Part shown: positions 1 through 64,000 of the stretch, in pieces | How positions within the stretch are numbered: position 1 is the stretch's first letter | Layout: the number at the start of each line of letters is the position of its first letter | Origin: an uncultured Gammaproteobacteria bacterium | GTDB taxonomy: Bacteria; Patescibacteriota; Microgenomatia; UBA10105; UBA927 | Length of the DNA: 64,000 bases | Assembly: GCA_964629685.1 (NCBI GenBank) | Contig: CAZVTT010000001.1 | Coordinates: 176,627-240,626 of the forward strand | Direction of reading: 5' to 3' | The notes under the pieces: generated by a model | Told to the model about the DNA's origin: nothing | Seen by the model: the letters and a program-made list of their open reading frames with translations, nothing else | Database searches by the model: none | Program-made: the position numbers and the translations under genes

Positions 1-419
1 CATTACTTAAGCTTAAGACATCGCTGTTAAAGCGATACCCCCGACTTAAAATAGTAGGCATGTTTGCTCCTCCTTTCCGCAACCAAACGCATAATGAAAA
101 GAAAAAAGTACGATCTGACATAAACCGGGTTAATCCGAACATCGTATTCATTGGTCTGAGCACTCCAAAACAAGAATACTGGATGTCAGAAAACCATAAT
201 GCCCTGAATGCAAATATGTTAATTGGTGTAGGTGCGGCATTTGATTTTATTGCCGGAACTGTACCGCAGGCTCCCCCATGGGTACGTGAAGCGGGACTTG
301 AATGGAGTTTTCGTCTTCTACAGGAACCCAAACGCCTTTGGAAAAGATATTTGATCGGAAATACTAAATTTATTGCTATCCTGATTAAGGAAATGACAAA
401 AACCGCATTTGGCAATTAG
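1..419 (+). CDS. WecB/TagA/CpsF-family (GT26) glycosyltransferase, C-terminal fragment; the reading frame is open to the window start, so it is 5'-truncated
   Basis: Translation contains GLSTPKQEYWM...GVGAAFDFIAG...PPWVREAGLEWSFRLLQEPKRLWKRY, matching the conserved C-terminal half of the WecG/TagA N-acetylmannosaminyltransferase family. There is no stop codon between position 1 and the ATG at 60. Confidence 0.6.
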   Translation, partial: LLKLKTSLLKRYPRLKIVGMFAPPFRNQTHNEKKKVRSDINRVNPNIVFIGLSTPKQEYWMSENHNALNANMLIGVGAAFDFIAGTVPQAPPWVREAGLEWSFRLLQEPKRLWKRYLIGNTKFIAILIKEMTKTAFGN

Positions 420-1281
420 AATACAATCTGTTATTCTTGGGTCTATGAAAATCCAAAATTTACTCAGAAATCACACCAAAATCATCGATAATCAAGGCCG
501 CCTATTCGGAAAATATGATTTATTCGTACCATTATTCCTTCTCATCCTTCTTGTACTGGGATTTTTTGTTACCCGGGTCTTACTTCAAAAAGATACATAT
601 ATTACCGTTGAGCTTTTTGCCTCCGGAGGCGAATGGTGGTGGAATAATCCTCAGCCCCCGTATTGGCTAACCGATCCAATCCAGCCGGGAGCAAAAGAAT
701 TTGACGCTCAGGGAAATGTGCTTGCTGAAGTTCTCGATGTACGGAAATTTGAATCTGGTGAACGAAAAATGCTCTGGATTAAGGCAAAACTAAAAGTCAC
801 TCCTGCGAACAAGGCGAAACAATACAGATTCAGAAGAGAACCGATTCAAATTGGATCACTGGTTTATATAGCCCCCAACAATATTAAAATTTATACGAAT
901 GTAATGTGGGTGGAAGGCACTCCCGAAACCAGGACAGAAGAACAACACATAGTTACGTTAAAAGAATATGATGTTATCCCTTGGCACGCGGACGCAATAA
1001 AAGTGGGAGACACGATGAAAGATGACGACGGAAAAGTTCTAGTAGAAGTACTTGAAAAAAATTCCGTTCCGGCGGAAATGATAACAACTGACGACCGGGG
1101 CAATGTACTTGTACGATCAAATCCGCTGCGGAGGGACATCACTCTCAAACTAAAAATGACTACAGTTAAATCACGAAACAGAAACTACTTTTCATATTTC
1201 CAACCTATAAAGATCGGATTCTATATCTGGATTCCGTTTGAAAACACTAACTTCAGTGGGAATATTCTTGCTATCGACTAA
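409..1281 (+). CDS. hypothetical membrane-anchored protein with one N-terminal transmembrane helix; possibly DUF4330-like
   Basis: 290-aa ORF. The hydrophobic segment LFVPLFLLILLVLGFFVT is followed by a charged soluble region. No catalytic motif was recognised. Confidence 0.4.
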   Translation: MAIRIQSVILGSMKIQNLLRNHTKIIDNQGRLFGKYDLFVPLFLLILLVLGFFVTRVLLQKDTYITVELFASGGEWWWNNPQPPYWLTDPIQPGAKEFDAQGNVLAEVLDVRKFESGERKMLWIKAKLKVTPANKAKQYRFRREPIQIGSLVYIAPNNIKIYTNVMWVEGTPETRTEEQHIVTLKEYDVIPWHADAIKVGDTMKDDDGKVLVEVLEKNSVPAEMITTDDRGNVLVRSNPLRRDITLKLKMTTVKSRNRNYFSYFQPIKIGFYIWIPFENTNFSGNILAID

Positions 1282-2411
1282 CTAAGCTTGCAGAATACTT
1301 GGTGGAGATTAGTTGCTGTTGTATCCCATGAAAAGGGCTTTACTGCCAGAAAACCTTTTTGTATTAGGGCTTCTCGTTCCTGCACGCTAAGTTGCAAAAT
1401 TTTTCTCATCCTCATCACAACTTCTGCAGTACCATCTGAGGTAAGTAAGGAGTATTTACGCATTGAGGAAAGCAACCTGGGAAGAAATCCCATTTGGGTC
1501 ACGAGTACGGGAGTTCCGCACGCCAGACTCTCGAGCACCACCAGAGGCATCATTTCCTGCTTAGATAAAAGGACCAATAGATCGGACAGCTGATATAACT
1601 GGCGAATGTCCCGGTAATCCTGAATAAAATGAATGTTCGGTAGCTTTAACTGATTTTGCATCTGTCTTAGCGCAAGATGGTACTTTCGGGAATACTCATC
1701 GTAATACGGAGGATACGCGATAATAAGTCCGATGTCTGGAAGATTCAACTGTTTAAATGCAAGCAGCAATTCTTTCACACCCTTTTTCTCATCCATCCTT
1801 CCTACATACAGGAAAATCCGTTTATACGGGTAGTGCAGTTTACTGCGCAATTGTTTTTTTTTCATTTCACTAATAGGATAAAACGTTTTGGTAGAAACCC
1901 CGTTGGGAACAATAATAGTCTTAGTTTTGTACTTCATGAGTTTATATGCCTGTAAGAACTCATTCCGTGATATTTCTGATACAAAACAGATAACCGATGA
2001 AGCGCTTACGGCATACTTCTGGAGCCCGATAACAAGCTTGCTAAGTATACGGACATACAGACCTCGCACGTTATAGATAGGTAAACTTGTCGGGATAAAT
2101 CGCTGATCCCCGTGAAGGTGAAACACCGATGGGACATTTCTCAAACGAGAAAACGTTTTGGCCACAGAAAAGGTGTACATCGCAGAATATATACAACTCA
2201 CGTCGCTTACTTTCTGAAAGAGTTTCCAAAAATCAACAATAGACCAAGTTAAATTTCTAAAAAATGAGAACTTACCGTTAAATCGGTTTGGCGGTTGCTT
2301 ATGAATAATAAGCGTATCTTGAGGGAACAACCTCACATAAGTGTCAATTATCGCTTCCGTAGCAACTTTCGAACCACTTGGAACATCCTGATAAAGGATT
2401 AGCACTTTCAC
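1278..2411 (-). CDS. GT4-family (GT-B) glycosyltransferase
   Basis: Contains GRMDEKKGVKELLLAF and C-terminal ESLACGTPVLVT, which is the E-x7-E region typical of retaining GT4 enzymes. Confidence 0.8.
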   Translation of the reverse strand: MKVLILYQDVPSGSKVATEAIIDTYVRLFPQDTLIIHKQPPNRFNGKFSFFRNLTWSIVDFWKLFQKVSDVSCIYSAMYTFSVAKTFSRLRNVPSVFHLHGDQRFIPTSLPIYNVRGLYVRILSKLVIGLQKYAVSASSVICFVSEISRNEFLQAYKLMKYKTKTIIVPNGVSTKTFYPISEMKKKQLRSKLHYPYKRIFLYVGRMDEKKGVKELLLAFKQLNLPDIGLIIAYPPYYDEYSRKYHLALRQMQNQLKLPNIHFIQDYRDIRQLYQLSDLLVLLSKQEMMPLVVLESLACGTPVLVTQMGFLPRLLSSMRKYSLLTSDGTAEVVMRMRKILQLSVQEREALIQKGFLAVKPFSWDTTATNLHQVFCKLS

Positions 2412-3484
2412 ACTATCGTACTCCCTTTTAATGCTTCATCCTCAGTAAAATCTACAGCTACATTTCGGATGTGATCAAGTATTTCTTTTCTGACTTTTGT
2501 TTCATTTACACTTCGTTCTCTACCCTTATGGAGTAAATACGAAAACGAAGGCGACGTACGTTGCTGCTCTGCGGAGACTGATAATTGATACGTGATTTTT
2601 CCGGATACTGTTGAAGCATATAGCTGTGTATCCGCGGTTAAAAGCATATGGAGTTTGCCCGAAATAGCCATCATTTCTTTGGGAGTAATGGCATATCCCT
2701 GACCAAGATTTTCTACATTTCTGTTATGGACATGGGTCAAGAATCCTCTACCTGACGTTGTAAGAACCCGGGTAATTTCCTCTACCACGTACTTTTTCTT
2801 CACAAAATACATAAAGCAATCGTTACATGTTATAGCGGTTAACGATGACGAATTAAAGGGTAATCCCAAATTCACGTCGCAGCAGATTAGCAATACCGAT
2901 GGTTTAACCACAAAATTCCTGGCCAGGTACAAGAGGTTGAATGAAGTATCAATACCGATAAGTGAACGGATATGTAACTCAGATGCTTTCGCAAGAAAGT
3001 TACCAGTCCCACAACCCACGTCAACCAAGACGTCGGTTTTTTTCATACTGGATAGTGTCAGGAGTGAAAGCATGTAGGTAGCCCGTCTGTTACGATTGCG
3101 CAAGTACGTATACCACGGTTTCTGACCTGGTGAAAGAACTGATAGCAATGACAAAAAAGATAAATAAGAACTAATTTTCCTTATGAGCGGTATTTCAAGT
3201 AAAATATATGTCCAACGAATCCATCGTCTGTCTTCTATAAGTCTACGCACAGCTTTTAGACCATTACCGTGTCTCAACTCGCTAATAACCTGTTGATTTA
3301 ATCTGGTTGGATCCTTTTTCAAATATAATATTCCGTGTAGCAATGGATACGCATCGCAGGCGCAGGAAACCACACCGGAGATACTCCCCTCTCCTGTGAA
3401 AAAGAATCGCTCAGTTATGGAGAGTAAATGCTCACAATAGGGGCATCGTAATAATGGAATAATTGCTTCAATCTGTTTAGCCAT
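2408..3484 (-). CDS. class I SAM-dependent methyltransferase with an N-terminal Cys-rich (Trm112-like zinc-ribbon) segment
   Basis: Motif I VLVDVGCGTGNFL. The N-terminus has CPYCEHLL...CACDAY. Confidence 0.7.
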   Translation of the reverse strand: MAKQIEAIIPLLRCPYCEHLLSITERFFFTGEGSISGVVSCACDAYPLLHGILYLKKDPTRLNQQVISELRHGNGLKAVRRLIEDRRWIRWTYILLEIPLIRKISSYLSFLSLLSVLSPGQKPWYTYLRNRNRRATYMLSLLTLSSMKKTDVLVDVGCGTGNFLAKASELHIRSLIGIDTSFNLLYLARNFVVKPSVLLICCDVNLGLPFNSSSLTAITCNDCFMYFVKKKYVVEEITRVLTTSGRGFLTHVHNRNVENLGQGYAITPKEMMAISGKLHMLLTADTQLYASTVSGKITYQLSVSAEQQRTSPSFSYLLHKGRERSVNETKVRKEILDHIRNVAVDFTEDEALKGSTIV

Positions 3485-4241
3485 TGTTTGCTGTATAGTA
3501 CATTTCGTAAAGATTATCTGCGGTAGATAAACCGCTTTTTACTAATCCGCGAATCTGACTTTTATATTTCCCGATTGCCATGATCTTCTTCCTTCCATAA
3601 TCACCGGTAGGCAGAACGTTATGGCCAATAATGCTTGCATTAATTGAGCTTAAGTATGCCAATCTGGAAAATATTTGTATAGAATTAGATCTATATGGTA
3701 CGTCTTCCCAGTACGTAATTCGGTTTCCGAAGGTTCGACGCCCAGCGTTAAAAGTCACCAAGTGATCCACGTGATTACCCACTCCTAACGGCAGATATAT
3801 TTCGGTTTCGTCACGAACACTCGTTAACATAAATTGACGCAATGCTCTTGTTACTTCTTCTTCGAAGATTGCATCCTCCCGGGAGATATTGCCGGAAAAA
3901 ACTGATTTAAACGAGTCGTATATAAGCTTACCTGACTTATTTTTTCTGAAAATTGCATCGGTAAAACCTCCGTGTACATATGCACTACCGAGTAACGATA
4001 ACGCTTTCCTATCCTCTTCCTTTCTACTACGGAACAATGCATCTGCATCACTACTTCCTGAATCATGCAAAAATTTTTGCGCGTCCTCGGAGTATCTCCC
4101 CATACACCCTTCCGTAATAACCGTATAAACGCATACCCGTTTTTTTTTTCGACTGTAAGCGGAAATCATGCCGCCGGCGGAAAGCACGGCATCATCCAGG
4201 TGGGGTGAAATAAACAGAGCATCGTAAAACATAAGCCTCAT
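3477..4241 (-). CDS. PIG-L/LmbE-family N-acetylglucosaminyl deacetylase
   Basis: LmbE signature FISPHLDDAVLSAGG near the N-terminus, with a downstream HVDH metal-binding motif. Confidence 0.8.
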   Translation of the reverse strand: MRLMFYDALFISPHLDDAVLSAGGMISAYSRKKKRVCVYTVITEGCMGRYSEDAQKFLHDSGSSDADALFRSRKEEDRKALSLLGSAYVHGGFTDAIFRKNKSGKLIYDSFKSVFSGNISREDAIFEEEVTRALRQFMLTSVRDETEIYLPLGVGNHVDHLVTFNAGRRTFGNRITYWEDVPYRSNSIQIFSRLAYLSSINASIIGHNVLPTGDYGRKKIMAIGKYKSQIRGLVKSGLSTADNLYEMYYTANNG

Positions 4242-4332
4242 CTATTAAGAAATTGATCATAATGATATTATATAGACGCTAAAATAGGAATTAGGGGCTT
4301 TATATTGCGAAATTTTCTTCTATAAATCATCT

Positions 4333-5625
4333 ATGAAACAGCTTTCAGTATTTTGGTCTTACCTACGAACCCATGTAACTCTGTTTGTATTTCCTGCCTT
4401 ACTGATCATGTTTGTATTGGGATATTTTGAATCATTACGGTGGCCGCTACCCGGACCAAAAGCCACACATGGATTCTTGAAAGCTCTTTTTCTCGGACTA
4501 GTTTTTATTTTAATTTTTTTCCGTACCGAGTTTAAGCAAACGAAGCACAAAATACAAAATTTACTGCTTCTTTTCTATTCTTTTGCATATGTACTTTCTT
4601 CTCTGTTTTCTCAGTCACCGGGGACATCATTTCTCAATCTATGGTATCCACTAATTTCCGCAACCATTATAATTTCATTTTCAAAAATCACACTCAAACA
4701 AAAACATATATATATCTTTATTTCAATTTGTGCATTATTAATCCTTACCACCTTCGTATTTGCCTTCTTTTCGATTTTCTATAGATATAGCGTTGACAAC
4801 CTCTATTACTTTATTTTTTTGGATCATAGAGCCAACTATTTTTTGAGTGAGCTGAGAAACTTCGGTAAATATGTCAGTCTGGGACCTTATATTATGCTTG
4901 CACCTCTTTGTTTTATCTTCCTTGTTCAGAAGCATTCATCACTTGCCCGGAGAATATTTTCACTTGGGATAATATTAATGACGACGATCACGGCTGTAAT
5001 AAGCAACAACCGTATCGACGTACTAATTATGGCGATACATTTTTCAATCCTGTTGTTTTTGGTTCCCCGCCGGACTGCCGTAATTATTTTAGCAATAGTT
5101 ATCCCGTTGGTTACATTTAGCCTATCGGTTTCGCAAATTTATTACGGTTTCAACTTGGCTGAGCGAATCCTTACGCCGAAAATAGAACGCGATCTGGAAA
5201 CAATAGATATGCGTTTTACGTATTGGCAAACGGCACTCTATAATTTCCGCAATTATCCGTTGGTGGGCTCCGGACCTAACTCGTATAACGATGTGAGTGA
5301 TTTCCCGTTGCGGCACTATTACGATCCCGGAACAAGACAATACACCGTACGTGCAGACGAAGGAATAGGCATTCACAATATTTTTATAGAACGACTCTCT
5401 GATACCGGACTGATTGGCTTCTCTGCGTTTATAGCGATACTGTTTTTCTTTTTAAGAACGGATGTCATCCGATTCATTAATTTTGATCCGGAAAAAAGAA
5501 AAGTATATCTGCTGTTTGCGCTTTCCTCCTGGACCTGGATCTTGTACGGAGTTACGGATAATGGCTATGGCGCTCAAGGCATGGTTACATTTTTCGTCCT
5601 GCGCGGTATAGTAAATCACCTATGA
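4333..5625 (+). CDS. O-antigen ligase/polymerase-like (Wzy_C/WaaL family) polytopic membrane protein
   Basis: About 10 predicted transmembrane segments. The loop contains HNIFIERLSDTGLIGF, resembling the Wzy_C domain. Confidence 0.6.
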   Translation: MKQLSVFWSYLRTHVTLFVFPALLIMFVLGYFESLRWPLPGPKATHGFLKALFLGLVFILIFFRTEFKQTKHKIQNLLLLFYSFAYVLSSLFSQSPGTSFLNLWYPLISATIIISFSKITLKQKHIYIFISICALLILTTFVFAFFSIFYRYSVDNLYYFIFLDHRANYFLSELRNFGKYVSLGPYIMLAPLCFIFLVQKHSSLARRIFSLGIILMTTITAVISNNRIDVLIMAIHFSILLFLVPRRTAVIILAIVIPLVTFSLSVSQIYYGFNLAERILTPKIERDLETIDMRFTYWQTALYNFRNYPLVGSGPNSYNDVSDFPLRHYYDPGTRQYTVRADEGIGIHNIFIERLSDTGLIGFSAFIAILFFFLRTDVIRFINFDPEKRKVYLLFALSSWTWILYGVTDNGYGAQGMVTFFVLRGIVNHL

Positions 5626-6719
5626 GGGTAGCCATCATCCACGACAGCCTTGTTGAGCTTGGTGGTGCAGAGCGGGTACTCTGGACATTTCTAAAAATAT
5701 TTCCCTCTGCAGACCTTTATATACCGTTGATCTCTCAGCAAAAACTCAATGCACTCAGAGAAGTATACACTGGTCGCATTTATTCGCTTCCGTTCAAATT
5801 CCCCTTCCCTCGCATTGCCAGTTATTTTAAACCCTTTCTATATTTCTATTGGGAACTGTTAAATTTAAATGATTACGACCTTGTTATTTCTTCATCTCAC
5901 TCTTTTTCATCAAAATCCGTAATTACCTCCCCCCATACGCTGCATATTTCATACATCTATACACCTCCCAGATATCTTTACTCTGAATTTAATGAAATGA
6001 CAGGATTACGGCGACCAGTCGTAAAGACTCTGACGATTTTACTATTCTCCTGGTTACGCGTGTGGGACTATATTGGTGCACAAAGACCGGATGTAATAAT
6101 CGCAATTTCACAAACTGTAGCCCGTAGAATAAAAAAGTATTACAGAAGAGACTGTCAGGTAATATATCCACCCTGTACTCTCCCTAAACCCTTTAACACT
6201 CGAAATAAAAAGGATGAATATTTCTTAGTAGTATCCAGGCTGGCAAAACAGAAAGGTATAGAACTGGCAATAGAAGCCTGCAATCAACTGAAGTTAAGAC
6301 TTCTGGTTGTAGGTGAGGGCGCTAATGCCAAATATTTGCGGAAAATTGCCGGTACAACGGTTGCGTTTACCGGAAGAGTATCGGATAAACAATTGGATGC
6401 AATCTATCTGAATGCAAAGGCTCTTATATACTGCTCTGTGGAAGAAGATTTCGGAATCGTTCCGGTAGAAGCTATGGCGCATGGAGTACCCGTAATTGCA
6501 TACAATTCCGGAGCGACTGCGGAGACAGTACTACCCGGAGAAACCGGAATATTCTTTAATGAGTATTCAGTAGAAAGCTTAAACTCTGCCATTAAGCAAT
6601 TTAATCATATGCAATTCTCCGCTTCTGTCTGTATACGTCAAGCGAACAAATTTTCCGAAACTAAATTCATTACGCAATTGCAAACACTTATTCGCAAACA
6701 TATTCCACAATATACCTAA
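5622..6719 (+). CDS. GT4-family glycosyltransferase (tandem paralog A)
   Basis: N-terminus MRVAIIHDSLVELGGAERVL. The C-terminal EEDFGIVPVEAMAHGVPVIA is a GT4 motif. Confidence 0.8.
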   Translation: MRVAIIHDSLVELGGAERVLWTFLKIFPSADLYIPLISQQKLNALREVYTGRIYSLPFKFPFPRIASYFKPFLYFYWELLNLNDYDLVISSSHSFSSKSVITSPHTLHISYIYTPPRYLYSEFNEMTGLRRPVVKTLTILLFSWLRVWDYIGAQRPDVIIAISQTVARRIKKYYRRDCQVIYPPCTLPKPFNTRNKKDEYFLVVSRLAKQKGIELAIEACNQLKLRLLVVGEGANAKYLRKIAGTTVAFTGRVSDKQLDAIYLNAKALIYCSVEEDFGIVPVEAMAHGVPVIAYNSGATAETVLPGETGIFFNEYSVESLNSAIKQFNHMQFSASVCIRQANKFSETKFITQLQTLIRKHIPQYT

Positions 6720-6724
6720 AATAT

Positions 6725-7822
6725 ATGAAAGTTTTAATTGTCCACGATGTATACGAAGAGTTGGGCGGTGCGGAACGGGTCTTAGATAAACTCATTAAGA
6801 TGTATCCTTCTGCAGATGTCTTTATAGGATTAAGCAACAATAACCGGATAGAAATGCTAAAGAAAAAAACAAATGGTCAGGTTACTGTTTCACGATTGAG
6901 TAGTATCTGGCCATTAAGCCATGCTTCGATATTACTGAAACCATTTCTATACCTCATGTGGGAACTCCGGAACTTTTCAGAATACGACCTGATAATTTCT
7001 TCTTCACATCTGTATTCAGCCAAGTCACTTATCTCACCGCCGAATACTTTGCACGTATCTTATATCCATACGCCGCCAAAATATCTGTATTCTGAATATA
7101 ATGAATCCAGAATTCTTCGGAATAAATTATTCAGGGTATTGCTGTCTCCCCTGCTTTCATGGCTAAGGGTAATGGATTTTATAGGTGCCCAAAGACCGGA
7201 TGTGCTTATAGCAAATTCTGAAATAGTACGTAAGAGAATAAAAAAATATTACCGCCGGGATAGTGTGGTTATTTATCCACCGGTTACCATTCCCGCTTCT
7301 TTACCGAAAACAATCAAACAAAAATATTATCTGTGCCTTTCACGGTTGACTGAACAAAAAGGCATCGATTTAGCCGTACGGGCCTGCTCTCAGGCGAACC
7401 TTCCGCTCGTAGTGGTAGGAGAGGGATCGGAAATGACATATCTCAAATCTATTGCCGGACCCTCAGTTCATTTTCTCGGAAGAATACCTGATAATGAACT
7501 AGCGCACATCTATGCAGGAGCCAAAGCACTCATCTATTGCTCCATAGACGAAGATTTCGGAATTGTACCTGTTGAAGCCATGGGGTACGGGGTGCCCATC
7601 ATCGGATTCCGTTCCGGTGCAATATCAGAAACGGTAATTCACGGCAAAACCGGCGTATTGTTTACCGATTTCTCACGTGAAGGACTTCTGGATGCAATAG
7701 TTCAGCTAGAATCACTGAAGGTTAAAGTGAAAGTCTGCAGAAACCAGGCAAAAAAATTTACAGATGATAATTTTGCTCGGAGTATACGTATGTCGGTATG
7801 CAACGCAATAAGTGGTAACTAA
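6725..7822 (+). CDS. GT4-family glycosyltransferase (tandem paralog B)
   Basis: MKVLIVHDVYEELGGAERVL...DEDFGIVPVEAMGYGVPIIG. It is collinear with the preceding 365-aa ORF at roughly 50-60% identity. Confidence 0.8.
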   Translation: MKVLIVHDVYEELGGAERVLDKLIKMYPSADVFIGLSNNNRIEMLKKKTNGQVTVSRLSSIWPLSHASILLKPFLYLMWELRNFSEYDLIISSSHLYSAKSLISPPNTLHVSYIHTPPKYLYSEYNESRILRNKLFRVLLSPLLSWLRVMDFIGAQRPDVLIANSEIVRKRIKKYYRRDSVVIYPPVTIPASLPKTIKQKYYLCLSRLTEQKGIDLAVRACSQANLPLVVVGEGSEMTYLKSIAGPSVHFLGRIPDNELAHIYAGAKALIYCSIDEDFGIVPVEAMGYGVPIIGFRSGAISETVIHGKTGVLFTDFSREGLLDAIVQLESLKVKVKVCRNQAKKFTDDNFARSIRMSVCNAISGN

Positions 7823-7839
7823 AAAATAAACATCACAGT

Positions 7840-9888
7840 ATGAAAGTATTTCATTGGCTTCAGGGAATAGTATTATTCATAATATTCGCATCTTTACCCA
7901 TTTTCCTCTACTTTTCTCCAACCTTAGTAAACAGTGAGAACCTCATGTTAAAGGACAGTGATTCCTATTATTTTGTCCATCGAGCACATTACCTTGCAAC
8001 TCAGTTTAAGTCTCAAGATATATTTGGTCCTTCGAGATCCCTGTTCTATCCGGATCGATTTATGATTTTCTACGACGGTGGACTAATATATTCTGCTATC
8101 TATATTCTGTTACAAAAAGCAGTCATAAATGTTGTCCTAGCCTACAATCTTATGATACCCGTAGTTCTGGGTCTTGCAGGATTGACAATGTATTTTACGG
8201 TATTTAAGTTAACTCGGAATAAATTTTCGGCATTCGTCTCTGGATTTCTTTTTTCCTATAATCCAATCTCTGTTTCTCTTTATTGGGCACCCAATCTCTT
8301 GTCCGGGTATGCTCTCATTCCGTTAATGATCCACATCCTCATTGGGGAAGTATCATCTAAAAAATCATTCTCCTTTTCATTGGCAACAATCCTATTTGTT
8401 ATTGTGGGACTTGCATCCGTTCAAGTTTGGATGATGTCGGCACTGTTAATCTTCGGATTTATAATATTTCAGTTGCTACATCGAAGATATATATCCGCAC
8501 GATCAGTAAGCGTCTCGTATTTACTCTCTGCTATCATTTTATCCCCTCTCCTTATCTATCACAGCGTTTATTCAAATTTGTACGACATCCATAGAGACCT
8601 AGGGGGAATTATTGCCGGAAGCTTAAAGCTATGGGAAATACCACACTGGTTTATACCTTATTGTAAATCGATCGGTAACGACATAGCCACAAGTGTAAAC
8701 CCTAACATTCCATGTTCCACTAATGAGTACTTTTGGCTCGGCATCTCCCTGACAGGATTAATGGTTATTATGATTAGTTACTTACTTATAAGAAGAAAAA
8801 ATGTACATATCACCAAAGAAAACAGTTATCTGCTAACATTGTTTTTACTTTTTCTGTTTTTCGCATTTGGCCCAATTATCAAATTGAATTCTACATCAAT
8901 ATTTACACCCTATTATCTCCTTTTTATTATTTCACCACTAAACAGTATTAGAATTCCATCAAGATTTCTCTACTTCAACATAGCAATACTATGCATATGG
9001 ATTGGTTTGCTTGTCTTTCAGTTTCAAAAACTAACTAATTTCAAAAAAATATTTCTCCTAGTAATACTCATCGCATTAATAGCATATAGTATAGAGTCTC
9101 GCTACAGATTACCACCGAACTATAAACGACAACCAGCACCGTCCCAACAAGTATGGAAAGAACTCTCAAAGCCCTTATATTCGAAATATATTCTTTTTCC
9201 TATTTCTCCGTTTACAAATCCAGAACAACCTAATCCAATAGAGGCAACCGAATTTTTTGAACAGCTAGTACACCAAAAAGCTACGGTTTGGGGTTATCCG
9301 GGTTTTATGTCAGAAGCCAGTAGAAATTTACTTGAATATCTACTATTTACTGAATTGAAATATAACACAATAAAGGGGCTAGCCCTACTTGATATAGATA
9401 CAATTGTAGTAAATAAAAAAACGTATCACTTATTTGAGTTATTGCGGGATATACCGGGACTCATTAAGACATACGAAGATGAAACATATCTCATTTATTC
9501 AATTAACCTATCTGAGCTTAAACCGGTGGCAGCAACTCCATCCAATTTATCATTCGAATGTATTATAACCTCCGATAACAAACAAATAGAAGACTATCCA
9601 AACTATCCATTTCAGCTTACTCTAAAAATTTATAACAACAGTACCAATCCTTTTGTTCAAAAGAAACCACAGGAAAAAGTTCAACTTAATATTACTACCA
9701 CAAATCGGCATCTGAATAGACAATCAAGTTATCTTCAATTACCATTTCTTATTCCCCCGCACTCCTATGGTTACGCGACTACACGTTTAAAACGCTTACC
9801 GGATCAAATAAAGGATACTACACTGGTAGGTTCTAATATCTATCTTACCCAAGCAATTCGTTGTTCCGTCCAGTTTTTAGAATACTAA
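7840..9888 (+). CDS. large polytopic membrane protein with a C-terminal soluble domain; possibly a GT-C-fold glycosyltransferase (YfhO/ArnT-like)
   Basis: 682 aa. There are at least 10 hydrophobic helices in the first ~420 aa, then a soluble ~250-aa tail. Its location inside the glycan locus fits this call, but no definitive motif was found. Confidence 0.4.
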   Translation: MKVFHWLQGIVLFIIFASLPIFLYFSPTLVNSENLMLKDSDSYYFVHRAHYLATQFKSQDIFGPSRSLFYPDRFMIFYDGGLIYSAIYILLQKAVINVVLAYNLMIPVVLGLAGLTMYFTVFKLTRNKFSAFVSGFLFSYNPISVSLYWAPNLLSGYALIPLMIHILIGEVSSKKSFSFSLATILFVIVGLASVQVWMMSALLIFGFIIFQLLHRRYISARSVSVSYLLSAIILSPLLIYHSVYSNLYDIHRDLGGIIAGSLKLWEIPHWFIPYCKSIGNDIATSVNPNIPCSTNEYFWLGISLTGLMVIMISYLLIRRKNVHITKENSYLLTLFLLFLFFAFGPIIKLNSTSIFTPYYLLFIISPLNSIRIPSRFLYFNIAILCIWIGLLVFQFQKLTNFKKIFLLVILIALIAYSIESRYRLPPNYKRQPAPSQQVWKELSKPLYSKYILFPISPFTNPEQPNPIEATEFFEQLVHQKATVWGYPGFMSEASRNLLEYLLFTELKYNTIKGLALLDIDTIVVNKKTYHLFELLRDIPGLIKTYEDETYLIYSINLSELKPVAATPSNLSFECIITSDNKQIEDYPNYPFQLTLKIYNNSTNPFVQKKPQEKVQLNITTTNRHLNRQSSYLQLPFLIPPHSYGYATTRLKRLPDQIKDTTLVGSNIYLTQAIRCSVQFLEY

Positions 9889-11369
9889 TCTGAAGTTTGA
9901 TTGAGTACACAATGAATAAGTGGAGTTATACGATTGAGTAAATTTTCCGCAATCAGATAATTACCTAAGCTTGTAGCATGGCCAAAATTCCCAGCGAATT
10001 TATCCGTAAAGAGCTCGTCATAGGTATATGCTTTTAACGCATCCTTGAATATCTGTTCATTATCTATAAGTAAACTCTTTGTAATATCTTCATGACAATG
10101 ATATTCATTCGTTACCTTATCGGCACCGATAATTGAAGCTAACTCATCTACCGGACGTAAGGGATACTGCATTGCAATATGAATAACCCCGTTATTCATC
10201 AATAAATCCTTAATACGGATATAATTCTCTGTAGTCTTCTCAAATATAATTTCACGTTCCGAAACTTCTAATATTCCAGAATCAGTAGCTTGCATTTCTA
10301 AATTGTGTAATTCTAGAATAATCTGCTTATTTTCAGGTTCCAATACCAACGCCTGAGAATACATCTTCTGAGCCTCGTTGTACTGATGTTTATCACGGGT
10401 TAAATTTGCCAACCGTACAATCCATGTCACCTCTTCTGGTCTTCTTTCCACAGCTTTCCGAAGGTAATATTCTGCTTCATCAATTCGTTTTTCTAAATAC
10501 AATAAGTACCCGTATTCTCCGGCAACCCAATCATCATCTGGCTTAAGATTCAAAGCTTTTTGATACATTAATTCGGACAAATTATATCTGTCGATGGTCC
10601 GATAAAAGTTACCTAGTTCAATGTATGAACGGTAATTTTCAGGATCTCTAGCCAAATAGATATCTATGGTATCTGATAATTCCTTCTCACGGCTTAGGAA
10701 GGACAAAATTGTCATTAAATTTAAGAGCGCTATTTTATTATTTTTATCTAATGACAATGCCCTTCTGACCAAGCGTTCGGCTTTAACAAAATTCTGTTTT
10801 TGAATTTCTGAACGTGTGGATGCATTCAACCAACTGATATCATCAGTAACATGAAGTTGATTAAATAATTCAATAAAATCGGACGCACTAAGGAATAGCA
10901 GACGGTATATTTTATAAAGCCTTAGGTGTTCAATCCACGTACCAGTTTGATTTACGACAATAAATTTTTTATCTATCAACCCAATGTCATAAGTATCATT
11001 TATTCCCATCATAGAAATAACAATCTGAGGCTGATACTTACGTAGTAAATCAGGCAATTTCTCGACTATCACGTCCGTTGTAGTCCCAATGATTCCTTCA
11101 TTTAGCACTTGAATTGAAATATTTCTGTCAACAAATGCTGATTGTAACAACAATTCCAATTGACTAGCATAAGAGTCTTTTCCACCAAGCGCCGTCGTTG
11201 ATTCTCCTACGGCTAAAATTGTGATATCGGTATTTTGTACAGATTTTGCCTGAGATATGTATTGAGCGTAAATCCTTAGTAAAATTTCAACCAGCAGAAG
11301 AGAAATAACAACGCTAGCTACTAACTGCGCGACAAATTTCACGTTAATCCGATTCTTATGTAATTTCAT
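9885..11369 (-). CDS. membrane-anchored SGNH/GDSL-type hydrolase with a large inserted TPR-repeat domain
   Basis: N-terminal transmembrane helix. SGNH block I ILAVGESTTALGG, block III SMMGINDT, then about 280 aa of TPR-like repeats (for example YQKALNLKPDDDWVAGEYGYLLYLEKRIDEAEYYLRKAV). A block-V-like FAGNFGHATSLGNYLIAE lies near the C-terminus. Confidence 0.6.
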   Translation of the reverse strand: MKLHKNRINVKFVAQLVASVVISLLLVEILLRIYAQYISQAKSVQNTDITILAVGESTTALGGKDSYASQLELLLQSAFVDRNISIQVLNEGIIGTTTDVIVEKLPDLLRKYQPQIVISMMGINDTYDIGLIDKKFIVVNQTGTWIEHLRLYKIYRLLFLSASDFIELFNQLHVTDDISWLNASTRSEIQKQNFVKAERLVRRALSLDKNNKIALLNLMTILSFLSREKELSDTIDIYLARDPENYRSYIELGNFYRTIDRYNLSELMYQKALNLKPDDDWVAGEYGYLLYLEKRIDEAEYYLRKAVERRPEEVTWIVRLANLTRDKHQYNEAQKMYSQALVLEPENKQIILELHNLEMQATDSGILEVSEREIIFEKTTENYIRIKDLLMNNGVIHIAMQYPLRPVDELASIIGADKVTNEYHCHEDITKSLLIDNEQIFKDALKAYTYDELFTDKFAGNFGHATSLGNYLIAENLLNRITPLIHCVLNQTSD

Positions 11370-12050
11370 AGAATACTACGGGAAATGAAGCACATATTTA
11401 ATACATATGGCTTTTTTAAACCTCTACATTACTGTAAAAAGCCTAAACCGACACAATCATACGTCCTCCAAGTGATACTTATATTTATTCAGAAATAGAC
11501 TTGAACAGTGTACATATATGAAGTACCTTTCGGAATTATCTGAGGATATGCAAAATCAATCTTCTTACCATACAAGTGATGCTCATGATCTTCCTGACTT
11601 ACAACTATTCAAATTTAGAGCACTTGCTGCTACAACGCACAAGACGTTTAAACTATTTATATTTTGAATTACATATATCGGTACTTTTACTTTATCAAAG
11701 CATATCATGGGTAGGAATACGTATAAAAATTTCACATACTTCCCTTTTATTGCCAATAAATCACCAACGTACCTCAACAGATACCACCTGCGGAAAATCT
11801 TTATGTAAAATGCATGTATCTAAGTAATATCGTTTAAACAAGCAGTTCTCTGCATGCATTCTTGTAGTTTATATAATCAATACTATCTTCAACCAATTCC
11901 TGATAGAAACTGTTCATAAATCAAGCGAACGATTAGCTTGAAAGAAAAAATATAAGATTGGCTATTTATCAAACACTTTATATACATGCATCAAAACAAG
12001 AACACACAGTAAATTTGATAATTACTCTGAATTTATACTCTTATTCGTAA

Positions 12051-13232
12051 TCATTTCCCGAAAAATAGTACGGCTCTGAGAATTTCTGCCATTTCTTTAT
12101 AACCCGTTGAATTCATATGTTTAACAAACGCCTTCGGTTCTTCTTCTTCTGTTAGAAAAAAAGATTTTATCCGGCCGTCTATACTGGTCATTGACGCATC
12201 GACGGCTGATGCCGAAGACAACGGATTATCGCGCAAATCAATAACTGCAGGATCGTATTTATCTGCAAGTAAGGTATTTACATCAATAAAAGATTGATTA
12301 TTTCTGGAAAAAGCATCGTAGTACATTTTCCTGCGTTTCATCTCCCCCTCGTCATTGGACATACCATAGTTAAAAAAATGCTGAAACGGCATGAGGATTA
12401 TGTTCATAGTTCCCTTTTCCTGCTCAACTCGTTTTTGAATATCCGTTACGAAATAAACGGTCTTTTCTGCCATTTCCCGTTCAACTTCCTCTGAGAGGAC
12501 ATTACTGCATCCTGCTGTGGCAACCGCATCGCCACCCGGTACAAAACCGATTAAAAACAACACCATTCTTCCTATAAATGTTTGATTAACCCATGGTCCC
12601 ATATAGGTAAGCGCTTTCCCTTGGCGATACACATTATTCTTCCAGTGTGGCAGTTGTGTATATCCGCGGACACTATCCTTTCTGTAAAGGCAATAATCAT
12701 TTGCCTCGTCAAGGTCGTTTTCGTGCAGATTCCAGATAAATACGGCCGGATGGTACGTATTAACCAAACTGAGGGAATAATTATATATCTGATCAGCACC
12801 GTATCCAGGGACTCCGGCATTAATCACATTCACGTCCTGCCCGTTATCTAACAACATTTTCTCCAATTGAGCCGGGTACGATTCCAGATGGGTTGCACCG
12901 TGAGAGTATGTATAAGAATCTCCTACCATGACTATTACCTTCGTACCGCTTCCAATGTCATTATTCGCACGAAAATCAGGGCGGAATCCGAACTCATCCA
13001 CGGCCCAATCCTCCCGACTGGAGGTAGAATTATAGATATTCATATTACCGGGTATATCCGTTAACTTATATACTCTATCCTCGGATGGAATGAACATCCA
13101 TGTACGAATTTCCTGACCGATTGCGTCTTCAAAGGCCAAAGGGGGGAACCGTATCCGAAGAACTTTTCCAATACCTTCCACCAATACCAGCGAAAGAATA
13201 AAGGCCAGTAACAAGATGATCAATTTTTTCAT
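12051..13232 (-). CDS. secreted/membrane-anchored SGNH/GDSL-family esterase (candidate glycan O-acyl esterase or transferase)
   Basis: Signal/anchor MKKLIILLLAFILSLVLV. Block I VIVMVGDSYTYSHGA. Block II INAGVPGYGADQ. Confidence 0.6.
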   Translation of the reverse strand: MKKLIILLLAFILSLVLVEGIGKVLRIRFPPLAFEDAIGQEIRTWMFIPSEDRVYKLTDIPGNMNIYNSTSSREDWAVDEFGFRPDFRANNDIGSGTKVIVMVGDSYTYSHGATHLESYPAQLEKMLLDNGQDVNVINAGVPGYGADQIYNYSLSLVNTYHPAVFIWNLHENDLDEANDYCLYRKDSVRGYTQLPHWKNNVYRQGKALTYMGPWVNQTFIGRMVLFLIGFVPGGDAVATAGCSNVLSEEVEREMAEKTVYFVTDIQKRVEQEKGTMNIILMPFQHFFNYGMSNDEGEMKRRKMYYDAFSRNNQSFIDVNTLLADKYDPAVIDLRDNPLSSASAVDASMTSIDGRIKSFFLTEEEEPKAFVKHMNSTGYKEMAEILRAVLFFGK

Positions 13233-13364
13233 TATTACAATCGCCTACATTCAATATATTTGCCTGGATATTTTATATAGTTTCGTGGTATAACCCAAAA
13301 CATATAATCATGATCCACGCAAAATGGACCTAGTATTTCCAGAAGACGGTCATAATATTCTATC

Positions 13365-14327
13365 ATGGCAAAAAAAATACCAAAATTCACCATCGGCGTG
13401 GTAATACCGACACTCTATCGTGACAGCAAAGTTGTATACCGCTGTTTACGTAGCCTGAAAAAATCATTAGCCGAAGTTAATTCAGAGATTATTCTCAACG
13501 TAGTAATCTATAACAATGAACACCCAAAGGAATCAATTCCGGGTCTGAATACACGCAAGAAGAAATCCCCCATCCACCTTTATTCACACGTTAATAAAGG
13601 CTTTGTAGGTGCGGTAAACGACAGTATTCAGGGATACTACACCAACTATCCGTGTGATTGGTATCTCATCATAAATAATGACACGGTAGTCCGGCAGGAT
13701 TTTTTCAAACGGTTTCTGCCGTACTTACGGAGCAAAACGAGTGTTATCAGCTGTCAGGTCTCAGACGGCAACCATTGCGAAAGCTCAGGATTACGGTATC
13801 GTAGGAATGGACTTGCATTTCCGGCAAAGGCGCGCTTATCGATGAATTCGGAAACCTCGTTAACAACGGGTACTTGTTTTTTTATTTCCCATCGGGAAGT
13901 AAAAAAACAGCTATCTCAATTCGGTTATGTTCTTCATCCGTTGTATTTCGCTTATGCTGAAGATCTGGAACTTTCACTAAGAGTGAGACAGACGGGAGGT
14001 ACAATTACTATTTTAAATTCTGAACTCATTACACACAGCGGATCACACACTGCCAAGCGCGGTTCAAAAATGCAACTTTACTATGGATATAGGAATTTAT
14101 TGTTAACAATTTGGCTGCACTGGCCTACCGAACTGGTATTTATGAATATTCATTATCTCCTCCAGGGGCAACTATACGTTTTGGGAATGCTGATATATAA
14201 ACAGTATTGGTTACTTTATCCGAAAATAATCTGGTACCTTATAAAGAACCGTAAGACGTTAAATTATTGCCGCACACAATACGCAGGGATTCGTAAAAAT
14301 AACCGTTTATCACAGTATTTAACATGA
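13365..14327 (+). CDS. GT2-family (GT-A) glycosyltransferase
   Basis: N-terminus FTIGVVIPTLYRDS, with KGFVGAVND and a DxD-like ELSLRV region. These features are typical of GT2 rhamnosyl/glucosyltransferases. Confidence 0.6.
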   Translation: MAKKIPKFTIGVVIPTLYRDSKVVYRCLRSLKKSLAEVNSEIILNVVIYNNEHPKESIPGLNTRKKKSPIHLYSHVNKGFVGAVNDSIQGYYTNYPCDWYLIINNDTVVRQDFFKRFLPYLRSKTSVISCQVSDGNHCESSGLRYRRNGLAFPAKARLSMNSETSLTTGTCFFISHREVKKQLSQFGYVLHPLYFAYAEDLELSLRVRQTGGTITILNSELITHSGSHTAKRGSKMQLYYGYRNLLLTIWLHWPTELVFMNIHYLLQGQLYVLGMLIYKQYWLLYPKIIWYLIKNRKTLNYCRTQYAGIRKNNRLSQYLT

Positions 14328-15478
14328 TTCGCAATGCCCTTATTCTGATTCCCTTTAACGCAAAAATTGCCGATGGTTGTGATTACGCAATCCAAACTTT
14401 AAACATTCTCGGAAAAACAAATACCGTAATCGGAGTTGCCCTCGGTGATCCTATCTCATTATGGAAATCGTTTCCCGATGTAATTCGTAAAAGAAACCTT
14501 CTAATAACACATATATGGAATAGTCGTATTGTACGTCCTGTTTTTATTTTCCCGGGACAGAGGTTTTCATTTATTCAATCGCTCAACTACATTTTTTTTG
14601 CGATCTGTTTGAAGTTGTACATCTCCTATACCCAAACGGGAAAAAGGAAAATACTCTGGTTTTTCGAACCAACACACCTGGCAGATTATATAAAAATATT
14701 TAATTCGTATACATCCGTATATGATTGTGTAGACTATTTTGGAGCTAGCTACAAATCCGTCATAAGCGAAGAAAAATACATTCTTTCACATGCTTCTGTC
14801 GTTGTAACCAATTCCGCTACGCTTGGGAACAAACTTAGACAGGTCCGGCAAGACACGGAACAAGTCCAGCTGGGATTTGCGGAAGACGTTTTTAAAAAAG
14901 TACCAAAAATTCGTTCTCCGCATGTTTTTACGGTTGGATATGTTGGTGGAATAAACTATAGAATAAATTACTCTTTACTAATTTCAATCATTAGCGAACT
15001 TAAGGATGTCCACTTCCATTTCGTTGGCCCAATTCAGCAACAATTAATCCCTAATGAACCAAATTTTATGCCTTTATTTAACAAACTTCGTGCTTTTCCG
15101 AATGTCTCATGGGTACCGGGACAACATAAACACGAAATGCCTGCAATTATTTCAGGATTTGATATAGGTCTGATTCCATATGATTCCAAATTCCCCTTCA
15201 ATCGATATTGCTTTCCGATGAAAACAATGGAGTATTTTTTCCTGGGAAAACCAGTGATTGCTACCGGCGTACAAGAAGTAGTTAAGTATAAACCGTATGT
15301 ATTCATTCCTGGCAACAAGAAGTCGTTTGTCACCTTCATAAAAACCGTTCAAAAAAACGGGTGGCAATATTCGGGTGATCAAAAAAGAGTTGCTCTGTCC
15401 CATTCATGGCGAATAAAATTAGACTCCATTAGCAGTATAATCATGACAAAGTATCCGGCTTTTTACGATGGGAATTAA
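14324..15478 (+). CDS. putative GT1/GT4-like glycosyltransferase (divergent)
   Basis: 384 aa with GT-B-like architecture (VGYVGGINYRINYSLL...FPMKTMEYFFLGKPVIATG), inside the glycan locus. Weak similarity only. Confidence 0.45.
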   Translation: MIRNALILIPFNAKIADGCDYAIQTLNILGKTNTVIGVALGDPISLWKSFPDVIRKRNLLITHIWNSRIVRPVFIFPGQRFSFIQSLNYIFFAICLKLYISYTQTGKRKILWFFEPTHLADYIKIFNSYTSVYDCVDYFGASYKSVISEEKYILSHASVVVTNSATLGNKLRQVRQDTEQVQLGFAEDVFKKVPKIRSPHVFTVGYVGGINYRINYSLLISIISELKDVHFHFVGPIQQQLIPNEPNFMPLFNKLRAFPNVSWVPGQHKHEMPAIISGFDIGLIPYDSKFPFNRYCFPMKTMEYFFLGKPVIATGVQEVVKYKPYVFIPGNKKSFVTFIKTVQKNGWQYSGDQKRVALSHSWRIKLDSISSIIMTKYPAFYDGN

Positions 15479-16721
15479 GCACCCAGATTACAGCAAACAA
15501 ACACGCCAAAAAGTGAATAAGATAACTCCCCGTCATCATCCCGACAACTCCTTCAAGACCGTTCCCGGGAATAAGCTGAAATCCCAGTATTAACTTCGCA
15601 ACTAATGTCAGCAGCATTAATAAAAACGTTAATGAAACATAGCCGTAAAAATCCAAAAAGTGACGTAGTGGGAAGATAAACACACTTTGAAATAATTTAA
15701 GTAATAAAAAAATACCTATTAACGGTTCGATCACACCGAATCCCTTACCCAAGAATGCTGTAACCAATATATGCCGTAGACTATACAGAGTATATCCGGC
15801 CATTGCGCCCACGACGAGCATTATTACCATGATACGTTTCGTAAATTGCAGGCCTTTTCTCAAATCGTTATTATGTTCGGCTATAAAACTGTGGAACAAG
15901 TTTAAAAACGGAAGAAATAGTATATCCAGACTATCTATAATAGTCGTAATTCCTGCCAGCATACCGACAGAATGGTTATTTGCAAAGCGGTTCAGTAACA
16001 AAACATCAAGGCTGGCATAGAAAACATACAGTACAAATGAACCAGACATCGGGAGAGAGTACCGGAAGTAATCTCCGATTAATCGCGCAGGAAGCGATAT
16101 TTTAACCTTCCGGATATTTCCTGCAATTCTAACGGCTAATATAAAAGCAACAATTACTGCTGCCAGAACTATGTGAAAAACCAATGAATCTGGCGACACC
16201 AACCCAAACGATAATATACCAAGTAACAAAACCAATCTGGTTAGTGGAAGCAAGATATAACTCCCTATACCATAGGCAACAATATACCGATTTGCGTTTA
16301 AGTAACCCAGAAAAAGTTCAATGTAGGCAAATACGGGAAGGAACAGTATAACATGGTTAAGTTCATCGGATGCGGACAGTACGGTACCGGTCACCAATCC
16401 AATAATGTTCGGGATAAAGAAAAAGCAGATAATCAAAATACCGGACAATACTAAAGAAACCAGAAGTGTAAGTACCAATAGGCTTACGGAAACCGTATGC
16501 TTGTCATCTATCTTTGCAATACTCGAAAATCTTACCAAAGACGTCTGGAATCCCAATAATGTCACGGAAGACAAAACCGTAAATGTGCTTAGGGCTACTT
16601 CAACCGTACCCAGCATTTCTATACCCAATCGGGCAAGCAAAGCCTTCCAGAAAAGGCTTAATATCTTCCCGAAAACCATACAGAGGATCACTATTCCCCC
16701 GCTACGCAAGTACGCTTTCAT
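15441..16721 (-). CDS. oligosaccharide/polysaccharide flippase (MOP superfamily, Wzx-like)
   Basis: 426 aa with about 12 transmembrane helices. The N-terminus GGIVILCMVFGKILSLFWKALLARLGIEMLGTVEVALS is typical of Wzx/polysaccharide biosynthesis proteins. Confidence 0.7.
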   Translation of the reverse strand: MKAYLRSGGIVILCMVFGKILSLFWKALLARLGIEMLGTVEVALSTFTVLSSVTLLGFQTSLVRFSSIAKIDDKHTVSVSLLVLTLLVSLVLSGILIICFFFIPNIIGLVTGTVLSASDELNHVILFLPVFAYIELFLGYLNANRYIVAYGIGSYILLPLTRLVLLLGILSFGLVSPDSLVFHIVLAAVIVAFILAVRIAGNIRKVKISLPARLIGDYFRYSLPMSGSFVLYVFYASLDVLLLNRFANNHSVGMLAGITTIIDSLDILFLPFLNLFHSFIAEHNNDLRKGLQFTKRIMVIMLVVGAMAGYTLYSLRHILVTAFLGKGFGVIEPLIGIFLLLKLFQSVFIFPLRHFLDFYGYVSLTFLLMLLTLVAKLILGFQLIPGNGLEGVVGMMTGSYLIHFLACLFAVIWVLNSHRKKPDTLS

Positions 16722-16791
16722 AATCGTTTAACCTCTAAAATTCCGGCTTACACTTCTGGAATACACCCGAAGCCTTTTTAAATCCGTAAAA

Positions 16792-17973
16792 CTAAAAATC
16801 AGGACAATCTTTAAACACTTTTTGTAATGCTGCCGCTCGGTATTCCTCCCCAAGTGTTAATGTGGTAATTCTTGCATTCTCTGATAATCGTAAATAGTCT
16901 CGATAATTATATTTCTTAATAACCGTTTTCAGGCATTGTGTAAGAGCAAAACTACTCACGGTTTTAATTTCATAGCCGTTATTTCCGTTTCGCAAGACGT
17001 CCATCGTTCCGCCCCGCGCAAACGCGATTATAGGGGTTCCACAGGATAATGACTCTATTACCACGTTTGCAAAGGGCTCTTCCCAAACGGAGGGGAAAAT
17101 GCAAAACGTCGCAGACTGATATTGTTTATATAGTCGATCATACCTAACTTTACCAACGATTCTCACATTATCAAATTTTTGCAATGACAGAACCTTCTTT
17201 TCCAGCTCTTCCTTTATCTTGTAATAATATGGCAAATGACTCCAGAGATCAGCGGATCCGCAGATAGTAAACGAGACCTTATTCCCGAAAGATTCGTTTA
17301 TGGACGTTATTGTTTCCGCTAACAGGTCGACTCCCTTTTCATACGCCCATGTTCCTACAAACAAAAAATTAAGTGTTTTCGGAAGTAACTTTTTTTTGTA
17401 GGGAAACATTGTTTTATCAACTGAATTATAGATTACATATATTCGACATGCCTGTAAGAATGGGTATTTATTTACCATTTGTTTCCTAAAATTTTTGGAA
17501 GGAAAAACCAACCTAATCTTTTTAAGCGTTTCCGGAAACAACCGTAATAACTCGACATCCTCATTGTCGTTCTGAAGAGATAACACGGTTCTCTCTGCGG
17601 CAAACAACGCAACGCACGGGACATCGCTGACGTAAAGCACATCACTTGTTCTCGTTAAAGCGTAAAATCGTAAACTTAACAGTAAATCGCTCAGCAGAGT
17701 TAAATACTTCAACACCCGGCGGGCTACTTTCGGTAGGAACGGCAGACGAGATAACGTAAGTACTCCGACTAAATTCAGCAAGAAATGCGGATAGCTGATT
17801 TGTGATAAGGGTACTCCGGTCTGAGAAACTGCCTTCGCTGTCGTATAACCGCGGACTAATTGTCTTTGTTTTTCTAACGAAGCCAGATCTTTAAGAAACG
17901 CCCGTTCACACCCTGCAGTATAAGCAGTGTTTAATACAACGACACTTGGTTTCAGCAACATGGATACCGTCAT
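16792..17973 (-). CDS. GT4-family glycosyltransferase
   Basis: FVGTWAYEKGVDLLAETI...ESLSCGTPIIAFARGG. Confidence 0.75.
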   Translation of the reverse strand: MTVSMLLKPSVVVLNTAYTAGCERAFLKDLASLEKQRQLVRGYTTAKAVSQTGVPLSQISYPHFLLNLVGVLTLSRLPFLPKVARRVLKYLTLLSDLLLSLRFYALTRTSDVLYVSDVPCVALFAAERTVLSLQNDNEDVELLRLFPETLKKIRLVFPSKNFRKQMVNKYPFLQACRIYVIYNSVDKTMFPYKKKLLPKTLNFLFVGTWAYEKGVDLLAETITSINESFGNKVSFTICGSADLWSHLPYYYKIKEELEKKVLSLQKFDNVRIVGKVRYDRLYKQYQSATFCIFPSVWEEPFANVVIESLSCGTPIIAFARGGTMDVLRNGNNGYEIKTVSSFALTQCLKTVIKKYNYRDYLRLSENARITTLTLGEEYRAAALQKVFKDCPDF

Positions 17974-17993
17974 AAAGTCTTAATACTGCCAAA

Positions 17994-19733
<1,740 letters not shown>

Positions 19734-19907
19734 TTAAATACGGACTATATATTATTTTGAAAAAAAATTTACGGTATAAACAATAAATACCGGTTATTGC
19801 ATTTTTTACTGATAGGAGACAAAATAGTACTTTTCATACATTCAGAATTTAATTCTGCGCAATTGCAAAAGCATTTGGCATTACAAACTCGCTACTTATA
19901 CTTGAAC

Positions 19908-21125
19908 CTATTTACTCTTGAGAATAGCCTCAGAAGTATGTAAGATTACGTCATTATAGAAATTTTCAGTCTGTTTTGCTACCGAAGAAATCCTAAACAT
20001 GTTTCTCCAAATCCTGTTGTTTTTCTCCATCTTCATTCTTTCGTCTGCCTTATAAATCAGCCTAAATATGGCATTCGCGCATTGCCGGACATTCCCGGGC
20101 TCATAAAGCATACCGTTCTTCCCCGATATGATAAATTCCGGTATACCTCCCGCATGACCAACTACTACGGCTTTCCCCCAACGAATTGCATCCAATATTG
20201 CCATGGGCTGATTTTCGAACGGAGATGTCGAGGCGACATAGATCATTGCTTTCCGATACAGCATATCCAGTTCAGTCTGCGTTTTCTGAGGTAAAATACG
20301 TATGTTTTTTTGTAATTTATTTTGTAAAATATATGAATTTAAATACGTTCTGTAACTTACCATTTTACCGTCTATAATCATTTCCGTATCTCCTCCTGCA
20401 ATAATAAACTTCAACTTTGGATAACGCCGGAAGATTGGGATACACGATCGGATTAAGAACTCAATTCCCTTCCCCTTTTCTAGGCCTCCCACTGTTAAAA
20501 GGTAGTCGGAGCTTGCTCTCCCAGGCGTAATGCGCGGAATAGTAATACCATTTGGGATGATTGCGTGAGGTATTTTCGTTAATGTGCGTAAGGCAAGAAG
20601 TAACCGATGTGTAGACAACATAAACCGCGTTGGTGCTGTTATACCGCTACAGACTAAAAGAGAGCACATTTCAAAAAAATGAACCAGTAGATGATCAAGT
20701 GTAACCGGCAAGTCATTATCAGCTCGGTATTGCAACCATGATTTATGTAACCTTACGACAGTTTTCGACTTAATGATGCAGGAAACAAACAGACAGCTTG
20801 ACCCACTCTCGGAAGTCTCAATTATTTGAAATGGTCCATGAGTTTTCACAAAATGATACACGCCAATCATCCATTTGATCCTATCTAATGTATAAGGGAA
20901 TAATGTATTCAATAATCCCTCTCCGGGAATTCTCCGTTTAAAATAAGCCAGCGTGTAGAATGATACGCCCTTTATATTTCTGTGTGTATCTGAATCGCCT
21001 CTCGCTAAAACAACCACTTCATGTTTTCTGTGCCGCATCTCTTTAGCTAACACCATTGTGTATGTCGTAATCCCGCTTGTTCTTTTACTGGGATACTCCA
21101 GAGGTATAATGTATAACAGCTTCAT
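19908..21125 (-). CDS. GT4-family glycosyltransferase
   Basis: MKLLYIIPLEYPSKRTSGITTYT at the N-terminus. C-terminal FENQPMAILDAIRWGKAVVV. Confidence 0.7.
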   Translation of the reverse strand: MKLLYIIPLEYPSKRTSGITTYTMVLAKEMRHRKHEVVVLARGDSDTHRNIKGVSFYTLAYFKRRIPGEGLLNTLFPYTLDRIKWMIGVYHFVKTHGPFQIIETSESGSSCLFVSCIIKSKTVVRLHKSWLQYRADNDLPVTLDHLLVHFFEMCSLLVCSGITAPTRFMLSTHRLLLALRTLTKIPHAIIPNGITIPRITPGRASSDYLLTVGGLEKGKGIEFLIRSCIPIFRRYPKLKFIIAGGDTEMIIDGKMVSYRTYLNSYILQNKLQKNIRILPQKTQTELDMLYRKAMIYVASTSPFENQPMAILDAIRWGKAVVVGHAGGIPEFIISGKNGMLYEPGNVRQCANAIFRLIYKADERMKMEKNNRIWRNMFRISSVAKQTENFYNDVILHTSEAILKSK

Positions 21126-21293
21126 AAACGTATTATTACTTCAATATTTTATATAAAATGTTAACCGATATACGTGGTAAACAAATGCGGTACTGTTATA
21201 TCACAAAATATATTAATATGGGATATAATCCTTTACTTACTCAATAAAACGAACCGCTAATACGCGTGAGTGATTAGACAACTATAGGACTGT

Positions 21294-22325
21294 ATGAAAA
21301 ATATCATTATTATAGGCTCAGGCAAACGCGTTCAGCATACTATTCTGCCCGCATTAGCCTGTCTTCCTCAGAAAGTCTTTATAACAGATATTTTAGGAAA
21401 ATCATCCAAAACAATCAGCAGTCCATTCGGCAAACTCAAAGTCCGCCCTATTGAAGATTTACCGTCAATAGATACCGAATTAACGGATACCATTATCATC
21501 GCTATTACCACAGAACACGTTCCGACAGTACTTAAAACATTAAGCCACATGGACGTAAAGCGCATCACTCTTTTTCTTGACACGCCTGTTTTCCTACCCA
21601 ATCATATCTACGCCAAATCATATGTAACAAAATTCAAAAACGTGTATGTAACAGAAGATATTGTAAAACTCTCTTTACTGACGATTGCTAAAAATGTAAT
21701 ACTTCAGAATAAAATAGGTGAAATACGGCACATCATCCTCTGGCATTCCGGATATAGACATCATGCACTCGCTTTCCTCAGAAGACTTTTATCCCAACCC
21801 TACATACGGCGAATTCGCAGGAAAAAATACAATGATTCTGTAGCTGAAACGTTCATCACGTTCCCCAATGGTATAACAGCTGCAATACTAGAACCGCGGG
21901 ATTATTCCGTTGGCAGGCTGCTGATAATTGGAGAAAAGGGAGCCATCGCAAATTATCCGTTAACAACCGATAATTCGATTGAAATTAAAATCATCGTTAA
22001 GAACAAATCTTATCAGGGGGTTAGCGTTACGAACACGGAACAAACGTACTTATTCAAAAAACCAAATAATTCAGACTTTAATTCAGTATTTATGGCAAAT
22101 GACACAATGGGCATGATGAAAATTGAAGCGTTAGCCTGCCTTTTCACCAGCTATATGTATGACAAACATGAAGAGCTATACTCACTTGGGGATGGTCTAT
22201 ACGATATGATGGCCACATATGCAGTACAAAAATATTCACACTTTTTTGATATAAAATTACCGTTTACGAACACTTCGCTAGTCCAGGCTGTGCTTACAAA
22301 AAACACACAGCCGGCAAAACGCTGA
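21294..22325 (+). CDS. putative NAD(P)-binding oxidoreductase (Gfo/Idh/MocA-like N-terminal domain)
   Basis: N-terminal Rossmann-like MKNIIIIGSGKRVQHTILPAL. The rest is divergent. Confidence 0.35.
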   Translation: MKNIIIIGSGKRVQHTILPALACLPQKVFITDILGKSSKTISSPFGKLKVRPIEDLPSIDTELTDTIIIAITTEHVPTVLKTLSHMDVKRITLFLDTPVFLPNHIYAKSYVTKFKNVYVTEDIVKLSLLTIAKNVILQNKIGEIRHIILWHSGYRHHALAFLRRLLSQPYIRRIRRKKYNDSVAETFITFPNGITAAILEPRDYSVGRLLIIGEKGAIANYPLTTDNSIEIKIIVKNKSYQGVSVTNTEQTYLFKKPNNSDFNSVFMANDTMGMMKIEALACLFTSYMYDKHEELYSLGDGLYDMMATYAVQKYSHFFDIKLPFTNTSLVQAVLTKNTQPAKR

Positions 22326-22330
22326 TCACA

Positions 22331-23074
22331 ATGAACAGTATGCAGCACTATAAAAAATTCCTTATTCTCGCGACGCAGCGTACAGGCTCCAATTTTTTGG
22401 CATATCTTTTAAATGATCATCCCAAAATCGTTGCCATCGGTGAGGTATACGACAAAAAGGGAATCGCCGGTCATCCAGGAAAAGAATATTTAAATAATAA
22501 ACTGTATTTAAAAATTCTTCGTGATATCGCCCCATTATATTTTTTGAATCACTATATATATAATTGCTACCCGGAAGGAACGGCAGCCGTTGGTTTCAGA
22601 TTCTTATATAACCAGGCAGAATACTTTAAACAAGTCATTAACCAAATAGAAAATTCCCGTGATATTTGGATAATTCATCTCAAACGCAGAAACTTATTTG
22701 AAAGCTATGTTTCATTTCAGCTAGCCATTAAAACCGGAATTTGGATTTCTTATAAAGGCGGCGTCCACAATTCGGAAAAAATTTCAATCGATTTCGAAGA
22801 ATGCAAAGAATATTTCAATCAAACGACCTCTCTCCAAAAAAACTTTGACTCGAGATTTCGTCATCATAAGGTGCTTACCGTGTACTATGAGGACCTGCTT
22901 GAAAAACCAAAATCCGAAATTAAAAAAATACTAAAATTTCTTAATGTAGAATATCAGGAGCTACACTCGCAGATAAAGAAACAGACGACCGCATCTCCTC
23001 AAACAATCGTCACGAACTATAACGAGCTAAAGCGTAAATTTAAATCTACACCGTGGTATGGCATGTTTAGATAA
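22331..23074 (+). CDS. PAPS-dependent sulfotransferase (Stf0/Sulfotransfer_3-like)
   Basis: 5'-PSB-like LILATQRTGSNFL near the N-terminus. 3'-PB-like HLKRRNLFESYVS. Size is 247 aa. Confidence 0.6.
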   Translation: MNSMQHYKKFLILATQRTGSNFLAYLLNDHPKIVAIGEVYDKKGIAGHPGKEYLNNKLYLKILRDIAPLYFLNHYIYNCYPEGTAAVGFRFLYNQAEYFKQVINQIENSRDIWIIHLKRRNLFESYVSFQLAIKTGIWISYKGGVHNSEKISIDFEECKEYFNQTTSLQKNFDSRFRHHKVLTVYYEDLLEKPKSEIKKILKFLNVEYQELHSQIKKQTTASPQTIVTNYNELKRKFKSTPWYGMFR

Positions 23075-23089
23075 CCCTCATATATAAAG

Positions 23090-24232
23090 CTATACCCGAC
23101 TTAGTGTCGCTTTGTACAACTCCGCAGCACGAGACAATGAAAAACGCTTCTGAACATTTCTCCGTGCGTTTTTTCCTAACGAGAACCCTACCCGGTTATT
23201 TCTCTTTATATACAGAATTTTATTGTAAACATCATCTACTGAGTTGTCTGTTAACAGGCCTTCCTGTCCATCCGAAATTATTTCTTTAACCGCAGCACTG
23301 TCTGATGCGATAATCGCTTTACCCAGGATTGAATAATCGAGTATTTTTAAAGGTGAAAAATACCGCGGCAGATATGCTGTTTCATGATATAAAGCCAGAC
23401 AAATATCTGCCCGTCTTAACAATTGCATCACGGCAGTTTTAGAAACCGTGGGAATGAACGTAATATTTTTACCCCAACTAAAGGAATACCACGGCTCTGA
23501 TCCGATCACACAAAATTCAACGTTTTTGTCAGAATAATATATTTTTTGCGCAACCCTCTCAATAATATCTAAAGCATGCCAACGATGTCTTGCATTCCCT
23601 TCCCAAAACACCCAGTATTTACCTTTTTTTAACTTAAATTCCTTTAGTACGTTCTGAGTATTAACGGTAACTTCTTCTTGGTAAAAGTTGGGAACAACTC
23701 CGAATTGTTTTGCGGCAAGTTTTGGCGCTGAATAATGAGCTAAAGTATTTGATGGAAATATATAGGCATGAACAATATTTGAAAGCAACTTCCTTACAAC
23801 ATTATCTCTCGTCACTTGCATCCGAGTCAGAAGTGATCGACTATTGTAAAACCGTTCATCCGGCCAGGCGTGAATCTCCCAAATAATCTTTGTACGATAT
23901 GATAAAAACCTAAGCAACGTAAATACTTCCAGTAAACCGGAACCGTCAATGCGAATGTATATATACTTATAGCTCCGAGCTCGCGGCAATAACGAAACCA
24001 AATCGCGTACAATATCACTTTGCCGTTCGCATGAGTATAAGTCTACAGAGTAACCTGCAGACTCCATTGCCCTTTTTCTTAGCACGGTGTTTAGACTTGG
24101 TGCCCGTGTGGAAACTTGAAGATTGTATGTAATGAATAACACGCGCTTTCCGACTGGATTATTTTGATGGAGCATATCGGGAATTTTTTTTCTTTTCCAA
24201 TTTTTCGATAACTTCCGGCGGAATATAGTCAT
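23090..24232 (-). CDS. GT4-family glycosyltransferase. The true start is probably the internal Met near 24175, since the annotated 5' end overlaps the upstream ABC ATPase gene.
   Basis: C-terminal GT4 motif ILDYSILGKAIIASDSAAVKEIISDGQEGLL. Confidence 0.65.
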   Translation of the reverse strand: MTIFRRKLSKNWKRKKIPDMLHQNNPVGKRVLFITYNLQVSTRAPSLNTVLRKRAMESAGYSVDLYSCERQSDIVRDLVSLLPRARSYKYIYIRIDGSGLLEVFTLLRFLSYRTKIIWEIHAWPDERFYNSRSLLTRMQVTRDNVVRKLLSNIVHAYIFPSNTLAHYSAPKLAAKQFGVVPNFYQEEVTVNTQNVLKEFKLKKGKYWVFWEGNARHRWHALDIIERVAQKIYYSDKNVEFCVIGSEPWYSFSWGKNITFIPTVSKTAVMQLLRRADICLALYHETAYLPRYFSPLKILDYSILGKAIIASDSAAVKEIISDGQEGLLTDNSVDDVYNKILYIKRNNRVGFSLGKNARRNVQKRFSLSRAAELYKATLSRV

Positions 24233-24950
24233 AGGTAAAGTTCTTGTAATACACCTTTATTGCTTCCAATCCCCCGTCGTAAATAATTTCGCCCTTACTG
24301 AGAATCAGTATTCTTTTGCAGTAGTCAAAAAACGTATATAAGTTATGAGATGCCATAATAATGGTCTTATCTTTACTAAACAACAGATTTGTCTCGGTTT
24401 TAATTTTATCCTTAAAATCCTGATCCCCTACCTGAAGTTGTTCGTCTAACAAAAAAATATCCGGCTTTGCATATATCGCGACTGAAAAACTTAATCGTAA
24501 TTTCATACCCAACGAATACGTATAGAGCGGCTCGTCAATAAACACTCCGATATCTGCATATCTAATGATTTCATCCATCCGATCGGATATTTCTTTGCGT
24601 GACATTCCCAGGATCATACCGTTGATATATATGTTTTCCCTTCCTGTTAAATCCGGATGAAAACCAGCTTCAAGCCCGATCAAAGAAACGACGCTACCCT
24701 CCAGACTCAGGCTTCCGGAAGTAGGGATGGTAATACCTGAAAGAATTTTAAGCAGCGTGGTCTTGCCGGAACCATTTTTACCCAGAATGCCCACTTTCTC
24801 ACCTTTACGGATGGTAAGAGAAATATTCTTTAGCGCATAGAAGTCATCAGATTTTTTCTGGAACAATCGTTCCGCAAATGTCGGCTTCTCATGACGAAGA
24901 GCGTATTTTTTTGAAATCTGATTTAATGAAATAATAGCGGGTTTCTTCAT
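24159..24950 (-). CDS. ABC transporter ATP-binding protein for polysaccharide/teichoic-acid-type export (Wzt/TagH/KpsT-like), lacking a C-terminal carbohydrate-binding extension
   Basis: Walker A GILGKNGSGKTTLLKILSG. ABC signature YSLGMKLRLSF. Walker B IFLLDEQL. Confidence 0.85.
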   Translation of the reverse strand: MKKPAIISLNQISKKYALRHEKPTFAERLFQKKSDDFYALKNISLTIRKGEKVGILGKNGSGKTTLLKILSGITIPTSGSLSLEGSVVSLIGLEAGFHPDLTGRENIYINGMILGMSRKEISDRMDEIIRYADIGVFIDEPLYTYSLGMKLRLSFSVAIYAKPDIFLLDEQLQVGDQDFKDKIKTETNLLFSKDKTIIMASHNLYTFFDYCKRILILSKGEIIYDGGLEAIKVYYKNFTYDYIPPEVIEKLEKKKNSRYAPSK

Positions 24951-25738
24951 ACAAGATCATCAAAAGAATTACTTTGTCTATTAAAAATAGAATATCCGAT
25001 ACATGAAACCGCTAGGATTATTAGCCCATTCCAGAGCATTATTGCTGTGCTTGGAAATACGCCGCCCAATAACGCATACTGAAACAATTGAATAATCACG
25101 GTTAGCGGATTAAAAAACCATAACCAAACGTATTCCCGGGGAATAAACGATAGTGTAAACACTATGGGTGTTGCATAAAACCAAACTAGAATAAGTGCCT
25201 GGACAAAAAAATAGACGTCTCTATATTTTACATTGAGAGCCGTCGTGAACAAACCAAGACCACTGGTAAACATCAGTAACAGAATTATTCCCAGGAAAAG
25301 GTAAGGAATATTAGTAAAGGAAAAGGTACCGATAAACAGAACAGGAACAATAAAAATTAACAGCGAGAGCAAAAAATGTACAAAATTAGATAAAATGATT
25401 GACAATGGGATTACTGCAACGGGAAATTTTGCTTTTTTGATTAATACCCGCTCATAAACCACGCTGGGGGTTGCCTTGGTAAGGGAAAGTGTAAAGAAAT
25501 TCCATATTATTAATCCTGAAAATAAGTAGTAGAAATAATATTCTACCTGTTGCTTAATAAAAAATTGAAAAACAGAACCAATCACCAGCATTTGTAGTAA
25601 TGGATTAACGAAAACCCACACGAAGCCAAATATGGTATTTTTATACCGGGCCTTTAACTCCTTCTCTGTCATCATCGCCAGCAGATCAAAAAATAATCTG
25701 ATTTTTTTCCGTGTATTCTGATCCATAAATAAAACCAC
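24947..25738 (-). CDS. ABC-2-type exporter permease (Wzm/TagG-like)
   Basis: 263 aa with 6 transmembrane helices. It is translationally coupled, with a 4-nt overlap, to the downstream ATPase. Confidence 0.75.
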   Translation of the reverse strand: MVLFMDQNTRKKIRLFFDLLAMMTEKELKARYKNTIFGFVWVFVNPLLQMLVIGSVFQFFIKQQVEYYFYYLFSGLIIWNFFTLSLTKATPSVVYERVLIKKAKFPVAVIPLSIILSNFVHFLLSLLIFIVPVLFIGTFSFTNIPYLFLGIILLLMFTSGLGLFTTALNVKYRDVYFFVQALILVWFYATPIVFTLSFIPREYVWLWFFNPLTVIIQLFQYALLGGVFPSTAIMLWNGLIILAVSCIGYSIFNRQSNSFDDLV

Positions 25739-25979
25739 TGCTAAATTTTAGGCAAGCGATGTGAAGTATACTATTATATATGTCCATCGTAAAATCCGAT
25801 TATTTTGAAGCTTGATTATTTATTAATTAGTCTTTGACTATAAGTTTAGAATAATCTAAAGTGATACTCAGAATACAGACACTCTGCGACTGCCTCTAGA
25901 CTACTAAACCGTTCTCATGAAAAAGTTTATCGTTATAATCCATCCGATAGTAAGACAAAAAAACAACGAATAAAATACT

Positions 25980-27233
25980 ATGAACGTTTTTGTAAGATAC
26001 GCGAAAAAGCTAAAAAACAAATTATACAGAGCATTGGGCGTTAACTCAGCAGATACGATCCCCACACATCAGTACGACTTCAAAAAGATTGACGCTAAAC
26101 GGATATATACAATAGTACTTTCCGGAAATCTGCATCATAAAATTGGGTCCGAAACAAAAGAACTTGAACATGAATTTGCGGACTATCACAAAACTAAATT
26201 TGCGGTTTCAACCAACTCCGGTACCTCAGCGCTGGAGATGGCGCTGAAAGCAATCGGAATAAAACCAGGCGATGAGGTTATTGTTCCGGCGTATACGTTT
26301 GTAGCTACGGCACAGGCCGTGTTAAACCGAGGTGGAATTCCGATTTTTGCTGATATTGACGATACGTATACAATTTCTCCCGAATCGGTGCGCACAAAAA
26401 TATCAAAGAGAACAAAGGCAATAATACCCGTACATATATTCGGAAATCCGGCTGACATGGATGCAATTAACAGCATCGCGAAAGATCATAAACTAAAAGT
26501 AATTGAAGATGCGTGCCAAGCTGTTGGAGCAAGATACAAAGGAAAACCGGTCGGAAGCCTGGGAGACATTGGTTGCTTTTCTTTTGATATCAAGAAAGCC
26601 ATTTACACGGGACAGGGGGGAATGCTCATAACATCGGATAAAAAAATAGCCTCAATCGCAATACAGACACGAGAAACAGGCCAATTACACGACGATACCG
26701 GAAGCGATGTGGTAACAACAGGAAACACATACGCACTAACGGAAATGCAGTCAGCGCTTGCCAGGATTATACTCAACCAGCTGAATACACTAAATGATTT
26801 AAGACGAAGTTCGTATAATTTATTTGTAAAAACCATGGATACGACTGCTTTGCCCATTAACTGGTATCGGATTCTCCCCCTGGCGGAACCATCTTTTAGT
26901 CGGTTAGTTTTTATGATCAACTTTCAGAAATTAACCGTTAACCGAAAAGATTTCCTGCACGAAATGAAAAACCTTTCCATTCCGTTAAAAACATTCTATC
27001 CCGTTCCTCTGTACAAATACTCTCTTTTTCAAAAAAAGCGTGACCTACTCACCGGAAGCACCTTTCCGTTCGACCAAAACTCAAGAGTTTCGTATACTAC
27101 GGTAAGACTTCCCTACGCAGAAAAATTCTGTGCATCTCAGGTGGGGATGGACTTTAGCCCATACCTAAAAACACAACATATTCATAAACTGACCACAATT
27201 ATTAGGTCGGTTATTCTTAAATACACCAACTAA
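25980..27233 (+). CDS. DegT/DnrJ/EryC1/StrS-family PLP-dependent sugar aminotransferase
   Basis: SGTSALEMALKAIGIKPGDEVIVPAYTFVATAQAV, and SFDIKKAIYTGQGGML containing the PLP lysine region. Confidence 0.85.
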   Translation: MNVFVRYAKKLKNKLYRALGVNSADTIPTHQYDFKKIDAKRIYTIVLSGNLHHKIGSETKELEHEFADYHKTKFAVSTNSGTSALEMALKAIGIKPGDEVIVPAYTFVATAQAVLNRGGIPIFADIDDTYTISPESVRTKISKRTKAIIPVHIFGNPADMDAINSIAKDHKLKVIEDACQAVGARYKGKPVGSLGDIGCFSFDIKKAIYTGQGGMLITSDKKIASIAIQTRETGQLHDDTGSDVVTTGNTYALTEMQSALARIILNQLNTLNDLRRSSYNLFVKTMDTTALPINWYRILPLAEPSFSRLVFMINFQKLTVNRKDFLHEMKNLSIPLKTFYPVPLYKYSLFQKKRDLLTGSTFPFDQNSRVSYTTVRLPYAEKFCASQVGMDFSPYLKTQHIHKLTTIIRSVILKYTN

Positions 27234-27234
27234 T

Positions 27235-28257
27235 ATGAAAAGAAAAAAAATCAAAATCGGACTTGTTGGGTTAGGGTTCATTAGTGATGTCCATATCGAG
27301 GCATACAGGAGAAGAGATGATGTCTTCATAAAAGCATTATCCGATAGCAACCAATCTCTTCTTCTTCAGAAAGCCGAGACATTGGGCATAAAAGAGACGT
27401 ATCCTGACTACAACTTTATGCTCAATGACAAAGATATAGACGTTATCGACGTCATGACTCCTCATTTTTTGCATAAAGAATGTGTACTTGCAGCATTAGA
27501 TAAAGGAAAAACCGTCATTTGCGAAAAGCCGTTAACAACGAATAGTAAAGACGTTACCGCAATCGAAACAAAAATTAAACAAACTCAAAAAAACGTCTAT
27601 GTAAAACAATACCTCCGACAGTCCTTAGCTTACAAAAAGGCATACGAACTTATCACCTCCGATACGTTAGGGAAAGTATATTTTGTGCAATGCCTTTTTA
27701 CCGGAAACTCCACCAAAGAACACCTCGATCCAAAGTCATGGCGGGGAAACAAACAGCTGGCCGGAGGTGGAATACTTATGGATATTGGCGTACATATTAT
27801 AGATATGCTGCAATCTTTTTTTGGTTCTCCACAGGCAGTATATGGGCGCACAAAGAGAATAGCGTCCCCCTTACAAGAGAAGGGTGAAGACTTTGCTACT
27901 GCCGTATTTGAATTTCCCCATGATCTGATCGTAAACTTAGGCGCGACACAATGCGATACGGGATACAAATTCAGATGGGAAATACGCTTCTATGGAACCA
28001 GGGGTGTAATGACGGTAATTGACCACAGTAGAGATCTTAAAGAACTGCAGGTAATCAAAAATAAAGAAGTCGTGTATTCGTTTCAAGAAACCAACTGGTG
28101 GCAAGATTCAAATATAAGAGCTTTAAATACTATAATTGACGCTATCAGTCGCGGGTCTCCCCCACCCATCTCACTCCGCGAGGCAAAAACCGTTATTAAA
28201 ACCATAGAGGCAATATATTCGGCAGATGTTAAGAAAACACGGATAATTACTTCCTAG
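27235..28257 (+). CDS. Gfo/Idh/MocA-family NAD(P)-dependent sugar oxidoreductase
   Basis: IKIGLVGLGFISDVHIEAY Rossmann motif, plus the EKPLT motif. Confidence 0.8.
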   Translation: MKRKKIKIGLVGLGFISDVHIEAYRRRDDVFIKALSDSNQSLLLQKAETLGIKETYPDYNFMLNDKDIDVIDVMTPHFLHKECVLAALDKGKTVICEKPLTTNSKDVTAIETKIKQTQKNVYVKQYLRQSLAYKKAYELITSDTLGKVYFVQCLFTGNSTKEHLDPKSWRGNKQLAGGGILMDIGVHIIDMLQSFFGSPQAVYGRTKRIASPLQEKGEDFATAVFEFPHDLIVNLGATQCDTGYKFRWEIRFYGTRGVMTVIDHSRDLKELQVIKNKEVVYSFQETNWWQDSNIRALNTIIDAISRGSPPPISLREAKTVIKTIEAIYSADVKKTRIITS

Positions 28258-28439
28258 AACATGTCAGCTTAACACTCAACACATTCGTACAATGAAAACA
28301 GATATATATCCTGCAACGGTCAGGTGAGAGCAATCGGAATACAAAAACTACAATAATGCCACGGACTTTTACCGGACTAATCACCAATGGAAATTCTGTG
28401 CTTAAATAATAATTATAAGGATAACAATTAGAGTGGTGG

Positions 28440-29081
28440 TTGAGTCTATCATCACAAAAAAAACAGCGTTATAATGAAGTTCATTCTATGGATCTTATCT
28501 CCCGACTATTTGCATTAATAATTTTGTGCATAATTTCTCCCATATTGTTGCTTTGCGTCTTATGTATTGTCTTTACCAGCGGACCACCGGTGTTCTTTAC
28601 CCAAAAAAGATTCGGCCGAAACAATAGACTGTTTGCTATATATAAATTTAGGACAATGGTCGTAAATGCGGAAAGGCTGAAACCGAAACTCATGCGTTAC
28701 AACGAGGCACATGGTCCTGTTTTCAAAATCCACCAGGATCCGCGATTTACAAAAATCGGCAAATTTCTTAGTCATACCGGACTAGATGAACTTCCCCAGT
28801 TGTTTAATGTCTTAAGAGGAGATATGGCACTTATTGGTCCACGCCCTCTTCCGCCGGAAGAAGCAATAAAATTAAAGAAATGGCAACAAAAAAGACACAC
28901 AATTAAACCGGGAATTGTTTCTCCATGGGTTTTTGAAGGCTATCATTCAAGTTCTTTTGACGACTGGATGGAAAGCGACATTCAGTATTCAAAAAATAAG
29001 AATTTATTCACAGATCTCATTCTTACCGTCAGAGCTATTTCTATGTTTATTAAACTTATAGGTAAGGAACTTTTTGCCTAA
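28440..29081 (+). CDS. small bacterial sugar transferase, an initiating phosphoglycosyltransferase (WbaP/PglC-like)
   Basis: A single N-terminal membrane helix, then DELPQLFNVLRGDMALIGPRP, the hallmark of the Bac_transf family. Confidence 0.85.
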   Translation: MSLSSQKKQRYNEVHSMDLISRLFALIILCIISPILLLCVLCIVFTSGPPVFFTQKRFGRNNRLFAIYKFRTMVVNAERLKPKLMRYNEAHGPVFKIHQDPRFTKIGKFLSHTGLDELPQLFNVLRGDMALIGPRPLPPEEAIKLKKWQQKRHTIKPGIVSPWVFEGYHSSSFDDWMESDIQYSKNKNLFTDLILTVRAISMFIKLIGKELFA

Positions 29082-29132
29082 CGGTACGCGCTTTAGTGGA
29101 CAGAAACCAACAAAACATATATACTATTATCC

Positions 29133-29270
29133 ATGTCAAAACGAACGTACCAACCCAGCAAGAAAAAAAGAGTCAGAACCCACGGGTTTCGATCTCGCAT
29201 GAAAACCGCAAACGGCCGCAAAGTATTAAAGCGTCGTCGCGTGACCGGACGCAAGCGATTAGCGCTTTAA
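29133..29270 (+). CDS. rpmH: 50S ribosomal protein L34
   Basis: Hand-translated 45 aa [45 protein letters not shown]. It is not in the ORF track because it is under 60 aa. It sits immediately upstream of rnpA as in most bacteria. Confidence 0.85.
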
Positions 29271-29297
29271 ACAGCCGGATTACTCTCGCAGCGCATC

Positions 29298-29636
29298 ATG
29301 TTACCCAAGGCCCATCGCCTATCTAAGGCTGCATTCCAACAAACCCTGAAAACAAAACCCGTATTCGTACAACGTGGTGTTCGGGTTTATCGCTTGTCAA
29401 ATGTAATCCAGAATACACGAATCGGCTTTCGTATCACTGGACGGATTTCCGCCGTAACCAGGAACAAGATCAAACGACTAACAAGAGAAGCTCTCCTGAC
29501 ACTGCTTCCTACACTTCAATCGCATCTGAATATTGTTATCATTTTGCAGTATTCAAAAGAATTAGAATCGAAACCGCAACTGAAACATATACTCGGTTCC
29601 ATAATCAAGGAATGTGACATTGTACGCAAACCATGA
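29298..29636 (+). CDS. rnpA: ribonuclease P protein component
   Basis: 112 aa, basic. [18 protein letters not shown]... with canonical position after rpmH. Confidence 0.8.
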
Positions 29637-29869
29637 AAACGATATTGTTACGGTTTATTCGTTTATATCAACATATCCTTTCCCCCGACACAGGACTGCC
29701 TAAACTGTTGTTTCCCGCTCTGCGAATTTGTCGGTATACACCCACTTGTAGTCAATATGCATACGATGCAGTCGGACGCCATGGTATAATAGCTGGCACG
29801 TGGTTGAGTTTGAGGAGAATACTCCGCTGCCACCCATGGAATCGGGGAGGTTTTGATCCGGTCCCCTAA
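29633..29869 (+). CDS. yidD: membrane protein insertion efficiency factor YidD
   Basis: [40 protein letters not shown]...[14 protein letters not shown]. Confidence 0.8.
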
Positions 29870-30689
29870 AAAAATTATGATAAACCCAACACTTTGGAAT
29901 CAGATACTGGTTTGGCCGATATTAAATTTATTGATTACCTTCTACAAACTATTTGAATGGCTTAAGATCCCCGGAGCTTTAGGATTTGCCATCATATTGC
30001 TCACACTTTGCATGAGGTTGCTTCTCTACCCGCTTATGACGGCTCAGTTAAAATCCGCCCGTAAAATGGCAAAACTAAAACCTCACCTGGATGACTTGTC
30101 AAAAAAACACAAGGACAATAAAACTGCGTTACAACAAGCACAGCTTGAACTATATAAAGAGCATGGAGTAAACCCGGCTGCCGGATGTTTACCACTGCTT
30201 ATCCAATTTCCGGTCCTTATAGCACTTTATGGTGTATTTAACTCAATATTCAGCGCTGGTGATGTTGGTAAATTTATAGAATCAGTTAATACTATTGTAT
30301 ATTCCCCCGCCTTAAAATTAACGTCGCTTGATCTGACATTCTTCGGTATGAATTTGAATACGAAACCATCGGAATGGCAGACACACGGTTGGTGGTTGCT
30401 GGCTATACCGGTAATTACCGCTGGATTGCAATGGTACCAGACTAAACTTATGATGCCTCAGGAGCCACCAAAGCCATCTCCTGCTGCAATCAAACCAACA
30501 AAAAACAAGCAGGAAGAAGAAAAACCCAAAGAGGACATGGCGATGGAAATGCAGAAACAAATGGCTATTATTACCCCGCTTATGTTCGGATTTTTTGCCT
30601 TACAGTTTCCGGTAGGATTAGCGCTATACTGGAATGTATTCGGCATTTTTGGTATTATCCACCAAAGGATTATTAATGCACAATCGTGA
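29853..30689 (+). CDS. yidC: YidC/Oxa1-family membrane protein insertase (short form)
   Basis: 278 aa with multiple transmembrane helices. It has [15 protein letters not shown] and a Lys-rich region, in the canonical rnpA-yidD-yidC order. Confidence 0.8.
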
Positions 30690-31168
30690 GAGAGGAAGTT
30701 ATGGAACATACTGACACTATCAAAACGTTAACCGAAGACCTGTTAAACCGACTCGAAGTTACCGGCACTGTTCGTATTGATGTAGACGAAACCAATGCAT
30801 ACAGGGTACATATAGAAACGGAAGAAACCGGACTTTTAATTGGTTTTCACGGCAAAACATTGGAAAGTTTTCAGATTATACTGGGTATCATTGTTTCAAA
30901 GGCGCTCGGCACATGGGCACGGGTATATGTAAACGTAGGTGATTACCGCGAAAAGCGGGAAGAAGCACTCATGCTTATGGCCCAACATGCAGCAGAACGC
31001 GCGCTGGCATCAGGACGAGCTGTAGAACTGACCCACTTGTCACCTGCAGAACGCCGGGTAATCCACTTAACACTATCCGGTGACGATCGCGTTGCTACGG
31101 AATCAACAGGTGAAGGTGACCAAAGGAAGCTTTTAGTAAAACCAAAAGATCAGGTTGTTTCCGCATAG
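30686..31168 (+). CDS. jag: Jag/KhpB-like RNA-binding protein (KH + R3H domains)
   Basis: C-terminal R3H-like LSPAERRVIHLTLSGDDRVATESTGEGDQRKLLV. Located downstream of yidC. Confidence 0.75.
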   Translation: MREEVMEHTDTIKTLTEDLLNRLEVTGTVRIDVDETNAYRVHIETEETGLLIGFHGKTLESFQIILGIIVSKALGTWARVYVNVGDYREKREEALMLMAQHAAERALASGRAVELTHLSPAERRVIHLTLSGDDRVATESTGEGDQRKLLVKPKDQVVSA

Positions 31169-31216
31169 AACTGCCACGGTATTACCACCAACGAGAAACA
31201 CGCTATACTGCTTCGT

Positions 31217-32491
31217 ATGCGACCGTTTCACCGAAAGCTATTTTACCTGCTTTCATTTTTAATTCCGACACAACTTGCAGCTCATTTCTGGCCAGAATGG
31301 AGCAGCATATTGGGTCGCAGGATAGACTACCTCTCCCCTGCTGTTTACCTAACGGATGTAGTTATAGCTGTACTTTGTATTCACTTCTGGTATTCCTTTC
31401 GAAAAAAACTTGCGGCCACTCTGGCGAAACACAAAATTATACTCACTTCACTATTTATACTGATTATCTGTAACGTTATTTCCGCAACATCCTGGGAAGT
31501 AAGCCTTTGGCACTGGATTAAATATATTGGAATTGGAATGGTCTGCTGGTACATCTATGAAAGCAAACCAGAAGAACGCTTACTCAGACTTTCTCTCCTG
31601 GGAGGCATGTCTATCTCCATTGCCTTAGCACTGGCACAATTTATTCTTCAAAAATCCGTAGGATCGGTATTCTGGTTTCTTGGTGAACGCACCTTCGCCA
31701 TTGATACACCCGGAATTGCCAGAACCACGCTCGGTGTAATTACGGGAAATGAACTGACAAATGGAGCATTGTTTCTTCGTCCATACGGGACATTCCCCCA
31801 CCCCAATGTTTTGGGTGGTATATCTGCCACACTCCTACCTCTTTTTCTAATACCCGATAAAATCCTGTCCCGATCTATACGCATTACGGGTGTACTGGTT
31901 TTATTCATTGGAATTTTTATATCGTTTAGCCGTAGCGCCATGATTGTCGGATTACTCCTGCTGCTAGGATACCAATGTCGACACATCATTCACAAAGTAT
32001 TAGACAGAATGCCCGGCCTGGTGAATCTGGGAGCTATCACACTGCTCTTCTTAACGCTAACTGCTCTCCCGCTCTGGCTACGCTTTGGCGAAAGTACAAT
32101 AAAACGTGCGGATTTAATACGCGCATCTCTGTTGATTATTAAAGGCCATCCAATATTCGGAGTCGGTTTGGGGAATTTTCTCCCCGCCTTACCTGCATAC
32201 ATGAATAGTAAAGATGTGTACTTTCTTCAGCCGGTTCATAATATTTTTTTACTACTGCAAAGCGAAATTGGTGTAATACTCTGGATTTTTATCGGCATAG
32301 GATGGATATTGATTAATAGACAAAAATCTCCCGCGTTTTTATCTCCCTGGAAAATCTCATTAGTTGCGATACTCCTGTTGGGAACATTGGACCATTATCC
32401 GGTTACGCTACAACAGGGACTACTCATCTTTAGCGTTTGTCTCGGTCAATCCGTTAGCACGGTACACCGCAAAACGACAGTCAACAGCTAA
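31217..32491 (+). CDS. O-antigen ligase/polymerase-like polytopic membrane protein (second paralog)
   Basis: 424 aa with about 10 transmembrane helices. The loop contains FSRSAMIVGLL and the Wzy_C-like GHPIFGVGLGNF. Confidence 0.6.
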   Translation: MRPFHRKLFYLLSFLIPTQLAAHFWPEWSSILGRRIDYLSPAVYLTDVVIAVLCIHFWYSFRKKLAATLAKHKIILTSLFILIICNVISATSWEVSLWHWIKYIGIGMVCWYIYESKPEERLLRLSLLGGMSISIALALAQFILQKSVGSVFWFLGERTFAIDTPGIARTTLGVITGNELTNGALFLRPYGTFPHPNVLGGISATLLPLFLIPDKILSRSIRITGVLVLFIGIFISFSRSAMIVGLLLLLGYQCRHIIHKVLDRMPGLVNLGAITLLFLTLTALPLWLRFGESTIKRADLIRASLLIIKGHPIFGVGLGNFLPALPAYMNSKDVYFLQPVHNIFLLLQSEIGVILWIFIGIGWILINRQKSPAFLSPWKISLVAILLLGTLDHYPVTLQQGLLIFSVCLGQSVSTVHRKTTVNS

Positions 32492-32514
32492 ATACCCTGT
32501 GTTACAATTGCCCC

Positions 32515-33789
32515 ATGGTACGATTAAGCGGCCCACATCCGATTCGCAACATAGTAATTAGCAATACGGGAGCTCAAATTATCGGAAAAATTGCCGGGTC
32601 CGGAACTGCATTTCTTTCAAGTGTTATTCTTGCCAGAGAATTAGGTGCTTCAGGATATGGGGATTTTTCAAAAGTCGTTACCTACGTTTCCCTCTTTTAT
32701 TTAGCTGCAGACTTTGGCATGAACGCCATTTATCTACAAAAGGTTGCCGGGACACAAGACACACGAACTTGGCAGGAATTGCTTGGAGTCCGACTGACAT
32801 TGGCCGTAGGGTTAACACTGCTTGCTGTTGCGGGATTGCTGGTACTCCCTATAGGCATTGATCAGGGATACACGGCGGGTGTACGCATGGGCATTCTGGT
32901 TTTTGCACCAAGCATTCTCCTCCAGGCTATTATTACTACCGGTAACGGATTCTTTCAGAAAAACTTATGGTATATGGGATCGACCTGGGCATTAATTTTT
33001 GGTTCTGCAACTCCCCTGCTTCTACTTCTGGCAATTACCGGCACAACAAACACATTATCACCAATACCGGCGATTATTGTTTTTTTACTTGGTACAGCAG
33101 TTACGGCTTCTTTATCGCTTAGACTTATTCAAAATCACAAACAGCCGGTACGACCCGTATTTAGGCACAAAGCTTTTACGAATCTCCTTGTCCCCTCCAT
33201 TCCTCTGGGTTTGACATTGATCAGCAACTTAGTGTTTTTTCGAATTGATACCATTATTTTGACATTAACCCGACCTACAATCGAAGTTGGCATTTACAAC
33301 TTCGCATATAAAATATTTGAACTTCCCCTGGTGATTCCCACCTTTAGTATGAATGCTCTATACCCGCTTTTAGTAAAAGCCTTAAATGAGAACAATGATT
33401 CTTACCTCGCTCTTACCAAAAACGCCTTTGTTCCATTGTTGGTCATTTCTCTGGTTGTCGGTGCTGGCCTTTGGATTTTTGCCCCCCTTGTCTCATTAAT
33501 ACAGGCGGAGTTTGTAGCTGCCATTCCCATATTAAGAATATTTTCTTTGGGTATGCCCTTTTTCTTTTTATCCAGCATTACGATGTGGATGCTGGTTTCT
33601 ACCAGGAAATACTGGCACCTTTTTTCAATATATGGACTATCCATGATTGGGGTAATTTTGAGTAATGCATATTTCATTCCGCAATACGGGGCACTTGCGG
33701 CCGCATGGCTAACCATATTCTGGGAATTCGTAGTCTTCTGCGCCTCTGCTATAATACTCACCAGACGCACACCGGCGTCCAGGCAATAA
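32515..33789 (+). CDS. MOP-superfamily flippase (Wzx-like polysaccharide biosynthesis protein; MurJ-like cannot be excluded)
   Basis: 424 aa with about 12 transmembrane helices. The N-terminus NTGAQIIGKIAGSGTAFLSSVILARELGASGYGDF is typical of Wzx/MurJ N-termini. Confidence 0.6.
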   Translation: MVRLSGPHPIRNIVISNTGAQIIGKIAGSGTAFLSSVILARELGASGYGDFSKVVTYVSLFYLAADFGMNAIYLQKVAGTQDTRTWQELLGVRLTLAVGLTLLAVAGLLVLPIGIDQGYTAGVRMGILVFAPSILLQAIITTGNGFFQKNLWYMGSTWALIFGSATPLLLLLAITGTTNTLSPIPAIIVFLLGTAVTASLSLRLIQNHKQPVRPVFRHKAFTNLLVPSIPLGLTLISNLVFFRIDTIILTLTRPTIEVGIYNFAYKIFELPLVIPTFSMNALYPLLVKALNENNDSYLALTKNAFVPLLVISLVVGAGLWIFAPLVSLIQAEFVAAIPILRIFSLGMPFFFLSSITMWMLVSTRKYWHLFSIYGLSMIGVILSNAYFIPQYGALAAAWLTIFWEFVVFCASAIILTRRTPASRQ

Positions 33790-33810
33790 AGACCTGAACT
33801 AATCAAACCT

Positions 33811-34233
33811 ATGATACGTATACACACAGATGGTGGGGCCAGAGGAAATCCCGGTCCTGCTGCAATCGGAGCGCTAATAGAGTGGGGAACGGAAAACAAA
33901 ACAGAAATATCTGAATATATAGGAGAAACAACAAACAACACGGCAGAGTATACCGCACTTATTGCCGCCCTAAAAGAAATAGTAACGCTTCAGAAAACTA
34001 ATCAAATAAGGAGCGAGGAGGGGATAGTCTGCTATTTGGATTCACTTCTTGTAGTTCAACAGGTGAGGGGAGTCTATAAAATAAAACAACCCCATCTTCA
34101 AGCGCTTGCCTTAAATATTAAGGAACTCGAAAAAGAAATCCATCTTGCTATTACGTATCAGGCAATACCCAGAGAACAAAACCAGAGAGCAGACTTTCTG
34201 GTAAACAAGGCCTTAAACGCTCAACACTTCTAA
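33811..34233 (+). CDS. rnhA: ribonuclease HI
   Basis: MIRIHTDGGARGNPGPAAIGALIE...NNTAEYTALIAALKE...ADFLVNKAL. The DEDD catalytic residues are positioned as in RNase H. Confidence 0.85.
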   Translation: MIRIHTDGGARGNPGPAAIGALIEWGTENKTEISEYIGETTNNTAEYTALIAALKEIVTLQKTNQIRSEEGIVCYLDSLLVVQQVRGVYKIKQPHLQALALNIKELEKEIHLAITYQAIPREQNQRADFLVNKALNAQHF

Positions 34234-34285
34234 TCCTCATGTTAAGTTGAGGTGATAACCTTTATTTTCCTTAGGTAAAAATCCG

Positions 34286-36871
34286 TTGTTTTCGGTTCAA
34301 GTATTTGCAATAATACTGTCAGTTCACAACCTCATAAATATGACCACTGCCCACTCATTCGAAAACAATTTACACAACGAGACGGCTGTAATAGCGTTAA
34401 TTTTAGCTCAAGACGAGTCATACATCGTTCCTTTGCGGGAATATTTACACACACATGGCTGTGTCGTTGAAACGAAATTAAACTCACAAAAAAATATTCG
34501 TTACCAAATTGTAATAGGGGACTTGGAATACGTGAAACAATTTGCTCATGCGGAAATTCCGTTTGGCATACAGCGCCTTGTATTGATCTGGAATCTTCCA
34601 GGGGAATTAAAAGAAAGAGCGTCTTTACCTGTTTGCGGGAAAGTAATATTGGTGGATACTCACATGTTGACCACACGTGAGGTGACCAAAATATTCGCTT
34701 ATTTTTTTACCGGGAAAGAACAGTGGCTGGATTTGAGAAACCCCGGACTTAAACAGAAGCCGGTCACTCAGACCACTATTCCCAAAAAAATACCAACGGC
34801 AGGAGATAAACCGAAATCGATGCGGGAAGACGACCAGAAAAGAATTGCGCAAATTATTTCTGCTGTATACTCTCCCGAAAAGAAAACGTTTTTTTCAAGC
34901 ATCTCCTTTTCCAGAAGTACCCCCAGAAAAAAACTTGCGCTTATATTCTGCTTATTTTCCGTACTTCTGGCGGTACCCTTGTCATACATATTAAGTCTTT
35001 CCTTAACTGTGTTTTTATTACTCAGCAGTGTTACGGCACTGCAGCGGGGGAGTTACACACAGGCACAGGAGAATGCGAACTTAGCAGTATATTGGCAACG
35101 GAAAGCCAGCTCGAGCTTGTCATACCTGAGCAACCCCTTAAACGTTATCGGGTTATCTGGATTTATACATAACCAGGAGCGGGTAGTATCTTTTCTAGAT
35201 AAAGCTTCCTCCAGTGCCAAAAGTGGTCTCTATGTTTTAGAGGATGCCAGAAGCTTGGGAACCAGTACGCTTTCTGTTAATGAAAATGCTGAGGGGTCAC
35301 AACCCGCTGCGCAATTGGAACAAATCAGAAACGAAATCTCGTATTTACAGGGGATTTTGGGCTTGGCTCAGGCTGAACTTGAAGGGCTGGTAAACGACGG
35401 AATATTTCCATTCTCCTTTGGATATGTACGCAATGCTGCGGAAGCGCTGGAAAAACATTTTGTCCGAGCCAGAACCGCAAATGCCGTTGCCGCAGACGGC
35501 CTATCTATTTATCCGGAGCTTCTGGGATTCCGTGACGAAAAAAAGTACCTTATATTACTTCAAAACAGCGCTGAACTCCGACCAACCGGTGGATTTATTG
35601 GAAGTGTTGCCCTAATTTCCTTTTCCGGTGGTAAACTGAGAAACCTGGCAATACAAGATGTCTATGCCCTGGATGGTCAGCTGCGGGGACACGTAAGTCC
35701 ACCCATACCGATTCAAAACGCGTTGGGACAAGAACACTGGTATCTCAGAGACAGCAATTGGGATGCCGACTTTAGTAAGTCCGCTGATCGGGCAGCTTGG
35801 TTTTACGAAAAGGAAACCGGAATAAATGTTGATGGTGTCATAGGCATAAATATGCCTATGATCCAAAACTTGTTGACAGTAACGGGGCCTGTTCAACTAT
35901 CTGATTATAATGATGAAATTACGGCTGAAAATTTTTTTGAAAAAGCCGTCTACTACGTGCACAATGATTTCTTCCCCGGTTCGACACAAAAAAAGGATTT
36001 TCTGGGAGCCGTAACGACAGCTATATTAGCCAAAATCACTGACCCTAAAAGTACAAATCCCATAGATTTGCTAAAAACAGTAGACACCGCACTCACAAAT
36101 AAAAACCTACTGCTTTATTTTAAAAATGAAACAGCACAATCACTCATAGATCGCTTTCAGTGGTCCGGCAAGCTGCCGTTTTCTATTGGCTGTCAAACGA
36201 AGGGAGCAGCCGGGTGTATTGCTGATTTCGTTTATGTGGTTGATGCGAACTTCGGCGTAAATAAAGTTAACTATTTCATTAAGCGTGATGAGAATCATAC
36301 TGTCGCGTTTCAGCCGGATGGTAGTATCTCGGAAAAGCTAAGCATTGTATACACAAACACGGCTAAAACAGATAGCCCGGGTGGGGGAGTGTATCGAAAT
36401 TTTTCTCGTATTTATCTTCCTCCCGGTACAATTTTGTCGGACATAACCCTCGACGGAAATAGAATTCCCACCAACCCGGGAGGAATAGGCACCGTACCCT
36501 ATGTAGAGCCAAGTGCCGACCAGGAAGGTTTCTCCGGTATTTCCGTGGTTTTTGATACGCCTCCGGGGAGTAGCAGAGAAATTACTCTTCATTATATTCA
36601 CGAACAAACCCTATCCCATGAGGGCGCGATTCAATATGATCTAATTCACCAGAAACAACCGGGGTTATTTCATACAAGCACGAAAACATTGTTTACATAT
36701 CCTTCCGGCTGGACAATTACGGGTGAACGGATACGAACTGTTGTTTCTACCTTATCCGCAGGGGAACGACAGGACGATTTTGTTGCAAAATCGGGCCAGC
36801 TCGAGTACAATAGCAGTCTATTACAAGATACGTATCTTCGTCTAACGATACGTAAACAAGAGGAGCAATAA
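34286..36871 (+). CDS. DUF4012 domain-containing large protein (membrane-anchored, extracytoplasmic)
   Basis: 861 aa. A transmembrane helix lies near residue 210. The DUF4012 hallmark is LQNSAELRPTGGFIGSVALISFSGGKL. Confidence 0.65.
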   Translation: MFSVQVFAIILSVHNLINMTTAHSFENNLHNETAVIALILAQDESYIVPLREYLHTHGCVVETKLNSQKNIRYQIVIGDLEYVKQFAHAEIPFGIQRLVLIWNLPGELKERASLPVCGKVILVDTHMLTTREVTKIFAYFFTGKEQWLDLRNPGLKQKPVTQTTIPKKIPTAGDKPKSMREDDQKRIAQIISAVYSPEKKTFFSSISFSRSTPRKKLALIFCLFSVLLAVPLSYILSLSLTVFLLLSSVTALQRGSYTQAQENANLAVYWQRKASSSLSYLSNPLNVIGLSGFIHNQERVVSFLDKASSSAKSGLYVLEDARSLGTSTLSVNENAEGSQPAAQLEQIRNEISYLQGILGLAQAELEGLVNDGIFPFSFGYVRNAAEALEKHFVRARTANAVAADGLSIYPELLGFRDEKKYLILLQNSAELRPTGGFIGSVALISFSGGKLRNLAIQDVYALDGQLRGHVSPPIPIQNALGQEHWYLRDSNWDADFSKSADRAAWFYEKETGINVDGVIGINMPMIQNLLTVTGPVQLSDYNDEITAENFFEKAVYYVHNDFFPGSTQKKDFLGAVTTAILAKITDPKSTNPIDLLKTVDTALTNKNLLLYFKNETAQSLIDRFQWSGKLPFSIGCQTKGAAGCIADFVYVVDANFGVNKVNYFIKRDENHTVAFQPDGSISEKLSIVYTNTAKTDSPGGGVYRNFSRIYLPPGTILSDITLDGNRIPTNPGGIGTVPYVEPSADQEGFSGISVVFDTPPGSSREITLHYIHEQTLSHEGAIQYDLIHQKQPGLFHTSTKTLFTYPSGWTITGERIRTVVSTLSAGERQDDFVAKSGQLEYNSSLLQDTYLRLTIRKQEEQ

Positions 36872-36873
36872 CC

Positions 36874-37530
36874 ATGAGTACCACGAATTTACAGGCAGAA
36901 TTGCGAACGGCAACGGGCCACCAGGTCAAATCATTGCGTAAAGAGGGACGTATACCGGTCACGGTTTATGGGAAAAACGTGGAATCGGCGTCTTTAAGTG
37001 TTAACGCAGAAGCCTTTGAAACCACGTACGAAACAACCGGAGAGACAGGATTAATAGAACTCGTAATCGGAAAAGATCATAGACCGGTAATGATTCACCA
37101 TGTACAGAAACACCCATTAACAGGTGATATTCTTCATGTGGAATTTCACCAGGTTAACCTCAAAGAGAAAGTAACCGCGCCTGTTCCGGTAGAGCTTGTC
37201 GGTGAATCACCCGCAATTAAAGATAACCTTGGTACGCTCTTAACCTTGTTGGATGAAATCGAAATAGAAGCACTTCCGGCAGACCTACCAGACCATGTTG
37301 AAGTAGATATTTCCCATCTTACGGAGGTAAATCAGGAAATTACCGTTTCAGCAATTAAAGTTCCCGCGACCCTAAAAATTATAACAGAGGCTGATGTCGC
37401 TATTGTCCGCATCGCGGCGCCCGTTAAGGAAGAAGCAGTCCCGGCCGCTGTCCCAGCCGACACAACAGAAGGGGAAACCACTGCCGCTGCAGAAACCCCA
37501 GCTCCGGAGACTGAAAAAACAACAGAGTAA
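36874..37530 (+). CDS. rplY: 50S ribosomal protein L25/general stress protein Ctc, with an acidic Ala/Pro/Thr/Glu-rich C-terminal tail
   Basis: LQAELRTATGHQVKSLRKEGRIPVTVYGKN...HVQKHPLTGDILHVEFHQV. Confidence 0.8.
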   Translation: MSTTNLQAELRTATGHQVKSLRKEGRIPVTVYGKNVESASLSVNAEAFETTYETTGETGLIELVIGKDHRPVMIHHVQKHPLTGDILHVEFHQVNLKEKVTAPVPVELVGESPAIKDNLGTLLTLLDEIEIEALPADLPDHVEVDISHLTEVNQEITVSAIKVPATLKIITEADVAIVRIAAPVKEEAVPAAVPADTTEGETTAAAETPAPETEKTTE

Positions 37531-37561
37531 GCACTCCTCAGTCTTGACAACCGACTGCGTT

Positions 37562-37600
37562 GTTCATTAGGATGTGGATAAGTTTTCCACGTTATTTTCT
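37562..37600. promoter_or_regulatory. DnaA-box pair in the dnaA promoter region (candidate autoregulatory site)
   Basis: TGTGGATAA near 37575-37583 is the reverse complement of the consensus TTATCCACA. TTTTCCACG follows near 37584-37592. Coordinates are +/-2 nt. Confidence 0.5.
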
Positions 37601-37611
37601 CCTACCCGCTC

Positions 37612-39006
37612 GTGGAATATCCTGTGTTTATTATGGAAATAGAAAAACTGTGGAAATCGGTGCTGGCAGAAATAGAACTATCAGTTTCAAAGGCCACGTT
37701 CCAAACACACTTTGCTCAAACCCAACTCGTCACGTTAAAGGATAATGTTGCCACAATTGGGTTCACCAATCCGCTCATGAGGGCTTTGGTAGAAACCCGG
37801 TATTATTCTTTAGTAAAGAGTGTGCTGGATCATCATACGAAAGCAAATACGAGTCTTATTTTTATAATTGCCCCAAAAAAAGAGACGCTCTCTTCCAGAG
37901 AAACCGGTCCGCTTTTTAATCACATACCGGAAGCACCCTCTCTAAATATAACCAGTATTACAAAAAAACTACACCTCCGCGCAGAGTCCACATTTGATAC
38001 TTTTGCCGTCTCTACGAGCAACCAGATGGCGTATGCTGCCGCCACCGCAGTAGCCAAATCTCCCGGAAATGCATACAATCCGCTTTTCCTTTATGGTGGT
38101 GTCGGAGTCGGAAAAACACACCTCATGCATGCCGTGGCAAACACGCTGCTATCCCAAAAACCAAACACAAAAATTGTGTACTGTATGGGTGAAGAATTCT
38201 TAAATGAAATTGTTGAAGCCATTCAGACCAAAACAAGTCGCCAGTTTAAACAAAAATACCGCAGTGCCCAGCTGTTGCTGGTCGACGATGTGCAGTTTAT
38301 CGCGGGGAAACAAACGGCACAGGAAGAGTTTTTTCATACGTTTAATGCCGTACACAGAGAAGGGGGACAAATAATACTAACGAGTGACAGACCTCCTTCT
38401 GAAATTTCCAGATTAGAAGATCGTTTAAGGTCGCGATTTGAAGGGGGATTAACCGTCGATGTAGGCCCGCCGGACTTTGAGCTGCGAACCGCAATTATAA
38501 ATATTAAATCACAGGCATCGGGTATTCAAATTCCGCCTGATGCTGCTCAAATAATCGCCGCCAACGTTACGGACACAAGAGCAATTGAGGGATTCTTAAA
38601 ACGATTAACCTCTGAAGTTTCCACAAGGGGCGCTACCGTGTCGGGAGAGCTTGTGCTTTCACTGCTTGGTCACAAAGCAAAAGACACAACCATAATAGCC
38701 CCACAAAAAAACAGCAAGCGTATTGCCCCACAGGAGGTTCTCGAGGCTGTGGCTGATTACTTCGGTTTAAAAACCACACAATTAAAAAGTCCCAAAAGGG
38801 ACAGACCAATCGCTCGTCCAAGACAGGTGTTTATGTATTTGTGCAAAACTGAGCTCGGTTTAACCCTGGATGACATTGGTGGCCTGCTTGGAGGAAGAGA
38901 CCACACAACTGTTATGCATGGGGTAGAAATTATCACCAAGGAGTTATCCACTAATCATCAATTACGGGATGCGATTGTGGGTATAAAACAAAAGCTGTGG
39001 GTTTAA
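37612..39006 (+). CDS. dnaA: chromosomal replication initiator protein DnaA
   Basis: AAA+ Walker A LFLYGGVGVGKTHLMHAVAN. Walker B LLLVDDVQF. Sensor region ILTSDRPP. C-terminal DNA-binding helix-turn-helix LGGRDHTTVMHG. Confidence 0.9.
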   Translation: MEYPVFIMEIEKLWKSVLAEIELSVSKATFQTHFAQTQLVTLKDNVATIGFTNPLMRALVETRYYSLVKSVLDHHTKANTSLIFIIAPKKETLSSRETGPLFNHIPEAPSLNITSITKKLHLRAESTFDTFAVSTSNQMAYAAATAVAKSPGNAYNPLFLYGGVGVGKTHLMHAVANTLLSQKPNTKIVYCMGEEFLNEIVEAIQTKTSRQFKQKYRSAQLLLVDDVQFIAGKQTAQEEFFHTFNAVHREGGQIILTSDRPPSEISRLEDRLRSRFEGGLTVDVGPPDFELRTAIINIKSQASGIQIPPDAAQIIAANVTDTRAIEGFLKRLTSEVSTRGATVSGELVLSLLGHKAKDTTIIAPQKNSKRIAPQEVLEAVADYFGLKTTQLKSPKRDRPIARPRQVFMYLCKTELGLTLDDIGGLLGGRDHTTVMHGVEIITKELSTNHQLRDAIVGIKQKLWV

Positions 39007-39009
39007 TTT

Positions 39010-39150
39010 GCGGGTTTTCCACTTGTCCACAAAAATGTCTTATTTATCCACAAAGATATCCACACAAACACGCGGAGTTTCCAACATTGTTTTTGCTCGT
39101 TTTTTGTTGAGTTGACAGTAAAAATAAAAAAGCATACACTTTTCCACGCC
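39010..39150. promoter_or_regulatory. probable oriC: a cluster of DnaA boxes in the dnaA-dnaN intergenic region
   Basis: Five 9-mers matching TTATCCACA with no more than 2 mismatches. They are TTTTCCACT (~39015), TTGTCCACA (~39023), perfect TTATCCACA (~39044), ATATCCACA (~39056) and TTTTCCACG (~39140). An adjacent AT-rich stretch AAAAATAAAAAAGCAT follows. Coordinates are +/-2 nt. Confidence 0.6.
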
Positions 39151-39180
39151 CGTTTCTATTACTACTACTAATTACTCTAT

Positions 39181-40290
39181 ATGGAAATACAAATACTTCA
39201 AGAAAACCTTTTAAAGGGACTAACAAATCTTGTTAGGATAATTTCAACAAAGCCACAGCTTCCAATTCTTCAAAACCTGGTTATTTCTACGGAGCAGACA
39301 AGAGTTAAAATTGCTGCCACCAACATGGAAACGTCCGAAATCTGTTGGTTTGGAGCAAAAGTAAACAAAGAAGGAGGGCTGTGTGTACCAGCGCGGTTAT
39401 TTATTGATTTTGTGTCGTCCCTTTCTCCCGGAACAATAACACTAGAAAGCAAAGAGGGATCATTAAGAGTTTCCGGAGGAGGAGTTAATGCCCAGATTCC
39501 GGGAATAGACGTCTCTGAATTCCCTCCATTGGCTCAGTTTGTTCCTGAAGGAGCGATGGAGTTTGAAACAAAGGCATTTATAGAGGCTTTAAAGATGGTT
39601 CTTTTTTCAGCTGCGACAGATGAAGGAAGACCAATGTTAACGGGAATAAAAATGACACAAACGGAGGGACAGCTTGTTCTTGCTTCCACAGACGGTTATA
39701 GACTTTCACTAATGAAAATAACGGTAAATTCAACAGAAACATTCGATTTGGTGGTCCCGGCAAGAGCACTTACGGAAGTTGTAAAGATCGGACACGAAGC
39801 TAAAAATACCACAAAAACCTGCAAGATAGGAAAAACAGCAGATGGTCAGTTGGCGTTTATGTATGATGACCTGGAAATATTTACCAGACTTATAGAAGGG
39901 GAGTTTCCCAAGTATGAGAAAATTATTCCCGCTACACACACTACAATGGCAAGGATAGATACTGCATCACTGTTAAGAGCCGTTAAGTCGGCGTCTATCT
40001 TTGCCAGGGATAACGCAAACATTATTAAGATGGTTGTTTCCCCCGGGGGAATTGAAGTCTCAGCAAATACCCCACAGGTTGGGGAAAATAGAGTGGAGAT
40101 AGAGGCGGCTGTTGAGGGAGAAGGGGGAGAAATGGCATTTAACAGTCGCTTCCTTCAGGACTTTCTGACAAATTTTTCGGAAGAAGAGGTTGTTTTTCAG
40201 ATGACGGGCTCATTAAACCCGGGTGTTTTTAAACCCGTAGGCGAGAATTCATACCTGCATATCATCATGCCCGTCAGAATTCAGGGATGA
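39181..40290 (+). CDS. dnaN: DNA polymerase III beta sliding clamp
   Basis: 369 aa. MEIQILQENLLKGLTNLVRIISTKPQLPILQNLVI has the three-domain clamp organisation. It sits downstream of dnaA. Confidence 0.9.
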   Translation: MEIQILQENLLKGLTNLVRIISTKPQLPILQNLVISTEQTRVKIAATNMETSEICWFGAKVNKEGGLCVPARLFIDFVSSLSPGTITLESKEGSLRVSGGGVNAQIPGIDVSEFPPLAQFVPEGAMEFETKAFIEALKMVLFSAATDEGRPMLTGIKMTQTEGQLVLASTDGYRLSLMKITVNSTETFDLVVPARALTEVVKIGHEAKNTTKTCKIGKTADGQLAFMYDDLEIFTRLIEGEFPKYEKIIPATHTTMARIDTASLLRAVKSASIFARDNANIIKMVVSPGGIEVSANTPQVGENRVEIEAAVEGEGGEMAFNSRFLQDFLTNFSEEEVVFQMTGSLNPGVFKPVGENSYLHIIMPVRIQG

Positions 40291-40293
40291 CCC

Positions 40294-41301
40294 CTAAAAT
40301 TCAGGTATATCCGCACCGGAAACGAGATATGTCCCTGAGGCTCCCAGGTCTTTTCCTGACTGCGTTGTTCCCATAAACACAAAACAAGGAAGAAGTTGGT
40401 TGGTTTCCTTATTCCAAATATATCCCAGTTCGGTGGTGGCAACGGCAAAGTGTGAAAAGGAAACATCCGTGGTTGTTCCTTCTCTCGTATTTCTTTTTTC
40501 AACGTCTACCAAAACACCCTTGTTCTGTTCAAGCAGCTGAAGGGCATCCGACAAGGGCCGTATTTTGACAACAGCAGTCGATTTCTCTGGTTTTATAAGG
40601 TCGGCCATGAACATCTTTACACCGTCGGAAGAAACCAGCAGGGTTGTGCCCAAAGGATAACCCTCTTGGGCATACAGGGGTTTGCCATCTAGTAAATACG
40701 CAAAATCTACCCGAACCAGAGTGGGCTTAGTGGGGTCTGTTACGGGGGAAAAGACGAGCCCGTCGCTGTTTACGTATGTAGCTTGAAGTAGTTTTAGAGA
40801 GAGCTTGTCGTTTACAAAGCCAGACGATGTAATAAATGTCCGGGCGAGCGATTCCGCTGCCTGCGGAGATGGAATGTTCTTAGCATTGTTATCCGAGAAG
40901 GGGATGGTCATTTTAACGGATTGAGGGATTGCTACATAAGAAAGATGTTTTTCTCCGGAGCTCCACGAAAGCAACCCTTGTGCTTCCAGTGTCGTTTCCG
41001 GTTTGTTCGTAAAGCCGAGCTTCCCGGCAATTTCCAGAATTTGTGTCGTTGTATATTGTTGTGTAAGTGAATATGTCTGCACCTCGGAGGGAAATTCCCG
41101 AGGAGTTGTACCAATAGTAAATGTCTGTGAAGGGCTGTCGTTCTTTATGAGAGGGGAGGGGAGAATTTCAATATTCCGGGGAGCAGTCCCCAAATTATTG
41201 GGTTTAGCAGTGTTGCTTGTCGGCTGTATGCTCCGACGAACAATAACTGTTACACCAAGAGAAACAATAAACAGCGCAACGACAATAAGTATTTTTTTCA
41301 T
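40294..41301 (-). CDS. hypothetical membrane-anchored exported protein, the first gene of the T4SS-like block (a VirB8-like role is possible but unproven)
   Basis: 335 aa. The N-terminus has a single helix MKKILIVVALFIVSLGVTVIV, then a Thr/Ser-rich soluble domain. Confidence 0.45.
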   Translation of the reverse strand: MKKILIVVALFIVSLGVTVIVRRSIQPTSNTAKPNNLGTAPRNIEILPSPLIKNDSPSQTFTIGTTPREFPSEVQTYSLTQQYTTTQILEIAGKLGFTNKPETTLEAQGLLSWSSGEKHLSYVAIPQSVKMTIPFSDNNAKNIPSPQAAESLARTFITSSGFVNDKLSLKLLQATYVNSDGLVFSPVTDPTKPTLVRVDFAYLLDGKPLYAQEGYPLGTTLLVSSDGVKMFMADLIKPEKSTAVVKIRPLSDALQLLEQNKGVLVDVEKRNTREGTTTDVSFSHFAVATTELGYIWNKETNQLLPCFVFMGTTQSGKDLGASGTYLVSGADIPEF

Positions 41302-41305
41302 GTTT

Positions 41306-44179
41306 CTACCTACAGTTTCCTACGCCACCCGGAAGCATTGCTCTAATATCTACGGATTCAATCCCTTGTGAAGCAAAATCCGGTCCATCCCTGCGTTCAT
41401 AGTGTAAATGCGCACCGGTTGAATTACCTGTGTTGTCCATGCTGCCGATGGCTGCACCAGCCGTAACCTGTTGTCCGTTTGTAACATTGAATGCTGCTAA
41501 ATGGGCGTATATTGTCTCATAACTACCATCTAAGCTTCTCAGTCTGATCGCGTTCCCATACCCTCCAAGTCGTCCTACAAATGTAACTCTGCCGGCGTGG
41601 CCAGCTGTTACCGTAAACGTGGACAGTGCGGGACGACAGACCAAATCAACTGCATTCTCATTATATTGTCTGTGCGTGTAGCTGCTTACAGGAGCAGGTC
41701 CCTGACTTATACACACACCGGGACAGTTTAACGGATTGCTGCATCCACCCGGGTCCCGTGCGGGGTCACAGGGAGTAAAGTTGCACGCCGGATCCCCGGG
41801 GTTCTGAGTACAATCTACGCCGGGGCGATTGTAGTTATTAACCATTTGTTCTACCAGCGCCTTGGGTAAAGAGACCTCTTCACCGTTTATTCGTACAATA
41901 CAACGGGTTGGGTCTGCAGGATCATCCCGTAAACAATAAATTGGCTCTTCGCCACCACCCAGCTCCGGTGCATACTTTGCCATGATTGAATCACCGGTCA
42001 ATGATTTTGACTGATTCATGAGCAGAAGCAGAATTGCCAATCCTCCAAATAAAAAAACATATGGCCAGCTTTTTGCTGAAATGGTTCCACCATGCATAAA
42101 AGCATCGGCACCACTCAGTAAGCCACCTATAAATGATCTTAGGAGGCCAATTGCTGCGAATGCCCATCCCACCGGTCCGGCTACCGCGCTTATTGCCGTC
42201 TTTGCTATCCCCGAGACGGCCACTTTGGCAGTACCGCCGATAAGCTTTCTGACTGCGAAACGTACCCCCCGAGCTCTAACATTTGAAGCAAATGCATTTG
42301 TACCCCAACGTATTACCCAGCCTCCACCGGGATTCTCCTGTATAGTAAAAAGCCTTCCAAAAAGTTCCGGCGATTCAGATAAGAGTGATAGCATTAAAGC
42401 GTCCTGTATTACGAGACCACTTCCGTCGGGAAGACTGGTCATGGTGTATACGGGGGAGTTGGGGTTTAGTGATTTTGCGTTTTGGAGAAATGTAGCCAGT
42501 GCCGCTCTATTAACTCCAGCTTCGGGAAATGTTTTTTCATCCGAAAGGGTAAGGGTGAGAATAAACAACGCCTCCGCTGCGCTTGTCGGTTGAACTGCGC
42601 CGGAGACCAATAAAGCCTGTCTCTTTTGCATTTCGCTAATTGCTTTTAAGTCTGGAGCGCCTGTTTTTGTGGAGAGTCGTTTCCCTTCCGCTGCTGCTAA
42701 ATACAATATTGTGGCTTCGGCAAATTGGGTGCCAAAAACCGAACCAGCCATATCTCCCAAAAAACCACTAGCACCCTGAACAATTCCTCCTGCTCCGGAC
42801 CCTTGTCTGTCAAAGACGGTCTTACTGTTTTGCAAAAGTAACTGAAATTCATGATTGTTAACGACGGATGATCCCAAAGCGTCTACCAATTTTCCCGGGG
42901 TGCCGGTTAAGTCTGCCAGGCTTTTTCGTAAAGCGCTTGCAACAATTGTTGCACGTTCAGCGCGCGGATCACCGGAAAGGCTTATCCAGCCTTCGATGGC
43001 CGAGGCGGCAACTTTTTGTTCGCGAGTCTTCGCAATAGAGTGAAAAAATCCGGGAGTTGTTAATATATCAACAGGTGTTTCCGTGGCGTCATAAATTAAC
43101 GCAGCCCGGGAATAAATTTGTGCCCGGCGGAGAATTGAATTTGAATCTTCGTCTGAAATGCTTCCACCGGAAGCGAGCTTGTTTTCTATTTCCCTGGCGG
43201 CAACGCTGGAAAAAACCCCGACGGATAATACGGCTCCTGGTTTGGTTAATATATCTCTTGCTGCCATTCTGGATACCTGCCACTCGGCATTTTCGGCTCT
43301 AACCGCCGATATCACCGCGTCTTCATACTGGGGAACATCTCTCGCCGTGGCTCTTTTCGCACGTGCCAGCACAGCTTCACCGATAGTGTCGGGAGAATTT
43401 GGTACAGGTGTATACGATACTTGTGGTTGTGGTCTTCCGGAGAGCACCTCTCTTGGTGAGGGTGTCTTTTTTGTTTCGCCAACAGGTGTTTCCCTGAGTA
43501 CAAGTATGCCGTTTTCCCAGTGATATTGCTCTCTGGCCAATTCTTCCGTTTCCACCCTGTATTTGCTTTTTAGTCTGGAAAGAGTGGCTGCGGCAGTTTT
43601 GGTATAGGTATATTCAAGTCGGCGTTCATAATCCAAAGCAGAAAGATCGCGAGATTGATTCTGAATTTCTTCCGTTAGGTTCCGAATGTCTTTCTCTATG
43701 CCCCGCACCTCTTCCGCATCTACTGCAAAGGCGGTAAGCATCCGAATGTAGTTATTCATGAGATTTCTTGCATATTGATCTTGGAGGGCACGAAGTCTGG
43801 CATCCCGAGCCGAAAGTGTTTTATGGGCATTTTCCAGCTGTCTTGCGTGATAATCAATAATAGAATAATCAGTAACCCTATCGGCCGGTCTGTTGTTCTG
43901 CGGCATTGACGAATAATTCTTAGAAAAGTCAGTCGCCTTCAATATTCTAATAAGCATCATCTGTAATGCATGTGGGGAAGCATTGTGTAGGGCATCCGCT
44001 GCCTGAACGTCGTAGTCCATGGACGACATTGTCGCCCGAATATCTTCGTATTGAAGAGCTTGTTCCTGAATCTTAAACAATTCAGAGAATGTTAAGTCTT
44101 TGCCTGCAGAGAGTAATCCGATGGTTTCGGTTACAAATAAACCTGTTTTTGGTGGCTCGGAAGCTCCTTGTTCTGCCAT
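41306..44179 (-). CDS. large bitopic/polytopic protein with a C-terminal M23 (LytM-type) peptidoglycan endopeptidase domain; candidate cell-wall-remodelling component of the T4SS-like apparatus
   Basis: 957 aa. The N-terminal ~600 aa are coiled-coil-rich and cytoplasmic. Transmembrane helices lie around residues 655-720. A Cys-rich segment follows (CTQNPGDPACNFTPCDPARDPGGCSNPLNCPGVC). The M23 motifs are HAGRVTF...GYGNAIRL...HLHYE. Confidence 0.7.
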   Translation of the reverse strand: MAEQGASEPPKTGLFVTETIGLLSAGKDLTFSELFKIQEQALQYEDIRATMSSMDYDVQAADALHNASPHALQMMLIRILKATDFSKNYSSMPQNNRPADRVTDYSIIDYHARQLENAHKTLSARDARLRALQDQYARNLMNNYIRMLTAFAVDAEEVRGIEKDIRNLTEEIQNQSRDLSALDYERRLEYTYTKTAAATLSRLKSKYRVETEELAREQYHWENGILVLRETPVGETKKTPSPREVLSGRPQPQVSYTPVPNSPDTIGEAVLARAKRATARDVPQYEDAVISAVRAENAEWQVSRMAARDILTKPGAVLSVGVFSSVAAREIENKLASGGSISDEDSNSILRRAQIYSRAALIYDATETPVDILTTPGFFHSIAKTREQKVAASAIEGWISLSGDPRAERATIVASALRKSLADLTGTPGKLVDALGSSVVNNHEFQLLLQNSKTVFDRQGSGAGGIVQGASGFLGDMAGSVFGTQFAEATILYLAAAEGKRLSTKTGAPDLKAISEMQKRQALLVSGAVQPTSAAEALFILTLTLSDEKTFPEAGVNRAALATFLQNAKSLNPNSPVYTMTSLPDGSGLVIQDALMLSLLSESPELFGRLFTIQENPGGGWVIRWGTNAFASNVRARGVRFAVRKLIGGTAKVAVSGIAKTAISAVAGPVGWAFAAIGLLRSFIGGLLSGADAFMHGGTISAKSWPYVFLFGGLAILLLLMNQSKSLTGDSIMAKYAPELGGGEEPIYCLRDDPADPTRCIVRINGEEVSLPKALVEQMVNNYNRPGVDCTQNPGDPACNFTPCDPARDPGGCSNPLNCPGVCISQGPAPVSSYTHRQYNENAVDLVCRPALSTFTVTAGHAGRVTFVGRLGGYGNAIRLRSLDGSYETIYAHLAAFNVTNGQQVTAGAAIGSMDNTGNSTGAHLHYERRDGPDFASQGIESVDIRAMLPGGVGNCR

Positions 44180-44191
44180 ATTACGCGCGTA

Positions 44192-46246
44192 TTATACTAG
44201 GTTGTGCGTGTCTCCGCTTGCGTCAGAGTCAGACGGTACGGTCTCTACGGTAAACATCGGTCTTGATGGTGGCGTATCAACCACTTCTGGTATCATTTGT
44301 GGGGGAGTGTCCATCATGGTTGTATTTCCCGAGACCGGGGTGGGAGAGGGTGTGTTTTGCGTGAATGCCGGTGGTGACTGTGTTACCGGCATAATCGGTG
44401 GTAAAGGAACACTGGGAGCGGGAGTAGTAGTTGTCTTTTTTGCTTCCGATGCCGCTCTTTGAGCAGCTTGGCGCTCCAAGTCTTGCGGTCTGGTGGTAAT
44501 GAGCTCGTGTTCTTCCGGAGAGGCTATTACTCTCACTGCCGCATGTGCGGGTCCGGCAAACATTAAACCTTCTCCAACATCCGCGGAAAGCAGTAGGTGT
44601 TTTTCCCCTTCGGAAAGGAAGAACACTTCGGCTACGCGGTCAATCGCTGCCGTTGACTGCTTTAAAAGAAATTGTAAACTGCTGTTTTGAATGATGGTTT
44701 TTCCTAATTCTACAGACAGAAAATCTTCGACGTCCTGCGTAATTGTGGTTAGTCCTAAATAGTATTTCCTGGCGCGCTTGGCAATGGAATTCAAAAATTC
44801 TCCGGAATCCTGATATTTCATCATGTACCACGCCTCATCCACCAGCAGTATTCTTCTTTTAATGTCTCTCCGTACCCGTGTCCAGATATAATCCAATATA
44901 AGATACATGGCGATAGGTCGGAGTTCTTCTTCCAGGTCTCTAATGGAAAAGACAGTAAGGCTGTTCCGTATTTCTACATTTGTTTGCTGGTCAAAAATTC
45001 CCACAAGGCTGCCTTTTACGAATTTTTCAATTCTATCCGCCAGGCTTCGTGCGGTCGCGTTTTCCATACCCACGAGAACTTTATATAAATCTTCCATAAG
45101 CGGTGGTTCAAGCGTCTGTGTGGCCGGATCCGGTGTAATACCCTTTTGTTTATATGTAAGTATCAACGCCTGATCGAGCAATGCATCCTCGGAGGCTGTG
45201 AGTTTTCCCATAACGACCCTGAAAAAACCGTGCAGCGATAATATCTTTTGATTTAACTCGCTTTCCTCTGATGTTTGTTTAAGCAGCGCCAGGTCAAATG
45301 GATTTATTTTGGTAGAACTGCCGAAACTAAACCGGATGTATTCTCCTCCCAGCGCATGGCTAAGCGCCTCATATTCATTTTCCGGGTCAATTACAATTAC
45401 TTCTGTACCAAACATGAGGTGACGCATAATTTCCAGTTTCACCGTATAGCTTTTTCCCGATCCCGACTTGCCGAACACTACAGTGTTTGCGTTTTCCAGG
45501 GTAAAGCGGTCAAAAATCACCAAGCTATCGTTATGTTCATTTATTCCGTAGAGTATTCCTTCGTTGGCGGAAAGCTCCGATGTGGTAAACGGAAAGGTGG
45601 TTGCCAGCGATGTCGTATCCATGTTTCGGGTAACAATGACCCTGTCCTGTCCCATTGGCAGTGTCGTTTTGAATGCATCTTCCATTTGAAGAATTGCTTT
45701 CTTGCTGACAATCAGAAGTGAGGCTAATGTTGATTCAACTTGTCTGGTCGCTTTGTCGAGCTCTTCTTTCGTTTTTGCCGGAATAGTAACATAGAGACCG
45801 AACTGAAAAAACCGTTCCGAGCCTTTTGCGAGTTCCTGTTGGAGAGCCAGCGCGTCTTCAAGTGCTACCTGAATTGATGGTTCTATGACACGTCCCCGCT
45901 TCATGTCTGATTGTATGGTGGCTTCCATTTCTCCCACTTTTCTGCGCAGATTTTCAAGTACTTCAGATGATTGCGTGGGGTAAATATACATGGATATATC
46001 CAGCGTGTGATCGAAAGAAATAAGTGGTTCCAGCCAGTTTGCGGAGACAAAGCGCGGATATCCGGCTACGAAAATTGTTCTGAAGTAGTGATCGCCAATC
46101 TTTAAGTAATCGAAATCAACTTCAATTGCAGGCGGTGCGATAATGTCTTTTACCAGCAGCGGTCCGTTTGCATCATGTTTAATCGGAGTGTTTTCCGGCA
46201 TTGGATCCAGAAATTTTTTTAGTGCGACACGGATAGTGTTTGCCAT
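44192..46246 (-). CDS. VirB4/TrbE/CagE-family type IV secretion ATPase
   Basis: N-terminal VirB4-type GYPRFVSANWLEPLISFDHTLDISMYIYP. Walker A VVFGKSGSGKSYTVK. Walker B RRILLVDEAWYMM. A roughly 70-aa Pro/Thr/Ser-rich C-terminal tail is present. Confidence 0.8.
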   Translation of the reverse strand: MANTIRVALKKFLDPMPENTPIKHDANGPLLVKDIIAPPAIEVDFDYLKIGDHYFRTIFVAGYPRFVSANWLEPLISFDHTLDISMYIYPTQSSEVLENLRRKVGEMEATIQSDMKRGRVIEPSIQVALEDALALQQELAKGSERFFQFGLYVTIPAKTKEELDKATRQVESTLASLLIVSKKAILQMEDAFKTTLPMGQDRVIVTRNMDTTSLATTFPFTTSELSANEGILYGINEHNDSLVIFDRFTLENANTVVFGKSGSGKSYTVKLEIMRHLMFGTEVIVIDPENEYEALSHALGGEYIRFSFGSSTKINPFDLALLKQTSEESELNQKILSLHGFFRVVMGKLTASEDALLDQALILTYKQKGITPDPATQTLEPPLMEDLYKVLVGMENATARSLADRIEKFVKGSLVGIFDQQTNVEIRNSLTVFSIRDLEEELRPIAMYLILDYIWTRVRRDIKRRILLVDEAWYMMKYQDSGEFLNSIAKRARKYYLGLTTITQDVEDFLSVELGKTIIQNSSLQFLLKQSTAAIDRVAEVFFLSEGEKHLLLSADVGEGLMFAGPAHAAVRVIASPEEHELITTRPQDLERQAAQRAASEAKKTTTTPAPSVPLPPIMPVTQSPPAFTQNTPSPTPVSGNTTMMDTPPQMIPEVVDTPPSRPMFTVETVPSDSDASGDTHNLV

Positions 46247-46248
46247 AA

Positions 46249-46941
46249 TTACGTTGCTTTCCCTTGTGTTTGTCCCAGCGTGTTTGTAGCTTTTATTGCC
46301 TGTTGAATTGTATTTGCCTCCGGCAGGGGAGTACCGGGATTGTATATAGAAAAGTATAGCCTTACCAACTGTTCGGTTGTAAGTTGTTCGCCTTTTAATC
46401 CCAACCGGGCTACCGCTCGGACTAAATGATCTTTTTTGGGTGTAAGTACCGTCAGTGCTCGTTCATAAATATATTGTTTTGGATAAGGGAGACCGCGTTT
46501 CTTGCTGCCGAACAGGACGTTGGCGGATTGACCGAGTTCCAGGCTGGAGAAGGGAATTACAATATAAAATTTTTTATCCAAAACATTTTTTTCTTTTACT
46601 GTGGCGGCTACGAAGTTTCGATAACCGCGAATACTGTCGGCAATTTTGGGATTTTTTTGTTTGCGTTCCTGCTCTTCCAGTAAGTGGAGATAAGCAGTAA
46701 TGTCTTTCTGTTGTGTGCGGACAATGAGTTCTATGGGAAAAGAAAGGGAATTCAGCAATCCCGCATAGGCGTAAATAAGCGATTCCTGTTCTTTTTCAGA
46801 GAGCAGACCAAAATTTACTGCCGTTGTAGAAATGACCAGGGCACAGGAGCCATCCACAAACATTACCAGATCTTTGTCGATATCTTCTATCTCGATAAAA
46901 ATCTGTGTTGACGATCTGATGGGAACAATGGGCTGGCTCAT
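46249..46941 (-). CDS. hypothetical soluble protein conserved in position between the PrgI-like and VirB4 genes; a T4SS accessory candidate
   Basis: 230 aa with no transmembrane helix. It sits 2 nt from the VirB4 start and is probably co-transcribed. No recognisable motif. Confidence 0.45.
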   Translation of the reverse strand: MSQPIVPIRSSTQIFIEIEDIDKDLVMFVDGSCALVISTTAVNFGLLSEKEQESLIYAYAGLLNSLSFPIELIVRTQQKDITAYLHLLEEQERKQKNPKIADSIRGYRNFVAATVKEKNVLDKKFYIVIPFSSLELGQSANVLFGSKKRGLPYPKQYIYERALTVLTPKKDHLVRAVARLGLKGEQLTTEQLVRLYFSIYNPGTPLPEANTIQQAIKATNTLGQTQGKAT

Positions 46942-46981
46942 AGTTGTTCCTACTTATTAGCTCCTGTTTTGAAATGAAAAA

Positions 46982-48640
46982 TCATATTGTTTTTGCTCCA
47001 AATATTTCCCGTTCGAGTTTCGCCCGATCAATTTCCCTTTTGCTTTTTGCAATAATTTCCAATGCAGACATGATTGTTCCGTTTAATGTTATTCTTACCC
47101 TGTCGAACATATATGTTCCTTTGGGATCTTCAATATCTACTGTGTATACTCCGCTCGGAAGGGGCGTGGAGGCGGCAAATTGTCCCAATTTATTTGTTTT
47201 TAGGGCTCTGACAGGTATATCTTCCTTATCGCGAACAGTAACGAGTACACCCGGCAGAAGATTTCCCGTTGTATCTTTAATGATTCCGGTTACTACATTC
47301 GGGAATGTCGTGAGTCTCGGTAAGCCTGCTTTAACGGCAACGTCAGCTGAAATTACTTTTACTGTTGATTTTTCCGGTTCATTTGTTGCCACGCCGGCAG
47401 ACCTGTATCGCTGTTGCGGCTGTTGAGGCTGTGTAAGTCGTTGTCGAAGTGTTTGAATCTCCTGTTCCATTTTGGTTTTTTGATCCAATACTTCCAGTAA
47501 TTGTTTCTGCAGTTCCAATACGCGGTCTTCAGACATACTTTTTGTCTGCAGCTCTTTTTTTAGAGTTTCCATCTGTTGCTGTAGTTCATCTGCTTTCTTT
47601 TTTGCTTCTTCATCTTGTACCGGTTGGTTTACCGGAGCGGTTGGTGGTGGCGGCGTTTCAATCGGTTTCATTTTGGTTCCGGTTACTGATGGTGCCGCTG
47701 CTGTCTGATATACGTTCGGATAAGCAACAGCATACGCCGGAGCAGCCTGAGGTGATTGTTGTGGTCTTAGGGCAAAAAACGTGGTAAACCAGTCAAACAG
47801 TCCAAATGCATTTGTGGTAACAATTTTAGACTGAGCCACCGGTTTTGCATGTTGAGTTGCTATCGGTGTAAACGGCGCGCTTTGATGCACAGATGCGGTC
47901 GGCTGTGGGTACTGTTGTGGTGCCGTATGATTATTTTTTTGTGGCTTTGACTGGAACAGCGAGAATATCCAGTCGAATACATGTGACTTTTGTTTTTGTG
48001 CTGCGACTGGTCTGTTTGTCTGAGCGGGTGGTACGGCTTGCGTTACCGGTTTGGGAATTTGTATCGGTTGTACGGCTGACTGTTGGGGTATCACCGGCAC
48101 GAACGGCTGCGCCTGTGCCGGGGCGGCTGCTTTGACAACGGGTTGGGAGGCTTGTCCGTTTAGTGATGGTGACACAATTTCGGGTTTGCTTTTTTTAGTT
48201 CCTGTTCCCAATAGTTGTTTCTTTAAAGCATCCAATTGTATGTTTATACCGGCAAATGTAAACGGTTTTGTGTGCGATAGTCCCGGTGTTTGCGTCGGAA
48301 GGGTAGCCGGTGTGACCACGGGCGGTTTTTCCGTAGATACCGGTGGTGTCGTTTTGGTTTTTTGCCATAAATACTGTGTGGGACTGTAGATACTCTTTAC
48401 AAAAGAGAGAAACCAGACATCCATGGGGCGTTCTTCTACAGGTACGAATGCAAAGCCGACACCCCCAAGTGCAAACGTAGCTGCTGCCGGCCAGGTAAAA
48501 AAGAACGGCAAGGGTAATTTATACGAGATGTATCCCAGGATTGCGCCACCAGCCAGATACCCGAATTGCTTCAGGGTCATGTCACCAATAAGTCGGAACT
48601 GAAATGTGGTAACGTTTTGCGGAACCGGATGTTGTTCCAT
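46982..48640 (-). CDS. PrgI/VirB3-like membrane protein fused to a Gln/Pro-rich linker, a coiled coil and a C-terminal beta-sandwich (carboxypeptidase-regulatory-like) domain
   Basis: N-terminus FQFRLIGDMTLKQFGYLAGGAILGYISYKL...FALGGVGFAFVP gives two transmembrane helices with PrgI-like spacing. About 250 aa of P/Q/A/T-rich low complexity follow. A coiled coil is KKKADELQQQMETLKKELQTK. The C-terminus is VVTGIIKDTTGNLLPGVLVTVRD...GVYTVDIEDPKGTY. Confidence 0.45.
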   Translation of the reverse strand: MEQHPVPQNVTTFQFRLIGDMTLKQFGYLAGGAILGYISYKLPLPFFFTWPAAATFALGGVGFAFVPVEERPMDVWFLSFVKSIYSPTQYLWQKTKTTPPVSTEKPPVVTPATLPTQTPGLSHTKPFTFAGINIQLDALKKQLLGTGTKKSKPEIVSPSLNGQASQPVVKAAAPAQAQPFVPVIPQQSAVQPIQIPKPVTQAVPPAQTNRPVAAQKQKSHVFDWIFSLFQSKPQKNNHTAPQQYPQPTASVHQSAPFTPIATQHAKPVAQSKIVTTNAFGLFDWFTTFFALRPQQSPQAAPAYAVAYPNVYQTAAAPSVTGTKMKPIETPPPPTAPVNQPVQDEEAKKKADELQQQMETLKKELQTKSMSEDRVLELQKQLLEVLDQKTKMEQEIQTLRQRLTQPQQPQQRYRSAGVATNEPEKSTVKVISADVAVKAGLPRLTTFPNVVTGIIKDTTGNLLPGVLVTVRDKEDIPVRALKTNKLGQFAASTPLPSGVYTVDIEDPKGTYMFDRVRITLNGTIMSALEIIAKSKREIDRAKLEREIFGAKTI

Positions 48641-48825
48641 TGTTATAGCGTTCGATCGCAGACAATTACAATAAAAGCGATAAACGCCGTAGTACTATTC
48701 TAAAAAGCTTTTTGAATCCTTGCAAGTGGGAGCGGCGCATCAGAATCGTGAAATCTTAAAACTTTATAAAAAATTTTCACAGGGTCATACGCTGAAATTA
48801 CTGGTGTACGTGATATGATTAGGGC

Positions 48826-51153
48826 ATGGAGTCACCCTTTGTTCTCCTGGAACTAAAGAATAGCCGCGATAGTGAAGAGACGCCAGCCGCCATGGAGCAG
48901 GTGTTTGCTGCTCTGGGTTCAACCGGAGGGCATGGGGGATTATTACAACAATTATTCGGACCTAAACATCCGCCACGCTATTTCAGTTTTGAAATTGTGT
49001 CGGTAAATACGCGAATACATCTGTTTATAGGCGTACCGCAACACTTGCAAACCTATGTGGAGAGTCAGATAACTGCGCATTACCCGAAGGTACTCCTTGG
49101 TCCGGTATCTGACTACGCACCGCATTTTTTTTCTCTTCCGCATGAATTGGCACAGTTGGTGTTGTCGAATGCCTATTATTATCCGTTAAAAACGCATAAA
49201 GACGTTAAGGATCTGGATATCCTTACGGGTGTATTTGGCCAAATAGCGAAGCTACCGATGGGGGAAGCCGTAGCAATTCAAATCAGAATTAGCCCGGCAG
49301 GACACGGATGGATACACTCCGCCTCTTCTGTTGTGGCGCACGGAATTCCGGACCCTAACAATCCCGGCAAAATTAAAGCACATCCTCATGCCAGAATAAT
49401 TGAAACCAAGTTGGCGCAGATAGGTTTTTCTGCTGCCATCCGTGTGTTGTCTGTGGCACCGGATCATGAACGGGCGGAAGCCCTCATGAACGCGGTTGCC
49501 GGTTCTTATGGTGTTTTTACCCAAGGAGAAGGAAATGGTCTGGTGGTCATGCCTCCGGCTTTTTGGCAAAAAGGAAAGTTGGAAACCGCTTTTATTTCGC
49601 GTAGTGGTGATGTTCTTCCGCGGTCTCAGGTATTGGGCTCGGCTGAGTTGGCGTCGTTGTGGCATCCTCCCGGTTTGTCGTTATCAATGATCAAAAATAT
49701 TTCCTGGAGTGAACAACTTACGGGTGAAGCTCCGGAAAATTTACCTGTTTCGACGGAAGATGCTGAAGAACAGAAGCGGATTAACTTCTTCGCCCGTACT
49801 GAATACAAAAATAAAGTGGCTACATTTGGTATTAAAGGAGATGACCGGCGGAAGCATCTGTATATCGTGGGAAAAACCGGTACCGGCAAATCCACCATGA
49901 TTGCCAATATGGCAATTAACGACATGCGCAATGGTGAGGGTGTTGCCGTTATCGATCCTCACGGTGATTTGTGTGATGTGCTCCTGGATTTTGTACCGTC
50001 TTACCGGATTAATGATGTGGCATATTTGGATCCATCGGATACGGAAAATCCATTCCATCTAAATCCATTGGAAGTTAAAAATGAAACATACCGTGAGCTT
50101 ATTTCCTCCGGAATAGTGTCTATCTTTTATAAACTATATCATTACAGTTGGGGGCCAAGGCTGGAGTATATTCTCCGCAATGCCATTCTGACATTGCTGT
50201 ACGTTCCCAGATCGACTTTGTTACAGGTTCCGGAACTTCTTACAAATGAAAATTACAGGGCAAGAGTCGTGGAAAAATTGCCGGATCAGGTGCTGAAGAA
50301 TTTTTGGTTAAATGAGTTTGCCAAAATGAGCCCTCAGATGAAGAGTGAAGCGGTTGCACCCATATTAAACAAAGTCGGTCAATTTTTATCTTCACAGACG
50401 ATAAGAAATATTGTCGGTAACCCGGTTTCTACAATAGATTTAGAGTCTATGATGAATGACGGAAAAATAGTGCTCGTAAATTTATCGCAGGGGAAACTGG
50501 GCGAAGATAACAGTGCGCTGTTGGGTGCCATGATGATTACTAAAATGCAATTGGCAGCAATGAATCGGGTTTATTTGGATGAAGAGAAAAGACGGGATTT
50601 TTACCTGTACGTAGACGAATTTCAGAATTTTGCTACCAGTTCATTTATTAAAATTCTATCGGAGGCGCGGAAATACCGACTGGACTTGATTTTGGCGAAT
50701 CAATATATAGGTCAGATAGACGAAGAGGTTCAGGCAGCTATTTTCGGTAACACCGGTTCAATCGTCAGCTTCGGTGTGGGCGCCACGGACGCTCGTGTGC
50801 TTACCCGCGAATTTGGTCTGAAGTATAAAGAAGAAGAACTGGTGGCGCTGGGAAATCACCAGGTGGTATTAAAATTGTCCATAGATAACCATACCTCTAC
50901 ACCATTTTCGGCAAATACGCTGCCGTTGCCACGGAGCAGAAATCAAAATCGTGATAAAGTTATCAGATCATCCCGCGAGCGATATACGAAGCCGTTCCAA
51001 CGAAAAGATGAGCCCGCCATGTCTCCCACCACCGTCGATAATGTGTTGCAGCCTCAGATGCAACAGAATCAGCCTAAAAATCAGAATTCTGCTCCGAAGC
51101 ATACACAGACAAAGGAGAGTCGGCCACCTGTACCACCGGTTAAACCAACATGA
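48826..51153 (+). CDS. VirD4/TraG/TraD-like (coupling-protein-type) P-loop ATPase with an atypical non-membrane N-terminal domain
   Basis: Walker A HLYIVGKTGTGKSTMIANM. Walker B LYVDEFQNF. QYIGQIDEEVQAAIFGNTGS is conserved in the TraG/TrwB ATPase family. No transmembrane helices appear in the first 300 aa. A Gln/Pro-rich C-terminal tail is present. A HerA/FtsK-like assignment cannot be excluded. Confidence 0.55.
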   Translation: MESPFVLLELKNSRDSEETPAAMEQVFAALGSTGGHGGLLQQLFGPKHPPRYFSFEIVSVNTRIHLFIGVPQHLQTYVESQITAHYPKVLLGPVSDYAPHFFSLPHELAQLVLSNAYYYPLKTHKDVKDLDILTGVFGQIAKLPMGEAVAIQIRISPAGHGWIHSASSVVAHGIPDPNNPGKIKAHPHARIIETKLAQIGFSAAIRVLSVAPDHERAEALMNAVAGSYGVFTQGEGNGLVVMPPAFWQKGKLETAFISRSGDVLPRSQVLGSAELASLWHPPGLSLSMIKNISWSEQLTGEAPENLPVSTEDAEEQKRINFFARTEYKNKVATFGIKGDDRRKHLYIVGKTGTGKSTMIANMAINDMRNGEGVAVIDPHGDLCDVLLDFVPSYRINDVAYLDPSDTENPFHLNPLEVKNETYRELISSGIVSIFYKLYHYSWGPRLEYILRNAILTLLYVPRSTLLQVPELLTNENYRARVVEKLPDQVLKNFWLNEFAKMSPQMKSEAVAPILNKVGQFLSSQTIRNIVGNPVSTIDLESMMNDGKIVLVNLSQGKLGEDNSALLGAMMITKMQLAAMNRVYLDEEKRRDFYLYVDEFQNFATSSFIKILSEARKYRLDLILANQYIGQIDEEVQAAIFGNTGSIVSFGVGATDARVLTREFGLKYKEEELVALGNHQVVLKLSIDNHTSTPFSANTLPLPRSRNQNRDKVIRSSRERYTKPFQRKDEPAMSPTTVDNVLQPQMQQNQPKNQNSAPKHTQTKESRPPVPPVKPT

Positions 51154-64000: not shown

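Follow-up and report, generated by a model that had tools for sequence, protein, structure and literature searches.

A TPR array nested within the SGNH domain of a predicted membrane-anchored hydrolase family

In the 64-kb stretch of Patescibacterium DNA analysed here (the window), an open reading frame (ORF) of 494 codons very probably encodes a protein whose catalytic SGNH domain is interrupted by a basic amphipathic helix and five tetratricopeptide repeats (TPRs), all of it behind an N-terminal transmembrane (TM) anchor (Table 1). This nested layout is real and apparently undescribed, and it is assembled from well-known parts. The first-pass annotation of the window had called the architecture unusual; it is, in fact, standard within a family of 2,081 cluster representatives, often multi-copy. 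The most likely role of the protein is that of an outward-facing O-acyl esterase at the membrane surface, with TPRs that bind a partner protein or a polymer. The predicted esterase role, taken by itself, is held tentatively and at somewhat less than even confidence, and the explanation as a whole, in which architecture and function are blended, is mildly favoured.

The ORF had been placed exactly, on the minus strand and at its correct length, and every SGNH, TPR and anchor element named in the first-pass annotation was found when coordinates were checked in the translation, including blocks I to III behind the anchor (GESTT, G92 and GIND). The identical protein is recorded on three contigs, and homologs number 237 at E ≤ 1e-5, full length in most cases. 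An origin of the ORF through a frameshift, an assembly error or a fusion was considered and rejected.

Table 1. Coordinates of the nested SGNH/TPR protein, its elements, and neighbouring genes in the window
Feature	Position	Strand	Basis
ORF, 494 aa + stop: TM-anchored SGNH hydrolase (predicted), nested TPR array	9885..11369	-	ORF list
N-terminal TM anchor, residues 12-35 (FVAQLVASVVISLLLVEILLRIYA)	11265..11336	-	Kyte-Doolittle hydropathy, AF2 helix
SGNH first half, residues 48-129; strands 49-55, 86-90, 116-120	10983..11228	-	Pfam, AF2 secondary structure
Block I, GESTT (55-59), presumed nucleophile Ser57	11193..11207	-	conservation, translation
Block II, N90-E-G92, putative oxyanion-hole Gly	11094..11102	-	conservation
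Block III, GIND (122-125), putative oxyanion-hole Asn124; insert starts directly after	10995..11006	-	conservation, translation
Conserved basic amphipathic helix, residues 145-174 (WIEHLRLYKIYRLLFLS...)	10848..10937	-	AF2 helix, column conservation
TPR array, residues 178-361	10287..10838	-	
SGNH second half, residues 377-492	9894..10241	-	
Family-specific Q401-Y402-P403, end of strand 4	10161..10169	-	conservation
Block V region, D456-KFAG-N461-F-G-H464-ATSL-G469-N470	9960..10004	-	conservation, Axe2 alignment
Adjacent membrane protein, 682 aa	7840-9888		
Neighbouring SGNH-like gene, 393 aa; own TM anchor, ~95-aa N-terminal extension	12051-13232		
Wzy	4333-5625 and 31217-32491		
Wzx	15441-16721		

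Two half-domains in one predicted fold

The protein carries several of the elements by which the SGNH superfamily is recognised, namely the Gly-Glu-Ser of block I, the Gly of block II, the GxND of block III, and an alpha/beta/alpha fold of three layers built around a parallel sheet of five strands. In the AlphaFold (AF2) model (pLDDT 88), three strands lie on one side and two on the other of 11 TPR helices, with the second half comprising a helix (377-392), two strands (396-400 and 432-435), the block V loop and a final helix (467-492). The C-terminal block-V-like segment pointed out in the first-pass annotation is present, at residues 456-470, but as part of this whole second half of the fold, which spans approximately 116 residues; likewise, the proposed TPR insertion of about 280 residues agrees with the 276-residue spacing between GIND and the QYP strand, whereas the TPR array proper takes up only 184 residues.

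Three lines of evidence indicate that the two halves belong together. Structure comparison aligns the AF2 model with complete SGNH esterases of one domain, over 158-172 residues at 2.2-2.8 Å, and P0243, a TPR-less relative, gives the same structural matches with almost equal scores. In addition, a family profile from which the insert had been deleted, compared with the PDB, recovers the acetyl-xylan esterase Axe2 with an E-value of 6e-9 (profile positions 31-199), in an alignment that spans the junction and places the D-F-G-H of the family onto the D-R-V-H of Axe2, with H464 opposite the His of that motif. Together, these data show, at the level of modelled structure and profile alignment, that the two SGNH halves form one domain. 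The earlier proposal of a single SGNH domain split by a TPR insertion is thus borne out by the alignment across the junction; the N- and C-terminal segments assemble in the model into one SGNH fold, like that of complete esterases, and relatives both with and without the insert exist.

The sequence of P0243, which is metagenomic, complete and clearly TPR-less (272 residues), has about 70 residues in place of the 276 of the window protein, with which it shares the TM anchor, the blocks, the amphipathic helix, QYP, DFGH and the fold; P0180 and P0253 are intermediates. Other short matches to the C-terminal half were not accepted as insert-free orthologs, being mostly N-terminally truncated fragments that begin within the TPRs; P0243 is the only one that is clearly complete and lacks TPRs.

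Support for the second half comes from the family profile against the PDB and from structure comparisons, as HMM scans with single sequences failed to detect it. The Pfam models Lipase_GDSL_2 and Lipase_GDSL match residues 51-128 only (profile positions 1-76 of 178), the GDSL profiles still end at about position 84 of 178 when the insert is deleted from the sequence in silico, and a Pfam scan of the C-terminal 123 residues alone yields no match. That these scans see the first SGNH half only, even after deletion of the insert, would suit a plain tandem layout, in which TPRs and then a C-terminal tail of unrelated origin come after the SGNH domain, or an ORF created by assembly or fusion; this reading is given almost no weight, being contradicted already by the evidence that the halves share one fold.

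Conserved residues lie on both sides of the insert. Across 88 aligned homologs, G55, S57, T58, T59, G122, N124, D125, Y402, P403, F454, D456, G463, H464 and G469 are invariant, and these motifs are therefore not a matter of chance. Other positions are nearly so: E56 of block I is present in 87 homologs, N90 in 82 and Q401 in 81, and position 92 is Gly in 78 and Ala in the remaining 10. Position 461, in the block V region, is occupied by Asp in 58 members, Asn in 21 and Glu in three. The Asn of the window protein takes the usual place of the triad Asp (His-3), and the invariant D456 lies eight residues before H464. The replacement of the canonical DxxH Asp could point to a pseudoenzyme, inactive through Asn461, in which only the TPR function counts. 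This is very unlikely: S57, G92, N124 and H464 are intact, all 21 members with Asn, which come from several sequence backgrounds, retain S57, N124, D456 and H464, and the SGNH core, at ~40% identity, is better conserved than the TPRs, at ~28% overall. Furthermore, TviD, which O-acetylates the Vi antigen in Salmonella Typhi, can do without its block V Asp, and an SGNH lipase with a Ser-His dyad is known (PMC8760489). Judging from these sequences, Asn at His-3 is tolerated within the family, but may lower or alter activity.

Insert, membrane anchor and topology

Within the insert, five helix-turn-helix units of 34 residues each, which conform to the TPR consensus, follow one another in tandem; they start at residues 178, 212, 246, 280 and 314 and are closed by a capping helix (348-361); several TPR families of Pfam exceed their gathering thresholds within residues 239-356. 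The linkers that surround the insert (129-133 and 369-371) are modelled with low confidence (pLDDT around 50-60), so that the inter-domain pose is uncertain. Insert lengths across the family display no significant 34-residue periodicity, and variation in linker length would mask any gain or loss of TPRs by whole units.

Between block III and the TPRs lies the amphipathic region, modelled as a helix over residues 150-174, with a hydrophobic moment of up to 1.37 and the family motif [RK]-[VI]-Y-K-L-x-[RK]-L-L. It is kept in the TPR-less P0243 as well as in P0180 and P0253, and presumably binds the membrane interface. The N-terminal anchor (mean Kyte-Doolittle hydropathy 2.52) forms a helix over residues 5-41 of the model, and its residues E28 and R32 are near-invariant (conserved in at least 90%). 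A TM segment of similar kind is found in 83 of the 88 family members. Since Lys and Arg are biased towards its N-terminal flank in 67 members, as opposed to six with the reverse bias, the positive-inside rule, taken alone, predicts an N-in/C-out (type II) orientation.

Glycan locus and candidate activity

The gene sits within a large glycan locus of the Wzx/Wzy type, which encodes GT4 and GT2 glycosyltransferases, Wzy_C, Wzx, an ABC-2 exporter, Bac_transf, PIG-L, DegT, a PAPS synthase and a sulfotransferase. The adjacent 682-residue membrane protein recovers only itself in a homolog search and has no family match; it is a candidate for an acyl-translocating partner. The 680-bp gap that precedes the gene gave no Rfam match, promoter- or terminator-like sites are not in excess there, and tblastn turned up no protein remnant in it. 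The 64-kb window holds no tRNA or rRNA genes, and DnaA served for taxonomic placement in their stead; the genome is Gottesmanbacteria-like and belongs to the CPR. The 393-residue product of the neighbouring gene had been described as a second conventional SGNH esterase, a label that has to be withdrawn: it is SGNH-like, with 32% identity to the window protein over blocks I-III and a similar anchor motif, yet it is atypical, with about 200 residues between block III and the His, no Asp at His-3 and Pfam scores under gathering. A hydrophobic helix follows its block III, and it carries no TPRs.

The protein is best explained as a type II SGNH/GDSL hydrolase whose single catalytic domain breaks off just past block III, where the sheet borders the active site, and whose chain re-enters the SGNH fold after the TPR array, supplying the catalytic His. 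In the proposed mechanism, the TM and amphipathic helices would keep the active site on the outer face of the cytoplasmic membrane, where Ser57 and His464, with an oxyanion hole provided by Ser57-NH, Gly92 and Asn124, could cleave an O-acyl ester on a glycan or glycolipid close to the membrane, acetyl being the most likely acyl group. In this genome, the substrate would likely come from the Wzx/Wzy locus around the gene, either as its product or as an intermediate still linked to lipid, and the TPR array, held by two flexible linkers beside the catalytic cleft, would bind a partner or the polymer, thus positioning the substrate.

The same catalytic residues could also serve an O-acyltransferase, in which an acyl-Ser57 intermediate would hand its acyl group to a hydroxyl of the locus glycan while the TPRs dock onto the polymerase or export machinery, presumably in the manner of TviD, AlgX, PatB and OatA. 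A point against the esterase reading is that no recognisable O-acetyltransferase that could make an ester substrate is encoded in the locus. Transferase chemistry in the window protein itself is considered unlikely, as acetyl-CoA is unavailable on the extracytoplasmic side where the active site is predicted to lie, and esterases supply both the closest folds and the closest profile match. Moreover, MBOAT and AT3 (Acyl_transf_3) domains occur in no ORF of the scanned 0-41 kb region, nor do they figure in the 25 families that most often neighbour the homologs; it is because of this lack of a donor-translocating partner that the esterase is favoured over the transferase.

An esterase acting on a glycan must also be weighed against a lipid-acting enzyme, that is, a surface, membrane-interfacial GDSL lipase, a lysophospholipase or a GCAT-like lipid-dependent transacylase. 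The basic amphipathic helix beside the active-site loop, the TM anchor and the invariant aromatics around the catalytic His (F454, F458, F462 and Y450) would fit such an activity, as would the TesA/lysophospholipase L1 model, the sole NCBIfam equivalog match for the core; its matches, however, are limited to blocks I-III and fall far under the curated cut-off. Many family members lie outside glycan loci, one tandem array adjoins an AMP-binding (acyl-activating) enzyme, and Omnitrophota and Patescibacteria are over-represented in the family, which occurs also in MAGs of Chlamydiota, Pseudobdellovibrio and Rickettsiales. Against this, carbohydrate esterases head the list of structural neighbours and the gene lies within a glycan locus in this window, and the lipid-acting reading is considered rather improbable. 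Lipid processing or scavenging by small-genome or host-dependent bacteria would be a possible use of such an enzyme, with the TPRs binding a partner or a target surface.

Related systems and the family at large

TviD resembles the window protein in that a single chain joins an SGNH-type domain with TPRs and that its gene lies in a surface-polysaccharide locus, next to GT4 enzymes. Contact with the GT4 polymerase TviE and membrane association are both mediated by its TPRs (PMC8760489), and the solved SGNH structures used as templates to model it (1YZF, 4RW0, 3RJT and Axe2 3W7V) recur among the matches obtained here. Nevertheless, the TPRs of TviD are appended C-terminally rather than nested, its nucleophile is Cys and typical blocks I-III are missing, in contrast with the Ser and canonical blocks of the window protein, and it works on the cytoplasmic side without the N-terminal TM anchor that is here predicted as N-in/C-out. 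Homologs of TviD outside Vi systems are reported not to exist (PMC8760489). An NCBIfam scan of the window protein returned no TviD-type family, and the distinction otherwise follows from the published features of TviD.

A second likeness is found in alginate export, where the TPR protein AlgK and the SGNH protein AlgX form a complex that binds alginate, both components binding the polymer (PMC9734138). As in PelB-PelA and PgaA-PgaB, an extracytoplasmic SGNH-like modifier works in physical complex with a TPR scaffold, and by analogy the AlgK-AlgX partnership could have a single-chain counterpart in the window protein. In those systems, however, the partners are separate proteins, with the TPR part an outer-membrane lipoprotein or a porin fusion, and the setting is diderm and synthase-dependent, whereas the window protein belongs to a Patescibacterium and a Wzx/Wzy-type locus. 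AlgX, furthermore, bears a CBM and needs the MBOAT protein AlgI as its acetyl source, and extracytoplasmic SGNH O-acetyltransferases (AlgX/AlgJ, PatB, OatA/OafA) are coupled to MBOAT or AT3 proteins, none of which was detected in the scanned 0-41 kb around the gene. The SGNH carbohydrate acetyl-esterases Axe2 (3W7V/5BN1), CE3 (2VPT, 5B5S) and AlAXEase (7DDY) each form a compact, soluble domain of around 200 residues, with neither TM anchor nor insertion after block III; at 15-22% identity, their similarity is limited to the fold and to weak profile matches, and the motifs GESTTA, QYP and DxFxG[DN]FGH[CA]T, which are missing from them, are the query family's own.

The family is held mainly by Omnitrophota, MAGs labelled 'Planctomycetota', Elusimicrobia and Patescibacteria. 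Its gene neighbourhoods are heterogeneous, with ribosomal and recA genes around some homologs and other homologs in tandem arrays with an AMP-binding enzyme, and a BLAST comparison of the window proteins with the ORFs of 79 homolog loci found almost none that recur besides the target family, which indicates that there is no conserved operon partner. A glycan role can therefore not be generalised. The first-pass suggestion that the protein tethers an enzyme to the glycan-assembly machinery is plausible as a candidate for this window, where the locus agrees with it, but gene context differs among family members, so that it does not hold as a general rule. Family proteins are currently annotated simply as 'tetratricopeptide repeat protein'.

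SGNH enzymes set the acyl status of surface glycans and peptidoglycan, and thereby recognition by phages, the immune system and lysozyme. To our knowledge, the recruitment of these enzymes to their substrates has been described in few systems only, with TPR proteins as separate scaffolds; the present family integrates the scaffold into the catalytic domain, at an active-site loop. On present evidence, it opens no new kind of biology. A more speculative proposal, which we regard as improbable, is that the family as such represents, in a single chain, the partnership of TPR scaffold and SGNH modifying enzyme otherwise known only in trans (AlgK-AlgX), with the TPR array threaded into the loop next to the catalytic cleft and its groove passing a partner-bound or polymeric substrate straight to an active site on the membrane surface, and that some members, since no AT3/MBOAT donor is present, use membrane lipids as acyl donors for surface glycans, a route that we know of in no description of bacterial Wzx/Wzy glycans. 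If this were true, the abundance and multi-copy expansion of the family in Omnitrophota, in Patescibacteria and in further lineages of small-celled or host-dependent bacteria would point to lineage-typical remodelling of the cell surface.

With thousands of members in almost wholly uncultured phyla (Omnitrophota, Patescibacteria, Elusimicrobia), the family bears a label that conceals a probable enzyme, and recognition of the split domain would correct these annotations. The ectodomain, with and without its insert, constitutes a defined biochemical target, and the family adds a case of domain nesting within a common hydrolase fold.

Architecture of the SGNH-TPR protein

SGNH and TPR modules are both textbook domains. 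In the 494-aa product of the ORF listed at 9885-11369 (minus strand), the first-pass annotation had described an SGNH domain split by TPR-like repeats, and translation at the window coordinates verified GESTT (residues 55-59), NEG (90-92), GIND (122-125), QYP (401-403) and DKFAGNFGHATSLGN (456-470). The repeats are also borne out, five TPR families passing Pfam gathering thresholds within residues 239-356. Sequence matches in the PDB comprise TesA for residues 48-125, and consensus-TPR and OGT TPR proteins for approximately 189-372. The GDSL profiles of Pfam cover no more than residues 51-128, aligning there with profile positions 1-76 of 178, and single-sequence Pfam scans with an insert-deleted query or the C-terminal half alone failed to extend into the profile's second half.

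Three independent results point to a single split SGNH domain, as the annotation had claimed, rather than an SGNH domain followed by TPRs and a tail. In the AlphaFold2 model generated from the 88-sequence family alignment (mean pLDDT 88.4, pTM 0.74), strands 49-55, 86-90 and 116-120 precede the helical array and strands 396-400 and 432-435 follow it, with confidence dipping only in two linkers (129-133 and 369-371). In addition, a family profile of 21 members with the insert removed matched the acetyl-xylan esterase Axe2 in the PDB (5bn1/3w7v; E 6e-9, profile positions 31-199), in an alignment that spans the insert junction and places the family D-F-G-H on Axe2 D-R-V-H.

Features of the SGNH-TPR protein (residues) and of the surrounding glycan locus (window positions)
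Feature	Position	Strand	Remarks
TM anchor	residues 12-35		near-invariant E28 and R32
SGNH blocks I-III	residues 48-129
Linker	residues 130-144		low confidence
Basic amphipathic helix	residues 145-174		conserved; family motif [RK]-[VI]-Y-K-L-x-[RK]-L-L
TPR array	residues 178-361		five TPRs spaced exactly 34 residues apart; capping helix
Linker	residues 362-376
Rest of SGNH fold	residues 377-492		QYP motif and block V
Wzy_C proteins	4333-5625; 31217-32491
Wzx flippases	15441-16721; 32515-33789
ABC-2 exporter	24159-25726		Wzm/Wzt type
PAPS synthase	17994-19724	-	bifunctional ATP-sulfurylase/APS-kinase
Sulfotransferase	22331-23074	+

The insertion point lies 1-5 residues past the block III Asn, probably where E. 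coli TesA has its substrate-responsive "switch loop". In the SGNH fold every catalytic block lines the sheet's C-terminal edge, and thus both tethers of the TPR array would emerge at the active-site rim. TviD also combines SGNH and TPRs in one protein, but its TPRs are appended, whereas those described here are nested; full-text literature searches did not yield a nested layout that also has an N-terminal anchor and a conserved amphipathic helix, and there is no dedicated Pfam or NCBIfam model for it.

Distribution and variation of the family

A search with the full protein identified 237 homologs at E<=1e-5, most covering at least 87% of the query and, where named, mostly called just "tetratricopeptide repeat protein". 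The C-terminal half matched 2,081 representatives of 50%-identity clusters (E<=1e-3), in nearly all cases at the very C-terminal end of proteins 400-650 aa long. The nested layout, initially regarded as unusual, is widespread and mis-annotated, not a one-off oddity of the window. Species-representative genomes hold at least 398 family loci, the best 79 of which include Omnitrophota (35), entries labelled Planctomycetota/-ia/-ales (18), Elusimicrobia (5) and Patescibacteria (4), with single cases in Chlamydiota, Pseudobdellovibrio, Rickettsiales and others. Multi-copy genomes are frequent (108 members across 77 loci); one locus on DATJPV010000016.1 (L083:387-8681) carries four tandem paralogs with an AMP-binding (adenylate-forming) enzyme in between. 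Its MAG is labelled "Patescibacteria group", yet a FadL/Toluene_X outer-membrane protein is encoded nearby, making that bin's taxonomy or purity doubtful.

Across the 88 aligned homologs, G55, S57, T58, T59, G122, N124 and D125 are invariant before the insert, as are Y402, P403, F454, D456, G463, H464 and G469 after it. The insert, 220-349 aa long, is far less conserved than the core (identity of ~40% in the core versus ~28% overall). TPR-less variants, which the annotation had proposed seeking, do exist and are rare among the top matches: P0243 is a full-fledged homolog lacking TPRs, with P0180 and P0253 as intermediates. Other short matches are truncated fragments.

The query carries Asn461 at the usual Asp site of DxxH, a position occupied in the 88 sequences by D (58), N (21), E (3) or other residues (6). 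This would fit a pseudoenzyme, one of the main rival readings. However, N461 occurs in several sequence backgrounds, always with S57, N124, D456 and H464 retained, which speaks for a variant that is tolerated, not for decay; moreover, TviD keeps its activity with Ala in place of the block V Asp, and a Streptomyces SGNH lipase functions via a Ser-His dyad (PMC8760489). In the present family the invariant Asp456 might stand in for the acid. Near the catalytic elements, residues 53, 399 and 465, all Ala in the query, are Cys in 69, 47 and 65 of the 88 members and tend to co-vary (D-C-C-C in 37 members versus N-A-T-A in 7); these positions may serve in buried packing or be sensitive to redox state.

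Gene neighbours and the glycan locus

The gene lies within a ~34-kb glycan locus encoding several GT4 and GT2 glycosyltransferases, a Bac_transf initiating transferase, a PIG-L deacetylase, a methyltransferase and DegT/GFO sugar-modifying enzymes. With two Wzy-like and two Wzx-like proteins and an ABC-2 exporter, the locus seems to encode two or three distinct routes of glycan export, and the PAPS synthase and sulfotransferase suggest a sulfated surface glycan; sulfation is a costly pathway for a reduced Patescibacteria genome of ~0.95 Mb. The proposed tethering to glycan assembly is plausible in this locus but does not hold as a rule for the family, because homolog neighbourhoods vary (among them radical-SAM/B12 enzymes, carbamoyltransferases, PMT_2 GT-C enzymes, other TPR and GDSL proteins) and in one case include ribosomal and recA genes. 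When window proteins were compared with the 79 homolog loci, almost none recurred apart from the family itself, and no neighbour of the gene was syntenic with the family.

The adjacent 7840-9888 (+) encodes a polytopic membrane protein of 682 aa whose C-terminal ~250 aa are soluble, convergent and tail-to-tail with the SGNH-TPR gene, their stop regions sharing 4 bp. It has no Pfam/NCBIfam family, matched only itself in a word-indexed search of 5.8 billion proteins, and might act as a polymerase, as a GT-C-like enzyme or as a so far unrecognised partner of the SGNH proteins. On the other side, 12051-13232 (-) had been called a second conventional SGNH esterase, a description that does not hold, since the gene is SGNH-like but atypical: block III (HEND) and the His (KHMNSTGY) lie ~200 aa apart, and position His-3 is not Asp. 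The protein is anchored by a TM segment of its own, with a comparable "LVE...LR" motif, and has a ~95-aa N-terminal extension, a hydrophobic helix at the site of the TPR insert, and 32% identity to the SGNH-TPR protein that is confined to blocks I-III; proteins of a related type adjoin family members in 7 other loci. No gene, RNA family or protein remnant could be recognised in the 680-bp AT-rich stretch between these two minus-strand genes (11370-12050), and GC at 8-12 kb (0.34-0.35) is below the window average of ~0.42.

The window, part of a contig recorded at 953,690 bp, also carries dnaA-dnaN, yidC and jag. Its DnaA shares 71-74% identity with proteins of Candidatus Gottesmanbacteria and Patescibacteria, placing the organism near the former; since dnaA and dnaN are close to yidC and jag (37633-40290 and 29877-31168), the window appears to span the replication-origin region. 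At 41306-46246 (minus strand), a 957-aa protein with a C-terminal M23 peptidase domain adjoins a 684-aa VirB4/TraG-like P-loop ATPase; with a 1018-aa protein without Pfam match (52515-55571), they may form a type-IV-secretion-like or pilus-associated module.

Proposed activity

The positive-inside rule predicts an N-in/C-out topology for the family (67 members versus 6 opposite), which would put the enzyme on the outside of the cytoplasmic membrane in an organism not known to have an outer membrane. Its most likely reaction is to hydrolyse an O-acyl ester carried by a glycan or glycolipid close to the membrane, favoured because the closest folds are carbohydrate acetyl-esterases and the gene forms part of a glycan locus. 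Transferase chemistry, a main rival, would call for an acyl-donor partner, and the ~34-kb locus encodes no AT3 or MBOAT protein, which again favours hydrolysis; the other main rival assigns the enzyme a lipid substrate. The TPRs would bind a partner or polymer, by analogy with TviD-TviE (PMC8760489) and AlgK-AlgX (PMC9734138).

Follow-up and report, generated by a model that had tools for sequence, protein, structure and literature searches.

A probable VirB1-like wall hydrolase with a C-terminal M23 domain, encoded directly after virB4 in a chromosomal T4SS locus of Microgenomatia

The 957-residue membrane protein encoded directly after virB4 in the window (the whole 64,000-nucleotide stretch of DNA analysed here) is probably a VirB1-like wall hydrolase subunit of a chromosomal, Gram-positive-type (MPF-FATA-like) T4SS/pilus system of Microgenomatia. 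A PrgK-like wall-opening role is the best reading because a putative membrane-anchored M23 peptidase is encoded after virB4 in a T4SS cluster and its catalytic residues are conserved; the enzyme's activity and the role of its N-terminal module are what we infer. The protein is a real but fairly ordinary T4SS component, such enzymes being known from Gram-positive conjugation and from cultivated relatives, and the analysis refines an annotation while leaving knowledge of how T4SSs work unchanged.

The gene and its operon

The open reading frame (41306..44179, reverse strand) opens with an ATG codon and encodes 957 residues followed by a stop codon (41306-41308). It is a real gene, starting 12 nt downstream of the stop codon of virB4 and ending 4 nt short of the next gene, which encodes a 335-residue protein, p335. 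The protein is kept in two metagenomic proteins (P0001 and P0002, with 72% and 55% identity), which have the same neighbours and share with it the N-terminus MAEQ. The operon runs PrgI – TrsD – VirB4 – 957-residue protein – p335, all on the reverse strand and beside dnaN/dnaA, and the same gene order recurs in locus L001 and across the Microgenomatia loci of GTDB. The genes that surround the 957-residue protein are as follows:

40294..41301, reverse strand: p335, 335 residues, one N-terminal TM helix, last gene of the operon
44192..46246, reverse strand: VirB4-type ATPase, 684 residues, same operon, immediately upstream of the gene for the 957-residue protein
46249..46941, reverse strand: TrsD/TraD-like protein, 230 residues
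46982..48640, reverse strand: PrgI (VirB3-like) protein with a CarboxypepD_reg domain, 552 residues
48826..51153, forward strand: VirD4-type coupling protein, 775 residues, divergently transcribed
55670..59775, reverse strand: VirB6-like candidate and six tandem T4SS_pilin genes

Searches of Pfam, NCBIfam and PHROGs gave no family match for p335, the position of which is that of prgL (VirB8-like) in pCF10, where the gene order is prgI-prgJ-prgK-prgL. The VirB6-like candidate (55670-57148) is a polytopic protein of 492 residues with a weak TrbC/VirB2 match, and the six T4SS_pilin genes come after it. A phage or plasmid origin of the locus was rejected because dnaA, dnaN, nadD and nadE are adjacent to it; the host chromosome is of the Microgenomatia type of CPR.

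Architecture and predicted topology

Along the 957-residue protein we distinguish the following features, of which the metal ligands and catalytic residues are proposed from sequence alignment:

43496..44179, reverse strand: N-terminal helical region 1, residues 1-228, no signal peptide, no Cys
43388..43495, reverse strand: Pro-rich linker, residues 229-264, poorly conserved
42260..43387, reverse strand: N-terminal helical region 2, residues 265-640, predicted cytoplasmic
42095..42259, reverse strand: Gly/Ala-rich, mildly hydrophobic stretch, residues 641-695, preceded by an R/K cluster
42014..42070, reverse strand: TM helix, residues 704-722, the sole strong one, found in 29/29 family members examined
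41705..41959, reverse strand: GGGEEP juxtamembrane motif and Cys-rich spacer, residues 741-825, predicted extracytoplasmic
41309..41704, reverse strand: M23 metallopeptidase domain, residues 826-957
41672-41674, reverse strand: H836, proposed Zn ligand
41645-41647, reverse strand: D845, proposed Zn ligand
41501-41503, reverse strand: H893, proposed catalytic His
41408-41410, reverse strand: H924, proposed catalytic His
41402-41404, reverse strand: H926, proposed Zn ligand

Hydrophobic segments lie at about residues 653-691 and 704-722. The latter is flanked by positive charges before and negative charges after, and Cys density is 0.10% before the TM helix vs 2.65% after it. From this partition of charge and Cys, the single strong TM helix and the lack of a signal peptide, we infer that about 700 residues are cytoplasmic or membrane-associated and that, beyond TM 704-722, some 235 residues including the C-terminus lie outside. 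This agrees with the initial annotation, made from the DNA letters, of a membrane protein with an extracellular C-terminal part. Its plural "transmembrane helices" holds for one strong, conserved helix; the preceding Gly/Ala-rich stretch (residues 641-695) is only mildly hydrophobic and may form a TM hairpin, a re-entrant segment or a glycine zipper. An analogous protein in locus L041 has a Gly-zipper_Omp match. With one strong TM helix and one mildly hydrophobic Gly-rich stretch, the protein was rejected as a polytopic subunit of the VirB6/PrgH kind (at least 5 TM helices). A separate polytopic protein, that of 492 residues at 55670-57148, exists besides it.

The Cys-rich module that had been noted, predicted to lie outside the membrane, was confirmed in the sequence: eight Cys fall within residues 749-823 (749, 760, 790, 799, 804, 813, 819 and 823), C848 and C956 are found besides, and residues 1-748 contain none. 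C813 and C956 are invariant in the 21 family members compared, and C956 probably pairs with C813. In an AlphaFold2 model of residues 741-957 (5 sequences; pLDDT 42), a small unit of a beta-hairpin and a helix at residues 749-783 was the sole confidently modelled piece, and Foldseek with this low-scoring C-terminal model gave no significant match.

The M23 domain and its metal site

Residues 856-931 match Pfam Peptidase_M23 (PF01551) with 73.8 bits against a gathering cut-off of 28.7 bits (E 1.4e-20), and M23 chains in the PDB are matched with E values down to 1.8e-15 by the single sequence and 1e-24 by the family profile. The best-matching solved structures are LytM, lysostaphin, ShyA and Neisseria NGO1686/3slu, with YxHL and HxH common to all. 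No other enzyme domain was matched in the protein in Pfam, NCBIfam or PHROGs. The PHROG matches, which concern the M23 part only, are to tape-measure and tail-lysin proteins; partial NCBIfam matches include the activators ActS and NlpD as well as DipM, MepM and ShyA, and all curated NCBIfam equivalogs remain far below cut-off (for example, 45 bits vs 500).

The initial annotation had read clear HxxxD and HxH motifs in this domain. The M23 assignment stands, as do HxH (H924 and H926) and H893, but HxxxD is absent, the conserved first pair being H836-x8-D845. In canonical M23 enzymes the first ligand is a His four residues before the Asp, whereas in profile alignments with canonical M23 structures that position is taken by E841, and across the whole family no residue is conserved there. 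H836, D845, H893, H924 and H926 are invariant across 21 family members that are 15-26% identical overall; H924-L-H926 and Y891-A-H893-L are likewise invariant and align with their counterparts in 3slu and 6muk. The site looks intact though non-canonical.

The family motif ITQGP..SH..A.D aligns with residues 177-197 of phi29 gp13, His188 and Asp195 included, with an E value of 0.15 for the short motif alone and 1.2e-5 for the whole domain against the family profile. Side by side, ISQGENGSFSH188KGTLCID195 of gp13 (PDB 3csq) corresponds to ITQGP..SH-x6-8-D of the family, the spacing of the first pair being H-x6-D in gp13 and H-x8-D in the 957-residue protein. The Zn ligands of gp13 are His188, Asp195 and His280 (PMC9692632). 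We therefore propose an M23 endopeptidase of the phi29-gp13 subtype, with zinc bound by H836, D845 and H926. In other respects gp13 differs: it is soluble, belongs to the phage tail tip, carries a lysozyme domain at its N-terminus, and has no TM helix and no T4SS context.

The N-terminal module

The approximately 640 N-terminal residues lack Cys and a signal peptide and are mostly helical in a low-confidence AlphaFold model. The full-length AlphaFold2 model (7 sequences) has a pLDDT of 44, and its best-predicted part is residues 10-210 (pLDDT 50-85). A family-conserved core lies in helical region 2 at about residues 345-500, with the motifs PGFF..QK.AA, KL.DALG and GGI.QGASG..GD.AGS.FG.

The same region had been described as about 600 residues of cytoplasmic coiled coil, which our data do not bear out. 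In the secondary structure of the low-confidence model the helices are many, each of at most 29 residues with breaks between them; the Pro-rich linker (229-264) interrupts the region; and in a crude heptad scan no window rose above the 95th percentile obtained with shuffled sequence, and even the top one (about residues 146-190) is marginal. On the heptad scan and the short, broken helices we rejected a long N-terminal coiled coil. The only database hint for this part is a weak SMC match (E 0.085). A VirB8- or VirB10-like N-terminus, also raised at the outset, found no match either: residues 1-850 matched nothing in Pfam or NCBIfam, the VirB8 and VirB10 families included, and the N-module profile matched no PDB sequence, neither PrgK nor any other T4SS chain. 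Since the region is in addition predicted to be all helical, again in the low-confidence model, VirB8 (NTF2-like) and VirB10/TrbI were both rejected.

The initial annotation also suggested that the protein may scaffold the cytoplasmic ATPases. In a comparison in which VirB4 shows 89% identity, the N-terminal region shows 46%. Judged by these values, sequence change is much faster in the cytoplasmic part than in VirB4 and, if anything, such divergence does not suggest a tightly conserved interface.

Homologues after virB4

GTDB loci were collected with VirB4 as the query, which gave 81 loci; scanning GTDB for N-terminal patterns of the protein itself gave no match. Loci with at least 1.5 kb after virB4 were considered usable (71 of 81). 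Across the 81 loci an iterated N-module profile detected 27 ORFs, all of which lie directly after virB4 (27/27), and an N-module gene stands just after virB4 in 25 of the 71 usable loci. An M23 ORF occupies that position in 4 further loci, and in 19 loci a large M23 membrane protein is encoded elsewhere in the locus. Among N-module relatives the C-terminal enzyme is M23, CHAP, Peptidase_C39_2, or an Ig-like domain with an HExxH motif. The outer enzyme domain is exchangeable, while placement after virB4 is conserved.

Other searches returned little. Word-indexed searches, with the full length and with 6- and 29-sequence N-terminal profiles, retrieved only P0001 and P0002; an exhaustive representative search with a 3-sequence N-terminal profile retrieved just four distant relatives; and in hhalign the N-module showed no homology (probability 18%) to the large M23 proteins that other CPR classes have. 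In a 2025 survey, virB4-linked VirB1 homologues were few except in Paceibacteria, and its authors suggested a takeover of that role by other enzymes (PMC12102498). The N-module family, right after virB4 and with interchangeable wall-cutting domains, is a candidate for the VirB1 role in Microgenomatia.

Comparison with known systems

PrgK of Enterococcus faecalis pCF10, a VirB1-like protein of a DELTA-class T4SS, is likewise encoded directly after the VirB4 gene and is of similar size (871 residues vs 957), with its N-terminus inside, a single TM helix, and hydrolase domains outside that include an M23/LytM fold. Transfer requires PrgK, whose one TM helix (254-274) stands between the intracellular N-terminal domain and the hydrolase domains outside; among the latter, the LytM domain has degenerated and serves in regulation, and the fully extended protein reaches mid-wall only (PMC11323569). 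A likeness to T4SS wall hydrolases of the PrgK type, as first annotated, is well matched by a putative membrane-anchored M23 domain in a Gram-positive-type T4SS cluster directly after virB4. The accompanying contrast with PrgK, namely that everything is here fused in one giant polypeptide, fails, as PrgK has the same intracellular/TM/hydrolase layout (PMC11323569), and the claim of a novel fusion is not supported.

The two proteins do differ. In PrgK the active domain is that of a muramidase, accompanied by a CHAP domain and by a degenerate, metal-free LytM domain, whereas the only recognisable enzyme of the 957-residue protein is M23, with metal and catalytic residues apparently kept. The intracellular part is about 2.5 times longer than in PrgK, and no sequence similarity was detected outside M23; in VirB1-like proteins the length of the intracellular domain varies (PMC12857230). 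A glycosidase domain is absent, unlike in PrgK, TraG (pIP501), TcpG and CwlT: VirB1-like glycosidases (SLT, muramidase, glucosaminidase) usually come with CHAP or NlpC/P60, and here Pfam, NCBIfam and PHROGs gave M23 only. The 957-residue protein would thus work like the monoderm VirB1-like hydrolases, and we do not file it as a member of their sequence family.

Among cultivated relatives, peptidase and lysozyme homologues downstream of virB4, the gene for SEML1_0007 included, are described as essential for epibiotic growth (PMC12102498). SEML1_0007 of Ca. Southlakia epibionticum ML1 is counted in the T4SS cluster SEML1_0006-0019 (PMC10633639). It has 1113 residues and a C-terminal DD-peptidase fold, is encoded directly after VirB4, and is called essential in two of three Tn-seq essentiality columns ('GD' in the first); Foldseek matches of its whole model include a CPR 'Peptidase M23 domain-containing protein' (PMC10633639 supplement). 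Compared by position and architecture, both proteins exceed 900 residues, directly follow virB4 and end in a predicted peptidoglycan peptidase. The order in Southlakia (Saccharimonadia) is PrgI, a 293-residue protein, VirB4 and SEML1_0007. SEML1_0007 differs in having a Hedgehog/DD-peptidase (M15-like) fold, not M23, and belongs to a different CPR class; the next gene there encodes the lysozyme/CHAP protein SEML1_0006, and here an unrelated 335-residue TM protein. In position and architecture, the 957-residue protein corresponds to the VirB1-like hydrolases of the PrgK type and to SEML1_0007.

Proposed role and alternatives

In the VirB1-like role that we favour, the protein would be made together with PrgI, TrsD and VirB4, and its N-terminal module and TM helix would hold the enzyme at the assembling machine. 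The outside part would consist of a disulfide-stapled Cys-rich spacer and then a zinc M23 endopeptidase, which would cut peptide cross-links of the cell's own peptidoglycan at the machine's site only; the resulting gap in the wall would give passage to the channel and a VirB2-type pilus. Against this reading, a conserved docking role agrees poorly with how much faster the N-module diverges than VirB4, a glycosidase domain like those of PrgK, TraG, TcpG and CwlT is absent, and the canonical HxxxD His is missing (E841), the gp13-type assignment being drawn from a short motif and a domain match of E 1.2e-5.

It is quite unlikely that the domain is instead catalytically dead and, in the manner of PrgK-LytM, EnvC, NlpD or DipM, binds peptidoglycan or regulates another hydrolase. 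E841 in place of the canonical His, the partial matches to ActS and NlpD, and the degenerate, regulatory LytM domain of PrgK (PMC11323569) would fit such a function. Degenerate LytM domains, however, lose His/Asp residues, which are invariant here even at 15-26% identity, and the protein has no second hydrolase domain to regulate. Moreover, phi29 gp13, an active peptidase, has metal ligands to which the H-x6-8-D pair corresponds. We regard it as highly improbable that this is a housekeeping wall or division peptidase that merely adjoins T4SS genes near the replication origin and has no role in secretion. M23 peptidases are common in growth and division, DipM, MepM and ShyA are among the partial NCBIfam matches, and the locus does adjoin dnaN and dnaA; against this, all 27 N-module homologues follow virB4 directly with operon-like spacing, no curated equivalog comes near its cut-off, and the analogous Southlakia gene is counted in a T4SS cluster.

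The enzyme could also be turned outwards, attacking the wall of a host bacterium at the contact site and letting the pilus or channel reach the host; on that view the exchange of C-terminal enzymes would follow differences in the wall chemistry of the hosts. The differing enzymes of close N-module relatives, the resemblance of the M23 subtype to the phage tail lysin gp13 and the PHROG matches to tape-measure and tail-lysin proteins all point this way, and epibiotic growth of Patescibacteria requires their T4SS, which is thought to be non-conjugative (PMC10633639, PMC12102498). We nevertheless consider it unlikely: a TM helix anchors the enzyme in the membrane, only about 235 residues extend beyond it, and even extended PrgK gets no further than mid-wall (PMC11323569); the 957-residue protein has no sign of a cleavage or release site; and modularity of the hydrolase domains is commonplace in ordinary Gram-positive conjugation as well (PMC12857230). 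A polymorphic T4SS subunit that determines host range, with its fast-diverging cytoplasmic module and its exchangeable enzyme head under diversifying selection because the head acts on the wall of the epibiont's host, is likewise unlikely; if real, it would be like a phage tail lysin that has become part of a secretion machine. The enzyme heads, whether M23, CHAP, C39-like or HExxH zincin, sit in an otherwise highly conserved operon.

An M23 gene in an origin-proximal T4SS operon

The 957-aa M23 protein is encoded by the fourth gene of a tightly packed minus-strand operon, starting 12 nt past virB4 and followed after 4 nt by the gene for a 335-aa protein (p335). dnaN and dnaA lie after the operon on the opposite strand.

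T4SS features of the window
40294-41301 (-), p335, with one N-terminal TM
41306-44179 (-), 957-aa M23 protein, ATG start
44192-46246 (-), VirB4 (TraG P-loop, AAA_10, CagE_TrbE_VirB)
46249-46941 (-), TrsD/TraD-like protein
46982-48640 (-), PrgI/VirB3-like protein with a CarboxypepD_reg domain
48826-51153, divergent from the operon, VirD4-type coupling protein
55670-57148 (-), 492-aa polytopic protein, weak TrbC/VirB2 match (E 5e-4)
57207-59775 (-), six tandem, paralogous T4SS_pilin genes (119-146 aa; Pfam PF18895 each)

p335 occupies the position that the VirB8-like prgL has in pCF10. It had no Pfam, NCBIfam, PHROG or PDB sequence match and diverges fast, with 45% identity in comparison locus L001 and about 24% elsewhere. 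The 492-aa protein, a candidate for a VirB6-like channel subunit or a pilin fusion, has a signal-like N-terminus and five or more hydrophobic segments. The six-gene pilin array is VirB2-type, and the locus as a whole is an origin-proximal MPF-FATA-like T4SS with such arrays, as described for Patescibacteria (PMC12102498; PMC12857230).

Scanning GTDB with the window VirB4 returned 80 Patescibacteria loci (VirB4 identity up to 83%), under record titles that include Gottesmanbacteria, Shapirobacteria, Chisholmbacteria, Woesebacteria and Microgenomates. The recurrent order was the coupling protein, then PrgI-TrsD-VirB4-X-(p335), where X is the gene directly after virB4, then dnaN-dnaA. Many records with this Patescibacteria-type T4SS/dnaA locus (L002, L004-L007, L010 and others) are titled otherwise ('uncultured Gammaproteobacteria', 'Pseudomonadales', 'Bathyarchaeia archaeon', 'Nevskiaceae', 'Limisphaerales'), and these titles appear to be wrong.

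Two metagenomic relatives, P0001 (72% identical) and P0002 (55%), are colinear with the 957-aa protein over its full length, and the gene order around P0002 is that of the window, so this is a real, conserved gene; the initial annotation was right to recognize a T4SS-linked M23 membrane protein. Its sole Pfam domain is Peptidase_M23 (aa 856-931; 73.8 bits against a cut-off of 28.7; E 1.4e-20), and NCBIfam and PHROGs matches were likewise confined to this region.

Topology and the N-terminal module

A hydropathy scan showed a clear TM at 704-722 and a mildly hydrophobic Gly/Ala-rich stretch at ~653-691. TM helices in the plural had been proposed, but only a single strong one is conserved. All 29 family members examined have a single strongly hydrophobic helix 150-350 residues ahead of the C-terminus, and none has a hydrophobic N-terminus. 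The hydrophobic region is flanked by basic residues on its N-terminal side and by acidic residues on its C-terminal side, and Cys density across the family is 0.10% before the TM versus 2.65% after it. The 957-aa protein has 10 Cys, none before residue 749 and eight within 749-823. Together these sequence features argue that the N-terminus is cytoplasmic and that the C-terminus is extracytoplasmic and oxidised. The two Cys on either side of the M23 domain, C813 and C956, are both invariant, which suggests a disulfide between them.

The Gly-rich stretch ahead of the TM (aa 641-695; 42095-42259 (-)) is GxxxG-like and may form an added TM hairpin; it could be a glycine zipper, and the analogous protein of locus L041 matches Pfam Gly-zipper_Omp. 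In a conserved juxtamembrane GGGEEP motif (aa 741-746; 41942-41959 (-)), which might act as a hinge or be a site of processing, G742 is nearly invariant across 21 members.

The N-terminus had been described as some 600 residues of coiled coil, a description that we could not uphold. The low-confidence full-length AlphaFold model (pLDDT 44) contains many helices, none of them exceeding 29 residues, as well as a Pro-rich linker (229-264). In a crude heptad scan even the best window (~aa 146-190) did not rise above the 95th percentile of shuffled sequence. Nor did the suggested likeness to VirB8 or VirB10 emerge: Pfam, NCBIfam and PDB sequence profile searches gave no match to the VirB8, VirB10 or VirB6 families.

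No other part of the operon evolves as fast as this cytoplasmic module. Its rapid divergence (42260-44179 (-), compared with L001-L022) is one modest addition of the analysis.

Percent identity to the window proteins in L001 and in the 18 closest GTDB loci
VirB4: L001, 89; 18 loci, 72-83
TrsD-like: L001, 93; 18 loci, 60-74
Coupling protein: L001, 87; 18 loci, 64-77
DnaA: L001, 86; 18 loci, 63-76
957-aa protein, C-terminal part: L001, 85; 18 loci, 28-42 where M23 is present
957-aa protein, N-terminal 740 aa: L001, 46; 18 loci, undetectable by BLASTP

A probable phi29 gp13-type metal site

In an alignment of 21 family members, the non-close ones only 15-26% identical to the 957-aa protein, the invariant columns were C813, P816, H836, D845, G863, H893, H924, L925, H926, P950 and C956. 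H893 (YAHL), H924 and H926 (both in HLH) correspond in alignment to the catalytic and metal His of canonical M23 structures. The HxH previously read from the sequence is present, but HxxxD is not: in profile alignments to 3slu, 6muk, TagE and ShyA the canonical His of this first metal motif falls opposite E841, and position 841 is not conserved across the family. An upstream His is conserved instead, within the motif ITQGP..(S/T)H-x6-8-A-x-D. Residues 177-197 of phi29 gp13 (NISQGENGSFSH188KGTLCID195FV) align with this motif, and the gp13 structure 3csq matches the whole M23 domain at E 1.2e-5. Since the Zn ligands of gp13 are His188, Asp195 and His280 (PMC9692632), those of the 957-aa protein are most likely H836, D845 and H926. 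The active-site residues thus do not look degenerate, as a non-catalytic LytM-like protein would have required. A fold search with the low-confidence C-terminal model (pLDDT 42) gave no significant matches.

An N-module fixed after virB4 with exchangeable heads

Searched exhaustively with the N-terminal profile (HMMER), 1.84 billion representatives yielded only four distant relatives, all of the same architecture. M23 forms the C-terminus of two, and the other two finish with an Ig-like domain and a HExxH zincin-like motif, as read from the sequences. A profile iterated locally to convergence over 81 loci recovered 27 ORFs carrying this shared N-terminal part (N-module), every one immediately after virB4. 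Of the GTDB loci, 71 extend 1.5 kb or more beyond virB4; among these, the ORF directly following virB4 carried the N-module in 25 (15 with M23) and M23 with no N-module detected in four; in 19 a large M23 membrane protein lay elsewhere in the locus. Heads of N-module members comprise M23, CHAP (L059), Peptidase_C39_2 (L013) and a DUF7927-like, HExxH-containing C-terminus (L020 and database relatives P0005 and P0007). CHAP (L038, L046) or weak SLT_3 matches (L023, L024) occur at the same gene position with the N-module undetected. The gp13-type metal motif and this Microgenomatia family, fixed after virB4 with swappable hydrolase heads, are modest additions.

Other CPR classes have large M23 proteins (950-1440 aa) that share the architecture: the N-terminus lacks Cys, and every Cys follows a TM. 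No N-terminal homology to the N-module was detectable in them. In L041 and L049-L080 (Chisholmbacteria-type and Paceibacteria-type records) dnaA or dnaN follows virB4, and a 950-1440-aa protein of the same architecture, its C-terminal M23 flanked by Cys, is encoded upstream of prgI (+ strand, about 100-4700). In L031 the gene after virB4 is split into two ORFs, 3867-5270 (N-module) and 5429-6547 (TM and M23), which could reflect a frameshift, a pseudogene or an assembly error.

Probable role in T4SS assembly

In pCF10, PrgK is essential if conjugation is to occur. Its N-terminal domain is intracellular and is joined through a TM (254-274) to LytM, muramidase and CHAP domains outside the cell, and the protein binds PrgL, which is VirB8-like (PMC11323569). 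Intracellular domain length varies among VirB1-like proteins (PMC12857230). In Ca. Southlakia epibionticum, the gene directly after VirB4 is SEML1_0007. Its product of 1113 aa ends in a DD-peptidase fold and, as modelled, resembles a CPR "Peptidase M23 domain-containing protein"; Tn-seq scored the gene essential in two of three essentiality columns, with 'GD' in the first (PMC10633639 supplement). A 2025 survey regarded peptidase and lysozyme homologues after virB4 as essential and probably VirB1 replacements (PMC12102498). In position and architecture the 957-aa protein is the counterpart of PrgK and SEML1_0007. By sequence it does not belong with PrgK, TraG, TcpG and CwlT, since it lacks a glycosidase domain and showed no similarity to them outside M23. 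The PrgK LytM domain, unlike the M23 domain here, lacks both motifs and metal (PMC11323569).

The enzyme probably opens the cell's own peptidoglycan locally for the T4SS channel and pilus. Exchangeable heads and a phage-lysin-like M23 subtype would also suit a lysin directed at a host, but the enzyme is tethered to the membrane and we consider this unlikely. Conservation of the active-site residues makes a catalytically dead regulator quite improbable, and the synteny leaves very little room for an unrelated housekeeping peptidase.

Elsewhere in the window, a 1018-aa ORF (52515-55571 (+)) has no Pfam match and no hydrophobic segment. L001 carries a conserved 1022-aa counterpart in the matching position, with nadE on one side and the pilin/VirB6-like block on the other. 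An ECF-type sigma factor gene (59684-60313 (+)) is divergent from the pilin array and is followed by genes for HMG-CoA reductase and a thiolase/HMG-CoA-synthase-like protein (61201-63420 (+)), mevalonate-pathway genes in a CPR genome.

Follow-up and report, generated by a model that had tools for sequence, protein, structure and literature searches.

The locus analysed here raises the question of what a PrgI/VirB3 subunit does with a C-terminal extension of ~460 aa, and on which side of the membrane that extension lies. VirB3 is the least understood core subunit of the T4SS. Canonical PrgI/VirB3 proteins have a mass of 10–15 kDa and short cytoplasmic ends, and PrgI itself has 117 aa (PMC12857230). 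The protein considered here has 552 aa and far exceeds this size range. According to the open reading frame list and the translation, it starts with ATG and is encoded at 46982..48640 on the minus strand of the window, i.e., the whole stretch of 64,000 nucleotides that was analysed. The start is supported by the near-invariant N-terminus MEQHPVPQNVTTFQF..., which is found at the same position in 120 homologs, and an entry identical to the window protein occurs in both NCBI and Logan.

Residues 1–95 (48356..48640, minus strand) form a canonical VirB3 module, namely, a tight two-helix membrane hairpin followed by an amphipathic helix. The Pfam profile PF12666 matches residues 5–89 over positions 1–88 of its 91 (E=2.5e-7; 31.6 bits against a gathering cutoff of 27). 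The N-tail (1–25) leads into hydrophobic helix 1 (~26–41), the loop LPLP (42–45), hydrophobic helix 2 (~46–68), and a conserved amphipathic helix (~72–92). In the AlphaFold2 model, helices occupy residues 14–41, 46–64, and 72–85, with pLDDT values of 82–95 across residues 21–60, and the model contains the hairpin, closed by a four-residue loop, and the following C-terminal alpha-helix by which PrgI/VirB3 proteins are recognised. Both hydrophobic helices are only moderately hydrophobic; helix 2 produces a clear hydropathy peak and helix 1 a moderate one. Pairwise identity within the family reaches 80% in the PrgI domain, 96% in the N-tail, and 98% in the loop, and residues E69, E70, and D74, in the segment directly after helix 2, are invariant or nearly so. 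Because the Pfam match lies above its cutoff, the three-helix model is confident, and the genes follow the order PrgI-TrsD-VirB4, we consider this gene to encode the VirB3/PrgI subunit of a monoderm-type, MPF_FATA-like T4SS that is located on the chromosome near the origin; the genome that carries it is Gottesmanbacteria-like, within the Microgenomatia (Patescibacteria/CPR). It shares PF12666, the hairpin with its C-terminal helix, and the position upstream of the VirB4 module with PrgI of the Enterococcus plasmid pCF10 and with VirB3/TrwM of Agrobacterium and R388. It differs from these in its tail and in the separate TrsD-like gene that lies between PrgI and VirB4. At the sequence level, a tblastn search of the PLSDB plasmids with the PrgI domain returned no match, and thereby no plasmid PrgI.

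The TrsD-like protein (230 aa; 46249..46941, minus strand) resembles the N-terminal part of VirB4; among the NCBIfam models, it matches positions 103–235 of VirB4_plasma at E 8.6e-8 and TrsD at E 5.9e-4. It is followed by a 684-aa VirB4 ATPase of the CD1110 family (44192..46246, minus strand; NCBIfam NF045971, 408 bits against a cutoff of 325). In 76 of 77 loci, TrsD is encoded immediately after PrgI, VirB4 is present in 75 of them, and the order PrgI-TrsD-VirB4, with PrgI next to the virB4 module, is shared by the window and 75–76 of the 77 related loci. Next on the minus strand is a 957-aa protein (41306..44179) with hydrophobic segments near residues 660–720 and a C-terminal M23 peptidase domain (PF01551, 73.8 bits), which is a candidate VirB1-like wall hydrolase. 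On the plus strand, a divergent gene (48826..51153) encodes a 775-aa VirD4/T4CP-like ATPase that has no TM segment and matches the Pfam families TrwB_AAD_bind (32.9 bits; cutoff 20.5) and TraG-D_C. A polytopic, VirB6-like membrane protein of 492 aa (55670..57148, minus strand) displays a signal sequence and ~8 TM segments in its hydropathy profile, as well as a weak TrbC/VirB2 match (PF04956, E 5e-4) under the cutoff of that family. Beside it lies an array of six small VirB2-like pilin genes (57207..59775, minus strand; 119–146 aa), the translations of which contain two hydrophobic helices on either side of a conserved GD(P)KK..E.A loop; such arrays have been reported in Microgenomatia (PMC12102498). 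The genes dnaA (37612–39006) and dnaN (39181–40290) are also near the cluster. VirB4, TrsD, PrgI, a pilin array, and dnaA/dnaN nearby together characterise the MPF_FATA-like chromosomal T4SS of Patescibacteria (PMC12102498), and no relaxase family was found among the neighbouring genes scanned with family profiles. In Patescibacteria, the T4SS is widespread, usually lacks a relaxase, and, with PrgI included, is essential for epibiotic growth in one tested species (PMC12102498, PMC12857230).

A long protein of this type could in principle be an artefact, in which a frameshift, a misassembly, or a wrong gene call joined a short prgI to a downstream gene. Among public short contigs, false fusions of the same tail do occur, to either a NusA_N or a receiver domain. 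We nevertheless regard this explanation as refuted. Relatives are encoded by 524 species-representative genomes, the same unbroken ORF is also found on megabase-scale contigs, every complete locus keeps both domains in a single ORF and frame, and no genuine stand-alone tail gene was found among the apparent cases inspected. A search for the same fusion in related genomes found both domains in one protein in 326 of 348 fetched relatives, and the PrgI match is retained in 70 of 86 more distant representatives. In total, at least 1452 homologs were found; at E<=1e-10, the lineage accounts for ~880 sequence clusters, and the proteins of the family range from 277 to 566 aa. The fusion is therefore real, widespread, and fixed across a large set of ultra-small CPR bacteria. 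The literature that was searched catalogues these proteins as PrgI/VirB3 and nowhere mentions the extension, and the long-tailed fusion has apparently not been described so far.

The apparent exceptions deserve a brief account. Protein P0203 (locus L078) joins a receiver domain to the coiled coil and the C-terminal domain, with TrsD following, and at first seemed to be direct proof of a cytoplasmic tail. It is a probable assembly chimera; nucleotides 667–1852 of L078 are 98.9% identical to an ordinary PrgI-tail locus (L082), and nucleotides 1–666 are unrelated to it. The sister contig L081, which carries the NusA_N::tail fusion, is likewise a probable chimera, being 100% identical to L082/L083 from nucleotide 466; its two parts meet within the beta-sandwich, at the microhomology IVSGIVKD. 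The tail proteins that seem to stand alone (P0183, P0222, and others) are artefacts of contig-end truncation or of a single in-frame stop. For instance, the tail ORF of L080 reaches the start of its contig, and in L079 the PrgI domain lies just upstream of the tail, with one in-frame TGA between them.

What this lineage has added to the VirB3 anchor is a flexible basic proline-rich linker that contains an F-x-W-L-x-x-L-F motif, a coiled coil in this clade, and a conserved beta-sandwich that ends in a helix. The linker (residues 96–340; 47621..48355, minus strand) comprises 245 aa rich in Pro (16%), Ala (13%), Gln (11%), and Thr (11%); its sequence entropy is low, its pLDDT is below 50, and it is accordingly treated as disordered. 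Across the family, the linker varies from 88 to 250 aa with an identity of 23% and a median net charge of +6, and in the window protein the net charge is +14 (20 K+R against 6 D+E). Within it, the family-conserved amphipathic motif (P/L)-F-x-W-(L/I/V)-x-x-L-F-x-P-K-P occupies residues 281–293 (47762..47800, minus strand). Column counts place F282 in 89, W284 in 90, and F289 in 103 of 120 homologs, and the model has a short helix at 283–288 with a pLDDT of ~70. The motif scan found an additional, first copy, VFDWIFSLFQSKP, at residues 221–233 (47942..47980, minus strand); this copy is shared by the window protein and a small number of close relatives, and pLDDT there rises to ~60. A further motif, P-S-(V/I)-T-G-(K/R), is located at residues 317–323 (47672..47692, minus strand), directly before the coiled coil, with G321 in 97 and S318 in 80 of 120 homologs. 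We rejected PSVTG as a sortase signal because it sits in the middle of the protein, departs from the LPXTG pattern, and is not followed by a hydrophobic tail. The heptad coiled-coil segment (residues 341–403; 47432..47620, minus strand) consists of two long helices in the model, 341–366 and 371–403, and has a near-invariant core, R-(I/V)-L-E-L-Q-K-Q-L, in which R373 is found in 118 and L377 and Q378 in all 120 of 120 homologs. Its 3.5-residue hydrophobic periodicity is exceeded by only 0.35% of shuffles and is significant at p<0.01 in 104 of 120 homologs; the segment is missing from the shortest members of the family.

The C-terminal domain (residues 425–552; 46985..47368, minus strand) begins with a lead-in strand and helix, continues as a beta-sandwich (~448–531), and closes with a terminal helix (534–547). 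It is predicted to be folded, with pLDDT above 90, and has the seven- to eight-stranded, prealbumin-like architecture of transthyretin-like domains. CarboxypepD_reg (PF13620) matches it at 30.4 bits (E 5e-7) against a gathering score of 32.3; a precomputed Pfam match to this family exists for about half of the close homologs, and at E<=1e-3 the family also recognises 73 of 86 distant relatives. A sequence search of PDB chains with both domains gave no significant match, and a Foldseek search with the full model returned beta-sandwich matches in every case and no VirB3 chain. The C-domain was found only at the C-terminus of PrgI proteins, and a scan of the window revealed no second copy of either domain. 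On the architecture of the protein, the original prediction was accurate; it had proposed a PrgI/VirB3 head belonging to a core channel subunit, a linker of ~250 low-complexity residues, a coiled coil, and a sandwich of the transthyretin or carboxypeptidase-regulatory type, and all of these parts were recovered, the last as a confident fold and not as disorder.

The charge of the tail might point to a use near nucleic acid or membrane. The basic linker and the F-x-W-L-x-x-L-F helix might lie on the inner leaflet, or might bind DNA or RNA at the channel entrance, with the beta-sandwich serving mainly for oligomerisation or capping rather than for the recognition of a protein partner. The C-domain, with a net charge of +4, is also basic, and the conserved amphipathic motif, with its aromatic residues, is similar to helices that target proteins to membranes. 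However, no nucleic-acid-binding family in Pfam or NCBIfam matches the protein, and the linker sequence is otherwise unconstrained. Moreover, the surface loops of the beta-sandwich, KTNKLGQFAAST, EDP, and FDR, are very highly conserved, which suggests a specific ligand. We therefore consider such an appendage improbable.

The original prediction placed the tail at the cell surface, as a stalk or an adhesive tip. At first glance, the fold agrees with this location; the structural relatives of the C-domain are mostly extracytoplasmic and include the CnaB domains of pilins, the S-layer protein SlaB, and the TTL domains of carboxypeptidases. In a structural rather than adhesive form of the idea, the linker and the coiled coil would cross the cell wall and the beta-sandwich would stand outside, as in VirB10 or TonB or, alternatively, as in the VirB8-like proteins of Gram-positive systems, which consist of a TM segment, a coiled coil, and a globular domain. 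Pro/Thr-rich spacers are common in wall-spanning proteins, and the linker is rich in Pro, Thr, Ala, and Gln. The order of the parts (anchor, proline-rich spacer, helical segment, and C-terminal beta-rich domain) is also that of VirB10 and TonB. However, the window protein matches no VirB10/TrbI or TonB profile of Pfam or NCBIfam at E<=0.1, and its beta-sandwich is transthyretin-like, unlike the VirB10 barrel or the C-terminal domain of TonB. VirB10 and TonB have one TM segment and a C-terminus outside, whereas the anchor here is a two-helix hairpin whose homologs have their C-terminus inside.

Topology is the principal difficulty for a tail outside the cell. The two TM helices of VirB3 leave its N- and C-terminus on the cytoplasmic side, and in some systems VirB3 forms the N-terminal part of a fusion with the cytoplasmic VirB4 (PMC12857230, PMC12624023). 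In the 552-aa protein, no further TM segment was found, and no 19-residue hydropathy value beyond the hairpin exceeds 1.2. Since there is a single two-helix hairpin with a four-residue loop and no later TM segment, the tail begins on the same side as the N-terminus. An external tail would consequently need an N-out/C-out hairpin similar to that of leader peptidase, or a helix 1 that does not span the membrane, and would conflict with the VirB3 topology established by experiments and structures. It would also require translocation of a 25-residue N-tail that carries R16 and K24. The high conservation of this N-tail suggests a conserved partner, and the conserved candidates in the locus (TrsD, VirB4, and the T4CP) are all without TM segments. 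Under the positive-inside rule, the flanking charges in the family alignment do not decide between the two sides; they average 2.0 K+R and 2.0 D+E in the N-tail, 0.8 and 0 in the loop, and 2.0 and 3.0 in the 15 residues after helix 2; the net acidic character of this last segment would fit an outside flank. In addition, no equivalent of VirB10 is known from monoderm T4SSs (PMC12857230), a place that an external tail might fill.

Conservation also argues against an exposed location. Mean pairwise identity of the C-domain within the family is 69%, whereas VirB4, the T4CP, TrsD, and the envelope proteins of the same loci are 76%, 70%, 67%, and 25–39% identical, respectively, to their window counterparts, a comparison that mixes within-family pairwise identity for the C-domain with identity to the window protein for the neighbours. 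Judged from these values, the C-domain appears to be conserved about as strongly as the cytoplasmic ATPases and unlike the envelope proteins, which would be unexpected for an adhesin in contact with a host. Both a signal peptide and a sorting signal are absent, and not a single Trp occurs among 40,391 C-domain residues, which is atypical of a glycan-binding module. The content of Cys was uninformative as a marker of localisation (0.037% in the C-domain, 0.035% in cytoplasmic VirB4, and 3.1% in the exported M23 domain). Considering these data together, we regard the wall-crossing stalk as possible but rather unlikely. If it were true, VirB3 would have to adopt an inverted or otherwise altered membrane topology, and six proline-rich coiled-coil arms would run from the ATPase platform at the inner membrane to the wall, the S-layer, or the base of a host-facing pilus. 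The tail would then be the first VirB10/TonB-like envelope-spanning element seen in a monoderm T4SS, built on a VirB3 scaffold, but this reading as a whole seems rather unlikely to us.

The adhesive form of the idea, in which the beta-sandwich is an adhesin that contacts the surface of the host cell, is highly unlikely in our view. The fold is indeed common to MSCRAMM and pilin CnaB domains, and Patescibacteria live as epibionts; in one studied species, growth on hosts requires the T4SS (PMC12102498, PMC12857230). However, each of the objections to the stalk applies equally here. Furthermore, the C-domain ranks with the best-conserved parts of the protein over hundreds of species, next to a linker that cannot be aligned, and such conservation runs opposite to that usual for host-specific adhesins. 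Gram-positive adhesins and pilins of the CnaB type are exported and sorted; the window protein begins with a PrgI domain, has no signal peptide, and ends in ...REIFGAKTI, with no LPXTG-type or other anchoring signal and no hydrophobic tail. The C-domain also lacks the isopeptide features of CnaB pilins, is set apart from TTL, CarboxypepD_reg, and CnaB domains by a highly conserved lead-in segment and a terminal helix of its own, and is tied to an inner channel subunit instead of a pilus. Because the termini of VirB3 are cytoplasmic, no further TM segment follows, the C-domain is strongly conserved, and export and sorting signals are missing, the evidence does not support the proposed surface stalk or adhesive tip, and the tail is more likely to be inside the cell than to reach the surface.

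Given that both ends of the VirB3 hairpin face the cytoplasm and that no membrane segment follows, the cytoplasm is the most likely place for the tail. ZipA of the E. coli divisome offers a parallel, in which a membrane anchor and a basic region are followed by a long flexible P/Q-rich tether in the cytoplasm and then by a globular binding domain at the C-terminus. We give an about even chance to the reading that the tail is a cytoplasmic, ZipA-like tethered binding module on a VirB3 anchor. The two proteins are not homologous and differ in anchor type, fold, and machine, and the analogy is one of mechanism only. On this tethered-module reading, the tail would hang in the cytoplasm beside the TrsD/VirB4 ATPase, with a single copy on each VirB3 (the R388 machine has six). 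In solved systems, the C-terminal helix of VirB3 binds the N-terminal domain of VirB4 at a ratio of 1:1 (PMC12857230, PMC12624023), and by homology the amphipathic helix of the window protein may make the same contact. The remainder would probably act as a membrane-tethered binding arm, comparable to ZipA or to the peripheral stalk of a hexameric ATPase, and might bring a conserved partner from the cytoplasm to the base of the channel or keep it there. The fusions of VirB3 to VirB4 (Campylobacter plasmids, CagE) are instructive here, as in them the VirB3 C-terminus likewise carries a folded module that is kept with the machine; such fusions indicate that this terminus can bear a large cytoplasmic domain. 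The addition in the window protein differs in that it is not an ATPase, and VirB4 and TrsD remain separate genes; VirB3-VirB4 fusions were not found in Patescibacteria in a 2025 survey.

In the class-level lineage Microgenomatia, VirB3 has acquired a large and highly conserved folded module as a fixed feature, which provides a concrete handle on the T4SS problem; the ligand of the beta-sandwich and of the F-x-W motif probably has a key role in the repurposed machine, as a partner or as a substrate. As a speculative choice, VirB4/TrsD themselves or a substrate could be this ligand, and the best candidate may be the TM-less coupling-protein-like ATPase encoded divergently next door. In pIP501, the small two-TM protein TraI has been proposed to anchor the TM-less coupling protein TraJ (PMC12857230). 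TraI is likewise a VirB3-like two-TM protein of a monoderm T4SS whose coupling protein has no membrane anchor; it has no long tail, and an anchoring role for the window protein is proposed here by analogy. The candidate ATPase adjoins the PrgI gene in 62 of 77 loci, and its highest 19-residue hydropathy is 1.14, with a median maximum of 1.31 among its orthologs.

The PrgI-tail protein is encoded by a 552-aa ORF with an ATG start on the minus strand (46982..48640), the same coordinates as in the original prediction. PF12666 (PrgI) matches residues 5-89 in Pfam at 31.6 bits against a curated cutoff of 27, which supports the predicted PrgI/VirB3 N-terminus, and the predicted Pro/Gln/Ala/Thr-rich linker is present at residues 96-340 (Pro 16%, Ala 13%, Gln 11%, Thr 11%), where entropy is low and the net charge is +14. 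In an AlphaFold2 model of the full-length protein, built from an input alignment of 120 sequences, helices occupy residues 14-41, 46-64 and 72-85 (residues 21-60 at pLDDT 82-95), and residues 87-340 are of low confidence with the sole exception of a short helix at 283-288. The proposed coiled coil is modeled as long helices (341-366 and 371-403), and its heptad periodicity is reached by 0.35% of shuffles and is significant (p<0.01) in 104/120 homologs. The expected C-terminal beta-sandwich is a confident, beta-rich domain with a terminal helix (534-547), and PF13620 (CarboxypepD_reg) matches residues 450-506 at 30.4 bits, slightly below the cutoff of 32.3. These results show a VirB3/PrgI anchor of a Patescibacteria type IV secretion system (T4SS) that is extended by a basic, disordered spacer containing two short conserved motifs, by a coiled coil specific to the clade and by a transthyretin-like domain that is conserved.

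PrgI and tail are genuinely joined, and the fusion is fixed. At least 1452 homologs came out of a word-indexed search. All of the 120 best matches are 385-566 aa long and contain PF12666, and about half contain PF13620; the few that are named are a "PrgI family protein" of Candidatus Gottesmanbacteria or the Microgenomates group. One NCBI contig of 953,690 bp encodes an identical protein. When each GTDB species was represented by one genome, a relative was encoded in 524 genomes. The best 76 loci cover nearly the whole query, and in all of them the N- and C-domains share one ORF, barring contig-end truncations and one frameshift; the same fusion recurs in related genomes. When 1.84 billion cluster representatives were searched exhaustively by phmmer using just the C-domain, the number of matching clusters was 76 at E<=1e-30, rising to 882 at E<=1e-10 and to 1652 at E<=1e-3, and in the best 150 matches the domain occupies the extreme C-terminus of 240-560-aa proteins. 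The PrgI match is kept in 70 of 86 more distant representatives (44-54% identity), and named carriers among distant relatives include Levybacteria and "Candidatus Microgenomates". Sequence searches against the PDB and against plasmids gave no match. Both domains are present in 326 of 348 fetched proteins, with 72-338 residues (median 213) between them. Because the shortest members have a Pro-rich spacer alone, without a coiled coil, the conserved core consists of PrgI, a flexible spacer and the beta-sandwich, with the coiled coil added at the level of a clade.

Within the close family, the PrgI domain (mean pairwise identity 80%) and the C-domain (69%) are more conserved than the coiled coil (39%) and the linker (23%). 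Identity inside the PrgI domain rises to 96% over its first 25 residues and to 98% in the LPLP loop. The family linker is 88-250 aa long, with a median net charge of +6. It carries an amphipathic motif, (P/L)-F-x-W-(L/I/V)-x-x-L-F-x-P-K-P (F282 in 89/120, W284 in 90/120 and F289 in 103/120), at which AlphaFold predicts a short helix and of which the window protein has an additional copy at residues 221-233. A further linker motif is P-S-(V/I)-T-G-(K/R) (G321 in 97/120), and the coiled coil has a near-invariant core, R-(I/V)-L-E-L-Q-K-Q-L.

Apparent tail-only proteins reflect contig-end truncation or a split by a single in-frame TGA. In the related locus L079, this TGA (nt 296-298) interrupts an otherwise intact PrgI-tail gene within hydrophobic helix 2 and could reflect a sequencing error, pseudogenization or stop-codon recoding. 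The homolog P0203 on contig L078, in which a receiver domain replaces the PrgI domain and TrsD follows, had seemed to prove a cytoplasmic tail and is not used as evidence. The DNA of its tail matches an ordinary PrgI-tail locus at 98.9% identity, and the 5′ part is abruptly unrelated (junction at nt ~667). In the sister contig L081, a microhomology (nt ~466) marks the join between NusA and the middle of the beta-sandwich, with 100% identity downstream. Both REC::tail and NusA_N::tail are best read as assembly chimeras, and such false fusions on short public metagenome contigs call for caution in domain-architecture mining.

The PrgI-tail gene is the first of a minus-strand operon that continues with a 230-aa TrsD-like protein resembling the N-terminal part of VirB4 (46249-46941), a 684-aa VirB4 (44192-46246; NCBIfam CD1110 family, 408 bits against a cutoff of 325), a 957-aa protein with a C-terminal M23 peptidase domain (41306-44179) and a 335-aa protein with an N-terminal membrane anchor. 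VirB4 appears to be split in two: in alignments with VirB4 models, the TrsD-like protein covers the N-terminal part and the 684-aa protein begins at approximately position 185. The M23 protein has no signal peptide, approximately 660 N-terminal residues precede its cluster of hydrophobic segments, and its conserved region is unusually Cys-rich (3.1% over aligned orthologous parts). The VirB4 orthologs of the related loci L002-L077 are almost Cys-free (15 Cys in 43,004 aligned residues, 0.035%; pooled other window ORFs, ~0.87%). Divergent to the PrgI-tail gene is a 775-aa VirD4/T4CP-like ATPase (48826-51153, plus strand) without a transmembrane (TM) segment (top 19-residue hydropathy 1.14; ortholog median 1.31); no family match was found for its N-terminal ~330 aa, and it also matches PADLOC mad8/HerA-type models. 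Beyond it lie the gene of a VirB6-like polytopic protein that weakly matches TrbC/VirB2 and, adjoining that gene, six small VirB2-like pilin genes (57207-59775, minus strand; 119-146 aa) with a conserved GD(P)KK..E.A loop between two hydrophobic helices, as in VirB2/TrbC-like pilins; such arrays have been reported from Microgenomatia (PMC12102498). Because dnaA and dnaN (37612-40290, plus strand) directly flank the operon, the cluster is origin-proximal. The order T4CP<->PrgI-TrsD-VirB4 ... dnaN is conserved (TrsD in 76/77 loci, VirB4 in 75/77, T4CP in 62/77, dnaN in 60/77), and the locus is the Patescibacteria T4SS described by Quinonero-Coronel et al. (2025; PMC12102498), an MPF_FATA-like system that lies near the origin and mostly lacks a relaxase. 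In 62/77 related loci the T4CP gene neighbours the PrgI gene in divergent orientation, whereas across Patescibacteria a T4CP lies near virB4 in just 148/5,713 cases (PMC12102498).

VirB3 spans the membrane with two TM helices and keeps its N- and C-termini in the cytoplasm; it binds VirB4 1:1, with six copies in R388, and is sometimes fused to it (PMC12857230; PMC12624023). Because a loop of only 4 residues joins the two membrane helices of the PrgI-tail protein, both hairpin ends lie on the same membrane side, and hydropathy over the whole protein revealed no other membrane-crossing segment. By homology, the tail would start on the cytoplasmic face, beside TrsD/VirB4. VirB4, T4CP and TrsD, which all lack TM segments, have orthologs in the related loci with median identities to the window protein of 76%, 70% and 67%; the corresponding medians are 33% (M23 protein), 25% (anchored 335-aa protein) and 39% (polytopic protein). 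The PrgI N-tail (96%), PrgI domain (80%) and C-domain (69%) fall in the TM-less class. This line of argument is independent of homology but circumstantial, and approximate in that it sets pairwise identity within a family against identity to the window protein. These observations argue against the surface-reaching stalk of the original prediction. As to its adhesive tip, a literal adhesin is unlikely on either side of the membrane because the C-domain is far too conserved and lacks a sorting signal. The main rival is a wall-spanning VirB10/TonB-like stalk, a less likely reading that would need an unusual VirB3 topology, although most structural relatives of the C-domain fold are surface proteins and the layout of TM, Pro-rich spacer, coiled coil and globular domain is shared with VirB10, TonB and Gram-positive VirB8-like proteins. 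Moreover, the charges flanking the membrane helices do not decide topology, and neither helix is more than moderately hydrophobic. Cysteine exclusion gave no information on location (Cys 0.037% in the C-domain, 0.035% in VirB4 and 3.1% in M23). The favoured reading, at about even odds, is a cytoplasmic tail that would serve as a tethered arm for binding at the TrsD/VirB4 platform, around which it would lie, analogous to the anchor-tether-globular layout of ZipA or to the peripheral stalk of a hexameric ATPase. More speculatively, its partner might be the adjacent TM-less T4CP-like ATPase; in pIP501, the small two-TM protein TraI was proposed as the anchor of the TM-less TraJ (PMC12857230).

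The protein itself is not unknown, because databases annotate the family as "PrgI family protein" and precomputed annotations already show both of its Pfam domains. Quinonero-Coronel et al. (2025; PMC12102498) counted PrgI/VirB3 homologs without mention of an extension, and neither "carboxypeptidase" nor "coiled" occurs in the text; nothing on an extended VirB3 was found in other searchable literature. The architecture, its fixation across Microgenomatia and the motifs appear to be undescribed in searchable papers. The PrgI-tail protein, whose function is inferred, offers a tractable handle on a secretion system that is essential but mechanistically opaque.

A 1018-aa ORF (52515-55571, plus strand) lies in a locally GC-richer stretch (~0.50 vs 0.40-0.47). 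It has no match in Pfam, NCBIfam or PADLOC and was found in none of the 76 related loci, where the VirB6-like gene directly follows nadD/nadE; it may be a lineage-specific insertion. Many of the L002-L077 genomes (TPA 'binchicken' and similar MAGs) are labelled 'uncultured Gammaproteobacteria bacterium', which looks like placeholder taxonomy, and their loci are syntenic with Gottesmanbacteria. The window also encodes HMG-CoA reductase (379 bits) followed by a thiolase/HMG-CoA-synthase-like gene (61201-63420, plus strand), mevalonate-pathway genes in a small CPR-type genome.
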